Both the position numbers and the translations under genes were made by a program. Shown piece after piece: positions 1 to 35,858 of a stretch of 35,858 nucleotides of DNA. Origin of the DNA: Anaerolineales bacterium (GTDB taxonomy: Bacteria > Chloroflexota > Anaerolineae > Anaerolineales > UBA4823); the NCBI GenBank assembly GCA_046260155.1, contig JBJYXV010000101.1:1-35858 (forward strand), in the 5' to 3' direction. Under the pieces are notes generated by a model. The model was given only the letters and a program-made list of their open reading frames with translations. It ran no database searches and was not told the origin of the DNA. The first letter of the stretch is position 1; the number at the start of each line of letters is the position of its first letter.

Positions 1-712
1 CAAACCATGTCATACTTGATTCAGGTAAGAATGCCTGTACTGGATCATAGATTTCAGGTGGCAGGTTATACACATTCCCTTTATATCGACCTGGCGATCC
101 TAGATGAGACAAAAACAGGATCAAGGGCCTGATATTTCTGTCTGGAATTTCTGGTACAACGCCATACTCACTGAAGCGCGTGAGCATCTCAGGATGACCA
201 GATTCAAGGAGCACCATTCCGCAGACATCATCGGGATTTTCCCCCGCAAATATTCTTGCATAAACACCGCCAAAAGCATGCCCTACCAGAATATATGGAC
301 CTTCCTCACCAGCTTTGTTCAGCGTAGCCTTAAGTTCAGTAGCAATTGTTGCACCATCCCTGGGTCGTGGTCCTGGTTCACTCCACATGATCCCGGACCT
401 GTCATAACTGCAAGAGCGGGTCATTTTCCCGATTTCTCCCTGGACAGCATTCCAGCTCAACGATCCATACTGGTCAAGATCAGATTCAAAAACGACGGTG
501 GGGGTCCCATCGCCCACACAGTAAAGGTGGATGTCATGACCATTTATTGTTACTAATTTTCCAGGTGCGGGGTATTCGGCACGGTATTCATTTCGTAATC
601 TCGCTTCACGGATCAAGCCATAGAATACTAGTCCTAGCAGGAGAATGAGCAATCCTAAAAAAATTTTCCCGATCAAACGAAGAAATTTACGACCACGTTT
701 CTTGGCTGTCAT
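1..712 (-). CDS. alpha/beta hydrolase with N-terminal TM anchor; the C-terminus runs off the window. The nucleophile motif reads GHAFGG (Ser replaced by Ala).
   Basis: Hand translation of the minus strand from ATG (complement of 710-712) is open to position 1: MTAKKRGRKFLRLIGKIFLGLLILLLGLVFYG...YILVGHAFGGVYARIFAGENPDDVCGMVLLESGHPEML. It is a paralog of the 1769-2512 hydrolase, which has GHSLGG. Absent from the ORF track because there is no in-window stop. The plus ORF 104-556 is its antisense shadow. Confidence 0.75.
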   Translation of the reverse strand, partial: MTAKKRGRKFLRLIGKIFLGLLILLLGLVFYGLIREARLRNEYRAEYPAPGKLVTINGHDIHLYCVGDGTPTVVFESDLDQYGSLSWNAVQGEIGKMTRSCSYDRSGIMWSEPGPRPRDGATIATELKATLNKAGEEGPYILVGHAFGGVYARIFAGENPDDVCGMVLLESGHPEMLTRFSEYGVVPEIPDRNIRPLILFLSHLGSPGRYKGNVYNLPPEIYDPVQAFLPESSMTWF

Positions 713-885
713 TGAATTACCTCCTCATGGTAACCCACCATTAATAGGATACCTGATTGTATGGACATTGTTAAGCACTCAGGTGCCTGAAAGTTAAGAT
801 TTGAGTTGGTTTGCAGGTCTCGAATCTCAAGTGGAAATATATTTAAATCCCGGCAAATAATTCAACTTCCCCCTGTTCTCAAATT

Positions 886-924
886 TCAGCATAGAAAAGA
901 ACTTCCCAGGACTGAGAAGTTCTT
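886..924 (-). terminator. Rho-independent terminator-like hairpin immediately 3' of the tRNA-Val 3'-fragment copy
   Basis: 9-bp stem aagaacttc (897-905) / gaagttctt (916-924) with a 10-nt loop, followed on the minus strand by UUUUCUAUG. Confidence 0.45.
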
Positions 925-926
925 CA

Positions 927-1096
927 AATGGGCGGAACAGGACTCGAATTGAATCCCCACGTTCTCCTCGTGGGGATCTGCGACCTCTTCTGTTTATGAG
1001 ACGGGTGGAGTTTTTCCACAACCTTCATACCGTCTATTTACTGATCTGGTGTCTTTGATTTAACTGTAAGCAGGACAAGAAATATCCATTGTGTCT
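927..1096 (-). repeat. tRNA-Val 3'-end duplicate (att-like) fused to a conserved ~103-nt module, copy 1
   Basis: 927-948 are identical to 13743-13764 (22 nt: tRNA-Val acceptor 3' strand, T-arm and 3 nt downstream). 979-993 are identical to 13767-13781 (15 nt reaching anticodon-loop position 37). A 30-nt palindromic insert (949-978) separates the two blocks. 994-1096 are about 86% identical to 10885-10987. Confidence 0.8.
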
Positions 1097-1163
1097 ATTA
1101 TATCCAAGCTTTCGTGCTGTATCTGCACCAGAACTGCACCAGGCATGAGGGAGGTGAACCAGC

Positions 1164-1631
1164 TTACCCCCCGGTGGATCTCCACCAGTATCTATCATGC
1201 AATGCCTGCCAGGCACCAGTCGACCAGAGCGCCCAGATCACAAAAACAGGTTGAATAAATAAGCGGATCAAACGTGCTTGGTCGGAATTTAATCCAAATG
1301 CATCAATTCCATTGACATACTGTGAGATATTGCCGGGGAAAATTAAAACAAAGAATATCGCGGTAGCCCAGCCGATCATCACCCGGTACCTGCCAGGCAG
1401 GACAATCAATCCCACCCCAAGAATTATCTCGACCATCCCAGATATCACCACAACCAAGTCACCATCAAGAGGCAGCCAGGTAGGAACCTGGGCTAGGAAT
1501 TCTTGTCTCAGCCAAATCAGGTGGGCAAAACCTGCAAAAGCCAAAAAGCCTCCCAGGAATCTAGCGAGAATAGATTGTATGGGGCTGATCTTCACCCGTG
1601 CGAGATTTTTGTCATCCATATCACTAATCAT
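1164..1631 (-). CDS. DoxX-family integral membrane protein
   Basis: 155 aa with four predicted TM helices, a DoxX-like hydrophobic pattern, and a C-terminal WxxxAWxALHDRYWW. Confidence 0.5.
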   Translation of the reverse strand: MISDMDDKNLARVKISPIQSILARFLGGFLAFAGFAHLIWLRQEFLAQVPTWLPLDGDLVVVISGMVEIILGVGLIVLPGRYRVMIGWATAIFFVLIFPGNISQYVNGIDAFGLNSDQARLIRLFIQPVFVIWALWSTGAWQALHDRYWWRSTGG

Positions 1632-1768
1632 ACCTTCATTTTGAAAGTTTTTCAGGTCAGGATGCTGGCGTAGAAAAAAAACTCTTATGGTTTAATAATT
1701 TTGGTTTGCTTCCCTGAAATCAGGTATAAAATTATATAATTCCTATTGAGAATTACTCTGGAGGGAGC

Positions 1769-2512
1769 ATGAACATCAAGAAAATTATTAAATATACTCT
1801 TATTGGTCTTCTGGCTATAATCGTGATTGGTGTGGCGGGGATGCTGATTTGGTCAAAAACAGGAACATACCCTGCAGGGACGGTTGCCGCGACTGCCCTC
1901 GAATCATCTGACAGGGTAACAGTTACACAGGACAGGTGGATTGTTTTTGAACCCGACCAGGAAACAGACACCGGTTTGATTTTTTATCCCGGTGGCTTGG
2001 TGGAGCCAACCGCCTATGCACCCATACTGCACAAAATAGCCGAAAAAGGTGTTCTGGTAATCATCACGCCCATGCCCTTAAACTTAGCAATTTTGAATAC
2101 AGGTGCTGCTAATGCCGTAATTGAAGCATATCCGCAAATATCAAACTGGATCCTTGCTGGGCATTCACTTGGTGGCGCATCCGCGGCGATATTTGCGGAA
2201 AACAATCCAGGAACCATAGATGCCATCGTATTCTGGGATTCTTATCCACCGGACAGCGCTGACTTGTCAGATAACAATATTTCAGCAGTTTCAATCTATG
2301 GCACCACGAATAATTTTCCAAATACTGAAAACTTTAATGTCAAGAAGCACCTTTTACCATTAGACGCAAGATTTATCGCAATAGAAGGTGCAAGTCACGC
2401 TCAATTTGGCGATTATGGACCCCAGAAGGGTGATGTTGTCGCCTCAATCAGCTTAGCTGAACAGCATGAACGGGTTGCTGAAATTATGCTGGATTTCATC
2501 AACCCACAATGA
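1769..2512 (+). CDS. alpha/beta hydrolase with N-terminal TM anchor
   Basis: GHSLGG nucleophile elbow and a later His (EGASHAQFG). N-terminal hydrophobic helix IGLLAIIVIGVAGMLIW. RBS ggaggga upstream. Confidence 0.7.
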   Translation: MNIKKIIKYTLIGLLAIIVIGVAGMLIWSKTGTYPAGTVAATALESSDRVTVTQDRWIVFEPDQETDTGLIFYPGGLVEPTAYAPILHKIAEKGVLVIITPMPLNLAILNTGAANAVIEAYPQISNWILAGHSLGGASAAIFAENNPGTIDAIVFWDSYPPDSADLSDNNISAVSIYGTTNNFPNTENFNVKKHLLPLDARFIAIEGASHAQFGDYGPQKGDVVASISLAEQHERVAEIMLDFINPQ

Positions 2513-2814
2513 ATTGCAACACAACCACTTCTGCTCCAATAAAAATGTTTGAAGATTTTCAATCAGAAGGGTATTTTGATAGCAAACCGGTCCAACCCTC
2601 CATTTGCCTAAAGCTTAAAAAATAATAACTGCCCAACAAGCACATCAAGCAGTCCATTTAATAGTTATAGGCGGAATAGGAATCGAATCTCCTTCCCAAT
2701 GTTTATTGGTAAAAACACCACTTGGGGTAGGTAACAGCTAACTCATCCTGCAAAATCGATCAGCTGCGATGTCTGTCTTCAACCAATTTTTTCACCAGTG
2801 AGTACGCCAATCTA

Positions 2815-3666
2815 TTATTCTTGCTGTTTTTCCGCGACTGCAAATATCCTGAAATCACACTTATCACTGCCTTCCATGATGGTTTCTGTTCGCTGCAATC
2901 TCAGATTTGGATTGAAGGCTTTATAGGCGGTCTCGTCTGAGCTGCAAGCCATTAGATAGCCAACCCGCGGATGTCGCTCCCGGAAATATCTTGCCCATTC
3001 ACATTCACGAACATAGGTTACTGCTTCTCTTGCAGATTTACTAATCACTTCTATTTCCAAACCAGCTGTAAATAAGTTCGGAGAATCTGGTACTGATATA
3101 TAAGATTCTATAAATTCCTCGACACTCCCCTTTTCACCTCTTCCAGAATCAAGTCGTTCTTCAACCACCAGGTCGTAAACGATTAATTCTCCCTGTATAC
3201 CATACTTCTCGATCAACGCTTCAGCCAGACAAGCGAATCCATCAAAACGGATGCGCAAGGCATCATAGGCAGAGATCTCTTTTTCCATCGTATGGGTTGA
3301 GAACAGCTGTTTGATTTGAGTGATCGGTGGTGAATATTCGATGATGTTTCTTACTTCAGCACTCGACAATTCGGACCCAAAAGAGTGAAAGAATTCTGCA
3401 ATCCATTCTTCAGCTATGGCTTCTGGTTGATTGGTTTGATCTGTTTCTACTTCGTGCCATCCATTGGATAAGATTTTCATCAAGAATCGGTCGTCATACC
3501 CGGTAAAAGTGTCTCTCCAAAGCGGAAGTATGTTTTGATCCCCTAATCTTTCGCTCAATTGCCTGAGCCACCGCAAATACGGTGCATAGAAGGTAACGAA
3601 ATTAATCCTATAAGGAAACCGTCTTTTATAGCAAGGGATGTAATCCATCCTTTTCATCTTCCTCAC
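2815..3666 (-). CDS. hypothetical protein (283 aa), first gene downstream of the Zn-ribbon/HTH gene in the operon
   Basis: Long ORF with coding-like composition, co-directional and closely spaced with the operon. No motif I can name confidently. Confidence 0.45.
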   Translation of the reverse strand: MRKMKRMDYIPCYKRRFPYRINFVTFYAPYLRWLRQLSERLGDQNILPLWRDTFTGYDDRFLMKILSNGWHEVETDQTNQPEAIAEEWIAEFFHSFGSELSSAEVRNIIEYSPPITQIKQLFSTHTMEKEISAYDALRIRFDGFACLAEALIEKYGIQGELIVYDLVVEERLDSGRGEKGSVEEFIESYISVPDSPNLFTAGLEIEVISKSAREAVTYVRECEWARYFRERHPRVGYLMACSSDETAYKAFNPNLRLQRTETIMEGSDKCDFRIFAVAEKQQE

Positions 3667-3693
3667 TCAAACGTCTGGTGGCTACCATCAAGC

Positions 3694-4053
3694 CTACCAG
3701 AGACAGATGATCTTCTCCCGGTTGCGCATCTGGCTGCGCACTTTCTCCATGTGCCGTAGTGTGGCAAACTCCCGCTCTAATTCAACCAGGCTCATCCCCA
3801 GCCTCTGTGCGACAACCTCCGGGGTAGTCCCGCCGGTCTCCGCCAATACCTGCAGGATCTTCGTTTGAGTATTGCTCAAGGCTGAATAATCATCATCGAG
3901 TTGTGACAGGGTCTGTGCGCTGCGTACCGCCCACGGATCGCAAGCGCGAGCTGGATTAAGTACCCGCATATAGCATTCTTCGCATAAGGTTTCCCCATAA
4001 TACTCCATTTCTTCTCCGGTGGGGATTTCTTCAGCACAGCGTTCGCATTTCAT
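3694..4053 (-). CDS. small Zn-ribbon plus helix-turn-helix protein (putative regulator)
   Basis: N-terminal CxxC...CxxC (CERCAEE...CEEC) followed by an HTH-like segment (TKILQVLAETGGTTPEVVAQRLGMSLVELE). Confidence 0.45.
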   Translation of the reverse strand: MKCERCAEEIPTGEEMEYYGETLCEECYMRVLNPARACDPWAVRSAQTLSQLDDDYSALSNTQTKILQVLAETGGTTPEVVAQRLGMSLVELEREFATLRHMEKVRSQMRNREKIICLW

Positions 4054-4074
4054 CCTGCAGCTCCTCCCGACAGC

Positions 4075-5109
4075 TTATTCTCCCATTCCTGGTTTCCGGG
4101 CAACCGTCAGACTTGAACCAACCCAAGCGGGTAGTTCGATCTCTTGAGGCAGTAGAAATCCAGCTTCGGTCAGCCATCGCCCCCAATCTGCGCGTGTATC
4201 CAGGCCACCGGATTCGGTTGCCAGCAGCATTTGCAAAGCAAAGATGGCTGCATCGGGCGGCCCAGCCCGGTCTGGATCGAGCACAAAGTCGCGCAGTACG
4301 ATTTGGCCACCAGGCTTCAAAGCCGCGAACACCTTACGGATCAGTGCTGGGCGGCTTTCCGGTGGCTCGCCGTTAAGCACCCCGAAAACCAGGGCCAGGT
4401 CATAACCTTGCCCCAACCCACCTTTTTGGAAATCGCCCTCCTGCACGGTTACCCGCCCCGCCATGCCTGCCTCGGCGATCACCCGGCGCGCTACCGGAAC
4501 CACGCGCGGCAGCTCGAAGACGGTAGCTCGCAAGCGCGGGTAGCGGTGCGCCAGGGCCATGCTGTACGCGCCGTGACAGCCACCCACATCAATCACCCGC
4601 AGAGGGCGATTTTCCGGCAGCACCAGGCTCTCAGCGATAGCCGGGGCGATGGGCTTGGCCATCGTATACAGCCCGTGGACGAAATTCTCGATCCAGGAGT
4701 CAGGTTCTTCGTCGCGCTGGTTTTCCTCAGGGCGTTTGCCTGTCCGCACGGCCTCAGCCAAATACCCCCAACGCTGGTAGAAGGCGGCTTGTAGTTGGAA
4801 GCTGCGCAGCATGGTGCCCTCACCTTCTGGCAGAAGGCAGTCTGCAACCAGGGGAATATTGCTGAACTGATTTTCAGATTTCTTTATCAAATCGAGCGCC
4901 ACGGCAGCATTGAGCAGCAGTTCGACGCCGCGGGGCTGCGCGCCCAGCCTCTTTGCTACTTCGGAGGCCGCTGCCGGACCTTCGTTCAGAACTTCAAATA
5001 TACCTAATTCAACGCAGGTCAGCAAAATTTGGGATTGCCGGAATCCCTGGGCTAGTTCTCTTAACTGCTGGCGCTGCTTGAGTAAAATTTCATTGGAAAA
5101 GGCACACAT
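4075..5109 (-). CDS. class I SAM-dependent O-methyltransferase (COMT / O-MT family 2 type, with N-terminal dimerisation/HTH-like region)
   Basis: SAM-binding motif VIDVGGCHGAYSMALAHRYP, acidic FELP, and the DFQKGG and ALKPGGQIVLRD motifs typical of family-2 O-methyltransferases. Confidence 0.7.
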   Translation of the reverse strand: MCAFSNEILLKQRQQLRELAQGFRQSQILLTCVELGIFEVLNEGPAAASEVAKRLGAQPRGVELLLNAAVALDLIKKSENQFSNIPLVADCLLPEGEGTMLRSFQLQAAFYQRWGYLAEAVRTGKRPEENQRDEEPDSWIENFVHGLYTMAKPIAPAIAESLVLPENRPLRVIDVGGCHGAYSMALAHRYPRLRATVFELPRVVPVARRVIAEAGMAGRVTVQEGDFQKGGLGQGYDLALVFGVLNGEPPESRPALIRKVFAALKPGGQIVLRDFVLDPDRAGPPDAAIFALQMLLATESGGLDTRADWGRWLTEAGFLLPQEIELPAWVGSSLTVARKPGMGE

Positions 5110-5126
5110 TTTACGCTTTATTCTCT

Positions 5127-6242
5127 CTACTGATCACTCAAGGTCAGCAGCCCAAACCCGTTAAATGCTGCCGCCATCTGATCATAGACAGGCCGTCCAA
5201 GTAAAGATCGGTAGATTTCGTCCGCCTTTTGAGCAGGTTCAATATCGGCAAAAGCCCCAGGATAAAGAATCTTGCCTAAATAATAGGCATCAGCGATTGC
5301 CGTGTCAATATTAGTGTTGTAGTAATTATACGGCAGTTGAGCATAGACCTGCCCATTCTGTACTGCCGAGAGCGAGTCGTAAAAAGTGGTATTCTTTTGA
5401 TAGTCCTCCAGTACAGCAGCGTAACCCCCTTGGTCAATGAAGATGAAATCAGGATTCCAGTCCAGCAGCTTTTCCTTGTCGATCATGATCGAGCCACTTT
5501 CCCCGGTTTCATCGACCACGTTTCGAGCGTTGATCACATCCAGGAGCGCGTATTGACCCTGGGTGCTTTCGATGCCATGCGTTCCTTTGGACCCCAACCC
5601 GCCAACATAAACCGTTGGTTTGTCGGCTTCAGGGATGTTCATTGTCCGCGCCTCTAAATCTTGTTGAACCTTCCGAATGAATTCTGCAGCAGCTTGGGCT
5701 TTCTCTGTTGTTCCACTGATTTGCCCCACCTTCAGCAGCGAATCTTGCATGAACTGGTCAAATATGGAGGTGGTACCAAAACCCGATCCCCCGTAATTGA
5801 GCACCACCACCGGGATTCCGGTCTTGGCCTGCAATTCATCGGCAGCAGAGGCTTCTGTGGCATAAGTGCTGAAGATTACATCAGGCTCGACCGCCAGGAT
5901 CTTTTCCGGGTCGGGGGCATTGTTGGGGCCACCCTGCCCAATGACGGGCAGTCCCGCGAGCGTGGGATTGGCGAGCATGTAGGGCTTCCCCAAGGAACTA
6001 TCCGCATCCATCTGTTCCACTCCGACCACGTGGTCTAGGTTCCCGGCGTAAACCACCAGGCGCAGCGCTCCAGGACCGATGGCAATCACACGCTCTACCG
6101 TGGCAGGGAGCGTGACTTCCCTGCCCAGGAGATCGGTTACGGTAAACTGTTCGCCTTCTTTCTGCGAGGCAGCAGCGCACCCACTCATAACGAACATAGC
6201 CAGAACGAGCAAAACCAACAGGACGGACGAACGAATTTTCAT
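5127..6242 (-). CDS. ABC transporter substrate-binding lipoprotein, FecB/BtuF/TroA-like (Fe3+-siderophore or corrinoid type)
   Basis: Lipoprotein signal MKIRSSVLLVLLVLAMFVMSGC. Class III periplasmic-binding-protein-like sequence. Directly upstream of the FecE-like ATPase and FecCD permease. Confidence 0.7.
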   Translation of the reverse strand: MKIRSSVLLVLLVLAMFVMSGCAAASQKEGEQFTVTDLLGREVTLPATVERVIAIGPGALRLVVYAGNLDHVVGVEQMDADSSLGKPYMLANPTLAGLPVIGQGGPNNAPDPEKILAVEPDVIFSTYATEASAADELQAKTGIPVVVLNYGGSGFGTTSIFDQFMQDSLLKVGQISGTTEKAQAAAEFIRKVQQDLEARTMNIPEADKPTVYVGGLGSKGTHGIESTQGQYALLDVINARNVVDETGESGSIMIDKEKLLDWNPDFIFIDQGGYAAVLEDYQKNTTFYDSLSAVQNGQVYAQLPYNYYNTNIDTAIADAYYLGKILYPGAFADIEPAQKADEIYRSLLGRPVYDQMAAAFNGFGLLTLSDQ

Positions 6243-6260
6243 GCAGCTTCTCCTTGAATC

Positions 6261-7013
6261 TTATAACGGGATCACTACCCGGCTGCCGTTATGGGCGGCG
6301 ATCATCACCGGGACAGCGTACACGCTTTCAATGGTTTCCGGCGTCATCACCTCCAACCCGCCAGCAGCGAAGATCATTTTATCCTTGAGCAGGATGAAGC
6401 GATCCGCAAAACGCAGCGCCAGGTTGAGATCGTGCATCGCCACCACCACAGCGATTCCCCGCTGGCAGCTGACCTGGCGGATCAAGGTCAGCACCTCCAA
6501 TTGGTTCTTTAGATCCAGGCTGCTGGTAGGTTCGTCCATCAACAGGATTTCGGGTTCCTGCGCCAGGGCACGGGCGATGAATACCTTTTGCAGCTCGCCT
6601 CCGCTCAATTCATCCAGGTAGCGCAGGGCGTATTCACTCAACCCCAAGGTTGCTAAAGCCTGGCTGGCAATTTCCATGTCGTTTTGGGAGATATCCCAGC
6701 GTATGTACGGTTTGCGCCCCAATAGAACCGTATTGAAGACAGTAGCACGCGAGCCTGTACGCTGCTGCTCAACGTAGCTGATTTTCTGCGCCAGGTCCCT
6801 GCGGCTCAGGCTGGTGACCGGCTCATCTCCGATCAGCACGCTCCCAGCGGCGGGCGAAAGGATGCGGTTGATGCATTTGAGCAGCGTGGTCTTGCCTGTC
6901 CCGTTGGTACCTAAAATCGCCAGTACTTCGCCGCGTTCCACCGAGAAGCTGGCCTCTTCCAGCACAGGACGTCCCGGATAGTGAAATCGAAGTCCTTGAA
7001 CATTCAGAATCAT
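6261..7013 (-). CDS. ABC transporter ATP-binding protein (FecE/FepC/BtuD-like)
   Basis: Walker A GTNGTGKTT, ABC signature LSGGELQ, Walker B ILLMDEP. A 4-nt overlap with the upstream permease gene. Confidence 0.85.
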   Translation of the reverse strand: MILNVQGLRFHYPGRPVLEEASFSVERGEVLAILGTNGTGKTTLLKCINRILSPAAGSVLIGDEPVTSLSRRDLAQKISYVEQQRTGSRATVFNTVLLGRKPYIRWDISQNDMEIASQALATLGLSEYALRYLDELSGGELQKVFIARALAQEPEILLMDEPTSSLDLKNQLEVLTLIRQVSCQRGIAVVVAMHDLNLALRFADRFILLKDKMIFAAGGLEVMTPETIESVYAVPVMIAAHNGSRVVIPL

Positions 7014-8083
7014 CGCCGGGAATAACCTTTTGCCAGAATGAACAGGAATAAAGGCGCGCCGAAGAAGGAGGTGATTGCTCCGACTGGTAGAACCACCGGC
7101 GAGATCAGGGTGCGCGCCAGGGTGTCGGAAAATACCAGCAAGATTGCTCCTGTCACTGCTGAGGCGAGGATCAAAAAGCGATGATCGATCCCCAGGACAC
7201 GGCGCATCATCTGGGGAGCGATCAAACCGATGAAACCGATAATTCCCATAAAGGCTACTGCCACCGCGGTGATCAGCGAAGCCGCCAGCATGCTGCGGAA
7301 GCGGATCTGCTCCACGTTTACGCCCAGTCCCTTGGCCGCATCCTCGCCGCTCTCGAGGGCATTGTAATTCCAGCGCTGCATTAAAAAGTAGACCAGGGCT
7401 GCCGCCGTGAGCATCGATAAAATGATCACCTCTTGCCAGGAGACGCGCCCCAAATCACCAAATGTCCAGAAGACCATGGCAGCCACCTGCACATCCTCGG
7501 CGAAATACTGCACCAGCATGGAACCTGCCGCGAACAGCGAGCCGAAGGCCACTCCCGCCAGCACCACCGATTCGGTTGAGAAGCCGCGCATCCGGGCTAA
7601 GAACAAAATCATGAACATGGCCGTCATCGAGAAAATAAATGCACTGATGGTGACAGAAAAAGGGTTGGCGATGAAGACCGCATCGTGGGTGTTGCTGTGC
7701 AGGGTTCCAGCCCCAAAGAACACAATCGCCAGGTTTGCGCCGAAAGCGGCTGCGCTGGAGATGCCCAGCGTGAATGGCGAAGCCAGCGGGTTACGCAGGC
7801 AGGTCTGCATCACGCAGCCAGCCACACCCAAACCGATTCCAGCCACGATCCCGGCGATGACGCGCGGCAGACGGATGTTCCAGACCACCACGCTGGGGAT
7901 ACCGCTTTCTAAACCCAGCAGCGCCCGCAACACCTGCAAAGGATGAGTATCTGTGGCTCCGGCATTGATGGCGATGATAGCCAGACCCAGGGTCAGCACC
8001 GCCAGACCGAGGATCAGCCGTTTTTTACGGGCGGATTGTTGAAGGAAGGCTGCAGCAGCCGGATTTATCAGGTTGCTCTGCAT
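7010..8083 (-). CDS. FecCD-family ABC permease (BtuC/FhuB-like)
   Basis: About 9-10 TM helices with a FecCD-like pattern. I take the start as the internal ATG at 8083 (MQSNLINPAAAAFL...) because the longer ORF to 8227 would overlap the upstream TsaA-like gene, whose stop is at 8094. Confidence 0.75.
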   Translation of the reverse strand: MQSNLINPAAAAFLQQSARKKRLILGLAVLTLGLAIIAINAGATDTHPLQVLRALLGLESGIPSVVVWNIRLPRVIAGIVAGIGLGVAGCVMQTCLRNPLASPFTLGISSAAAFGANLAIVFFGAGTLHSNTHDAVFIANPFSVTISAFIFSMTAMFMILFLARMRGFSTESVVLAGVAFGSLFAAGSMLVQYFAEDVQVAAMVFWTFGDLGRVSWQEVIILSMLTAAALVYFLMQRWNYNALESGEDAAKGLGVNVEQIRFRSMLAASLITAVAVAFMGIIGFIGLIAPQMMRRVLGIDHRFLILASAVTGAILLVFSDTLARTLISPVVLPVGAITSFFGAPLFLFILAKGYSRR

Positions 8084-8093
8084 GCGAATTTCC

Positions 8094-8561
8094 TTATGCT
8101 TCCGGTTTTTTCCCTTTCGCAATCCCGTCCAGGGTGTTGGGGATTTGCCCGCTGGCAGCTTCCGGGAGGCAATCCAGGGCTGGGGCGTAAGCCTTGATAT
8201 CCAGCAATGGGCTGCCATCCAGGGCATCCACCCCGCGCACGATCAGGCGGTCCCCCTCCCGGCGGATCAAATCGGCCACGCAAAAGGCTATCGGGTTAGG
8301 ACGGTTCGGGGATCGGCTGGAGAAAACACCCACCGGCGTCTCGGAGAAAGGCGTGCGCGACTGCAAAATTTCCCGGTTCGCCTGGTCGCCCCAATACAGC
8401 ACGATTAAATGCGAGCAGTGGTCGATATTCTTAAGCGCTGGAGCGAACTGCGGGTAGATTTCCAGGGTGATTTCGTTATCGGATAGACGGCCCTGGTGGG
8501 GTGCATCGCCGCGTTCGTGGTAGGGGCTGTGGATCACGCCAATGGGATTCAGGTGTATCAA
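8094..8561 (-). CDS. TsaA/TrmO-like (YaeB/UPF0066) SAM-dependent methyltransferase-fold protein
   Basis: HSPY...GVFSSRSPNRPNPI...DGSPLLDIK motifs characteristic of the TsaA-like family. Confidence 0.65.
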   Translation of the reverse strand: MIHLNPIGVIHSPYHERGDAPHQGRLSDNEITLEIYPQFAPALKNIDHCSHLIVLYWGDQANREILQSRTPFSETPVGVFSSRSPNRPNPIAFCVADLIRREGDRLIVRGVDALDGSPLLDIKAYAPALDCLPEAASGQIPNTLDGIAKGKKPEA

Positions 8562-8570
8562 TTGAATCTC

Positions 8571-9608
8571 CTAAAAGAATATTTTTGCCAGTTTCAGCGC
8601 CTGCTGTTTCCACGGCAGCCGGTGCGTTACGCCAAGATCACCGCTAAGGCGTTCTTTGTTTTGCAAGTACCAGCTGAAGTTGCGCAGCAGGGCATCCCGA
8701 TTGGAAAACTGGGGATGGTACCCCAGTATTTGCTGCGCTTTTTCAATAGAAACGAAGGAATCTTTGGCCGCCGTTTCATAAATCCAGGGATAAAGAGGAG
8801 AAAGCTTGAAAGCCTCTAACGTCTTCAGGGCCATCACCACTGGGCCTGCTGGAAAAGGAATGATGCGTTTGCCAAAGCCGGCCTCATCCATCACGGCTTG
8901 ATAGTCCTGCTGCATGGTGGTGAACTCCGCTGCGCCGATATTGAAGGTATCGTTGACCAGGGCCTCATCCAAAGTCATGCAAGCTACAATCGTCTGGCAC
9001 AGGTCTTCCACATCCAGCAATTGGTAGCGATTATTTCCTGATCCGATCATCGGAAAGTTGCGCCCTTCGCTGGCCCATTCGTAGAAAATTGCGAAAACAC
9101 CCAGGCGCTCCGGGCCGACGAAAGATTTGGGCCGCAGGATGGACACGCACAAACCGTCCCGTCGAAAATCCTGGCAAACCTTCTCCGCCAGTATTTTGGC
9201 TTCGCCGTAAGGCCCCACTCCGCTGATCGGGTCTGTTTCGTAAATGGGATGATGGTCGGGAACACCATAAACCGCGGTGGTGGAGAGATGAATGAAACGT
9301 TTGACACCATATTCCCGGGCCTGCTGTAAGACGATCCGCGTGCCATCAACATCGGTTGAGTAGATATCTTCAGGCGGGTAAAGCGGCAGCGCTGCTGCTG
9401 TGTGGATCACAATATCAGCCCCGCTCATGCTTTGGCGAACGTTTTCCGGATTGCGGATATCGCCTTGCAGGAATTCGATCTGGTCACGTTCCGGATAAGT
9501 GAAATCCACCAGGTCAATACCATTTAGTTGATTGTAGCCGTGCTTCAGCAGGTAGCGAACCAGATTGATGCTCAAAAAACCGCTAATTCCGGTAATGTGG
9601 ATTTTCAT
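8571..9608 (-). CDS. NAD-dependent epimerase/dehydratase family protein
   Basis: Start MKIHITGISGFLSINLVRYLL (Rossmann GxxGxxG). YxxxK present (YGEAKILAEK). Start taken at the internal ATG (9606-9608), since the longer ORF reaches back into the fwdE-like gene. Confidence 0.75.
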   Translation of the reverse strand: MKIHITGISGFLSINLVRYLLKHGYNQLNGIDLVDFTYPERDQIEFLQGDIRNPENVRQSMSGADIVIHTAAALPLYPPEDIYSTDVDGTRIVLQQAREYGVKRFIHLSTTAVYGVPDHHPIYETDPISGVGPYGEAKILAEKVCQDFRRDGLCVSILRPKSFVGPERLGVFAIFYEWASEGRNFPMIGSGNNRYQLLDVEDLCQTIVACMTLDEALVNDTFNIGAAEFTTMQQDYQAVMDEAGFGKRIIPFPAGPVVMALKTLEAFKLSPLYPWIYETAAKDSFVSIEKAQQILGYHPQFSNRDALLRNFSWYLQNKERLSGDLGVTHRLPWKQQALKLAKIFF

Positions 9609-9621
9609 TGGAGTACATCCT

Positions 9622-10242
9622 TTATAAACGGCGTTCGCCAGCTTCAAAACAAGGGATGCACAGCTTGCGACCACCCAGTAACCGCACGCGTGTCTCCATG
9701 ACCATTTCGCCGCAGGCCTCGCACTGGATTGATTCGCGCACGCGGGCCCTACCGGGAATACGAGATTCGACAGCCTGCACTTCAAAGAGTTGCTCCAGGG
9801 GTAAAGCGAGGATCGCCTGTCCTCGTTTTCGGAACAAATCTTCGGAAAATTCATCTTCCCTGGAACCTTCCTCCACGTTCTGAGTTCTGGCTGCCATTTC
9901 GCGGGATTCATCATTCTCATTCCCCCAGGATTGTGGACGCAACACCAGGCGAATCGCCTTACCATCCGAACAGCGGATGAAGGTAAAGGCATTTTTACCG
10001 TAATCCAGGTGAATCAGGTTGCCTTTGCCAAAGGTACAGCCGGTCATGAACTGGATTGCATCCACGCCGCACATATCGCTCTCGACAATGGCGACGACTT
10101 CCTCATCAGCCGCGCGCGGGCCGATTTCACGCAGTGCCAGTTCCGCGGCACGCACACCAATAGCCAAACCGGGGCAAAAATGTCCATGAAATTGAACCAC
10201 TGCATCCTGGTCTTCCGGTATCATCCTATTCTCTTTGATCAC
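9622..10242 (-). CDS. FwdE/FmdE-family protein with C-terminal zinc ribbon
   Basis: N-terminal FHGHFCPGLAIGVR motif (hallmark of the FmdE domain) and C-terminal CEACG...CIPC. Confidence 0.75.
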   Translation of the reverse strand: MIKENRMIPEDQDAVVQFHGHFCPGLAIGVRAAELALREIGPRAADEEVVAIVESDMCGVDAIQFMTGCTFGKGNLIHLDYGKNAFTFIRCSDGKAIRLVLRPQSWGNENDESREMAARTQNVEEGSREDEFSEDLFRKRGQAILALPLEQLFEVQAVESRIPGRARVRESIQCEACGEMVMETRVRLLGGRKLCIPCFEAGERRL

Positions 10243-10269
10243 ACAGGCTTATTTGTTACAATAGGTACA

Positions 10270-10335
10270 ATTGTTGTATAATAAATTATAATGCAATTAA
10301 TCGCAAATGCAATGATTTGCGTTATAATTTTATTG
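10270..10335. promoter_or_regulatory. AT-rich divergent promoter region with a 7-6-7 inverted repeat and ATAAT/ATTAT hexamer array (putative Fur-family operator)
   Basis: cgcaaat-gcaatg-atttgcg at 10302-10321 is a perfect 7-bp inverted repeat. It is flanked by tATAATaaatTATAAT and gtTATAATttTATTgg. It lies between the fur-like gene and the divergently transcribed fwdE-ABC operon. Confidence 0.45.
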
Positions 10336-10339
10336 GATA

Positions 10340-10726
10340 TTGAGCATGAAATCTAGTACAGTACAACAATTGATTTTAGAACTGCTCTACCAGGAACACG
10401 CTCATTTTACTGCCCAGGAAGTCTATGCCCACCTGAAGCCGCGCCTGCCCAGCGTCAACCCCTCCACGGTCTATAGGGCCCTGGAACGTTTGACCAAATC
10501 TGGAGAAATATCAGTTTCGGATATGGGTACGGGGGCAGCAATGTATGAAATGGTTGGGAGCACCCCACACCATCACCTGGTTTGCCAGGGCTGCCATCGG
10601 GTGATTACCGTGGAAAACGAATTAGTCCAACCTTTTTTCGATGCAGTGGAAGCACAATTCGATTATCAACTCACCACCAATCATTTGATCTTATTCGGCT
10701 TTTGCCCGGAATGTTCCTCGGAGTGA
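10340..10726 (+). CDS. fur: Fur-family transcriptional regulator (Fur/Zur/PerR-like)
   Basis: N-terminal winged helix (TAQEVYAHLKPRLPSVNPSTVYRALERL), HHHLVC and CxxC metal-site motifs. Confidence 0.8.
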   Translation: MSMKSSTVQQLILELLYQEHAHFTAQEVYAHLKPRLPSVNPSTVYRALERLTKSGEISVSDMGTGAAMYEMVGSTPHHHLVCQGCHRVITVENELVQPFFDAVEAQFDYQLTTNHLILFGFCPECSSE

Positions 10727-10847
10727 ACGGTTGCGAATAAGGCCCTGTTTTATATTAATGCATTTTTCAAGCCCAATCATCGTCCTGTAACGAGCTTGCG
10801 CTGTAAACCCCCAAACAAGAAAACGCCCTCTGCCATTATTTCGCCAA

Positions 10848-10987
10848 CCGCGGAAGTAGGCCTCGAACCTGCACCCTCTTCTTTGTATGAGACGGGGGGA
10901 GGTTTTCCACAGTTGCTATACCGTCTATTTACAGATCTGGTGTCTTTGATTTATCTGTTAGCTGGACAGGAAATATCCAATGGGTCT
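10848..10987 (-). repeat. diverged tRNA-Val 3'-end-like fragment fused to the conserved ~103-nt module, copy 2
   Basis: 10848-10884 is about 80% identical to tRNA-Val positions about 37-73 (ccgcggaagtaggcctcgaacctgcaccctcttct vs gggcggaacaggactcgaacctgcgacctcttct). 10885-10987 is about 86% identical to 994-1096. Confidence 0.7.
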
Positions 10988-11005
10988 GCGAGTTCGATGC
11001 TTTGA

Positions 11006-11166
11006 TTGGTTTGCCAAGATATTCCTAAAAACTGTGAACTAAATTCTGTCACTAATCATGAATTGGAGATGATCATGTCCAAACTCAATCACCGTTCAAG
11101 AAAATACCTTGATTTCAAGTCACCTTTCGAGGTATTCTTCAATCATACTGCTGCACTTGCGAGTTG
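11006..11166 (+). pseudogene. IS30-family transposase C-terminal remnant (about 50 codons)
   Basis: Hand translation: ...NSVTNHELEMIMSKLNHRSRKYLDFKSPFEVFFNHTAALAS*. It matches the conserved IS30 transposase C-terminus (eELdxIaxeLNnRPRKxLgfKTPxEvF). There is no upstream catalytic domain, because an in-frame stop lies at 11003-11005. Confidence 0.55.
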
Positions 11167-11489
11167 AATGCAAGCAATGAAATTTGGAAAAGGCGATAGT
11201 ATATGGTATGAAGGGTAAAATCGTTGGAAGTATTGAGTGGAAGGGAATGGTTAGCAAGCTCATGCTGTTCGTTACCCGCTGGTGGGTGGGACAAGATGAC
11301 GCCGCCTTAACTGAACCAGCCTTGAACTGAAACCAGGGTGGGTAAATCACGCCGCTTACCTCTAGGTAACAGCCCAGTTAATTGCAACAGGGGTTAGGTC
11401 GCAGTCCACACACGTCGATAAAAAACAAGCAATACCAGTTCTTATTGGCAGATAGACGAAGATCCGCTAGCACATTCTTCATCGTCTAC

Positions 11490-13091
11490 CTATACTGTGC
11501 CAGGCCAAATGGGATTCATTTGCCAAGCATCCAAAACTTCGAGTTGTGCCTGACCGCCGCCCGCGAAGAACTTGATACCGGTGCTCTCAGGATCGGGATA
11601 GCAGCGCGCTGTAATCGCTACTCGATCATTGGCAAAAACTTGCAAGATAGAGCGATCCAGGAAAATATGCAGCTTGAGCTTTTCCTTCTCAGTCAGCTCT
11701 ATCGGGGCACTGAATGGTGACGGAGGCCAGACCTGGGACAAGCCAAAGCGGCTGGCAGGCTTAGGTGAGACGACAAGCGAGCGATTGGCATAGCCAATCG
11801 TCACTTGTTGATCACCATCCACAGCGCAAAAAAGACGCAAACCACATCTTTTAGCCGTGCTTGGGGAAAGTTCTGCAATAATTTCCAGGCAGTTGCCCTG
11901 TATAGGTAAAGCGACTCCTTGATCATTATCTGTGGTGATATCTTCCAAGTGGGTATGCTCACCACGCAGTACGCACAATTCGGGTACAGGTTGGCTGACA
12001 AGTGTGTTGTCAGGTAACAGTGACAGCACCCGCGGCAGGGGAATAACTCCTGCCCAACCCTGCGATTTCAGTTCTTCGTTATGACGACTGGGCCAGGTCC
12101 AGCCTCCCTCCCAAGACCAGGCAAAAACAATTCCCCGTCCCTGCTCGTCTATCATCACCTGGGGAGCATAATATTGACCGTGATCCAGTATACCTTCTTG
12201 TTCCGGGGTAAAGATATGATCGGTATAATCGCCCACAAAATAATAGGCTCGGCCATTGAGACCCCCTACAAGCACATGTTTATCGCCTTGGCTGAAGAAG
12301 CTGGGGCATTCCATCATCACACCGTATTGGGACGAGTTTCCCACAAAGAGAGGATCGAGGTGTTCCCAGTGATGCAAATCCGTAGAACGTGCCTGCATGG
12401 CGGCAGCCCCCTGACCTTCGATACCTGAACCGATAACAGCATACCATGTATCGCCTTCCTGCCAGAGGTAAGGGTCGCGATACCCTTCGGTCACGATTCC
12501 TTCCAGCGGCGCAACAAGGACGGGGTTATTGGGGTGCTTTTGCCAGCTGATCATCGCATCCTGGCTGGTGGCTAAGCAGACCGTTTGTTGGGCATCTGGC
12601 CCGCCCTGGTAATTATCCAAAGGTACAGTGAAGGCTGCTCCGGTGTATGCCAGGGTGGGCATGCCGTCGTTGATTAAGGCGCTACCCGACCAGCAGCCAT
12701 TCCTGTCGGGGCCGTCCGGCGTAGGCGCTAAGGCGATGGGTAGATCTTGCCAGTAGACCAGATCATCGCTTACGGCATGACCCCAGTGGATCTGGCCCCA
12801 GGCAGCCTCGTCAGGATTATATTGATAAAATAAATGGTATTGTCCTTCCCATTGGATCACACCGTTGGGATCGTTCATCCAGTTGTGCGGGGGCAGGAAG
12901 TGATACTGTGGTCGCAGTGGGTCGCTAGCCATCTTTTTTCTGATTTTCCACGCGGCAGGTTCCTGCAATGGACCGGGGGTAACGCTAGTCTGGTGGGTAG
13001 GAGAAGAGGGAGACATAGAGTCAAGCGTAGGAGAATGGGAGCATCCGCTAAGAAGTGTATGAACAGCAATACTGATCCCACTTAACTTCAT
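11490..13091 (-). CDS. glycoside hydrolase family 32 lipoprotein (beta-fructofuranosidase / levanase / inulinase type)
   Basis: GH32 signature HFLPPHNWMNDPNGVIQWEGQYHLFYQYNP, RDP motif (YRDPYLW) and EC motif (MECPSFF). Lipoprotein signal MKLSGISIAVHTLLSGC. The alternative upstream ATG at 13130 adds 13 aa. Confidence 0.85.
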   Translation of the reverse strand: MKLSGISIAVHTLLSGCSHSPTLDSMSPSSPTHQTSVTPGPLQEPAAWKIRKKMASDPLRPQYHFLPPHNWMNDPNGVIQWEGQYHLFYQYNPDEAAWGQIHWGHAVSDDLVYWQDLPIALAPTPDGPDRNGCWSGSALINDGMPTLAYTGAAFTVPLDNYQGGPDAQQTVCLATSQDAMISWQKHPNNPVLVAPLEGIVTEGYRDPYLWQEGDTWYAVIGSGIEGQGAAAMQARSTDLHHWEHLDPLFVGNSSQYGVMMECPSFFSQGDKHVLVGGLNGRAYYFVGDYTDHIFTPEQEGILDHGQYYAPQVMIDEQGRGIVFAWSWEGGWTWPSRHNEELKSQGWAGVIPLPRVLSLLPDNTLVSQPVPELCVLRGEHTHLEDITTDNDQGVALPIQGNCLEIIAELSPSTAKRCGLRLFCAVDGDQQVTIGYANRSLVVSPKPASRFGLSQVWPPSPFSAPIELTEKEKLKLHIFLDRSILQVFANDRVAITARCYPDPESTGIKFFAGGGQAQLEVLDAWQMNPIWPGTV

Positions 13092-13702
13092 TATATTCAG
13101 AAAATCATGGCGAGATAGTTCCAGAATCATGATTCTTGCCTTTGATTGTTGTATGAACTTCGATTATCCTTTGTGGTTTCGTGGCTTTACTGATTGATGA
13201 CCCAATATCTTAACGCGCGAAATCACCCAAATACATCTTATACGAATCAAATATAGTACATAATTTCGACTATGTCACTCTAAAGAATAAGAATAGCTTA
13301 TATTTTGTGTCTATATTGAAATACTGGAGCATACTCGATAACCCTACACGATAATGGATTATATAATATTTCGGAATTACTTTTTCAACAGCCCGCGATA
13401 CTTTAAGGACAAAAATCTCCACTATCCGATCGACATGTCTTTGTAAATGGTGTTGGTCGACATCGAAAGTGAACAGGTTGGGTCATTACAACTGAATATC
13501 CGATTCCCGAACGCCTGTCCCCGAAGGTGCTCGATGACCCCATAGGGCATCGGTCGGGTATCGGGAAGCAGGGTGAGGGTACTCGTGCCACCCCATACCC
13601 TGTTGTCAATCGCACAGCAACCCACCCATCTAGCCCGTCTATTCGGAGGCGGGCTTAATTTCTCAATTGCCTAAATTTTTTTCTGCTTCAAATTAATACA
13701 GA

Positions 13703-13732
13703 TTGCCGCCCACCATACAAGATAAGCGGCAA
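13703..13732 (-). terminator. hairpin 3' of tRNA-Val (weak terminator candidate)
   Basis: 7-bp stem ttgccgc / gcggcaa with a 16-nt loop, followed on the minus strand by a U-rich stretch (UCUGUAUUAAUUU). Confidence 0.25.
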
Positions 13733-13744
13733 TAATTCTCGTAA

Positions 13745-13818
13745 TGGGCGGAACAGGACTCGAACCTGCGACCTCTTCTGTGTAAGAGAAGCGCTCTAAC
13801 CAACTGAGCTATCCGCCC
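13745..13818 (-). tRNA. tRNA-Val (anticodon TAC)
   Basis: Reverse complement: GGGCGGATAGCTCAGTTGGTTAGAGCGCTTCTCTTACACAGAAGAGGTCGCAGGTTCGAGTCCTGTTCCGCCCA. Cloverleaf with a 7-bp acceptor, D-arm GCTC/GAGC, anticodon stem CTTCT/AGAAG with loop CTTACAC, T-arm GCAGG-TTCGAGT-CCTGT. No encoded CCA. Confidence 0.9.
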
Positions 13819-14080
13819 GGGTGATTAATTATACTCGATTCCAGTGTGCTGCTTCCCCTCCCGAAACGATGCCCTTCAGACCATGACCTGCTTGCGATGT
13901 TTTGTTGGCAAGATGCGAATTACCGCAAAATAATTTGCACCTACCCGATAATTGTGATACACTTTTATAGCAATCTGTACCGGAAAAACGCTTGAACCTG
14001 CAAAATGGATAGCATCATTTACACCTCAAGTTACTGCTCCTATGTTTCCCAAGGTTTGGACAGATTGCAAGGAGTGCGTC

Positions 14081-14917
14081 ATGACCTATGAGGACCGTAT
14101 CCGCGAAGCACGACCTGGCATGTCGAAGAGTTTTGCCAAGCTGGCAGATTTTCTCCTGGATTCATACATCGAATCAGCCTTCATGACGGCCAGCGAGCTG
14201 GCTCACCGCCTCGACCTGGACGCAGCAACCGTCGTCCGCTTTGCACAGACCCTGGATTACAAGGGTTTCCCGGATATGCAGCGCGAGATCCGCCAGAGAG
14301 TCCTGAACGATCTGCTCGTGCGCCCTGAGCAAGCCAGGAATTTAGAATCGATCCCTGGCGTGGTGGGAAACGCGATGCAGGAATTGTCACTGGCCCTGGA
14401 ACAGACCCGCATCTCGCTGGATACCGATGCCCTGGCGCAGCTGGTGGACGAGATCGGTGCAGCCAGGCGCATCATCCTGCTGGTCGAGAACCCGGCCCAG
14501 GCTGCTGCTTACAACCTGGTGCACTTCCTTGAACAGGGTGGGTTTCCGATCTACATCGCCCGTTCTGGTGTGGCCGATCTGGCGCGCACGGTGCATACTG
14601 CCACCCTCCAGGACCTGCTCATTGCGCTGGAGATTTCTGGCCAATCCCCCTACATCGCGGGTGCGCTGGAAGCTGCCCGGGAGAAAGGATTACCGACCGC
14701 GGCGATCTTGGGAGCAGCCTCCCTGAACTCAGCCCGCGCGGCCGACGTGGTCCTGGCTGCTCGTTCGAACCCTTCATTGGGGGTCGGAATCATCTCGATC
14801 GAATCGATCATTTACGCCCTCTGTGAAGCTTTACGCTGGCGGTTTGCCGACCGCTTCGCAGGTGCAGAACAGGCAATTGCAGGGTTAACTGCCCAAATTC
14901 AACACTCAAGCGACTGA
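14081..14917 (+). CDS. RpiR/MurR-family transcriptional regulator (HTH_6 plus SIS domain)
   Basis: N-terminal HTH (SKSFAKLADFLLDSYIESAFMTASELAHRLDLDAATVVRFAQTLDYKGF) and a C-terminal SIS-like region. SD AAGGAG lies 6 nt before the ATG at 14081. The ORF track starts at 14042. Confidence 0.7.
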   Translation: MTYEDRIREARPGMSKSFAKLADFLLDSYIESAFMTASELAHRLDLDAATVVRFAQTLDYKGFPDMQREIRQRVLNDLLVRPEQARNLESIPGVVGNAMQELSLALEQTRISLDTDALAQLVDEIGAARRIILLVENPAQAAAYNLVHFLEQGGFPIYIARSGVADLARTVHTATLQDLLIALEISGQSPYIAGALEAAREKGLPTAAILGAASLNSARAADVVLAARSNPSLGVGIISIESIIYALCEALRWRFADRFAGAEQAIAGLTAQIQHSSD

Positions 14918-14944
14918 ACCAGGATTAAGCAGCTGGAGAGTAAT

Positions 14945-15715
14945 ATGCGCATTATCCGTTATCAAACCGCGTCTCAACCTGCCACTTTCGGCTGGGTCAC
15001 AGAGGATAAGGTCGGGGTCATTGTAGGATCACCTTTTGCGCAGTTCAGCCGCGGTGAAGCTGACCTTAAAATGGACCAGGTCGAACTTCTTCCCCCGGTG
15101 ATCCCTAGTAAAATTGTATGCATTGGGCGCAACTATGTCGCCCATGCAAAAGAGCATGATGCTGAAGTACCCGAGGTGCCCCTGATCTTCCTCAAGCCTC
15201 CCTCGACGATCATCCCCCACGGCGGGACTATACACCTACCCCCACAATCACAGCAAGTCGAGCATGAAGCAGAATTAGCCGTCGTCGTCGGTAAAACCGG
15301 GCGCTGGATCCCTCCCGAAGAAGCCCAGGACTATATTTTCGGATACACGATCGCCAATGATGTCTCAGCGCGCGATCTGCAGTACCAGGATGGGCAGTGG
15401 ACCCGCGGCAAAGGATTTGACACCTTCTGCCCGCTGGGTCCATGGATTGAAACTGATTTCGATCCTGCAGATGCGGTGATCACCTGCCAGGTCAACGAGG
15501 AGATGCGGCAGATGGCTTCCACCCGCGACATGGTGTTCAGCGTCAGGCAGCTGATTGCCTACATATCATCCGTGATGACCCTCTTCCCTGGCGATTTATT
15601 GTTGACCGGCACGCCAGCCGGGGTGAATACCTTGCAGGATGGAGATTTTGTCGAGGTAGGGATCGAAGGAATCGGTACCCTGGGAAATAAAGTCGTAAAC
15701 GAACCGGCTCATTAA
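14945..15715 (+). CDS. fumarylacetoacetate hydrolase (FAH)-family protein (2-keto-4-pentenoate hydratase / oxaloacetate decarboxylase-like)
   Basis: KIVCIGRNYVAHAKEH...PLIFLKP...EAELAVVVGK...GYTIANDVSARDLQ...KGFDTFCPLGPW are canonical FAH-family motifs. SD GGAGAG upstream. Confidence 0.8.
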   Translation: MRIIRYQTASQPATFGWVTEDKVGVIVGSPFAQFSRGEADLKMDQVELLPPVIPSKIVCIGRNYVAHAKEHDAEVPEVPLIFLKPPSTIIPHGGTIHLPPQSQQVEHEAELAVVVGKTGRWIPPEEAQDYIFGYTIANDVSARDLQYQDGQWTRGKGFDTFCPLGPWIETDFDPADAVITCQVNEEMRQMASTRDMVFSVRQLIAYISSVMTLFPGDLLLTGTPAGVNTLQDGDFVEVGIEGIGTLGNKVVNEPAH

Positions 15716-15717
15716 CT

Positions 15718-16851
15718 GTGGAACTCCCTTTTTCACTCGACTCGCTCTCCATAGATGTGCATGCTGCTGTCCAGGTAGCGATCGCGCTTTCCCTGATTGG
15801 GTTGGTGCTGTGCATCTGGCTTGGCATCCGCGCCATTCGAAAGGCCAGAACCCTGCGATTTTTCCGCATGCGCCGGGACAGTATGGTGCGAGGCTGGCGA
15901 TTGCTTTTCTTTGCGCTCGTGTTGGCACTGCTGGCATTCTTGATCAACCGCTTTGCTGAACCTGTTGCTTATAATTTTTTCCCACCTACCCCGACTGCCT
16001 CACAAACCCCGACCATTACCATCACGCCCTCCATCACCCTGACCCCCACCATCACGCTGACACCCACCATTACATTAACTCCCTCGATCACGGACACTCC
16101 TACTGTCACACCTACCCCGAGTTTGCCTCCTGAGATTGAAAGTGGTATTGAAAGTATCGTTACACCCCTCCCTGATTCAATCTTCAGCCAGCTGATTTTC
16201 AGCGAAGGCATCGATCAGGAAACCTACCAGCCGTTGAATCCAGGCGAGGTGTTCCAAAATCCAGTTGGCCACATGTATGCTCTATTCAGCTACGACCGCA
16301 TGCTGGACGGATCGCAGTGGAGTGCCCTATGGTATCGCGGAGATGACCTAGTGTATTACGAAAGTAAACCCTGGGATGGCGGTACCGGTGGATTCGGCTT
16401 TTCGGATTGGGACGCCCAACCGTGGGAATGGCAGCCCGGGGAATATGAGGTGCGCATTTTTGTGGGAACCACGTGGAACATCTCGGGACGTTTCACGGTG
16501 GAGGGTGAGGCTCCAACGCCACCTCCCAGCGCGACCCCTTCCCGCACGCCGACCACCACGCCGATGCCGACTGCCTCGCCAACCCCAACGCCCACCCGTA
16601 CTCCAACGCCAACCCGCACAGCGACACCAACACGCACACTGACGCCAACTTTCGGTCCCTCACCAACCCCGCTGCCTCCCACTGCAACCAGGACTCTGCC
16701 CCCCTCCCCGAGTCCTTCCCCCACGAAAACTCGCTGGCCGACAGCAACCCCGGTCACGATCACGCCCACGAAAACTCGCTGGCCAACTGCCATTCCTACC
16801 ACGCTCACTCCAACCATCACCCGCCAGCCCTCCTCTACTCCTTTCCCATAG
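15718..16851 (+). CDS. membrane-anchored secreted protein with two Pro/Thr-rich linker tracts flanking a roughly 180-aa globular domain of unknown function
   Basis: GTG start immediately after the FAH stop. Two TM helices, then TPTITITPSITLTPTITLTPTITLTPSITDTPTVTPTPS, a central domain, and a long C-terminal PT/PS-rich tail (TPTPTRTPTPTRTATPTRT...TKTRWPTA x2). Confidence 0.6.
   Translation: MELPFSLDSLSIDVHAAVQVAIALSLIGLVLCIWLGIRAIRKARTLRFFRMRRDSMVRGWRLLFFALVLALLAFLINRFAEPVAYNFFPPTPTASQTPTITITPSITLTPTITLTPTITLTPSITDTPTVTPTPSLPPEIESGIESIVTPLPDSIFSQLIFSEGIDQETYQPLNPGEVFQNPVGHMYALFSYDRMLDGSQWSALWYRGDDLVYYESKPWDGGTGGFGFSDWDAQPWEWQPGEYEVRIFVGTTWNISGRFTVEGEAPTPPPSATPSRTPTTTPMPTASPTPTPTRTPTPTRTATPTRTLTPTFGPSPTPLPPTATRTLPPSPSPSPTKTRWPTATPVTITPTKTRWPTAIPTTLTPTITRQPSSTPFP
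16009..16113 (+). repeat. tandem 18-nt (6-codon) repeats encoding the (T-P-T/S-I-T-L)n linker
   Basis: accgaccattaccatcacg / ccctccatcaccctg / acccccaccatcacgctg / acacccaccattacatta / actccctcgatcacggac. A further 45-nt tandem duplication at 16720-16809 starts cccacgaaaactcgctggcc in both units. Confidence 0.7.
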
Positions 16852-16927
16852 CTGTGAGCGAAGAATCACTTCATGCCGGAACCACACACACAGCTGATTT
16901 CACTCGATCACTTGCGCTTCAAAAATC

Positions 16928-17602
16928 ATGATTAAAGTCTCAAACAATTGGAGAAAATCTCATCCCGGGGGAGCAGCTGGCATCCTGAGCATGCAAATAG
17001 ATCGCCAGCAGCTGGATATAGCCGGACTTATTCGCAAGAAGGAAGCACTTGAAAATCGGCTCAGGGAAAAATACCGGGGTATTCCTCGTGCAGAAATGCG
17101 TGCAATTCCCATAATGGATGCCTATACGCAGTACTACAGGCGTTACAAGAAAACTTACCACCTCCTGCTGCAGCTCGATTCAATCTGCAACAAGGATAAA
17201 TCTATTCCAAATGTGGATCCCCTGGTGATAGCCATGTTCATGGCAGAACTGGATACTCTGCTGCTCACTGCTGGGCATGACCTGGATCAAATTTCAGGTC
17301 AAATCACGCTTGACTCTGCTGCCGGTGATGAAACATACACGTTGATCAACGGCGAGACCGCGACCTGCAAACCTGGCGATATGGTGACTGCTGATGAGCT
17401 AGGCGTCTTCTGCAGCATCATCTACGGCCAGGATCAGCGAACACAAATCACACCAGGAACTGATCATGTAATTTATGTTGTCTATGTTCCTCCCGGGATT
17501 GAGCCTGAGCGGATCGACAAGCATCTTCGGGATCTTGAGAGCTATGTTGGAATTGTTTTCCCCCAGGCGCAAATTACCTACCGTGAATTATTTTTCGCGT
17601 AA
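16928..17602 (+). CDS. B3/4 domain-containing protein (standalone PheT B3/4-like tRNA-binding/editing domain)
   Basis: MDAYTQYYRRY...NPLVIAMFMAELDTLLLTAGHDLDQISGQITL...GDMVTADELGVFCSIIYGQDQRTQITPGTDHVIYVVY resembles the B3/4 domain (hDlDkl.g.i.vR...gd.vIaD..g..alaGvmGG..s.v...T.nvllE.A.F). Confidence 0.45.
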   Translation: MIKVSNNWRKSHPGGAAGILSMQIDRQQLDIAGLIRKKEALENRLREKYRGIPRAEMRAIPIMDAYTQYYRRYKKTYHLLLQLDSICNKDKSIPNVDPLVIAMFMAELDTLLLTAGHDLDQISGQITLDSAAGDETYTLINGETATCKPGDMVTADELGVFCSIIYGQDQRTQITPGTDHVIYVVYVPPGIEPERIDKHLRDLESYVGIVFPQAQITYRELFFA

Positions 17603-17678
17603 CTTGCCATAAACCACGAAATTATATCCAGTTTTTAATTGCTATTTTTAAATACAGAATGGTAGATCTTCGAGTTAT

Positions 17679-17700
17679 ATTTTCCTCTTCACAGGAAAAT
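17679..17700. terminator. 8-bp perfect hairpin between convergent genes (weak bidirectional terminator candidate)
   Basis: attttcct-cttcac-aggaaaat lies between the B3/4 gene (+) and the SBP gene (-). The stem is AT-rich and has no clear U-tract. Confidence 0.2.
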
Positions 17701-17720
17701 GAGATTCCCCATTAGGAATA

Positions 17721-19829
17721 CTATTGTTCGCATTCATCCGCGTAACCATATTGCTCAATATTCCAGGTATCGCTATCAGCAGTCGGGTCCATCCAATATC
17801 CACACAGCTCAGCTCCTGAAGCTGTCACTTTTAATCGCTGGTAAAGTGGTATCACCGGCAGATCACGGGCAAAAATTTCTTGAGCCAGCATGTGGTTCTC
17901 GATATAACCAGGTTGTCCAGGGAGTAGAGCCGAGGCACTTTCACATGCCTGGTCAAATTCGACGCTGCTGTAGCCACTATTATTTTGACCCTCCCAGCCT
18001 CGCGGAAAGCGTTGCGTGCCATCAGGATTAAGCACCTCCGGATCACCGGGGATATTTTCGCTCATGAAGTATTTACAGGGAGGAATATCACCAGCCAACG
18101 ATGCAAATTCCACTACATCGAAATCACGACGGACCACAGGGCTGGTGGGCAGCTCAAAAAATTCAGCAGCGTTCCAGTGCTGAATATTCACCTTGATACC
18201 GCATCTTGATAACGATTCAGTCAGAATTTGGGTGACCTGCTTGCGTGTTTCTGCATTCGTGGTCCAATAGTTAAACTCTAACCTGATGCCATCAGGCACG
18301 TCTGGTACGGATTGTGACTGGCGAGGAGTGCCTGGGTCAGCGTCATGATCGATCCAGCCCATTTCCTCTAATAATGCATTTGCCTTCGCTGGAGAAAACT
18401 CATAGCTGTTAATTTCCGGGTTGTAAAGTGGGTGGTCTGGAGGAATAAATGAATTCAGCACCTCGCCAGTGGTGATGTTCACGTAATACTCCTTACCGTT
18501 TTCCGGATAATATCGTTCATAATCAGACAACTGGTAGACAGCTTCGTCGATAACTCTCTGCCGATCAAGACACATGGCGATCGCCTGGCGGGTACGCACA
18601 TCCCCAAACAAGTCGGGGCGATCGCTGCCTGCCTGGTAGCCATCATCATAATCCGCATGCAGCAAGCAGAAATCAAAATGCTCCCACACATTTCCATTGA
18701 CGATATGAACCTGGAGCAATCCTAATTCGTCCATCCCGATTAATAAATTCAATACGACTTCCAAACCTGCATCCTGCTCAACCAAATCACATTCACCTGA
18801 TAGGATCTTGGAGATGTTGAAGATAGGATCCTCCCCAGTAAACCGGAAAACCAGGTTATCAAAGCGTGGCAAGCCTTCTTTAGCCCGGAAATAATAGGGA
18901 TTCTTACTTAGTTGAATTTCGTTACCAATTTCCCAATTCTCCAGCATGTAGGGCCCCCAACCCACAGGCAATAGATGGCTCTGCTCAGCTTCAGCCATTG
19001 CACCCTGGTCAACCTCAGCCATTTCTGCAACAGACATACCCTGCAGCTGGTGTTCAGGAAGCGGATGGAAGAAATTCGACATGTAGTCCGGATCCAAATT
19101 ACCAGGCAGACCTGTCCAACGGGTTGTGCGATCATCCAGATCGGTGAAATCAGCTGTTCGTTCAGCAAGCAAATGGTTTACACACCAATCTAGATTCTCT
19201 TCGCATTTCTGGGCGATCTTGAAGCTGAAGACTGCATCTGCAGCGGTTAGCGATTCTCCGTCGGACCATTTCAATCCTTCGAGCAGGGTAAAATCAGCTG
19301 AGAGCTGGTCCATTTCGAGTGCTTCCTTTTGGAAGATGATCGCACATTCACTCTGATTACAGCCAAAAGGTCGTACGCGATCACCTGCCGCCAACCTGAT
19401 TACTCCCCCAGCATCATTCACAACCAGATCCCCAGCTTGAACTGTAACTGGTTCAATGCGCGCATCACCATCCGCCAAATTGGGTAATTTTTCCAAAATC
19501 ACCGGCTGGTAGCTATACCCGAGAGGATCTATGGGACCATCATAGATCGCCTCCCAAACTGTATTGGTGACTAACATTGAGCTTTGATAGTAGAAAAGTG
19601 TATCAGGCTCTGCCCCCAAGCAGATGGTCAAGATGCGCGATTCAGGCGCAGGAGTTAGCTCTGGTACCATCGTGGGAATAGAGGTTCGCTCAGGTTCAGG
19701 TGGAGGACAGGTAGAACAGGGTGTATTCGCAACACTAACCGGCATACTCGTCTCAGCAAGAGAACATGCCGTTAAAAGAAGTACCAGAATTATGAGGATA
19801 AAACCCGATCGCTGATTCAGCCGATGCAT
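17721..19829 (-). CDS. ABC transporter substrate-binding lipoprotein, family 5 (Opp/Dpp/Nik-like), orphan
   Basis: Lipoprotein signal MHRLNQRSGFILIILVLLLTAC, then a Pro-rich linker (TPCSTCPPPEPERTSIPTMVPELTPAPE) and a roughly 600-aa SBP_bac_5-like body. No permease or ATPase genes adjacent. Confidence 0.7.
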   Translation of the reverse strand: MHRLNQRSGFILIILVLLLTACSLAETSMPVSVANTPCSTCPPPEPERTSIPTMVPELTPAPESRILTICLGAEPDTLFYYQSSMLVTNTVWEAIYDGPIDPLGYSYQPVILEKLPNLADGDARIEPVTVQAGDLVVNDAGGVIRLAAGDRVRPFGCNQSECAIIFQKEALEMDQLSADFTLLEGLKWSDGESLTAADAVFSFKIAQKCEENLDWCVNHLLAERTADFTDLDDRTTRWTGLPGNLDPDYMSNFFHPLPEHQLQGMSVAEMAEVDQGAMAEAEQSHLLPVGWGPYMLENWEIGNEIQLSKNPYYFRAKEGLPRFDNLVFRFTGEDPIFNISKILSGECDLVEQDAGLEVVLNLLIGMDELGLLQVHIVNGNVWEHFDFCLLHADYDDGYQAGSDRPDLFGDVRTRQAIAMCLDRQRVIDEAVYQLSDYERYYPENGKEYYVNITTGEVLNSFIPPDHPLYNPEINSYEFSPAKANALLEEMGWIDHDADPGTPRQSQSVPDVPDGIRLEFNYWTTNAETRKQVTQILTESLSRCGIKVNIQHWNAAEFFELPTSPVVRRDFDVVEFASLAGDIPPCKYFMSENIPGDPEVLNPDGTQRFPRGWEGQNNSGYSSVEFDQACESASALLPGQPGYIENHMLAQEIFARDLPVIPLYQRLKVTASGAELCGYWMDPTADSDTWNIEQYGYADECEQ

Positions 19830-20011
19830 GGTTTTCTCCTTCCAACCATGCAGGCTATATGGAAAATATTGAAATCAGATAATTCAATTATACATTTAGT
19901 CTGGATACATGCTCTGGATATCCGCCAGGCTCTGTTGCTTGAAATCGACCGAAGGGCTTTAATACCACTGCAGTCACAATTCTATCCTGATAACTGATAT
20001 TCTATTCAGGT

Positions 20012-20947
20012 TTATATTGAGTGCGTATGTGGAGTTTGCTGCCAGGCATGTGCGATTTGACCACCGATGCGGGCGTTATTCCGCAGTAAGCCCAGGTTTG
20101 CATTCAGGCTGGCGTTCCCGGTCAGTTCGGTCACTCGTTGGAGTAAAAAGGGAGTTACCCGCTGGCCGCGCACGCGTTCTTTTTTTGCATCCTTTAATGC
20201 TTCCTTCACCGCCTGGCGCATCTCATCCTCGGGCATGGCGACTTCCTCCGGCGGTGGGACGGTCACCAGCAGGGCGCTTTGCATGCCTAACCCCCAATGA
20301 GTACGCGCCAATTCGGTCACCTCTTCTGGTTCGTCTGCACGATGGCTGGTAGGCAGCCGGCTCTTGGCAGAATAAAAGGCTGGAAATTCACTGGTCTGGT
20401 AACCAACCACTGGGATTGAATAGGTCTCAAGGTATTCGATGGTCGCTGGTAGATCCAAGATCGCCTTCGCACCTGAACACACCACGATCACCGGCGTGCG
20501 AGCCAGCTGGGGTAAATCAGCCGAGATATCATTCGCCGGCTGCCGGTGGACACCCCCAATTCCTCCGGTAGCAAACACTTTGATTCCCACTATGTTGGCG
20601 ATAAAGATCGTACCTGCAACAGTCGTACCACCACTTGCTTCATTTAAAATCAGGCGAGAAAAGTCACGTGGGCTGGCCTTGTGAAGGTCCCCGGAACTCG
20701 CCAGGCGTTCTAATTGCATGATATCCAAACCAACATGGATCATCCCATCCAGGATGGCGATAGTGGCTGGTACGGCACCGTTCTGGCGCACCTCTTCCTC
20801 CATATCCTGGGCGAGCTGGATATTCTCCGGGTATGGAAGCCCGTGCGTGATGACGGTAGATTCCAATGCAACCAGGGGTAAGCCTAACGACTGGGCCCTG
20901 GCAACTTCCTTAGATACACGCAGATAAGATTTTATTTTCTGGTCCAT
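20012..20947 (-). CDS. psuG: pseudouridine-5'-phosphate glycosidase
   Basis: Full-length IndA/PsuG-like: LPLVALESTVITHGLPYPENI...GGTTVAGT...FATGGIGGVHR...DISADL. Confidence 0.85.
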   Translation of the reverse strand: MDQKIKSYLRVSKEVARAQSLGLPLVALESTVITHGLPYPENIQLAQDMEEEVRQNGAVPATIAILDGMIHVGLDIMQLERLASSGDLHKASPRDFSRLILNEASGGTTVAGTIFIANIVGIKVFATGGIGGVHRQPANDISADLPQLARTPVIVVCSGAKAILDLPATIEYLETYSIPVVGYQTSEFPAFYSAKSRLPTSHRADEPEEVTELARTHWGLGMQSALLVTVPPPEEVAMPEDEMRQAVKEALKDAKKERVRGQRVTPFLLQRVTELTGNASLNANLGLLRNNARIGGQIAHAWQQTPHTHSI

Positions 20948-20983
20948 TTAATTTTCTGAGCCTTGTTCAGGTTGAGATGGGTA

Positions 20984-21937
20984 TCAGATCACCAGTTGGT
21001 CGTACAACAGCTCGAGGGATAGATCATCCACGACAGTACCTCTATGGCGCAGGGTAATTGAAGCTGCAGTAACCCCCAGCCTGACCGCATCATCGAGTGG
21101 AATTTGATGCAGTAAGGCATAGATCACCGTGGCATTTAATGCATCTCCCGCACCTGTCGGATCGACAACCGATGTCCTGATTGCCGGGACATAGCCGCTG
21201 GTTTCCGAGGTCGCGTAAACCACCCCAAATTCTGCTAAAGAAACCAGGACAATACCAACTCCCTTGGAGACCAGGCATTTTGCCGCCTCAATGGCATCTT
21301 GCGGTTGGTTATTTTCTATGGTCAGTCCACACAGGACTCCTGCCTCGTCACCATTTGGCGTGATCAAGGAAAGCCGGTCTAAAAATGGCTCCAGGTGTTT
21401 TGCCAGGCTGGTGGAGGTTGGATCTGCACACACGGGTATACGCGCCCTGCGTGCTTGTGAAAAGATCGTCCGCAGGGTTTTTGCTGGTAAATTCGCATCG
21501 ATAAACACCAGGGAAGCCTGCTTGAACAGGTCTGCATGGGATCTTATGTAATCCGGGGTCAGGGATTTTGTAGCGTTGATATCATCCAGGGCAAACTGCA
21601 GGGTCCCTTTCTCATCGAGAATGCCAAGGTAGGTTCCGGTTGGGTGGTCAGATGTTGTACGCACCCTGCTGATGTCCACCCCAGCTTGGACGGATTGCGC
21701 TAATAACTGCTTCCCGGCATAATCTTCGCCAACCGCGGTCAGCAGGATCGTCCTTTGGCCGAGGCGGGATAAATTTTCAGCAATATTGCGCGCCACACCG
21801 CCATAAGACGTACGGATCTTGGCAGGGTTCTTGGTCCCCGGGACCAGCTCCTTTTCCAAGCGGCCGATCAGATCAACACCACTTCCACCGATCACGATCA
21901 CGGGCAGTTCAGGAGCGAGAAAGAATTCTTGGTCCAT
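20984..21937 (-). CDS. psuK: pseudouridine kinase (PfkB-family carbohydrate kinase)
   Basis: PfkB motifs (VIGGSGVDLIG...GGVARNIA...DPTGAGDA). Start ATG at 21935-21937 with SD AGGAGAT 7 nt upstream. The preceding gene's stop at 21939-21941 gives TAGCATGG coupling. The ORF track extends to 22078, which seems an over-extension. Confidence 0.8.
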   Translation of the reverse strand: MDQEFFLAPELPVIVIGGSGVDLIGRLEKELVPGTKNPAKIRTSYGGVARNIAENLSRLGQRTILLTAVGEDYAGKQLLAQSVQAGVDISRVRTTSDHPTGTYLGILDEKGTLQFALDDINATKSLTPDYIRSHADLFKQASLVFIDANLPAKTLRTIFSQARRARIPVCADPTSTSLAKHLEPFLDRLSLITPNGDEAGVLCGLTIENNQPQDAIEAAKCLVSKGVGIVLVSLAEFGVVYATSETSGYVPAIRTSVVDPTGAGDALNATVIYALLHQIPLDDAVRLGVTAASITLRHRGTVVDDLSLELLYDQLVI

Positions 21938-21938
21938 G

Positions 21939-23495
21939 CTAAATATCTCCTGCATAATGGGCGACAACATGCGCCAGGTGCGTCCAGACATCCCTGATCC
22001 TGCGGGCAGCTGGGGTATTGGCCTCATCGCGCCGGTCAAGAGCCTCCAGTGCCAGGTGAAGCTTTCCCCGGTAAGCATTCACTATCTTTACAAAATTAAT
22101 TTTGCGCAGTTCTTCATCAGCAGGATCAATCTGGTTGAATGTTTGCAGGGGTGTGTCATGCACAATGACCAGCATTTGTTCTGTCCAGCTGGTATTGGAT
22201 AGCTTCTCGAGCGAAGATTCATTACCGCGGGCCAGGTTTTCGTATGTGATCCGCCAGGCTTGCAGGTGACGCTCAGGAATGATGCCCGTCGGGAAATCCC
22301 AGGTTCCGATTCCAATCCAGCGCAGTTCTACTCCCTTTTCCCTCACTCTGGCGACAAAATTACTGTAATCGTAGAAGAGATCGCTGATCCCAGGGCGCGG
22401 TACAAATGGAGGTGGATCAGGTACATCAATCTCAAATTCTGCTTCCACGCCTGCCAGGCGACCAGCTTCGCTTTGCACTTCGACGATATTTTTAATGGTT
22501 TGCTCCAGTTCCGGGCGTCCTACCGCGGCTAAAAATTCGCTCAAAGTATGCCTGAAGATAAAGGCACCGAGCTCACGCTGGATCTGAGCTGCCATGAAAT
22601 CTGTCCAGGATTCACGGGTTAAATCATATACCAGGGACTCGACTGATTGCGGGTTGAAAGGATATGGTTTTTTCAGAGTAGGTTCCTGCCCATCGCGGCG
22701 AACACTGTAAATTACGCGCATATTTTTAACCTGGATGGGTATCCCATCCCGGGTCCGCGCATTAACCGAGAGTTCCTGTACTTGATCACGTAAATCGATC
22801 ACCCGTCTCAGGTGCTCAAAACTTCCGATCACCTTCGCCCCATCATCCTTTTTTCGCGCGCCATTACGATGATAGCCAAGTAAACCATTCAAAAGACCCT
22901 GTGACCTGGCCAGGAAGCTGCTGCCACCTGGCCGATCCTCCCGGGAGTTCTGCGAACTTTTTGATGTCGTCGGACCGATCACCTCCGGCATACCCCCAAC
23001 CTGTTCAAATACGGCAGCATTCTCAAGGTAAACCCTGACCTTCCCTGGTCCACCGATCAAGTACATAGGTGATGCTTGGTCCTTCAAACTAACTTCACCG
23101 TCTTTGATATCCAATACGTCATATTGGCTGGCAAAAGCAGATTGGCGGATAAATTGTTCTGCCACGCGCGTATCGTTGATCTTGTAAAGCTCATCCAGGT
23201 ACCTGCCTGCCGCTTGATACGCCAGCCAGAATACGAAAGCTCCTACCAGGACATGCTTGAAAACATCTGCTGCAAAAAGCGCCTGGAATGGATATACCAG
23301 TAAGCTCATCTCTGGATTACTGTTGGGAACAAATGGATGCCGGATATACCCCAGGACTGCCCAGCACACAGCGCCGATCAGGATCAGGATGGTTCGCCGG
23401 ATGGAAGCCGCGCGCAAGCGCGGATCAACGATTACCCCAACCAGCTGGGAGACCACGCTTTTCCAAATAGACCGCGTTAATGACCTGGCGTACAA
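21939..23495 (-). CDS. membrane protein (N-terminal TM helices plus a roughly 420-aa domain), paralogous to the C-terminal domain of the upstream LVIVD giant protein
   Basis: TTG start 8 nt after the SD AGGAG that sits just before the upstream gene's stop codon. Shared motifs with 23500-27717 residues about 920-1412: GPGKVRVYLENAAVFEQVGGM vs GPGVVFTSGEEFVHQEGM, and PFNPQSVESLV vs FNPESVQLAI. Weak SPFH/band-7-like pattern (ITRDGIPIQVKNMRVIYSV). Confidence 0.6.
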   Translation of the reverse strand: MYARSLTRSIWKSVVSQLVGVIVDPRLRAASIRRTILILIGAVCWAVLGYIRHPFVPNSNPEMSLLVYPFQALFAADVFKHVLVGAFVFWLAYQAAGRYLDELYKINDTRVAEQFIRQSAFASQYDVLDIKDGEVSLKDQASPMYLIGGPGKVRVYLENAAVFEQVGGMPEVIGPTTSKSSQNSREDRPGGSSFLARSQGLLNGLLGYHRNGARKKDDGAKVIGSFEHLRRVIDLRDQVQELSVNARTRDGIPIQVKNMRVIYSVRRDGQEPTLKKPYPFNPQSVESLVYDLTRESWTDFMAAQIQRELGAFIFRHTLSEFLAAVGRPELEQTIKNIVEVQSEAGRLAGVEAEFEIDVPDPPPFVPRPGISDLFYDYSNFVARVREKGVELRWIGIGTWDFPTGIIPERHLQAWRITYENLARGNESSLEKLSNTSWTEQMLVIVHDTPLQTFNQIDPADEELRKINFVKIVNAYRGKLHLALEALDRRDEANTPAARRIRDVWTHLAHVVAHYAGDI

Positions 23496-23499
23496 AGAT

Positions 23500-26400
23500 T
23501 TAACTCCTGATCCATGCTAATATTTTTAATATCTCGGCTTCCTCATCGGTCAGCCATTGATGAAGCCGGGTACGGCGCTTGAGCAGCTGCTGGGTGCTGG
23601 AGACCAGCATCTCCAGGCTGCTGGTTAGATCTGGACGTGAAAGGTCGTCGAAAGGCAGTGAGTTTCCATCATCATCCACGAGTGCCTGGCTGATATTTTG
23701 CGTAACAGTGGACGCGAAATCAATTAACGCCGTCTCCCTGCCCACCTCCTCCGCCAGGTTGCGCTTGCTTTCAACCACCTCTCGCTCCGTGATCGCCCGA
23801 TCCAACCAGCTGGACATCCATTGCTGGACTAACTGGGATTCGACTGTTCTCGGGAAGCGAAAGCCGCTGATTGAAACATCCCTGACCTGCACGCCCATTT
23901 CCTCGAGAATTGTAAATTCCCGGCTGATTTGGTTACCGGGGACCTCCTGGCCGTATTCATCCAGTTTCGGGACTTCTGCCTGTGTCAGCCGCAGCTTCAC
24001 CATCCGCAAGATGGTTTCCAAGCCGGTCTCACCAACAGCCGCAAATCGTTGGGCAGCATGCTCGCCGTCCACCGACATGGCCTGCGGATCAATGTTCGAT
24101 GTGGTGCTGAACAGATCTAATAATTTAAATTTACCCAGGTATTCCCGCCACAGGTCCACTGCAAGCAGGGCTGGTACTTCGAACCACGGCACATTCCGCA
24201 GATCATTGGGGACCACCCCTTCCCGGGTAATAGCCAGCTGCACCGATTCTGGATTGAAACCAAATCGAGTACCACCCTGCCCGGGCAGGGTTTTTGTCTT
24301 CACGATAGCCAATATATTCGGTACGATCTCGACAGCATCCCGGGTAAATCCACTGGTTTTTTGCCGCCGATCCTGGCGTAATTGGAACTCCTGTTCCGTT
24401 TCTCTTTTCCTGTTCCAGGGGGCAAATGGGTCATCTGCAGGCAGCGGACCAAGGGGAGGCAAGGGTTTCACCTGGGTGTGCAGGTCCATCCCTTCCTGGT
24501 GAACAAATTCCTCTCCACTGGTAAACACCACCCCTGGTCCAATCGCCCGCTTGAACTCGGTTTTGGTGCGCAGCATCGCTGCGCTGGCAGTATCCAGCAG
24601 CGCTACTCCAGGGTTTTTGCTTTTTCGATCACCCAATCCTTGAATTAATTTCCCATTTTCTATGCGCATCATGGTGCCATGAGAACCGACCAGGTAGCGG
24701 ACCAGACGATTGAAAGCTGCTGCCCTCTCTCCCAGCCTGTTCAGCGGCAGGACGAACTGTGCAAAGAATGCGAGCCAGATCAGCAGCCCTCCCACACCAA
24801 CCACCAACACATCAAAGAACGTCTGCCTGACGGTCCGCAAACTTTTTTCGGTCCCTGGACTGCCCAGTATGGGCAGCTGTTCAATGACCTGTTTCAACGG
24901 AGCCATACCAGGTGTTTCATATAAACCTGCCGTCACAGCGGTAATATCTTTATCCGCAGTGATAATCTCCAGCCCGCGGTCACCTTTGGCAACATAGATA
25001 AAGAAATTCCCCGGTGCGGCCTCCGCCCCTTTAGCCCACTCGGTATCCAGATTGAGGCTGTTTCCATCCAGTTCTATTCCGGATACGAGCGATGGATCAC
25101 CCGGATTAAGGATGTTAACCACCTGGAGCCCGGCTTCTCCGTCGGCGGCGAACAAATAGAACCCTGAGATCGCCAGGTCCAGCACCGTGCCCGGAGTGTC
25201 GATATAGGCAATCGTTTCAGGAGCAACTGGCTTTGAAATGTTGATCACCCAGATGCCGTTCGGCCCATCCGCGAGGTAAGCGTAATCACCCGAAACAACC
25301 ACGCTGTTTGCGTTCTGAAACTGGTCGATCAGGCTGGTCGTGATCGGATCATAGGGATCAGCAACGTTGACGATCATCAATCCCGCTTCGCCGTCTGCGA
25401 TATATGCATATTGATCCGCAACAAATACATCCCGCGCTGCACCGGGTGTCTGGTGCTGGCTTAAAAGGTTGAGATTTGCGGGATCGCTCACATTTGCAAT
25501 ATACAATCCGGAGACGCTATCTGTGAAATAGGCAAGTTCGTCATCCACATAAACAGCATTTGCTTTACCTGAAGTAGTCACTTCACCCAGGTAAGCTGCT
25601 TGATTAACCTGCGAAATATTGACGGTTTGCAGGCCGAATGAATCAGCCAGGTAGGCAACATCTCCCTGGATGGTGATATCCTCAACGATCCCTCCCTGGT
25701 CATAATGCCCGACCTGCTTGAGATAGCGGGGATCGGAAACATCTGCACTTCGAAATCCGCTATTCAAATCCGTCAGGTAGGCATAAGCTCCTGCAACTTT
25801 CACATTCCTGACAATGCGGGGAATATCGTAAAATCCCACCTCAAACGGCTCGGTCGGATTCGAAATATCTATAATCCGCATTCCACGCGTGTTATCCGCA
25901 ACATATGCAGTTTCACCCAGTGCTGCCAGGCCATAAGCCTCTCCAGGTGTATTCAGCACACCGGTTTCAGCGATATTCCCCGGATCGGAAATATCCACCA
26001 CCCGAAATCCCCAACCGCCTGCTGCCAGATAGGCCTGGTTTCCGGACAGGACCACGTCGATCACGGTCTCATATCCGGTGTAAGCACCAATTTCTACCGG
26101 TACCTGGGGATTGGTCGCGTCGATCACACGCAGTCCCCCATCACCATCGGCTACATATGCAAGGATCCTTGATTCTTGACCATTTTCCAGTTCTACTGCC
26201 ACAGCACGCGCCTCCCCTGGCGTATCAATGAAACCAACCTCCGCCGGTTTCGCGCTGTCCAGGATGTTAATAATCCGCAATCCAGAATCACCATCCGCAA
26301 CATATGCATACTCACCGAGGACCGCAATGCCGGTAGCTGTGCCTGGCGTCTGCTCAGAACCCAGCAATACAGGTTGTGATGGATTTGCCATCCCAATGAT

Positions 26401-27717
26401 CTGCAAGCCTCCAGAACCATCCGCCAGATAGAGATTCTGACCCTCAATCGCCGCCAGATGAGCTTCACCGGGCGAATCTATTACCGCGACTTCGGTCACG
26501 CTCAGATCGCCCCCAGCAGTAGATTCAAGCGTTAATACCTGCAATCCCGCAGCGCCATCCGCGAAATAGATAAAATCTCCTGCGATAGTGACCCCGTTTG
26601 CGGCTCCAGGGCTATCATAGTTCGCAATTTCTACCGGCACGGCCGGGTTGCTGATATCGATCACCTGCAGACCCTGGTTGGCGTTGGTCACAAAAGCATA
26701 TTCATCCTTAACTGCCACAGACTGTAAATTCCCCTGCTGTTGTTCGGTGCCGGAAATCCTCTGCAGAGATAAATCTAGCTCCACATCCACCACGTACAAG
26801 GCGCTATCTTTATCCGATAAATATACGCCGCCTTCATTCACCTCGACCTGGTTTGCGTACAGGGGTTTTGAAAAATAACCCACTTCTTCCACCGCATTCT
26901 CATCAGACAGGTCATAGACCAGCATTCCATTTTCCCCATCCGCGAGGAAAGCAATGGTGCCCAGCGTTACAGCCACATCCTGGAGATTCCCCGGTGTTTC
27001 GATACTGGACAGAATTGCCGGCTGGGCGGGATCGGAGATATCAACCGTCATTAACCCATTTGAACCCAATGCCAGGTAAATCCTGGATTCGGAGATATCC
27101 ATATCCTGGATATCTGCGCCAACGTCCAGGACTGCAACTTCTACTGGCTGGAGTGGCTTTGAGATATTGATCACTCTCAACTGGTTCTGGTTATCCCCCA
27201 AATATGCGAACTTGCCCTGTACAACCACCCGCCTTACATTACCAGCGACCTTTAAACTGCCTGACAACTTCGGCGCATTCTTGTTCCCTACATCAAGTAT
27301 TAACAATCCGGGATTACCGTTTGCAACGTAGGCAGTGTCGCGTACGACGGCAACATCACTTGCAAAACCCCCGTTGTCGAAGGCACTGATCTCCCGAGGT
27401 GAGGTTGGATTTCCCGCGTCAATGATCCTTAGGCCTGCGCGGCCATCGGCAACATACACATACTGGCCCGAGACTGCTACCCCACTTGCATGCCCGGTGG
27501 TATCGAAAGATCCAATTTCACCTGGCTGCTCTGCGAGTGATACATCGACAATCACCAAGCCCGCTCTCCCGAGTACCATGTAGGCCAGGTTCCCCACAAC
27601 TTTCAAGTCATTAACCGGTTCTGCGGGACGAGCGAGGAAGAGATACAAACCTACCACCCCCAAGAAAATGAAGAGGCTTGGTCTCCAAAGACGGCGTTTG
27701 CGAGGTTGTTCGCTCAT
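23500..27717 (-). CDS. giant (about 1405 aa) membrane protein: N-terminal signal-anchor, at least 18 LVIVD beta-propeller repeats, a second TM helix, then a roughly 480-aa C-terminal domain
   Basis: Repeated xAYVADGxxGLRIIDISNPxxP units (LVIVD repeat). TM helix FFDVLVVGVGGLLIWLAFFAQFVL at about residue 900. The C-terminal domain is a paralog of the downstream 518-aa protein. Alternative TTG start at 27738. Confidence 0.75.
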   Translation of the reverse strand: MSEQPRKRRLWRPSLFIFLGVVGLYLFLARPAEPVNDLKVVGNLAYMVLGRAGLVIVDVSLAEQPGEIGSFDTTGHASGVAVSGQYVYVADGRAGLRIIDAGNPTSPREISAFDNGGFASDVAVVRDTAYVANGNPGLLILDVGNKNAPKLSGSLKVAGNVRRVVVQGKFAYLGDNQNQLRVINISKPLQPVEVAVLDVGADIQDMDISESRIYLALGSNGLMTVDISDPAQPAILSSIETPGNLQDVAVTLGTIAFLADGENGMLVYDLSDENAVEEVGYFSKPLYANQVEVNEGGVYLSDKDSALYVVDVELDLSLQRISGTEQQQGNLQSVAVKDEYAFVTNANQGLQVIDISNPAVPVEIANYDSPGAANGVTIAGDFIYFADGAAGLQVLTLESTAGGDLSVTEVAVIDSPGEAHLAAIEGQNLYLADGSGGLQIIGMANPSQPVLLGSEQTPGTATGIAVLGEYAYVADGDSGLRIINILDSAKPAEVGFIDTPGEARAVAVELENGQESRILAYVADGDGGLRVIDATNPQVPVEIGAYTGYETVIDVVLSGNQAYLAAGGWGFRVVDISDPGNIAETGVLNTPGEAYGLAALGETAYVADNTRGMRIIDISNPTEPFEVGFYDIPRIVRNVKVAGAYAYLTDLNSGFRSADVSDPRYLKQVGHYDQGGIVEDITIQGDVAYLADSFGLQTVNISQVNQAAYLGEVTTSGKANAVYVDDELAYFTDSVSGLYIANVSDPANLNLLSQHQTPGAARDVFVADQYAYIADGEAGLMIVNVADPYDPITTSLIDQFQNANSVVVSGDYAYLADGPNGIWVINISKPVAPETIAYIDTPGTVLDLAISGFYLFAADGEAGLQVVNILNPGDPSLVSGIELDGNSLNLDTEWAKGAEAAPGNFFIYVAKGDRGLEIITADKDITAVTAGLYETPGMAPLKQVIEQLPILGSPGTEKSLRTVRQTFFDVLVVGVGGLLIWLAFFAQFVLPLNRLGERAAAFNRLVRYLVGSHGTMMRIENGKLIQGLGDRKSKNPGVALLDTASAAMLRTKTEFKRAIGPGVVFTSGEEFVHQEGMDLHTQVKPLPPLGPLPADDPFAPWNRKRETEQEFQLRQDRRQKTSGFTRDAVEIVPNILAIVKTKTLPGQGGTRFGFNPESVQLAITREGVVPNDLRNVPWFEVPALLAVDLWREYLGKFKLLDLFSTTSNIDPQAMSVDGEHAAQRFAAVGETGLETILRMVKLRLTQAEVPKLDEYGQEVPGNQISREFTILEEMGVQVRDVSISGFRFPRTVESQLVQQWMSSWLDRAITEREVVESKRNLAEEVGRETALIDFASTVTQNISQALVDDDGNSLPFDDLSRPDLTSSLEMLVSSTQQLLKRRTRLHQWLTDEEAEILKILAWIRS

Positions 27718-27996
27718 GCTGGAATGATTGTATAACAAAACTCAAAATTAGGGGAATTCACTTCGCAGCTGGTGATAAAATCATAGCAAGCTGGCTGCAA
27801 TCATAAAACCAGCAGCAGATGGTTCGCATGTAGAATTCGTCAGGACAAGCAATCGCGCCCAAATCAAGGAAAAGATCCTCATCCAACCTTGGTAATCCGG
27901 TATGTTAATTGCACATCAACTAGATCGTCGGGTGCAGAACGGAAACCTGCTTCGATCTGTATTTCCAAATTACTAATTTCTGCGGAGAGCTAACTA

Positions 27997-29208
27997 ATGA
28001 CCGAATTTTCTGGAAAAGGGAAGGTTGCCGTCCTCAAAACCACACCGGAAACCGTATTAGATGATATTGAAAAATTAATGCAGCTGGCAGACTATCGCTT
28101 TGCATTACCCAAGGATGTTCAAACGGGGTTGAAGATCAACATCTCCTGGCAAACCTGGTACCCTGCCTGCTCTACAACACCCTGGCAGCTGGAAGGGGTT
28201 ATCAGGGCTCTGAAGAATGAAGGTTACACGGACCTGGTAGGAGTTCACAACGACACCGTGGTGGTCAATACGGAAGATGCCGAGGTAAACAACAAGCACA
28301 AGCTGATCACTGACCAGTACGATATCCCCTGCCTTTACCTCTATAATGAAGATTTCGAGTGGATACAATACGAACCCAAACGCCCCTTGTTAGTGCTCGA
28401 TAAGGTTTACCCAGACGGCATATTCATCCCTAAGGCTTTGATTGGGATGAATATCGTCCACCTGCCGACGGTTAAAACCCACGTGTTTACCACGATCACA
28501 GGTGCGATGAAGAACGCCTTTGGTGGCTTACTGCATCGCAACCGCCATTGGACCCACGCGGTGATTCATGACACCGTGGTCGACCTGCTCGCCATCCAGC
28601 AGGACATTCACCCGGGTATTTTCGCCGTCATGGATGGCACTTTCGCCGGAGATGGTCCTGGACCTAGGGCAATGCGCTGGCACGAGAAGAATATCCTGCT
28701 CGCCTCTGCGGACCAGGTAGCGATCGATGCTGTCTCAGCGAAACTGCAGGGATTCGACCCGCTCAGCCTGCGCTTTATCCGCAAGGCGCATGAACTGGAC
28801 CTGGGTGTTGGCGACCCCAACCAGATTGAGATCGTTGGCTACAATATCGAGCAGGAACCCCCCTGGAATTTCAAGCGCGAAGACACCTTTGCTAGCCGCG
28901 GGCAGCACATGATTTACCACGGCCCGTTGAAACCGTTCGAGAAGCTGCTGCTGCAAACACCCCTCGTCCCCTGGGCATATTTTGCCAGCAATTTCTACCA
29001 CAATGTTTACTGGTATCCCTTCGTAGGGCGCAAACGTGTGCAGTCTGCTCTGGATACACAATGGGGCAAACTCTTCCAATCCTATGGTGACGGAACCGTA
29101 GTCATGCCCGGCATGGAGCCAAAAACAGTCATGCAGGCCGTGGCTGGATTAACGATCCTGACTGCTGCTGCGCTGGGTACGGCTTACCTTCTTCGCAGAA
29201 GGAATTAA
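27997..29208 (+). CDS. DUF362 domain-containing protein with C-terminal TM anchor
   Basis: KVAVLKTTPETVLDDIEKLMQLADYRFALPKDVQTGLKINISWQTWYPACSTTPWQLEGVIRAL matches the DUF362 N-terminal pattern. C-terminal hydrophobic helix AVAGLTILTAAALGTAYLL. SD GGAGAG upstream. Confidence 0.6.
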   Translation: MTEFSGKGKVAVLKTTPETVLDDIEKLMQLADYRFALPKDVQTGLKINISWQTWYPACSTTPWQLEGVIRALKNEGYTDLVGVHNDTVVVNTEDAEVNNKHKLITDQYDIPCLYLYNEDFEWIQYEPKRPLLVLDKVYPDGIFIPKALIGMNIVHLPTVKTHVFTTITGAMKNAFGGLLHRNRHWTHAVIHDTVVDLLAIQQDIHPGIFAVMDGTFAGDGPGPRAMRWHEKNILLASADQVAIDAVSAKLQGFDPLSLRFIRKAHELDLGVGDPNQIEIVGYNIEQEPPWNFKREDTFASRGQHMIYHGPLKPFEKLLLQTPLVPWAYFASNFYHNVYWYPFVGRKRVQSALDTQWGKLFQSYGDGTVVMPGMEPKTVMQAVAGLTILTAAALGTAYLLRRRN

Positions 29209-29319
29209 TCACCTCCAGTTAGGAACCTTGACGATTGACGCACGGCCACCTGCGTCAATCTTTTCTCGAGATTTTGCTCCCTGAATCCCGTTGATTCGTG
29301 ATTGTTTCTTCCTTTATTT

Positions 29320-30354
29320 ATGGTTGAAGATTCTCTGCACCACCAAGCAGACACACAAGAAAAAACTGCTTCACCGGTTTCGCGCAAGCTCATTTATGGG
29401 CTGCTGTTCGGATTCCTGGTCTTTGTCGCCCTGATCCTGGTGGGAGATATCCGCCAAATCGGTGCCGAAGTGCGCAGCTTCCCCTGGCAGATCATGCCGG
29501 TAGTCCTTGGCCTGACCCTTTGGAATTACCTGCTGCGCTTCATTAAATGGCATTACTTCCTGCAAAAAGTAGAAGTACCCAACTTATCAATCTTGGATAG
29601 CGCCAGGCTTTTCGTGGCAGGTTTCCCACTGGCAGTCACTCCAGCCAAGGTCGGGGAAACCTTGAAAGGAGTCTGGTTGAACCAATTGACAGGGTTCCCG
29701 ACCGCGCGCGGTGTTTCCGTGGTTCTCGCAGAGCGCATCAGTGATGGACTGGCGATGCTGGTGCTCTCCACCGTGGGTGTGATCGCTTACCGGCGCTACT
29801 GGCCTGCCTTCGCCATCGTGCTGGGTCTGCTGCTGGGCGCAGTGATCATTTCACAAATCCGGCCGCTGGCTCATTATTTGCTCAGCTGGGGACCGCGCAT
29901 TCCCCTGGTCCGGCGGTTTGCCAATTCGATCAACGAATTTTACGAAGGCACCTTCACCCTGTTCAAGCCATGGACAACCTTCGTATCTGTCAGCCTGGGA
30001 ACGATATCGTGGATGGCGGAAGGTGTTGGCTTCTATTTGATCCTGGTTGGTTTAGGGGTTACACCTGGCGTGGGTACACTTTCCATCGCCATCTTCGTGC
30101 TTTCTTTTTCGACCGTGATTGGGGCTGTTTCAGCATTACCAGGAGGTTTGCTGGCTGCGGATGCATCCATCGTGGGTATGTTGGTGTTACTGCTGGGCAT
30201 GGATACCAACACCGCTGCTGCGGCGACCCTTTTGATCCGCTTTGCTACCTTGTGGTTTGGGGTAGGGATCGGTTTCATAACCTGGTTCTTCTCGCGTGAT
30301 CTGCTCACCATGCGCCTTACCCAGCCCCTGTCCCAAAACTCACCAAGGGAATAA
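29320..30354 (+). CDS. UPF0104 / lysylphosphatidylglycerol-synthase-TM-like (flippase-like) integral membrane protein
   Basis: About 8 TM helices with the characteristic pattern (LWNYLLRFIKWHYFL...FVAGFPLAVTPAKVGETLKG...RFATLWFGVGIGF). The TTG at 29302 is the alternative start. Confidence 0.6.
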   Translation: MVEDSLHHQADTQEKTASPVSRKLIYGLLFGFLVFVALILVGDIRQIGAEVRSFPWQIMPVVLGLTLWNYLLRFIKWHYFLQKVEVPNLSILDSARLFVAGFPLAVTPAKVGETLKGVWLNQLTGFPTARGVSVVLAERISDGLAMLVLSTVGVIAYRRYWPAFAIVLGLLLGAVIISQIRPLAHYLLSWGPRIPLVRRFANSINEFYEGTFTLFKPWTTFVSVSLGTISWMAEGVGFYLILVGLGVTPGVGTLSIAIFVLSFSTVIGAVSALPGGLLAADASIVGMLVLLLGMDTNTAAAATLLIRFATLWFGVGIGFITWFFSRDLLTMRLTQPLSQNSPRE

Positions 30355-30424
30355 AAGCCCTGATAGAATAACACCTCGGTCCTTCGAAATACTCATTCAC
30401 CCATGACTGCAGACCTGGAGAATT

Positions 30425-31087
30425 ATGCTGCGCATCGAGACCCACTGCCACACGATTTACTCGAAAGACAGCCTGGTGCGTCCTGAAGATCTGCTCAAGA
30501 GCTGCGAGAAGAAAGGCATTGACCGGATCGTGATCACCGATCACAACACTACGCGCGGGGCTTTTGAAACGCGCAAACTCGATTCCCAGCGGGTGATCAT
30601 CGGCGAAGAAATCATGACCACCAAAGGCGAGCTGTTGGCTGCCTATATGCAGGAAGAAATTCCACGCGGGCTCTCGCCAGAAGAGACCATCGCATGCCTG
30701 CGCGACCAGGGAGCTTTTATCAGCGTCTCCCACCCATTCGACCAGCTGCGCAGTGGGCACTGGCAGGAAGAAGATTTGCTGGCCATCGCACCTCTGGTGG
30801 ATGCGATTGAGGTCTTCAACGCGCGCTGCATATCCCCGGATTACAATCGCAGGGCGAGGGAATTCGCACAGCGGTACAACCTGGCAGGTACTGCAGGCTC
30901 GGATGCCCATTCCAATTTCGAACTGGGCCGGGCTGCCATGCTGCTGCCTGATTTCAACGATGCACAGAGTTTAATCTCAGTCTTACCTGAGGTTAAATTT
31001 GAGACCCGGCTCTCCTCACCTTTTGTCCATTTCACGTCTCGTTATGCCGTCTGGTATAAGCAGGCTTTTAAGCCTCCTGTACCTTGA
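30425..31087 (+). CDS. PHP-domain metal-dependent phosphoesterase
   Basis: N-terminal ETHCHTIYSKDS...RIVITDHNT plus later His/Asp motifs (SVSHPFD, GSDAHS) typical of PHP. SD GGAG upstream. Confidence 0.75.
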   Translation: MLRIETHCHTIYSKDSLVRPEDLLKSCEKKGIDRIVITDHNTTRGAFETRKLDSQRVIIGEEIMTTKGELLAAYMQEEIPRGLSPEETIACLRDQGAFISVSHPFDQLRSGHWQEEDLLAIAPLVDAIEVFNARCISPDYNRRAREFAQRYNLAGTAGSDAHSNFELGRAAMLLPDFNDAQSLISVLPEVKFETRLSSPFVHFTSRYAVWYKQAFKPPVP

Positions 31088-31122
31088 CCAGAAACCAGTT
31101 CTGTGTAGAATTAGGATCAAGT

Positions 31123-31206
31123 GGAGCGGTGGCGGAATTGGCAGACGCAGGGGACTTAAAATCCCCCGGTAGTAATACCGTGTGGGTTCGACCCCCACCC
31201 GCTCTA
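31123..31206 (+). tRNA. tRNA-Leu (anticodon TAA), type II with long variable arm
   Basis: GGAGCGG-TG-GCGGAATTGGCAGACGC-A-GGGGA-CTTAAAA-TCCCC-CGGTAGTAATACCGTG-GTGGG-TTCGACC-CCCAC-CCGCTCT-A. The acceptor pairs with one G.U. The D-arm is typical of tRNA-Leu. Confidence 0.85.
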
Positions 31207-31261
31207 CTTTTTCTACTTTTAGTGGGGATTTTCGGGGAAAAATCCGAATATTTGGAGAATT

Positions 31262-31290
31262 CGGCACACGGAAAGGAGTGTGCCGTTGTG
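31262..31290 (+). terminator. GC-rich hairpin plus U-rich tail downstream of tRNA-Leu
   Basis: cggcacac-ggaaagga-gtgtgccg (8-bp stem) followed by ttgtgttt. Confidence 0.4.
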
Positions 31291-31966
31291 TTTAACCATA
31301 TCGAGACCCAGGGGATTATCACAAATACTTTAGTCGATGATTACTTACTAACCTTGATGGAGGTGTTCATAATAGACAGCAAAATCCGTGGATTAGCAGA
31401 TGGGACGCTACGATTCTGCTATGATTATTAGATACAGGCGCGCGGGCGAGCGAATTTCAGCCATAATTTAATTTGCAATATGGACAAATATGGGTATAAA
31501 CTAATGATCATTGCAAGAATATAGGCCGGGTCCGGTGGACCATAAACTTGTTCCTGCTCAAATCAACAAACACACTGAAGTAGAACACGCAATCAATGAT
31601 TCTTGCGTTATAAATATTCTTGGTGATAATTGTTATATCTAACTAAGTCAGCATTTAGAAATCTGGAAGCGAATTTTTTTCACCAAATGACCATCAGCAA
31701 TGGAGATCTAGATGCGTTTCTGGGCTTGGTCGGTCTATAGACTTGAGTGATGCCCAATATGAATAGCCATAATCTCAAAGAATTTATTAATATCCAACTT
31801 AAGATAGACATTCAGCCATTTAATTTGGTATTTTCTGCGGACTTATTCTCATCAGGTGTTGATTTTCATTATTACAAAATGGAATAAAGAACTGCTCAAT
31901 TGAATGGGCGTCTACCTTTCTAGTAAATTATGGAATAGACAGGAGAACAAATAAAGGAGAATAAAT

Positions 31967-33766
31967 ATGAGTGAGGTTAAAGCGAAAGAACATGCAGACA
32001 ATACTGGTAGGCTGGCGCGTTATCTGCCAATCATCAGTTGGCTGCCAAATTACGATAGGGCATGGCTGAAGACGGATATCATCGCCGGTTTGTCCGTGTG
32101 GGCTTTAATGGTGCCCACCTCCCTGGGATACGCCACGATCAGCGGGGTACCGGTGCAGTATGGCTTATACGCTGCTGCAGTGGGGTTGATCGCATTTGCC
32201 CTCTTCACCACCTCCAAACAGGTCACCCAGGGTCCCAGCTCATCTACAGCCGCAGTCCTCGGTGCATCTGTGCTTTCCTTGACTGCAGCGGGCTCCGATG
32301 ATGCAGTCACAGTGGCTTCCGCAATCGTGCTGGTAGCAGGTATTCTCTTTATTATCATGTATTTATTAAAGATGGGATGGATCTCGGAATTCCTGTCAGC
32401 CAGCGTGCTGACCGGGTTCACCTTCGGAGTGGCGATCAGCATCGCAGCCGGGGAGCTCTTCAAGATCACCGGGACGGAGTCCGCCGGTACGAACACCTGG
32501 ACGAAGCTGTGGACGTGGATCACAAGCCTACCAGAGACCAGCATACCAACTCTGATGGTGGGGATTTTTGCGCTCATCTTGATCTTTGGGATCAAGGTAT
32601 TTATCCCTAAAGTTCCTGGCGCGCTGGTTACTGTCGCGCTGGGCATCGGCGCTACGATGATATTCAACCTGGGTGATCTGGGCGTGGAGTTGATTGGTGA
32701 GGTGCCTCGTGGTCTGCCCAGTTTCACCCTGCCAGATCTGAGCCTGATCCTGGATAACCTTGGGTTGATCGTGGGATCTGCGATGGGGTTGCTTCTGATC
32801 GGTTTTTCAGTCACCACGGCAGCTGTACGCGAATACGCCAATAAGCATAAGTATCGGATTGATATCAACCAGGAGCTGCTTGCGCAAGGTATGTCCAATG
32901 TCTCTTCGGGTTTGTTTCAGGGGGTATTTGACAACGGCAGTCTATCCAAAAGCCCGGTCAACGACCAGGCAGGTGCAAAATCACAAATATCTAACCTATC
33001 TCAGGCAGTGCTGATCCTCCTGACGTTGATGTTCCTGGCACCTTTATTCTCCAATCTACCTGAGGCCGTTTTGGGGGCGGTCATCATCGAAGCCGTTATG
33101 ATGGGCATGATGGATGTACCGGAAATGATGCGCGTCTATAAAGTGAAACGTTTTGAGTTCTGGATTGCAATGGCAGCCCTATTAGGCGTGGTCACATTTG
33201 GTATCCTGCAGGGGGTTGTCATTGGTGTAGTTTTATCCATCTTCTGGCTCGTGGCAGTATCTGCCTTGCCCAATATACCGGAACTGGGAAGGAAAATCGG
33301 GACCCTGGACTTCATGGGATTGGAAGACCATCCTGATGTACAAACCTTCCCTGGTTTGAGTATCCTGCGTTTCGATGGAGGTCTCTTTTTTGTCAATGCG
33401 GCCGCTTTGGAAGATCGTCTGATGGAATTAAACACACAGGCAGTTCAACCACTCAACGGGGTGATCATAGATTTGGAAGGTGTCAATTTTATCGATGTTG
33501 AAGGTGCAGATGTGATTAAGAAGATCGCACAGACAGGTGCGGCGCATCATGTTGACCTCCATCTGGTGAATTTGAAATCGGCGGTAACAAATATACTGGA
33601 AAAAGATGGAGTAATCGATTTGGTGGGCACTGACCATATCCATGACAACATCCCCATCGCTGTAGTCAGGCATTTAAAGAAATTCCCAGAAGACAGAGTA
33701 GATTTTCAGGACATAGTGGACTTATTGGAGAAATCGAAATCCGAAGGTAGTGTAGAAAATGACTGA
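31967..33766 (+). CDS. SulP-family anion (sulfate) permease with C-terminal STAS domain
   Basis: SulP N-terminal motifs (DIIAGLSVWALMVPTSLGYATISGVPVQYGLYAA). About 10-12 TM helices. STAS-like C-terminus (GLSILRFDGGLFFVNAAALEDRL). SD AAAGGAG upstream. Confidence 0.85.
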   Translation: MSEVKAKEHADNTGRLARYLPIISWLPNYDRAWLKTDIIAGLSVWALMVPTSLGYATISGVPVQYGLYAAAVGLIAFALFTTSKQVTQGPSSSTAAVLGASVLSLTAAGSDDAVTVASAIVLVAGILFIIMYLLKMGWISEFLSASVLTGFTFGVAISIAAGELFKITGTESAGTNTWTKLWTWITSLPETSIPTLMVGIFALILIFGIKVFIPKVPGALVTVALGIGATMIFNLGDLGVELIGEVPRGLPSFTLPDLSLILDNLGLIVGSAMGLLLIGFSVTTAAVREYANKHKYRIDINQELLAQGMSNVSSGLFQGVFDNGSLSKSPVNDQAGAKSQISNLSQAVLILLTLMFLAPLFSNLPEAVLGAVIIEAVMMGMMDVPEMMRVYKVKRFEFWIAMAALLGVVTFGILQGVVIGVVLSIFWLVAVSALPNIPELGRKIGTLDFMGLEDHPDVQTFPGLSILRFDGGLFFVNAAALEDRLMELNTQAVQPLNGVIIDLEGVNFIDVEGADVIKKIAQTGAAHHVDLHLVNLKSAVTNILEKDGVIDLVGTDHIHDNIPIAVVRHLKKFPEDRVDFQDIVDLLEKSKSEGSVEND

Positions 33767-35162
33767 GAAAATTGTAAATAACAAGCAGCTTGCGATTAGT
33801 GAACGTCGTGCACTGGGCAAGAATCATCGTAAGCTCGTCCCGCGCAGCAGTCATGCGGAATGGACATCCGCGACCAACCGCGCCGATCCCATCAAACTGC
33901 TCCAGGCGCAGGACAAGGGACGCCTTCAGGAACTGCTGCCGATTAAGTATGGGCGCATGGTCGCCTCCCCTTTTGCATTTTATCGCGGCTCGGCAGTCGT
34001 AATGGCTTCCGATTTAGCCCCCACACCTGTCTCAGGTCTGGATGTGATCCTGTGCGGTGATGCCCACCTGTCCAATTTCGGTATCTTCGCAACCCCGGAA
34101 CGCAACCTGGTCTTTGACATCAATGACTTCGATGAGGTGTACCCGGGCCCCTGGGAGTGGGATCTCAAACGGCTGGCAGCCAGTGCTGTTCTGGCAGGTA
34201 GAGAAAACGGCTTTGGCGAGAAGGAATGCCGTAACCTGGCACGGTTAACTGCCAGGTCTTATCGTGAAGCGATGCAGCGCTTTGCTGACGCGGCGATTCT
34301 GGACGTGTGGTATTTCCATGTTGACACGGATTCCGTGCTGAATCTGTTCGATAAATTTGCGAAAGAGAGCGCCAAACAGGCAAAAAAATCGGTTGAGAAA
34401 GCGGAAAGCAGGACCAGTCAAAAAGAGATGCGCAATCTCACCCAGGTGGTCAATGGCAAGCGGCAGTTTGTAAACAACCCACCTCTTGTGCAGCGCTTGG
34501 ACGACCTGCTCAGCGAAGAGCAGAAAGCCAAGGTCACCCGCCAGGACCTGGAGAGTGATTGGATTGCGTACATCAACAGCCTGGCCGAGGAAAGACGCCT
34601 GCTGCTTGAGCGCTTCCGGATAACAGATGCAGCACTGCGGGTGGGCGGTGTGGGCAGTGTTGGTACCCGTTGTTCCATACTTATGCTGGAGGGAGACACC
34701 GAGCAGGATGCACTGATCCTCCAGCAGAAGGAGGCTGGTCCTTCAGCCCTCTCTGCATACCTGCCCGAGAGGCAATTCACCAACCAGGCGGAGCGCGTTG
34801 TGATCGGGCAGCGGGCGATGCAGGCTGCTTCGGACATCTTTCTCGGGTGGCATAAGAGCACCTTGACCGGCACCCCATACTATTGGCGACAGCTAAAAGA
34901 TAAAAAAGGCTCCTTTGAGATGCAGAAACTGGATTTGGATGGTATGGGCACCTATCTTGCGGTTTGCAGCATCTGCCTGGCACGCGCCCATGCCCGCACG
35001 GGAGACAGCGCCTGGATCAGCGGTTACCTGGGCAGCGGGACCGTTTTTGATAAAGCGATTAGTGAATTTGCAGTCGCCTATGCAGACCAGGTCAAGCAGG
35101 ATTATCAGTTGCTTGTAGATGCCGTAAACAGCGGCCAGGTCGTCGCTCAAAAAGGCGTCTGA
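33759..35162 (+). CDS. DUF2252 domain-containing protein
   Basis: MVASPFAFYRGSAVVMASDLA...LCGDAHLSNFGIFATPERNLVFDINDFDE is the DUF2252 hallmark. An 8-nt overlap with the SulP gene (coupled). Confidence 0.7.
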   Translation: MTEKIVNNKQLAISERRALGKNHRKLVPRSSHAEWTSATNRADPIKLLQAQDKGRLQELLPIKYGRMVASPFAFYRGSAVVMASDLAPTPVSGLDVILCGDAHLSNFGIFATPERNLVFDINDFDEVYPGPWEWDLKRLAASAVLAGRENGFGEKECRNLARLTARSYREAMQRFADAAILDVWYFHVDTDSVLNLFDKFAKESAKQAKKSVEKAESRTSQKEMRNLTQVVNGKRQFVNNPPLVQRLDDLLSEEQKAKVTRQDLESDWIAYINSLAEERRLLLERFRITDAALRVGGVGSVGTRCSILMLEGDTEQDALILQQKEAGPSALSAYLPERQFTNQAERVVIGQRAMQAASDIFLGWHKSTLTGTPYYWRQLKDKKGSFEMQKLDLDGMGTYLAVCSICLARAHARTGDSAWISGYLGSGTVFDKAISEFAVAYADQVKQDYQLLVDAVNSGQVVAQKGV

Positions 35163-35178
35163 TCGATTATAGAAAAGA

Positions 35179-35526
35179 TTGGATATGGAACCAATCAAAG
35201 AGACCAAGAATATTCCAGGGGAAAGCTGGGTTGATTTTTGTGAAACTTTCACCACCGCCAACCGAGGCAGGAGAATATACATAAAGCATGTCGATGAAGA
35301 GGATGGCGAGAGATTGGCAGAAGGAACGATTTTTTCAGCCATCGACTACGATCCTGAGGATAAAGGTGATCTCTTCATCGTATCGTACGGCAACCAGGCA
35401 CCCTTGACCACCCACGTCGTGGACATGCCACTGGAATTGTGGCAAGCCCAAAACGAGGTAGCAAAGGTGATCCTGCTCCAAATCATTGATGCTGAAGAGA
35501 AGAAATTAATGATTGAATTCGTTTGA
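35179..35526 (+). CDS. small hypothetical protein (115 aa; start TTG at 35179 or ATG at 35185)
   Basis: ORF with acidic, globular-looking sequence. No recognizable motif. Confidence 0.35.
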   Translation: MDMEPIKETKNIPGESWVDFCETFTTANRGRRIYIKHVDEEDGERLAEGTIFSAIDYDPEDKGDLFIVSYGNQAPLTTHVVDMPLELWQAQNEVAKVILLQIIDAEEKKLMIEFV

Positions 35527-35593
35527 AAACCAGGTCAATACAAGAAACTCATCTTGTGCATTCAAATCGAAGAAAAAACATTGAGGTGTAAAA

Positions 35594-35858
35594 ATGATTC
35601 AAAAAAAATTGAAAATCTTGCCCTGGAAGGAGGCGGCGTCTGGGGGATTGCGTATGCTGGCGCGATCGAGGAACTGGAAAAAGCTGGTGTTTTGGGAGGA
35701 ATAAAACGTGTTGCCGGCACTTCGGCAGGTTCAATCGTTGCGCTTTTATTGGCACTTGGCTATGGCAGCAACGATATTTCGAGGATTGTCGCTCAATTAG
35801 ATTTTACGAACTTTATGGATAATCACAGCGTTAAGCAGCTTTTTTCAAACTACGGTCT
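35594..35858 (+). CDS. patatin-like phospholipase, N-terminal part (runs off the window); apparent +1 frameshift in an A8 tract just after the start codon
   Basis: ATG at 35594 with SD GAGGTG 5 nt upstream. The patatin frame, open from 35527 to the window end, reads ...KKIENLALEGGGVWGIAYAGAIEELEKAGVLGGIKRVAGTSAGSIVALLLALGYG (oxyanion GGGxxG and nucleophile GTSAG). That frame is offset by +1 from the ATG across aaaaaaaa (35601-35608). Confidence 0.6.

Follow-up and report, generated by a model that had tools for sequence, protein, structure and literature searches.

Results

The window, by which we mean the whole 35,858-nt stretch of Anaerolineales (Chloroflexota) DNA that was analysed, contains an intact tRNA-Val(UAC) gene on the minus strand (13745–13818), identified by ARAGORN and Rfam. 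Its right flank, RpiR-FAH-hyp377-IndA-PfkB, is kept across Anaerolineales. The tRNA-Val/RpiR-FAH flank was found in about 40 species, between which the 3' side of the tRNA is hypervariable. On that side of the tRNA in the window, the proximal segment has a single gene, for a GH32 fructosidase (11490–13130, minus strand), followed by a C-terminal remnant of an IS30-family transposase (11008–11167, plus strand). A cluster at 2815–10726 encodes Fur, FmdE/zinc finger, epimerase, TrmO_N, FecCD-ABC-PBP, O-methyltransferase, wHTH, and ATC_hydrolase proteins. Farther left, a low-GC3 segment (1164–2512) encodes a 155-aa membrane protein and an Abhydrolase_5 protein, and an alpha/beta-hydrolase gene (1–712, minus strand) starts at 712 and continues past the window edge. 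A plus-strand ORF at 104–556 was rejected as a gene, being the shadow of the alpha/beta-hydrolase gene. Most of the cargo listed in an earlier sequence-only reading of this DNA was confirmed by Pfam; its DoxX protein was not, and the IS30 remnant is a weak match (E = 0.002).

Pfam returned no Phage_integrase match among the main window ORFs, and tblastn with three integrases of the family described below detected no integrase or recognizable fragment in the window (E > 1), as the sequence-only reading had also concluded. Membership in an element family thus has to be judged entirely from the attachment-site (att) architecture. Composition, proposed earlier as a check on the enclosed DNA, gives no sign that the cargo is foreign: the segment 2700–10857 is core-like (r = 0.86–0.89 versus core DNA). 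Given this native composition, the middle segment may be old, may have been exchanged between close relatives, or may not be cargo at all.

At the distal end, the 3' part of the tRNA gene is directly repeated in the gene's own orientation. The identity segment within the intact tRNA (13743–13781, minus strand) comprises a 3' block (13743–13764: T loop, T-stem 3' strand, acceptor 3' strand, and discriminator, plus TT) and a 5' block (13766–13781: tRNA positions 37–52). By direct string comparison the 3' block recurs at 927–948 (22/22), exactly as reported before, and the 5' block at 978–993 on the element-arm side (16/16), one base longer than the 15/15 (979–993) originally noted; both copies are on the minus strand. 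Even with three mismatches allowed, the window has exactly two occurrences of the 22-mer (shuffle expectation 0, 100 shuffles), and the repeat has an E-value of 1.3e-7 (blastn-short). The alignment agrees with the earlier placement of the identity end at canonical tRNA position 37, beyond which weaker similarity (13/15) spans the anticodon loop. The partial repeat of tRNA-Val is real: mobile elements driven by an integrase left it behind as an end-junction.

The two blocks of the distal copy are separated by a 29-nt insert (TTGAATCCCCACGTTCTCCTCGTGGGGAT; 949–977, minus strand) that takes the place of tRNA position 53, where the intact tRNA has the single base 13765. The insert folds into a hairpin with a 9-bp perfect stem (−14.8 kcal/mol; z = −4.7 versus shuffles) and occurs only once in the window. 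Adjoining the 5' block is a P-type element arm (994–1150, minus strand), homologous to arms at four other metagenomic loci (L050, L053, L054, L055; nhmmer E = 4e-47). Within it, tandem candidate arm-type sites TGGTGCAG at 1123–1130 and 1134–1141 have a period of 11 and sit about 130 nt from the core. On the other side, downstream of the distal copy (866–924, minus strand), are a terminator-like hairpin (886–924) and a GAGAACAGGGGGAAG box (866–880). The box was also found downstream of tRNA-Val in another genome (L002) and resembles the ATATGGGGG box of P' arms. The hairpin, earlier called an intrinsic terminator, does fold (−15.8 kcal/mol) and precedes TTTTCT, but a consensus terminator scan did not recover it. 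The architecture of 927–1141 is that of an attR-type (far-end) junction of a tyrosine-integrase family that targets tRNA-Val(UAC) across Anaerolineales; the interpretation given in the sequence-only reading is partly supported.

A second junction, more degenerate, lies inside the region (10850–11033). It consists of a degenerate tRNA-Val-like 3' half lacking the hairpin (10850–10892, minus strand; 87% over 31 nt), a second P-type arm on one side (10893–11033, minus strand; nhmmer E = 3e-35), and on the other side a TTTGGGGGT box (10807–10815, minus strand) that is a P'-type arm remnant. Some 110 nt of the arm (10893–11003) match 994–1112 at 81–86% identity, and the homology among 994–1150, 10869–11033, and the arms at the four other loci is mutual. 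Arm-type sites of the second arm are lost where the IS30 remnant starts. The fur gene is convergent at the spot where relatives have an integrase gene. A possible third tRNA 3'-end remnant (2627–2687, minus strand) includes a terminator-like hairpin (2627–2654) and a AAATGGAGGGT box; the match at 2659–2687 is weak, with 16/18 over the T-arm/acceptor part. The copy at 10850–10892, the adjoining arm at 10893–11003, and the possible remnant at 2659–2687 had gone unnoticed in the first reading.

Could the copies simply be tRNA pseudogenes, relics of duplicated tRNA-Val genes that involved no site-specific integration? One genome (L040) does have a near-complete tandem second tRNA-Val copy, and some of the similarity reaches into the anticodon loop. 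But the 5' half is missing from every copy, the copies begin near positions 29–40 and end exactly at the tRNA 3' end, and upstream of them is a conserved arm with arm-type sites instead of a tRNA promoter or flank. We regard this explanation as very improbable.

Attachment-site scars, the reading that we prefer, are in keeping with related genomes, in which tyrosine integrases occupy the same tRNA (L038, L010, L054, L055, L061). In two of these (L038, with a 382-aa protein, and L010) the integrase adjoins the tRNA 3' end, and five others retain progressively shorter C-terminal integrase remnants there (L003, L001, L014, L024, L041). Locus L041 also has tRNA 3' repeats, with its integrase remnant behind the inner copy. 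The order Xis-int-P' arm-tRNA-Val-FAH is found in L061–L065. Among the 18 contigs that carry the integrase P0143, five Logan contigs from five different sequencing runs (5/5) stop at the same base inside the tRNA, and their common terminal sequence is the tRNA 3' 30 nt. Between tRNA and integrase, a hairpin, the ATATGGGGG box, and two to three GGTGCA(G/A) sites recur in many relatives, and all of these are absent from empty-looking sites (L025, L027, L029, L034, L036). Loci L054 and L055 have, in one piece, a P arm, a tRNA-like half with insert, a P' arm, and an intact integrase. Candidate tandem arm-type repeats distant from the core and of the same motif occur in the window, between the tRNA and integrase of relatives, and on both arms of L054. 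The integrase family numbers 4175 homologs. As the integrase is missing from the window and present at the same tRNA in relatives, the window holds remnants and not an element.

Where the strands are exchanged can be narrowed down from the junctions of other species. There, the 16-nt block and hairpin accompany the element-side arm (L050, L053, L054, L055); in five independent loci the insert (position 52/54) and 5' block are found together with homologous arms, also beside an intact integrase, and intact tRNAs always lack the insert. Because the 5' block and hairpin are element-borne and intact tRNAs are free of the insert, exchange probably occurs within the 3' block of 20–23 nt, from T loop to acceptor, and 927–948 probably contains the exchange site. 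This speaks against the crossover at anticodon-loop position 37 proposed before. Anticodon-loop integration (sublocation I; tRNA sublocations follow Williams 2002, as cited in PMC7192596) is likewise improbable on the sequence comparison, since everything 3' would be host-derived, yet the insert and 5' block appear to ride with element arms. Among the 18 contigs that carry the integrase P0143, five Logan contigs from five different sequencing runs (5/5) stop at the same base inside the tRNA, and their common terminal sequence is the tRNA 3' 30 nt.

The arrangement appears near-fixed within the species: at least 10 same-species contigs, from several samples, are colinear at 99.7–99.9% identity. 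One same-species contig (L044) has one more tRNA-Val half with a hairpin, 4.77 kb past the left end of the window (L044 14477–14554), and the alpha/beta-hydrolase gene is flanked by two att-like copies. This bears on the proposal, made in the sequence-only reading, of one island of about 12.8 kb, possibly composite, that extends from the tRNA to 927–993, with crossover at position 37 and with 886–926 and the hydrolase gene as the original flank. Consistent with it are the end of identity at position 37 and the terminator-like hairpin, then a widely conserved hydrolase gene, after the distal copy; a differing downstream flank at the intact tRNA is likewise borne out. However, 927 is not supported as an outer boundary with chromosomal DNA beyond it, as a hairpin-bearing copy lies past the hydrolase gene, and the region is indeed composite but is not one island, given the internal junction with its homologous arm. 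Exchange in the anticodon loop would, moreover, put the element-borne insert into a working tRNA. The predicted empty site, with the tRNA followed by the 886–924 terminator and hydrolase gene, was not found, and in other species the hydrolase gene is located away from tRNA-Val. Overall, a single island is improbable.

More generally, no cognate empty site was found. More than ten same-species contigs are occupied, and the only alternative same-species junction, in L072, has a different flank and is not the predicted empty site. This contig is identical through the discriminator base and then continues into unrelated DNA with a different terminator and a PAS-domain gene. None of the copies in the window or in L044 has this flank beyond it. 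The contig may represent a genuine variant; alternatively, it may be a chimera assembled across the 74-nt tRNA, whose sequence several species share unchanged. Distant relatives have empty-looking tRNA-Val sites with other flanks. Neither the window nor the adjoining 10 kb on the left showed the outermost junction, in which an arm would meet the native flank.

The hairpin-split core is the sole unusual feature of an element that is otherwise of a known kind, an ordinary type of genomic island. The insert splits the element-borne core exactly at the T-stem/T-loop boundary. Homologous inserts in L050, L053, and the L044 copy share the base and vary at the tip, the stem being retained as the tip differs in sequence and length. 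The position is identical in two arm sublineages whose insert sequences are unrelated; some family members have no insert. In L054 the exact tRNA sequence is recovered once the insert is taken out, and the insert 3' arm mirrors the T-stem/acceptor strand. The shared position, the kept stem, and the exact restoration tentatively suggest, although we consider it doubtful, that the palindrome is not junk and would be either a functional part of the attachment site or a recurrent cleavage-site scar. A functional palindrome might supply the integrase with a longer, dyad-symmetric core site, or could extrude as a cruciform that sets attP and attR apart from attB. As a scar, it may stem from hairpins that formed aberrantly where the integrase cleaves, and would then mark the cut position.

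Discussion

Taken together, the window likely represents a degenerate tandem array of one integrative-element family at tRNA-Val(UAC) in Anaerolineales, and the earlier view holds up in that the repeats are attachment scars left by tyrosine-integrase elements where tRNA-Val is an integration hot spot. The family integrase would be a lambda-type (heterobivalent) tyrosine integrase of about 390 aa, with tandem GGTGCA(G/A) repeats as its arm-type binding sites and the 3' part of tRNA-Val as its recombination target. Intact relatives are arranged as tRNA-Val, terminator hairpin, ATATGGGGG box, two to three arm sites, convergent integrase, Xis-like HTH_17 gene, and cargo; at the far end, a P arm of about 130 nt with two arm sites meets a tRNA-like 3' half. 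In the window, 927–1141 would be one such far-end (attR-type) junction, 10850–11033 a second, more decayed one cut off by the IS30 fragment, and 2659–2687 perhaps a third; the species carries another about 4.8 kb left of the window. We infer that the elements were first stacked by successive integrations and that the intervening genes arrived as cargo. Later deletions would have taken every integrase and every P' arm except short boxes, leaving an array that is presumably immobile now. The internal copy (10850–10892) counts against an array, as it could not base-pair with the 5' half of the tRNA. It would have decayed since then if it ever completed the tRNA, and yet the outer copy, which is perfectly conserved, should be the older of the two.

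Alternatively, the arm and tRNA half could together be a small non-autonomous repeat (a miniature att cassette, CIME- or MITE-like) that was mobilized in trans or duplicated, the genes between being chromosomal. The modules here have no genes of their own, several occur inside about 18 kb, the middle segment is native-like in composition, and gene-free attL-attR cassettes (CIMEs) are known from streptococci. Yet the copies are confined to the 3' side of the tRNA and all share its orientation, modules adjoin integrases in L054 and L055, and nhmmer found no arm copies elsewhere in the approximately 35-kb window or in other fetched loci. The hypervariable 3' side of the tRNA also fits cargo turnover. 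We give this alternative little weight.

Under the tandem-array interpretation, the first 13.7 kb of the window would be annotated as a decayed integration hot spot with stacked att scars and accessory genes, and the variable region continues past the window. The comparison also defines a large, undescribed tRNA-Val-specific integrase family and its att architecture in Anaerolineales, a group for which most knowledge comes from metagenome-assembled genomes; a literature search found no such elements described for Chloroflexota/Anaerolineales. The GGTGCA(G/A) arm-type site, the ATATGGGGG box, and the P and P' arms provide a practical marker of island boundaries in Anaerolineales genomes. If functional, the split hairpin core bears on how tyrosine integrases discriminate attP from attB.

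Compared with tRNA-targeting elements that have lambda/P4-type integrases, this family is similar in integrating at the tRNA 3' part with restoration of the gene, in carrying the tRNA 3' segment again, as a direct repeat, at its far end, in the tandem arm-type repeats on both arms (L054), and in the integrase beside the tRNA with an adjacent HTH_17 Xis-like gene. It differs in that the window lacks integrase, Xis, and P' arms, and in the tRNA-like att core, which is split by a palindrome in one sublineage. Integron attC and the attP of CTX phage, a substrate of XerCD, are folded single-strand sites without arm-type sites. The resemblance to these, and it is a resemblance only, is a stem-loop that sits at, or adjoins, the presumed site of exchange and is conserved more in structure than in sequence; they recombine as folded single strands, whereas the architecture here is double-stranded and lambda-like.

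Accretion of ICEs and CIMEs is known from Streptococcus thermophilus. Here as there, several co-oriented att junctions lie on one side of the target, internal junctions combine a far arm with near-arm remnants of the next element, and recombination genes have been lost; unlike there, no array member keeps an integrase, and the array appears near-fixed in the species. The same likenesses and differences apply to tandem IGE arrays, which are a documented result of repeated integration (PMC7192596).

Repeated tRNA-Val halves in the window

The window contains an intact tRNA-Val(UAC) gene (13745-13818, minus strand), the 3' part of which is repeated in the same orientation at a distance of 12.8 kb. 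The repeat consists of two perfect blocks, 927-948 with 13743-13764 (22/22) and 978-993 with 13766-13781 (16/16), confirming what had been seen in a sequence-only reading of this DNA. The 22-mer has no further match in the window at three or fewer mismatches and no match in 100 shuffles, statistics that rule out a chance origin. Block identity stops at canonical tRNA position 37, as that reading also stated, though weaker similarity continues past this point. In the distal copy (927-993), 29 nt (949-977) stand between the blocks in place of tRNA position 53. They fold as a 9-bp perfect hairpin (z = -4.7) that is single copy within the window, so we dropped the idea of a dispersed repeat. A different hairpin, followed by TTTTCT, occupies 886-924. 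Rfam yielded only the two tRNAs and assigned neither the arm nor the tRNA-like module to a known RNA family.

A third, diverged tRNA-like 3' half at 10850-10892 had been missed previously. Next to it, in the tRNA-5' direction, a stretch of approximately 110 nt (10893-11003) matches 994-1112 at 81-86% identity, so the distal and internal copies bear the same arm type. The distal arm includes two tandem copies of TGGTGCAG at 1123-1141, and the second arm stops at the start of a putative IS30 transposase C-terminal fragment. A weaker, possible remnant (2659-2687) matches at 16/18 positions in the T-arm/acceptor part and is followed by a terminator-like hairpin. No integrase fragments remain in the window.

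An integrase family beside tRNA-Val

Relatives gathered via the RpiR protein encoded beside the tRNA comprise 43 loci, each in a metagenome-assembled genome of Anaerolineales/Chloroflexota. (Exact look-up of RpiR with a 291-aa start returned nothing; the choice of start codon differs.) tRNA-Val and RpiR-FAH-hyp377-IndA-PfkB are syntenic throughout, and the DNA on the tRNA 3' side differs in almost every genome. Several relatives encode a tyrosine integrase on that side, convergent with the tRNA. The gene is full length in one locus (L038), nearly full length in another (L010), and reduced to C-terminal stumps in L003 (186 residues), L001 (66-77), L014 (57-65), L024 (52-54), and L041 (33-39). 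In L003 (7697-9580), a class-V aminotransferase ORF continues in frame into the C-terminal 186 residues of the decayed integrase by tRNA-Val.

Between the tRNA and the integrase are a CCCCC...GGGGG terminator hairpin, a ATATGGGGG box, and two to three tandem GGTGCA(G/A) repeats. This string is absent from more distant, unoccupied-looking loci (L025, L027, L029, L034, and L036), which argues that it is the integrase-proximal (P') arm, with GGTGCA(G/A) as the predicted arm-type site. The same site is also tandem in the distal arm of the window.

The integrase family includes 4175 homologs of ~385-400 aa with SAM_3 and Phage_integrase domains. In five loci (L061-L065) the order is Xis(HTH_17)-int-P' arm-tRNA-Val-FAH, and the element on contig L056 carries defence-type genes (DUF1156, GmrSD_N, and SNF2/NOV_C). 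The hairpin-core pattern was not found in IMG/VR, and the nearest viral integrases reach no more than 45% identity, which does not decide between a phage and an island. The literature searched gave no relevant account of such elements in Anaerolineae; the integrase family and its att signature, although of a well-known kind, appear undescribed there for Anaerolineales.

The far-end junction and the probable site of exchange

Metagenomes were scanned for the two tRNA blocks with 20-50 nt between them, a pattern that demands an insert. Matches came from the window's own species and three other organisms. In L050, L053, and L054, an arm homologous to 994-1150, with two GGTGCAG sites and an ATAGACA/TGGATATTTC region (MAFFT, nhmmer), leads into a tRNA-like half that an insert interrupts at the same point. 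L054 and L055, whose integrases are 91% identical, carry in one piece the far-end (P) arm, the split tRNA-like core, a terminator, a GGGGG box, two arm sites, and an intact integrase. This series is either attP or a tandem junction.

Palindromic inserts occur at the same T-stem/T-loop position in the window (949-977), the same-species contig L044 (14493-14531), L050, L053, L054, and L055. Window-type inserts have a common base, RTCCCC...GGGGAT plus TCAA, with tips that vary in sequence and length (20-40 nt); those of L054 and L055 are unrelated to them in sequence, and removal of the L054 insert restores the exact tRNA sequence. None of the intact tRNA-Val genes examined has an insert. Because intact tRNAs lack inserts and the inserts lie beside homologous arms, the 5' block and insert represent the element side of the junction, which would place strand exchange 3' of the insert. 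The crossover at position 37 that had been proposed is thus not borne out. Exchange probably occurs within the 20-23-nt T-loop-to-acceptor block rather than in the anticodon loop, and for an intact family member we predict that it falls inside TTCGAGTCCTGTTCCGCCCA.

Eighteen contigs carry integrase P0143, a member of this family, and five of them (Logan contigs L056-L060, from five sequencing runs) end at one identical position, which lies 10 nt upstream of the T loop of tRNA-Val, having only the last 30 nt of the tRNA in common. We infer that this shared end is an assembly-graph branch. Together with a 34-nt identity block in L041, it agrees with exchange in the 3' T-loop-to-acceptor block. 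The shared end would also fit alternative junctions that exist side by side, either as integrated and excised forms or as strain variants. Neither the internal copy in the window nor the L041 copy has an insert, which makes this feature characteristic of a sublineage rather than of the whole family.

Extent of the proposed array and its flanks

Contig L044 is 99.5% identical to the window over 1-10724, has the same gene order, and reaches further left, where one more tRNA-Val half lies 4.77 kb past the 927 copy; its insert, of 39 nt, is in the same position. Position 927 therefore does not stand as the outer boundary, and the alpha/beta hydrolase gene left of the distal copy (start at 712, minus strand) has att-like copies on both sides and is not established as the original flank. 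A 150-aa ORF at 104-556, considered as a conserved flank gene, has no homologs among 5.8 billion proteins and no exact protein match; we rejected it as a spurious shadow of the hydrolase gene.

An empty site with the tRNA followed by the 886-924 terminator and the hydrolase gene had been predicted and was not found. Hydrolase orthologs of other species are not near tRNA-Val (the L046 and L047 neighbourhoods lack it), so this route was dropped. Exact-protein look-ups returned contigs that were occupied in every case but one. The ancestral left-flank genes of distant relatives are not in the window or L044. All other same-species contigs that reach the junction are colinear with 99.7-99.9% identity; they number at least 10, come from several samples, and include GCA_046259375.1 and GCA_045888115.1. 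The exception, L072, matches at 99.75% identity rightwards of and including the tRNA, with unrelated DNA from the base after the discriminator; its 529-nt left part (1-529) has an encoded CCA, another terminator, and a PAS-domain gene. Such a breakpoint is the one that an alternative or unoccupied site should show, but L072 may instead be a chimera formed through the tRNA. The L072 flank, which differs from the one predicted, was not found beyond any copy in the window or L044. An arm-plus-tRNA-half joined to it would mark the outer end of the array (search string GCCCACCAGGCTTCG). Overall, the earlier interpretation was right as to the kind of event and wrong in its boundary, crossover position, and empty site.

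Composition and gene content

By composition, the cargo as a whole does not stand out as foreign. The only GC3 outliers are Abhydrolase_5 and ATC_hydrolase (GC3 0.41), and the only low-GC3 stretch is 1769-3666. The large Fur/ABC cluster has native, core-like composition, so composition is proof neither for nor against import, and we dropped compositional foreignness as the mark of an island.

The genes at 2815-10726 form an unusual uptake cluster, possibly for a metal or metallophore. The genes for Fur and for an FmdE-domain protein bearing a DksA/TraR zinc finger are divergent; next come those for an NAD epimerase, a TrmO_N-domain protein, a FecCD/ABC/periplasmic-binding transporter, an O-methyltransferase, a wHTH protein of 119 aa, and ATC_hydrolase. 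The GH32 gene (11490-13130) encodes 546 or 480 aa in differing public annotations of near-identical contigs, and the 614-nt spacer from upstream of GH32 to the tRNA contains two strong hairpins and no integrase-arm motifs. Beyond the tRNA, a 377-aa protein (15718-16851) that has a membrane segment at its N terminus and long tandem linkers rich in Thr/Pro (TPTITL-type repeats) is conserved beside FAH across Anaerolineales; some public annotations give two small opposite-strand ORFs instead. An SBP_bac_5 solute-binding gene (17721-19829, GC 0.485) lies between B3_4 and IndA, which are adjacent in the nearest relatives (L003, L004, and L006), and looks like a lineage-specific insertion. A gene for a ~1410-aa LVIVD-repeat (beta-propeller) protein (23500-27738) is conserved beside PfkB in same-species contigs, and L061 has a similar large protein in the same neighbourhood.

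Proposed origin and comparison with known systems

We propose that related elements integrated repeatedly and site-specifically at tRNA-Val, producing a tandem array, a known outcome of repeated integration (PMC7192596). Deletions and an IS30 event would then have stripped the integrase and P' modules, leaving far-end junctions in several decay states with accessory genes in between. In conflict within this account, the outer copy is perfect and the inner copy decayed, so the order of integration is not fixed; the elements may, for example, have integrated into secondary att copies.

The architecture of the window is like that of the classical lambda/P4-type tRNA-integrating elements and tandem arrays. 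Unlike those elements, the window is without an integrase, and it therefore holds remnants and not an element. The predicted exchange block fits a sublocation at the T-loop or 3' end, as defined by Williams 2002 (cited in PMC7192596), rather than the anticodon loop. Nothing about the architecture is unusual except the palindromic insert where T-stem and T-loop meet in the element-borne core.

Follow-up and report, generated by a model that had tools for sequence, protein, structure and literature searches.

The attachment site of lambda-type phages consists of a core flanked by a P and a P' arm, which carry arm-type Int sites and sites for accessory proteins. Repeats linked to tRNA sequences are also known downstream of E. 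coli tRNA operons, for instance the 178-bp repeats of tyrT. For the fda locus of Streptococcus thermophilus, tandem accretion and CIMEs derived from ICESt1-related elements were reportedly described by Pavlovic et al. in Microbiology in 2004. Integration sites in tRNA and tmRNA genes, including an anticodon-centred 'A' class, are said to have been treated by Williams in 2002 (Nucleic Acids Res 30:866), a work cited by the Islander paper. Thousands of documented tDNA islands, some of them at anticodon-centred sites or in tandem arrays, follow one principle: the tDNA is restored by the island, whose distal end is marked by a displaced fragment (PMC4383910).

The locus analyzed here lies in a window of 35,858 nucleotides, i.e. 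the whole stretch of contig JBJYXV010000101.1 (Anaerolineales bacterium) that was studied. Like Islander-type islands, it shows an intact tRNA gene, displaced 3' fragments that are oriented like the gene and mark the ends of islands, a block of identity starting at the anticodon loop, a tandem layout and cargo genes for accessory metabolism. By contrast, the islands of the window lack an integrase and would fail the integrase filter of Islander. Two copies of a module, each fused to a tRNA-Val fragment, attracted attention in an initial annotation made from the sequence. We consider it very probable that each of these units is an attR junction, in which the attP P arm of an integrative genomic island is fused to the displaced 3' part of tRNA-Val. 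Judged by homology, the module is the core-proximal (inner) part of a putative attP P arm of approximately 170 bp, belonging to tyrosine-integrase islands of Anaerolineae at the tRNA-Val anticodon loop. The coordinates of all features are given in the table.

Table. Features of the tRNA-Val island array in the window.
Feature	Position	Strand	Evidence and remarks
Hairpin and T-run directly 3' of fragment 1, terminator-like	892..926	-	Perfect 8-9 bp stem at 897-924, then TTTTC
tRNA-Val 3' fragment 1	929..993	-	Alignments: tRNA positions 37-52 (16/16) and 54-73 (20/20)
29-nt hairpin ATCCCCACG-AGGAGAA-CGTGGGGAT-TCAA at the T-stem/T-loop boundary of fragment 1	949..977	-	Alignments
Copy 1, full P-arm homologue (attR arm)	994..1162	-	Nine-arm nhmmer profile and collinear alignment; 994-1096 of the initial annotation forms the core-proximal two thirds
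Conserved box GCTTGGATATAATAGACACAATGGATA	1083..1109	-	Family alignment and nhmmer alignment; consensus GCATGGAA-N5-ATAGACA-N3-TGGACA
Tandem repeat GGTGCAG-TTCT-GGTGCAG, candidate arm-type integrase-binding sites	1123..1140	-	Motif positions
Outer inserted segments	1163..10847		Pfam and contig gene table; no integrase
Third, degenerate tRNA-Val 3' fragment, T-loop to acceptor end, TTCGATTCCTATTCCGCCTAT	~2659-2690	-	Repeat search; blastn of the tRNA against the contig
tRNA-Val 3' fragment 2	10848..10884	-	Repeat search and alignments; 29/37 identical (78%), one gap
Copy 2, truncated P arm	10885..11003	-	84.5% identity to copy 1 over 103 nt; no GGTGCAG repeats
Inner inserted segment	10988..13744		GH32 glycosidase (Pfam), the IS30 remnant and small ORFs; no integrase by Pfam or tblastn
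IS30-family transposase C-terminal remnant	11015..11167	+	NCBIfam NF033563 transpos_IS30, positions 238-267 of 267, E=0.003, weak
Intact tRNA-Val(UAC), integration target	13745..13818	-	ARAGORN; Rfam RF00005, 74.3 bits

A repeat search of the window revealed the two copies as a direct repeat, 978-1112 and 10869-11003, which aligns over 135 nt without gaps at 81% identity. By direct count, 109 of the 135 positions are identical, and the shorter stretches 994-1096 and 10885-10987 agree at 87 of 103 positions (84.5%). The initial annotation had given about 86% for the latter and had allowed for a misalignment with a far lower true identity; the repeat is real and only the figure had to be corrected. 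Past positions 1112 and 11003, the likeness of the copies is no better than that of shuffled sequence, and the segments flanking the two units have nothing else in common, the similarity ending sharply on either side. The proposed order, 5'-module-tRNA-Val 3' part-3', was found in both copies, on the minus strand and in the orientation of the intact gene. As a repeat, the module of about 103 nt stands as described, but its extent does not, since the conserved unit of copy 1 reaches approximately position 1162, some 65 nt past the end first given, according to the envelope of the P-arm profile described below. The module is unlikely to be overlooked coding sequence: a stop codon occurs in every frame in at least one copy, no frame is open in both, and mechanically predicted ORFs overlapping it gave no Pfam family match.

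To place the module among related genomes, one genome per species was scanned with a 29-mer from the 3' part of tRNA-Val. This yielded 119 loci (designated by L numbers), nearly all of Anaerolineae type, of which about a dozen are not intact genes but 3' fragments starting at the CTTACAC loop. Conserved non-tRNA sequence precedes these displaced fragments and falls into families. The loci recovered, like the sources of close protein homologues, indicate that the organism is an uncultured member of Anaerolineales/Anaerolineae. Within the 200 nt upstream of the fragments, the relatives share an architecture with copy 1 of the window, comprising a tandem GGTGCA(G/A)-N3-4-GGTGCA(G/A), a box CATGGA-N5-ATAGACA-N3-TGGACA, and a variable stretch with ATATAT, ATGGA and ATAGAC motifs that leads into the anticodon loop. 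In the junctions of the relatives, the whole loop CTTACAC is kept after the arm. An nhmmer profile built solely from nine arms of relatives, with the tRNA-identical part excluded, matched copy 1 on the minus strand (alignment 1012-1151, envelope 1000-1162, E=1.2e-14, 47.4 bits). No other significant match was obtained over the window, copy 2 alone reaching E=0.7. An alignment of 11 sequences demonstrated that copy 1 is collinear with the arms of the relatives from the GGTGCAG repeats through to the core. In copy 1 these repeats fall outside the coordinates of the initial annotation and precede the anticodon-loop core by about 125 nt, and a tandem GGTGCA(G/A) is located at a matching distance from the core in nine of the ten aligned P arms of relatives, while L069 possesses a single copy. 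Copy 2 does not contain the tandem repeat because it is truncated; its equivalent of the conserved box lies at about 10974-11000. The IS30-like remnant starts at the point where copy 2 stops resembling copy 1, though its match to NF033563 is far under the curated cut-off and has no counterpart in Pfam. In the cultured Flexilinea flocculi TC1, the profile also recognized an arm preceding a third tRNA-Val fragment; in L083 it detected a second P arm, which by eye adjoins an apparent 3' fragment of a different tRNA.

On the integrase side, six loci of relatives (L080, L087, L107, L112, L076 and L053) carry a tyrosine integrase gene directly downstream of an intact tRNA-Val, on which it converges. 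The family was assigned by Pfam for the L080 member (PF00589 and PF14659) and by blastp clustering for the other five. It is large, comprising 3553 database proteins at E<=1e-30, and the N-terminal 63 residues of the relatives' integrases contain no Pfam arm-binding domain. In each of the six loci, the stretch from the tRNA end to the stop codon of the integrase gene contains, in this order, a terminator-like hairpin, a box of the (A/T)GATGTGGGGGT type and tandem GGTGCA(G/A). Two to three copies of the latter are present on the P' arm beside the integrase in these loci and in L149. GGTGCA(G/A) is therefore present on either side of the attachment site, on the P arms as well as on the integrase-side arms, a distribution known from the arm-type sites of lambda-like systems. 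Moreover, a 22-mer, TGTGCAACCGTGTGCAACCAGA, is common to the P arm of L054 and the P' arm of L112.

A complete element of about 13.8 kb was found in CAYMCO010000003.1, where L149 and L073 overlap with 100% identity over 5352 nt. It is arranged in the order tRNA-Val, P' arm, integrase, excisionase, cargo, P arm and tRNA-Val fragment, so the P arm occupies the far end of an island that still possesses its integrase. Both arms were recognized by their profiles (P' arm, E=4e-26; P arm, E=8e-28), and the excisionase matches TIGR01764 with 49 bits. The cargo is of the ABC transporter and purine-catabolism type (Bmp/ABC transporter, GntR, adenine deaminase, molybdopterin oxidoreductase). In L151, a second element, the cargo is instead defence-related, with TIR, SduA_C and DUF3800 domains. 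Terminal arm-site regions of two related, tandemly accreted elements had been one of the candidates in the initial annotation. This candidate gains support from the membership of copy 1 in the collinear P-arm family, from the complete island of a relative and from the repeats on both arms.

We infer the following course, including protein binding to the GGTGCAG repeats, the exact crossover point and the order of events. In the mobile ancestor, attP would have comprised a P arm of approximately 170 bp, a core and a P' arm, the core being a copy of the tRNA-Val stretch that begins at the anticodon loop and ends with the 3' terminus. A tyrosine integrase would have bound the core and the arm-type repeats, with GGTGCAG present twice on the P arm and two to three times on the P' arm, and strand exchange would have taken place in the anticodon loop of tRNA-Val. 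The tRNA would then have been restored by the island's own copy of the 3' half, and the chromosomal 3' half would have come to lie behind the P arm, at the opposite end of the island. At the locus studied, insertions would have accumulated at tRNA-Val, stemming from two related islands and from no fewer than two additional events. Integrases, excisionases and P' arms would have been lost later, copy 2 being additionally truncated beside the IS30 remnant, and the end state would be immobile remnants fixed in the species. The 3' part of the now intact tRNA-Val was presumably contributed by the last inserted element. This organization resembles a lambda-type attP in that a long arm (~170 bp) with tandem direct repeats lies on one side of the core, the motif is repeated on the other arm and, in the intact relative, an excisionase gene is located beside int. 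It differs in the GGTGCAG motif and its spacing, which are specific for the family, in the lack of a Pfam arm-binding domain in the integrase N-terminus, and in that the arm sites of the window are candidates recognized by their motifs.

The intact tRNA-Val has the same sequence as the tRNA-Val of the closest relative, L033. Four displaced 3' fragments, all in the orientation of the gene, were detected on the contig: the three listed in the table and a fourth that lies 3.8 kb past the edge of the window. The degenerate third fragment divides the outer island into two segments. At least two tRNA-Val fragments of the array, the third and the fourth, do not have the module, which means that repeated integration at the site did occur. 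For fragment 1, the count of 37 identical positions out of 37 in the initial annotation is an equally valid reading, but the insert it contains measures 28-29 nt and not 30 nt; the identity of about 80% given for fragment 2 is in line with the 29 of 37 positions in our alignment. The hairpin and T-run following fragment 1 agree with this stretch being the former downstream flank of the tRNA gene. The flank 42-67 nt past this fragment aligns with the flank 53-80 nt past the intact tRNA-Val of L033 with a score of 30, a value that was reached by none of 300 shuffles (mean 17.7, sd 2.0).

The layout of one inner and one outer element put forward in the initial annotation is correct in so far as a tandem array exists; however, there are more than two layers, and an order in which the inner element is the younger one fits poorly. 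The inner fragment is only 78% identical to the tRNA, whereas the outer fragment is essentially free of substitutions. This greater divergence of the inner fragment runs contrary to simple outward accretion with neutral decay. In the two copies the equivalents of the anticodon loop read CATAAAC and CATACAA, each deviating at two positions from the tRNA loop CTTACAC, and both the T33A change and the stem half CGTCT are common to the copies. The second element may have integrated into a displaced fragment instead of the gene, which could account for the loop changes and the diverged inner fragment. Alternatively, duplication of one junction may explain them: a single integration junction would have been copied later by segmental duplication or rearrangement, and two integration events by related elements would not be needed. 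The divergence between the copies, which is similar for the module (84%) and the fragment (~78%), the shared T to A change at loop position 33 with the common CGTCT stem half, and the advanced decay of the inner copy, which simple accretion does not predict, agree with such a duplication. On the other hand, the similarity stops abruptly at both ends of the unit and the flanking segments have nothing else in common. In addition, relatives possess tandem arrays of independent junctions, with the second P arm of L083 lying, by eye, beside an apparent 3' fragment of a different tRNA, and at least two fragments of the array lack the module. Duplication of one junction is thus an unlikely origin of the second unit, and integration of related elements remains the preferred explanation.

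Between 929 and 13745, neither an integrase nor an excisionase nor a recognizable P' arm was detected by Pfam, tblastn and arm profile searches. Hence, the link to integration rests on the homology to the arms of relatives. In detail, Pfam found no recombinase among the larger ORFs at 1164-13615, the best tblastn match of six relatives' integrases to the window had E=0.36, and the P' arm profile did not match the window at all. The outer segments encode a 155-aa protein, two hydrolases, an HTH protein, an O-methyltransferase, a FecCD-type ABC transporter, TrmO, an epimerase, FmdE and Fur. An intact tRNA and a same-orientation displaced 3' fragment are present on one replicon as in Islander-type islands, and insertion relative to related genomes is apparent from the sulfatase spacing in L063 and the flank of L033. 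There is, however, no integrase gene within the island. For this reason the segments are classed as degraded remnants of tDNA islands and not as functional islands, and since a recognizable P' arm is missing from the window as well, they are immobile remnants. They share with the CIMEs of ICESt1-related elements that integrase-less segments bounded by remnants of attachment sites lie in tandem at one site, pointing to site-specific integrations in succession and later deletions. In contrast to the CIMEs, the attL-side arms are unrecognizable here, and the target is a tRNA gene instead of fda. Because the attL-side arms cannot be recognized, the segments of the window are probably not mobilizable even in trans.

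Comparison with relatives revealed the insertion. On the 5' side of the tRNA, the genes for an RpiR regulator and an FAA hydrolase are syntenic with tRNA-Val across Anaerolineales, and in L033, L103 and L063 they are 80-90% identical and likewise located beside tRNA-Val. In L063, a complete chromosome (CP070764.1), a sulfatase gene starts 307 nt after tRNA-Val. The orthologous sulfatase of the contig (88.6% amino acid identity) starts 19.4 kb after the tRNA, and at least four tRNA-Val fragments lie in between. Synteny is not conserved at the right flank, where a hydrolase of 332 aa has many homologues with 72-84% identity, none of them beside a tRNA. An empty site was not found in strains of the same species. 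An exact look-up of the RpiR protein gave no match owing to a start-codon difference; every strain with the exact FAA hydrolase shows this same array of islands. Copy 1 is 99% identical in ten metagenomic contigs, and the gene order around the tRNA and copy 2 recurs in other assemblies including two NCBI bins. Since the matching arrangement is found in other assemblies, it is fixed in the species.

This conservation of the unit among strains (99%) could also be expected if the module and the tRNA 3' half formed a gene for a tRNA-derived structured small RNA on the minus strand. Such a gene might be indicated by the nested complementarity of copy 1, in which AGACGG...CCGTCT encloses GTGGA...TCCAC, and by the terminator-like hairpin 3' of fragment 1. 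However, adjacent non-coding DNA is equally conserved among the strains, and the minimum free energies are no better than those of shuffled sequences (z = 0.0, -0.7, -0.9 and -0.1). The z values for the two copies lay between -0.9 and +1.2, whichever strand was folded and whether or not the fragment was included. Rfam revealed nothing over the module at the gathering threshold or at E<=1; at the gathering threshold, the window contains two tRNAs only. The nested pairing noticed in the initial annotation exists as complementarity in copy 1, but not as a structure, since the inner helix is disrupted in copy 2 (TCCAC to TCCCC) and the outer one in a strain variant (AGACGG to AACCGG), in both cases without compensation. 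The sole structure that RNAalifold, applied to 11 family members, predicted in the module was a 4-bp helix joining one direct repeat to the other; the covariation term was +0.32. The covariation analysis that had been suggested thus yielded neither a conserved nor a covarying structure. With z values around zero, no Rfam match, no covariation and two copies only, the candidate of a tRNA-derived structured RNA or SINE-like repeat was abandoned, and a small RNA gene is highly improbable.

The copy number also bears on a further candidate, in which the module would represent one end of a transposable element, or else a small non-autonomous repeat (SINE/MITE-like, or an IS200/IS605-type right end), that targets TTAC in the anticodon loop. 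TTAC is the target of IS608 and is contained in the anticodon loop. Within a few bases of the point where module and tRNA fragment meet there is a subterminal hairpin, and transposase remnants occur near copy 2 and in L031, as would be expected for such an element. Nevertheless, the metagenomic contigs of the organism contain two copies only, neither module has a tRNA 5' half on its other side, and a TnpA/TnpB gene is absent. The whole CTTACAC follows the arms of the relatives, which fits recombination within an identity block and not an insertion 3' of TTAC, and the arm repeats recur on the integrase side. An exact pattern of the 21-22-nt core, taken from the best-conserved part of the module, was absent from IMG/VR and from 185,579 species, each represented by a single genome. 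In the JGI metagenomes it matched twice, the two matches being copy 1 and copy 2 themselves, and blastn of the module against the 119 tRNA-Val loci of relatives was negative. Without a match beyond copy 1 and copy 2, the module is not a dispersed repeat. The copy-number check proposed in the initial annotation hence ended with two copies, both adjacent to tRNA sequence, in the pattern scans and by blastn against the 119 loci. The likelihood of a transposable-element end or non-autonomous repeat is close to negligible. Two more specific candidates were rejected. For the 3' end of a group I intron with its 3' exon, the 5' exon, the terminal G at the junction and an Rfam signal are missing; for an IS200/IS605 right end or a guide-RNA scaffold abutting a TTAC target, TnpA/TnpB is missing and the loop CTTACAC is intact in the relatives.

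The attR junctions at this locus are a known class of genomic scar in a poorly studied group of bacteria and do not reveal a new mechanism. As far as we have seen, the Anaerolineae host group and its integrase/arm family have apparently not been described. Repeated partial copies of a tRNA 3' end downstream of the gene are shared with the tyrT repeats of E. coli, whose closest parallel is a 3x 104-nt array in L025. Unlike the tyrT repeats, the copies in the window stand 10 kb from each other with cargo genes in between, and an arm of an integrase family is attached to each. An odd-looking repeat thereby becomes an ordinary one, and about 19 kb that an uncultured Anaerolineae species acquired horizontally can be marked off downstream of its tRNA-Val. 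Among the acquired genes are those for a GH32 glycosidase and, together with Fur, for an ABC transporter of the iron/siderophore type. Furthermore, the profile and the signature of tandem GGTGCAG, the box CATGGA-N5-ATAGACA-N3-TGGACA and the anticodon-loop core can be used to map the island ends of this family in Chloroflexota bins, even where an integrase is lacking.

The sole unexpected item is the recurrent hairpin insert in the T arm. In fragment 1, the 29-nt hairpin ATCCCCACGAGGAGAACGTGGGGATTCAA stands in place of G53, between positions 52 and 54. The fourth fragment, beyond the window, contains at the matching tRNA position a hairpin of 39 nt, ATCCTCCCGC...GCGGGGATTCAC, whose stem differs from that of fragment 1 while the ends (ATCC... 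and ...GGGGATTCAM) are conserved. In L025, an unrelated Chloroflexia genome, each unit of the 104-nt tandem array after tRNA-Val possesses a hairpin of 20 nt. In all three places the hairpins are GC-rich and located between tRNA positions 52/53 and 54. It is conceivable, albeit improbable, that they are not random decay but arise from a site-specific process, so far undescribed, which acts on displaced tRNA-Val fragments where T stem and T loop meet, either a targeted miniature insertion or a selected tRNA-like fold with the hairpin stacked on the T stem. An alignment of four sequences places the hairpin in a stack on the T stem, these being too few and possibly independent hairpins for paired changes to prove anything. 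Further members with a hairpin insert were not found in the window, in the contig pieces examined or in IMG/VR. The T-stem/T-loop boundary is also the edge of the crossover region that is used by T-loop-specific integrases.

Two further tRNA-Val 3' fragments were found on the contig in addition to the displaced fragments that abut the two P-arm homologues of the window. The third fragment, which starts at the T-loop and not at the anticodon loop, is flanked by genes for Abhydrolase_5 and ATC_hydrolase proteins. Since it lies inside the outer island, the inserted segments whose cargo genes include no integrase, this island is itself composite. No recognisable P arm (the attP arm of the tRNA-Val integrase family) was detected in front of the fourth fragment. 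Beyond it, two more small genes precede a sulfatase gene; in the relative L063, the sulfatase is tRNA-adjacent.

Positions of the features detected in the window and in other loci (L137, source contig beyond the window; L083 and L025, other sequences)
Feature	Location	Strand	Remarks
Third tRNA-Val 3' fragment	window 2659-2690	-	degenerate; T-loop to acceptor end only
Fourth tRNA-Val 3' fragment	L137 14476-14551		same contig, ~3.8 kb beyond window position 1
Second partial P arm, same family	L083 5839-6035		300 nt after first junction
IS30-family transposase remnant	window 11015-11167	+	short, C-terminal; weak NCBIfam match, E=0.003
GH32 gene	window 11490-13130	-	
377-aa ORF	window 15718-16851	+	Pro/Thr/Asn-rich imperfect repeats at 16000-16810; repeat families D1, D4, D9
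1412-aa ORF	window 23500-27738	-	126-nt periodic repeats; repeat families D3, D5, D6
GC-rich hairpin in displaced tRNA-Val fragment	window 949-977	-	
GC-rich hairpin in fourth tRNA-Val fragment	L137 14493-14531		same genome
GC-rich hairpins in 3x 104-nt tandem array	L025 6100-6360	-	after tRNA-Val

The remnant of an IS30-family transposase starts at the very point where copy 2 of the P arm ceases to resemble copy 1, which suggests that the distal arm of copy 2 was removed by insertion of an IS element and deletion.

A motif, GGACARG...GAGTCGCCTTTCC, precedes the start codon of the integrase gene by approximately 30-50 nt in two elements of relatives (L151 9940-9972; L149 9955-9970). It is found again, inverted, at the distal P-arm end (e.g. 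relative L043 ~480-520; window ~1141-1160). It may be a regulatory or protein-binding site common to both regions. In L083, the sequence after the second P arm resembles, by eye, the 3' terminus of another tRNA (GGTTGGGGGTCCGATTCCCTCC...). If this fragment really derives from a different tRNA, L083 would be a tandem junction array like that of the window, hinting that P arms of this family serve more than one tRNA as target. As to cargo, tRNA-Val in the L080 genome is followed by an island (L151 1-9000) that encodes defence-type functions (TIR_2, SduA_C/Shedu-like and DUF3800); the L149 island encodes purine salvage/catabolism.

Gene calls within the window varied between strains. The 377-aa ORF is called as one gene on the forward strand or as two small genes on the reverse strand, and the GH32 gene product comprises 546 aa in some strains versus 480 aa in others (L139, L143). 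The latter strains possess an additional 40-aa ORF upstream, and the start region may be polymorphic. The 1412-aa ORF is annotated with LVIVD repeats on sister contigs.

Some displaced tRNA-Val fragments contain GC-rich hairpins of 20-39 nt inserted exactly at the T-stem/T-loop boundary (between tRNA positions 52/53 and 54). The two inserts of the source genome differ in their stems but share conserved ends (ATCC... / ...GGGGATTCAM). Such a hairpin is also present in every unit of the tandem array of L025, an unrelated Chloroflexia bin.

Follow-up and report, generated by a model that had tools for sequence, protein, structure and literature searches.

Two adjacent minus-strand genes, here called A and B, in a 35,858-nucleotide stretch of an Anaerolineales genome (contig JBJYXV010000101.1; the whole stretch is referred to as the window) encode anciently diverged membrane-protein paralogues with an SPFH fold in their predicted structures, and lie upstream of psuK and psuG in an arrangement conserved among related loci. 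The best explanation, with a probability of roughly 0.6, is that A and B are an obligate SPFH pair whose heteromeric cage or scaffold lies at the cytoplasmic face of the membrane and bears a crown of propellers outside the cell, and that psuK-psuG are co-transcribed with them. SPFH proteins (flotillins, stomatins, prohibitins and HflK/C) have recently been shown to form closed cages on membranes, and to our knowledge the client and purpose are unknown for most bacterial members.

Gene layout and the start of gene A

The gene order is A (1405 aa), B (518 aa), psuK and psuG, with gaps of 4, 1 and 36 nt. The features are given below with the evidence used for each.

20012..20947, minus strand: psuG, pseudouridine-5'-phosphate glycosidase, 311 aa (Pfam Indigoidine_A, PDB matches)
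20984..21937, minus strand: psuK, probable pseudouridine kinase of the PfkB family, 317 aa (Pfam, NCBIfam, PDB relative, junction)
21939..23495, minus strand: gene B, SPFH paralogue, 518 aa, TTG start (ORF, junction, AF2, Foldseek, hhalign)
23500..27717 including the stop codon, minus strand: gene A, LVIVD-propeller/SPFH membrane protein (ORF, Pfam LVIVD, C-terminal SPFH fold, start choice)
23503..24720, minus strand: A, predicted cytoplasmic SPFH domain, long coiled-coil-type helix and C-terminal helices, residues ~1000-1405
24748..24819, minus strand: A, TM2 with the WLAFFAQFVLP motif, residues about 967-990 (hydropathy, alignment, model helix 38-69)
24943..27615, minus strand: A, predicted extracytoplasmic region of 21 LVIVD repeats, residues ~35-925 (Pfam, periodicity)
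27622..27690, minus strand: A, TM1/signal-anchor, residues ~10-32 (hydropathy and flanking charges)
27727..27738, minus strand: promoter-like 12-mer (aligned upstream regions of related loci)
27997..29208: DUF362 gene, between the PHP gene and gene A in this clade
29302..30354: flippase-like LPG_synthase_TM gene, between the PHP gene and gene A in this clade
30425..31087, plus strand: PHP-domain metallohydrolase, divergent neighbour (Pfam; every NCBIfam match was under its cutoff)

The stop codon of A (TAA) is followed after 4 nt by the TTG of B. An earlier note on this DNA had correctly given B an SD (AGGAG) and a TTG start but had placed B 8 nt after the A stop, and 8 nt is in fact the distance from AGGAG to the TTG. 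The tight junction that it described between B and psuK was found as given, with the B stop (TAG) and the psuK ATG at 21937 lying 1 nt apart within TAGCATGG, and psuK is therefore placed at 20984..21937 with 317 aa.

The longest ORF for gene A (23500..27738) begins at a TTG and would encode 1412 aa. However, a promoter-like 12-mer that is conserved in related loci, TTGTTATACAAT, starts with this TTG (27738), so the ATG at 27717 was taken as the real start, which gives the length of 1405 aa proposed earlier. The 12-mer is of the extended -10 type and its end precedes the ATG by 9 nt. Within a comparison set of 85 related Anaerolineae/Chloroflexota loci, TTGTTATACAAT or TTGTTATAAT was detected at the same position in 24, distant loci included. 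This position implies a leaderless or very-short-leader operon mRNA. A and B are probably transcribed from this promoter directly at the A ATG and, given the short gaps, translationally coupled to psuK and psuG; the scaffold would then be made together with the two enzymes of pseudouridine breakdown.

Repeats, fold and membrane topology of A and B

The architecture previously suggested for A, namely a signal-anchor, LVIVD repeats, a second transmembrane helix and a C-terminal domain, was recovered by Pfam, periodicity and hydropathy. Pfam LVIVD (PF08309) matches A with an E of 5e-128 and 416.6 bits (cutoff 20.2) and scores 15 repeats, while the periodicity comprises 21 repeats of 42-43 aa from residue ~35 to ~925; TIGR04312 is also matched (110 bits, cutoff 100). 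Thirds of this array are ~30% identical to each other, a search of the region for a tandem repeat at the DNA level found none, and the 21 blades would fit three 7-bladed beta-propellers. Hydropathy places hydrophobic segments at residues 10-32 and 967-985, with F66, Q68, L71 and P72 of the TM2 motif invariant in the A-family alignment A2, and the C-terminal domain spans ~415 aa. Protein B, which had been described as a 518-aa protein with transmembrane helices, indeed has two hydrophobic stretches, one covering residues 30-48 and the other 73-91, and its homologues begin at the same MY.R position.

Neither B nor the C-terminal domain of A matched a Pfam model, even at E <= 10, or reached an NCBIfam or PADLOC model, lenient thresholds included, and sequence-profile searches with the two families retrieved no solved SPFH protein. 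It is thus their predicted structures and their relatives that place A and B in the SPFH family. In Foldseek searches of the PDB with AF2 models (pLDDT 79.7 for A and 74.7 for B), SPFH cage proteins filled ranks 1-50 for A and 1-47 for B, with 42 and 36 matches, respectively, at E <= 1e-3. Both models display the SPFH alpha/beta fold, with its beta/alpha units followed by a helix of 47-56 residues (model residues 371-426 in A and 407-453 in B); by hydropathy and the models, both proteins thus combine an N-terminal membrane anchor, an SPFH domain and a long C-terminal helix. Among the relatives, Band_7 (PF01145) was detected at E <= 1 in 18 of 28 A-family members (best 8.5e-10) and 9 of 27 B-family members (best 8.1e-6), and a precomputed PF01145 annotation is present on some database homologues. 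The SPFH/band-7-like domain that had been raised as a possibility is thus borne out for both proteins by Foldseek of the models.

The two domains had been called clearly paralogous. Paralogy is upheld by hhalign of the family alignments (97.3%, E 2.4e-11, 19% identity over 295 columns including TM2), but it is far from clear by pairwise BLASTP of A against B, which gave an E of 0.13. As hhalign and structure prediction agree on a common SPFH family, the domains are not unrelated. Of the motifs cited as shared, FNP.SV is in register, but GPG.V...E...F.Q.GGM is ~25 residues off register, with GGPGKV of B paired with KNPGVA of A, and IGPGVV of A with IGPTTS of B. The TM2 motif FWLA[FY] is common to both families despite ~19% identity.

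The topology given here is a prediction from plain hydropathy and the positive-inside rule. The N-termini of A and B are both K/R-rich and are followed by two hydrophobic segments each; the positive stretch MSEQPRKRR before TM1 of A predicts a cytoplasmic N-terminus, and the stretch preceding its TM2 also bears 3 K/R. On this basis the SPFH domains of both proteins are predicted to be cytoplasmic. In each protein two helices would form a hairpin that anchors it in the membrane, the N-terminus lying in the cytoplasm and a short loop on the outer side, and each subunit would present its SPFH domain and long C-terminal helices at the cytoplasmic face. It is most likely, by analogy with the solved heteromeric SPFH pairs HflK/HflC, prohibitin 1/2, erlin 1/2 and flotillin 1/2, that A and B alternate in a ring or cage that would fence off a patch of membrane. 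In five neighbourhoods, the conserved block held no gene for a candidate membrane client of such a cage, be it FtsH, NfeD, a channel or a transporter.

Conservation and the link to pseudouridine catabolism

A profile search of 1.84 billion representatives with the A family gave ~390 clusters at E <= 1e-30. In the 85 loci, A is usually a standalone protein of 440-590 aa whose two hydrophobic helices form a membrane hairpin; an LVIVD propeller is a lineage-specific feature, found in 15 of these loci, and ~125 of the best 150 A-family cluster representatives have none. As standalone A proteins have the two segments with a short loop, the LVIVD propellers are later insertions into the external loop of the A hairpin, rather than a propeller fused via a transmembrane helix to the domain as had been proposed. 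Since the loop accommodates exported propellers of 300-900 residues, the hairpin seems to pass right through the membrane, and in the lineage of the window the enlargement of the loop by 21 blades would place an extracellular propeller crown on a cytoplasmic cage. Nor is the downstream gene a duplicate of the C-terminal domain of A, as the earlier note had it: two standalone SPFH genes, A followed by B and ~19% identical, are both the ancestral arrangement and the one most often found.

These counts also bear on the suggestion that A is a transmembrane signalling receptor, in which ligand sensing by the surface propellers would be relayed via TM2 to the cytoplasmic domain and on to its partner. 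A large extracytoplasmic domain of ligand-binding type is indeed joined to a cytoplasmic domain by membrane helices, but no output or enzymatic domain (kinase, cyclase, HAMP, DNA-binding or other) was detected in A or B with Pfam, NCBIfam and PADLOC, and the cytoplasmic domains share their fold with scaffold proteins. Since most of the A family is propeller-free (70 of the 85 loci), the core function needs no external sensor, and a receptor is very unlikely. The other reading offered with it, a membrane-scaffold pair, fits.

A lies directly upstream of B in all 80 informative loci, with a spacing of mostly -25 to +6 nt, and this adjacency is kept at B identities down to 27% (roughly 27-45% outside the window's own clade). 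It is quite unlikely that A and B each form homo-oligomeric rings, with their adjacency a residue of an old tandem duplication. Homo-oligomeric SPFH cages do exist (stomatin 9oh9, QmcA 8z5g), and the C-terminal tail of B (91-200 aa) varies independently of that of A (constant at 96-108 aa), with no positive length correlation. Against this, start/stop overlaps persist at such identities, the pair has been duplicated as a unit in locus L040 (LVIVD-A and B', then A, B and psuG), and a common TM2 motif at only ~19% identity matches what is seen in HflK/HflC, paralogues that have been kept together over the long term, all of which argues for A and B as an obligate pair.

Of the identities given earlier, that of psuG was confirmed by Pfam and solved relatives, and that of psuK is probable. 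PsuG matches Indigoidine_A (E 3e-116), is similar over its full length to solved pseudouridine-5'-phosphate glycosidases (8k05, E about 6e-84; 4gij, about 6e-80) and keeps, within SGAKAILD, the Lys whose place is taken by Ala in the 8k06 variant. PsuK is a PfkB protein (E 2.5e-54) with pseudouridine kinase 7vkp as its best PDB relative (E 2e-42; ribokinase 4.5e-25); its best NCBIfam match is pseudouridine kinase PRK09850 at 163.6 bits, where the equivalog cutoff is 540. It is probably a pseudouridine kinase, an assignment supported by the adjoining psuG. Together PsuK and PsuG would turn pseudouridine into uracil and ribose-5-phosphate.

The four-gene arrangement is kept in dozens of Anaerolineae MAGs, and the link between A-B and the pseudouridine catabolism genes is real and conserved: psuG follows the pair, in the same orientation, in 68 of 69 loci. 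It comes immediately after B in 33 (with a median gap of 3 nt) and after an intervening psuK in 35, and a psuK orthologue is missing from half of the loci. The linkage survives in L007, where the outer flanks differ completely (PilZ/Usp upstream, mfd downstream), and a PHP-family phosphoesterase gene lies divergently upstream of the pair in 43 of 53 informative loci. These observations would suit a dedicated scaffold or membrane compartment for salvage of pseudouridine or RNA nucleosides, recruiting or enclosing PsuG (and PsuK) or gating a nucleoside importer, in which pseudouridine 5'-phosphate would be made and cleaved at the membrane, with nucleic-acid debris outside the cell, or the cell envelope, as possible ligands of the propellers. 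However, PsuG is of canonical length, with no extension and no extra targeting or anchoring segment, and the conserved block held no transporter gene in the five neighbourhoods. The second LVIVD-A/B' pair of L040 has no psuG directly downstream, the gene after A-B-psuK in L022 is not the expected psuG but a DNA polymerase III delta-like one (Pfam DNA_pol3_delta2), and a literature search found no paper linking SPFH proteins with pseudouridine catabolism. There is also a precedent in E. coli, where hflK-hflC sits in the miaA-hfq-hflX superoperon and where no direct link to tRNA modification is known; an SPFH pair can thus stay in one transcript with RNA-related genes over time for reasons of regulation. 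Such a salvage scaffold is therefore rather improbable, and shared regulation is more likely than physical partnership as the basis of the link.

Relation to known systems and significance

HflK/HflC of E. coli are assigned to prokaryotic SPFH3 (Hinderhofer et al., 2009; PMC2636767). Like them, A and B are two adjacent, anciently diverged SPFH paralogues that are kept together and probably co-transcribed, with a membrane anchor, SPFH domain and long helix, and by analogy alternation in one cage would be expected. They differ in that HflK/C have a single N-terminal transmembrane segment and a periplasmic SPFH cage enclosing FtsH, while A and B have a two-helix hairpin and a predicted cytoplasmic SPFH domain. 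The NCBIfam/TIGRFAM models for HflK and HflC gave no match in B or the C-terminal domain of A, profile search detected no sequence similarity to HflK/HflC, and neither ftsH nor hflX was present in the five neighbourhoods.

The SPFH fold and coiled-coil wall are shared with bacterial flotillins and stomatins (FloA/FloT, YqiK, QmcA-YbbJ) and with eukaryotic flotillin, erlin and prohibitin. The hairpin-type anchoring and predicted cytoplasmic orientation are like those of flotillin and stomatin, and the heteromeric pairing would resemble that of flotillin-1/2, erlin-1/2 and PHB1/2. Nevertheless, the A hairpin seemingly spans the membrane fully, in contrast to flotillin/stomatin-type anchoring, and A and B are nearly twice the length of stomatin and HflC and carry family-specific insertions. 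An NfeD partner gene defines SPFH1/2/5 operons (PMC2636767); the NfeD Pfam family was absent from the called genes of the five neighbourhoods and from the scanned ORFs of the window.

LVIVD repeats have been described in cell-surface, secreted or surface-anchored proteins (PMC2447325). Protein A resembles the 'choice-of-anchor B' proteins (PF08309, TIGR04312) in its 42-residue repeats and predicted exported location, but differs from known LVIVD proteins in that an SPFH subunit carries the repeats, with a membrane helix on either side of them; no paper with LVIVD and SPFH together was found in the literature searched. As with psuK (yeiC) and psuG (yeiN) of E. coli, the kinase and glycosidase genes lie together here, but the conserved upstream partners are two SPFH genes where that of E. 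coli is the nucleoside transporter gene psuT.

A and B represent a new SPFH family invisible to standard annotation, and a probably heteromeric bacterial pair of predicted cytoplasmic orientation. They also provide a natural experiment in which the outer hairpin loop of one subunit is predicted to have taken in one to three whole beta-propellers. The class-wide, translationally coupled link to a pseudouridine-5'-phosphate glycosidase is a testable lead to function. It is unlikely that the SPFH_A-SPFH_B-(psuK)-psuG module builds an inner-face heteromeric cage serving as a compartment or docking platform for salvage of pseudouridine or RNA nucleosides, coupled mechanically or functionally by the hairpin to an extracellular LVIVD crown in some lineages; if true, it would be the first case of an SPFH assembly whose metabolic client is defined and which has an extracellular domain of its own. 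A physical link would assign such a client to a bacterial SPFH cage; if the link is only regulatory, the locus would still be a clean example of SPFH divergence and of the gain of extracellular modules.

Conservation of the A-B-psuK-psuG block

The LVIVD-propeller membrane protein A, the shorter protein B, a PfkB kinase and an Indigoidine_A-family protein are encoded by four minus-strand ORFs arranged head to tail, which are located, together with a conserved upstream 12-mer, as follows:

23500 to 27738, minus strand, longest ORF of gene A
21939 to 23495, minus strand, gene B (518 aa)
20984 to 21937, minus strand, kinase gene (317 aa; ATG at 21937)
20012 to 20947, minus strand, Indigoidine_A-family glycosidase gene
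27727 to 27738, minus strand, 12-mer TTGTTATACAAT, found by alignment of upstream regions

The TTG at 27738 which opens the longest ORF of A lies within a conserved promoter-like motif, so this stretch was taken to be promoter sequence and not coding, with the true start of A being the ATG at 27717; the length of 1405 aa given for A in the earlier note matches this start. The TAA of A is followed after 4 nt by the TTG of B, which has an AGGAG 8 nt upstream, and the TAG of B is followed after 1 nt by the kinase ATG at 21937 (TAGCATGG), with 36 nt separating the kinase and glycosidase genes. The longest ORF for the kinase (20984–22078, minus strand, 364 aa) starts 141 nt further upstream, within the 3′ end of B. 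However, given the Shine-Dalgarno sequence and ATG at 21937 and the length of its homologues as called genes (312–324 aa), the product is taken to be 317 aa rather than 364 aa.

The block was compared with related loci drawn from five database-homologue neighbourhoods and from a one-genome-per-species scan, in which 216 relatives were confirmed and the 80 most similar to the query were kept. These best 80 were all from Chloroflexota metagenome-assembled genomes (MAGs), mostly labelled Anaerolineales. The loci were analyzed by tblastn and ORF spacing, with 85 remaining from the full set of 88 once three duplicates were removed. A B-type gene was immediately downstream of the A-type gene in all 80 loci with enough sequence, with a spacing mostly of −25 to +6 nt and B identities as low as 27%. 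On the same strand downstream, psuG was present in 68 of 69 informative loci, either directly after the pair (33 loci; gap of −15 to +124 nt, median 3) or after a PfkB orthologue of the window kinase (35 loci), and thus the four-gene arrangement reported in the earlier note is also found in other Chloroflexi. Within the set of 88, every locus with a gap of more than 600 nt (40/40) encodes this PfkB orthologue, detected by phmmer with E-values of 1e-100 to 1e-160 (2e-38 for a partial ORF in L060). In 43 of 53 loci, a PHP-domain gene was present upstream in divergent orientation. Two doubts over the arrangement were rejected, namely a gene order unique to the window's genome and junctions arising as sequencing artefacts, equally tight junctions being found in independent assemblies.

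Locus L007 keeps the core block amid unrelated flanks (PilZ/Usp upstream, mfd downstream). Alone among the informative loci, L022 (3930–5923) has no psuG downstream; its A, B and psuK are succeeded by a gene of DNA polymerase III delta-like type (Pfam DNA_pol3_delta2), which indicates that linkage of psuK to the pair can persist where psuG is missing from the site. In locus L040, from an Anaerolineales MAG, two SPFH pairs lie in tandem (1566–5905 and 8283–12484), which indicates that the A/B pair duplicates as a unit. The first consists of an LVIVD-bearing A (846 aa) and a B′ of 606 aa (30% identity to the window B, E 8e-59), and the second, approximately 2.4 kb downstream, of a standalone A (549 aa) and a B (538 aa), with psuG directly after this second pair only.

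SPFH domains and the origin of the propeller

The C-terminal 486 residues of A and the whole of B gave no Pfam (to E 10), NCBIfam or PADLOC match, and with the PADLOC scan of both empty, a defence-system reading is unsupported. Pairwise BLASTP between the two was not significant (E 0.13), so profiles were needed. Homologues were gathered at E up to 1e-3 (109 and 170) and diverse members were aligned (27 B-type in alignment A1, 28 A-type in alignment A2). Comparison of A1 with A2 by hhalign gave a probability of 97.3% (E 2.4e-11) over 295 aligned columns at 19% identity, spanning from the second hydrophobic segment of A (TM2), across the globular domain and into a long helix. The earlier note had described the two domains as clearly paralogous; their relatedness is upheld by this alignment, but "clearly" overstates it in light of the BLASTP result. 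Of the motifs put forward in its support, FNP.SV lies in register, whereas GPG...GGM falls about 25 residues out of step, a resemblance regarded as coincidence. A recent duplication of the C-terminal domain was rejected on the basis of the 19% identity and the class-wide pairing.

Profile searches of PDB sequences returned no SPFH match, the sole hits being chance ones to TRIM5 (E ~0.5). AlphaFold2 models built on the family alignments had a mean pLDDT of 79.7 for the A C-terminus and 74.7 for B. In both, beta-rich SPFH units lead into a helix of 47–56 residues, after which come further C-terminal helices. When searched against the PDB with Foldseek, the top ranks were SPFH proteins only (1–50 for A, 1–47 for B; best E ~7e-8), including HflK/C, stomatin, prohibitin, erlin, flotillin, QmcA and the SPFH-like shoulder of the major vault protein. 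Family members scanned singly against Pfam at E up to 1 also matched Band_7 (A-type, 18 of 28; B-type, 9 of 27). From these matches to the models and to family members, A and B are identified as very divergent SPFH proteins, and the tentative SPFH/band-7 assignment made beforehand proved correct.

Hydropathy of A places the segments flanking its LVIVD array at residues 10–32 (TM1, preceded by MSEQPRKRR) and 967–985 (TM2), while B has hydrophobic segments at residues 30–48 and 73–91, downstream of an Arg/Lys-rich N-terminus. The LVIVD repeats of A (Pfam E 5e-128, 15 scored copies) are accompanied by a "choice-of-anchor B" domain (NCBIfam). Laid out on a period of 42–43 residues, the region from residue ~35 to ~925 comprises 21 repeats, every one with the pattern G.A.GV.V.G..AYVADG..GL.I.D.S.P..P, and three 7-bladed propellers are predicted as a fit to these 21 blades. 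The array is considered old, as its thirds are only ~30% identical to each other and Tandem Repeats Finder detected no DNA-level tandem repeat in its coding region.

LVIVD repeats are carried by only 15 of the 85 loci. When 1.84 billion representative proteins were searched by profile, 390 clusters were recovered at E up to 1e-30, rising to 1345 at E up to 1e-3. The best 150 clusters comprised about 125 standalone A proteins (~440–590 aa), about 21 of ~690–890 aa with LVIVD worth one propeller, and only 4 of ~1300–1440 aa. As standalone A proteins already possess two hydrophobic segments with a short loop between them, the membrane hairpin came first and the propellers were inserted into its extracytoplasmic loop; they are not, as had been proposed, an N-terminal module joined through a linker helix. 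Neighbour-joining of the A SPFH domains put the window, L001 and L009–L019 (the ~1400-aa forms) in one clade and scattered the ~800-aa forms, a placement to be read as that of a crude tree.

Upstream motifs and neighbouring genes

Alignment of the region upstream of A from the window and eight relatives revealed an invariant TTTTGTTATACAATC block ending about 9–12 nt before the ATG. Either TTGTTATACAAT or TTGTTATAAT, the latter being a perfect TGnTATAAT extended −10, occupied that position in 24 of the 85 non-redundant loci (L001, L009, L011–L013, L015, L017, L026, L028, L030, L036, L040, L043, L045, L052, L053, L055, L056, L060, L072, L073, L076, L077 and L088), including distant ones with proteins only ~30% identical. 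The exact 12-mer would be expected by chance about 0.003 times per 21-kb locus. No Shine-Dalgarno sequence precedes the ATG of A. Taken together with the conserved motif, this lack suggests that a promoter immediately adjoins gene A and that A-B-psuK-psuG would be carried on an mRNA with no leader or a very short one. A consensus scan of 19700–28100 gave fewer promoter-like sites than shuffled sequence and terminator-like sites at the shuffle level; this generic scan missed the 12-mer later found by alignment. Rfam detected only two tRNAs in the whole window, with neither a riboswitch nor a leader RNA ahead of the operon.

The giant-LVIVD clade has a second, near-palindromic motif, ATTGTAACAAT, 55–65 nt further upstream than the first (L001 5633, L009 975, L011 2184, L012 3201, L013 5700 and L015 3937), with a degenerate copy in the window (ATTGCAGCCAG, ~27800–27812). 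Its opposite strand, TTGTTACAAT, is extended −10-like and points at a divergent DUF362 gene; alternatively, the motif could form an operator half-site pair with the first. The DUF362 gene is accompanied by genes for a flippase-like LPG_synthase_TM protein and a PHP-domain metallohydrolase (27997–31087, plus strand), also found in L001, L004, L012, L015 and L018. The PHP protein scored below cutoff for all NCBIfam models, including RNase RNM and nucleoside bisphosphate phosphatase.

On the other side, the window carries genes for an RpiR-type regulator (HTH_6/SIS), an FAA-hydrolase-family enzyme and an unannotated protein of ~340–380 aa (14042–16851, plus strand), which are convergent to psuG in L003, L004 and L006. 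In the window they are parted from psuG by an inserted SBP_bac_5 substrate-binding gene (17721–19829) and a B3_4-domain gene (16928–17602). The unannotated protein (15718–16851, plus strand) is a predicted membrane protein of 377 aa with no Pfam match and long Thr/Pro-rich repeats (TPTITLTPTITLTPSIT..., PTPTRTPTPTRTATPTRT...), which account for the strong GC skew (−0.26) at 16–17 kb.

Catabolic genes and a possible membrane scaffold

Full-length alignment matches the glycosidase to solved pseudouridine-5′-phosphate glycosidases (8k05, E 6e-84; E. coli 4gij, 6e-80), and it keeps the Lys (SGAKAILD) that is Ala in the 8k06 variant; alignment to solved PsuG showed no terminal extension for targeting or anchoring. 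The closest solved relative of the kinase is the pseudouridine kinase 7vkp (E 2e-42), with ribokinase at 4.5e-25. As its score is under the NCBIfam equivalog cutoff, its designation as psuK is only probable.

The extraordinary conservation of the linkage between the pair and psuG could reflect a direct partnership, with PsuG/PsuK docked to or enclosed by a cage, or with the pair controlling a nucleoside importer. This is thought unlikely, as PsuG is unadorned, the block has no transporter, L040 and L022 are exceptions, and SPFH operons can be stably co-transcribed with RNA-related genes with no known direct link. In the E. coli miaA-hfq-hflX-hflK-hflC superoperon, SPFH genes lie alongside RNA-related genes.

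At the core of the system are always-paired SPFH-fold paralogues with a hairpin each, a repeat array in the loop of A and a conserved linkage to psuG. The best explanation, with a probability of roughly 0.6, is that the pair forms a scaffold. This model, like the rest of the analysis, draws on structure predictions of moderate confidence, simple rules of topology and genome comparison among MAGs. An N-in/C-in topology would place both SPFH domains in the cytoplasm, and A and B may alternate in a hetero-oligomeric ring or cage, by analogy with every solved heteromeric SPFH pair. A-B-psuK-psuG are probably co-transcribed. The alternating cage would sit on the cytoplasmic face of the membrane, with the propellers in the outer loop of A. 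Known SPFH cages contain roughly 11–22 dimers per cage, and with a similar number of A/B dimers the outer face would bear tens of propellers over the cytoplasmic cage. The C-terminal tail lengths of A and B showed no positive correlation among only 20 anchorable pairs. Less likely readings are that A and B form independent homo-oligomers, which is judged improbable, or act as a signalling receptor, judged slightly less probable still.

Like HflK/HflC, A and B are a co-retained paralogue pair, but they differ from these on sequence models, predicted topology and genomic partners. Their predicted orientation and anchoring resemble those of flotillins and stomatins, yet they are without the NfeD partner that defines flotillin/stomatin operons (PMC2636767). 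A literature search did not find LVIVD together with SPFH, a link between SPFH and pseudouridine catabolism, or a bacterial SPFH/beta-propeller fusion. A and B would represent a new, previously unannotated heteromeric SPFH family, restricted to the Chloroflexota as far as sampled, with lineage-specific extracellular propeller insertions and a conserved operon link to psuG.
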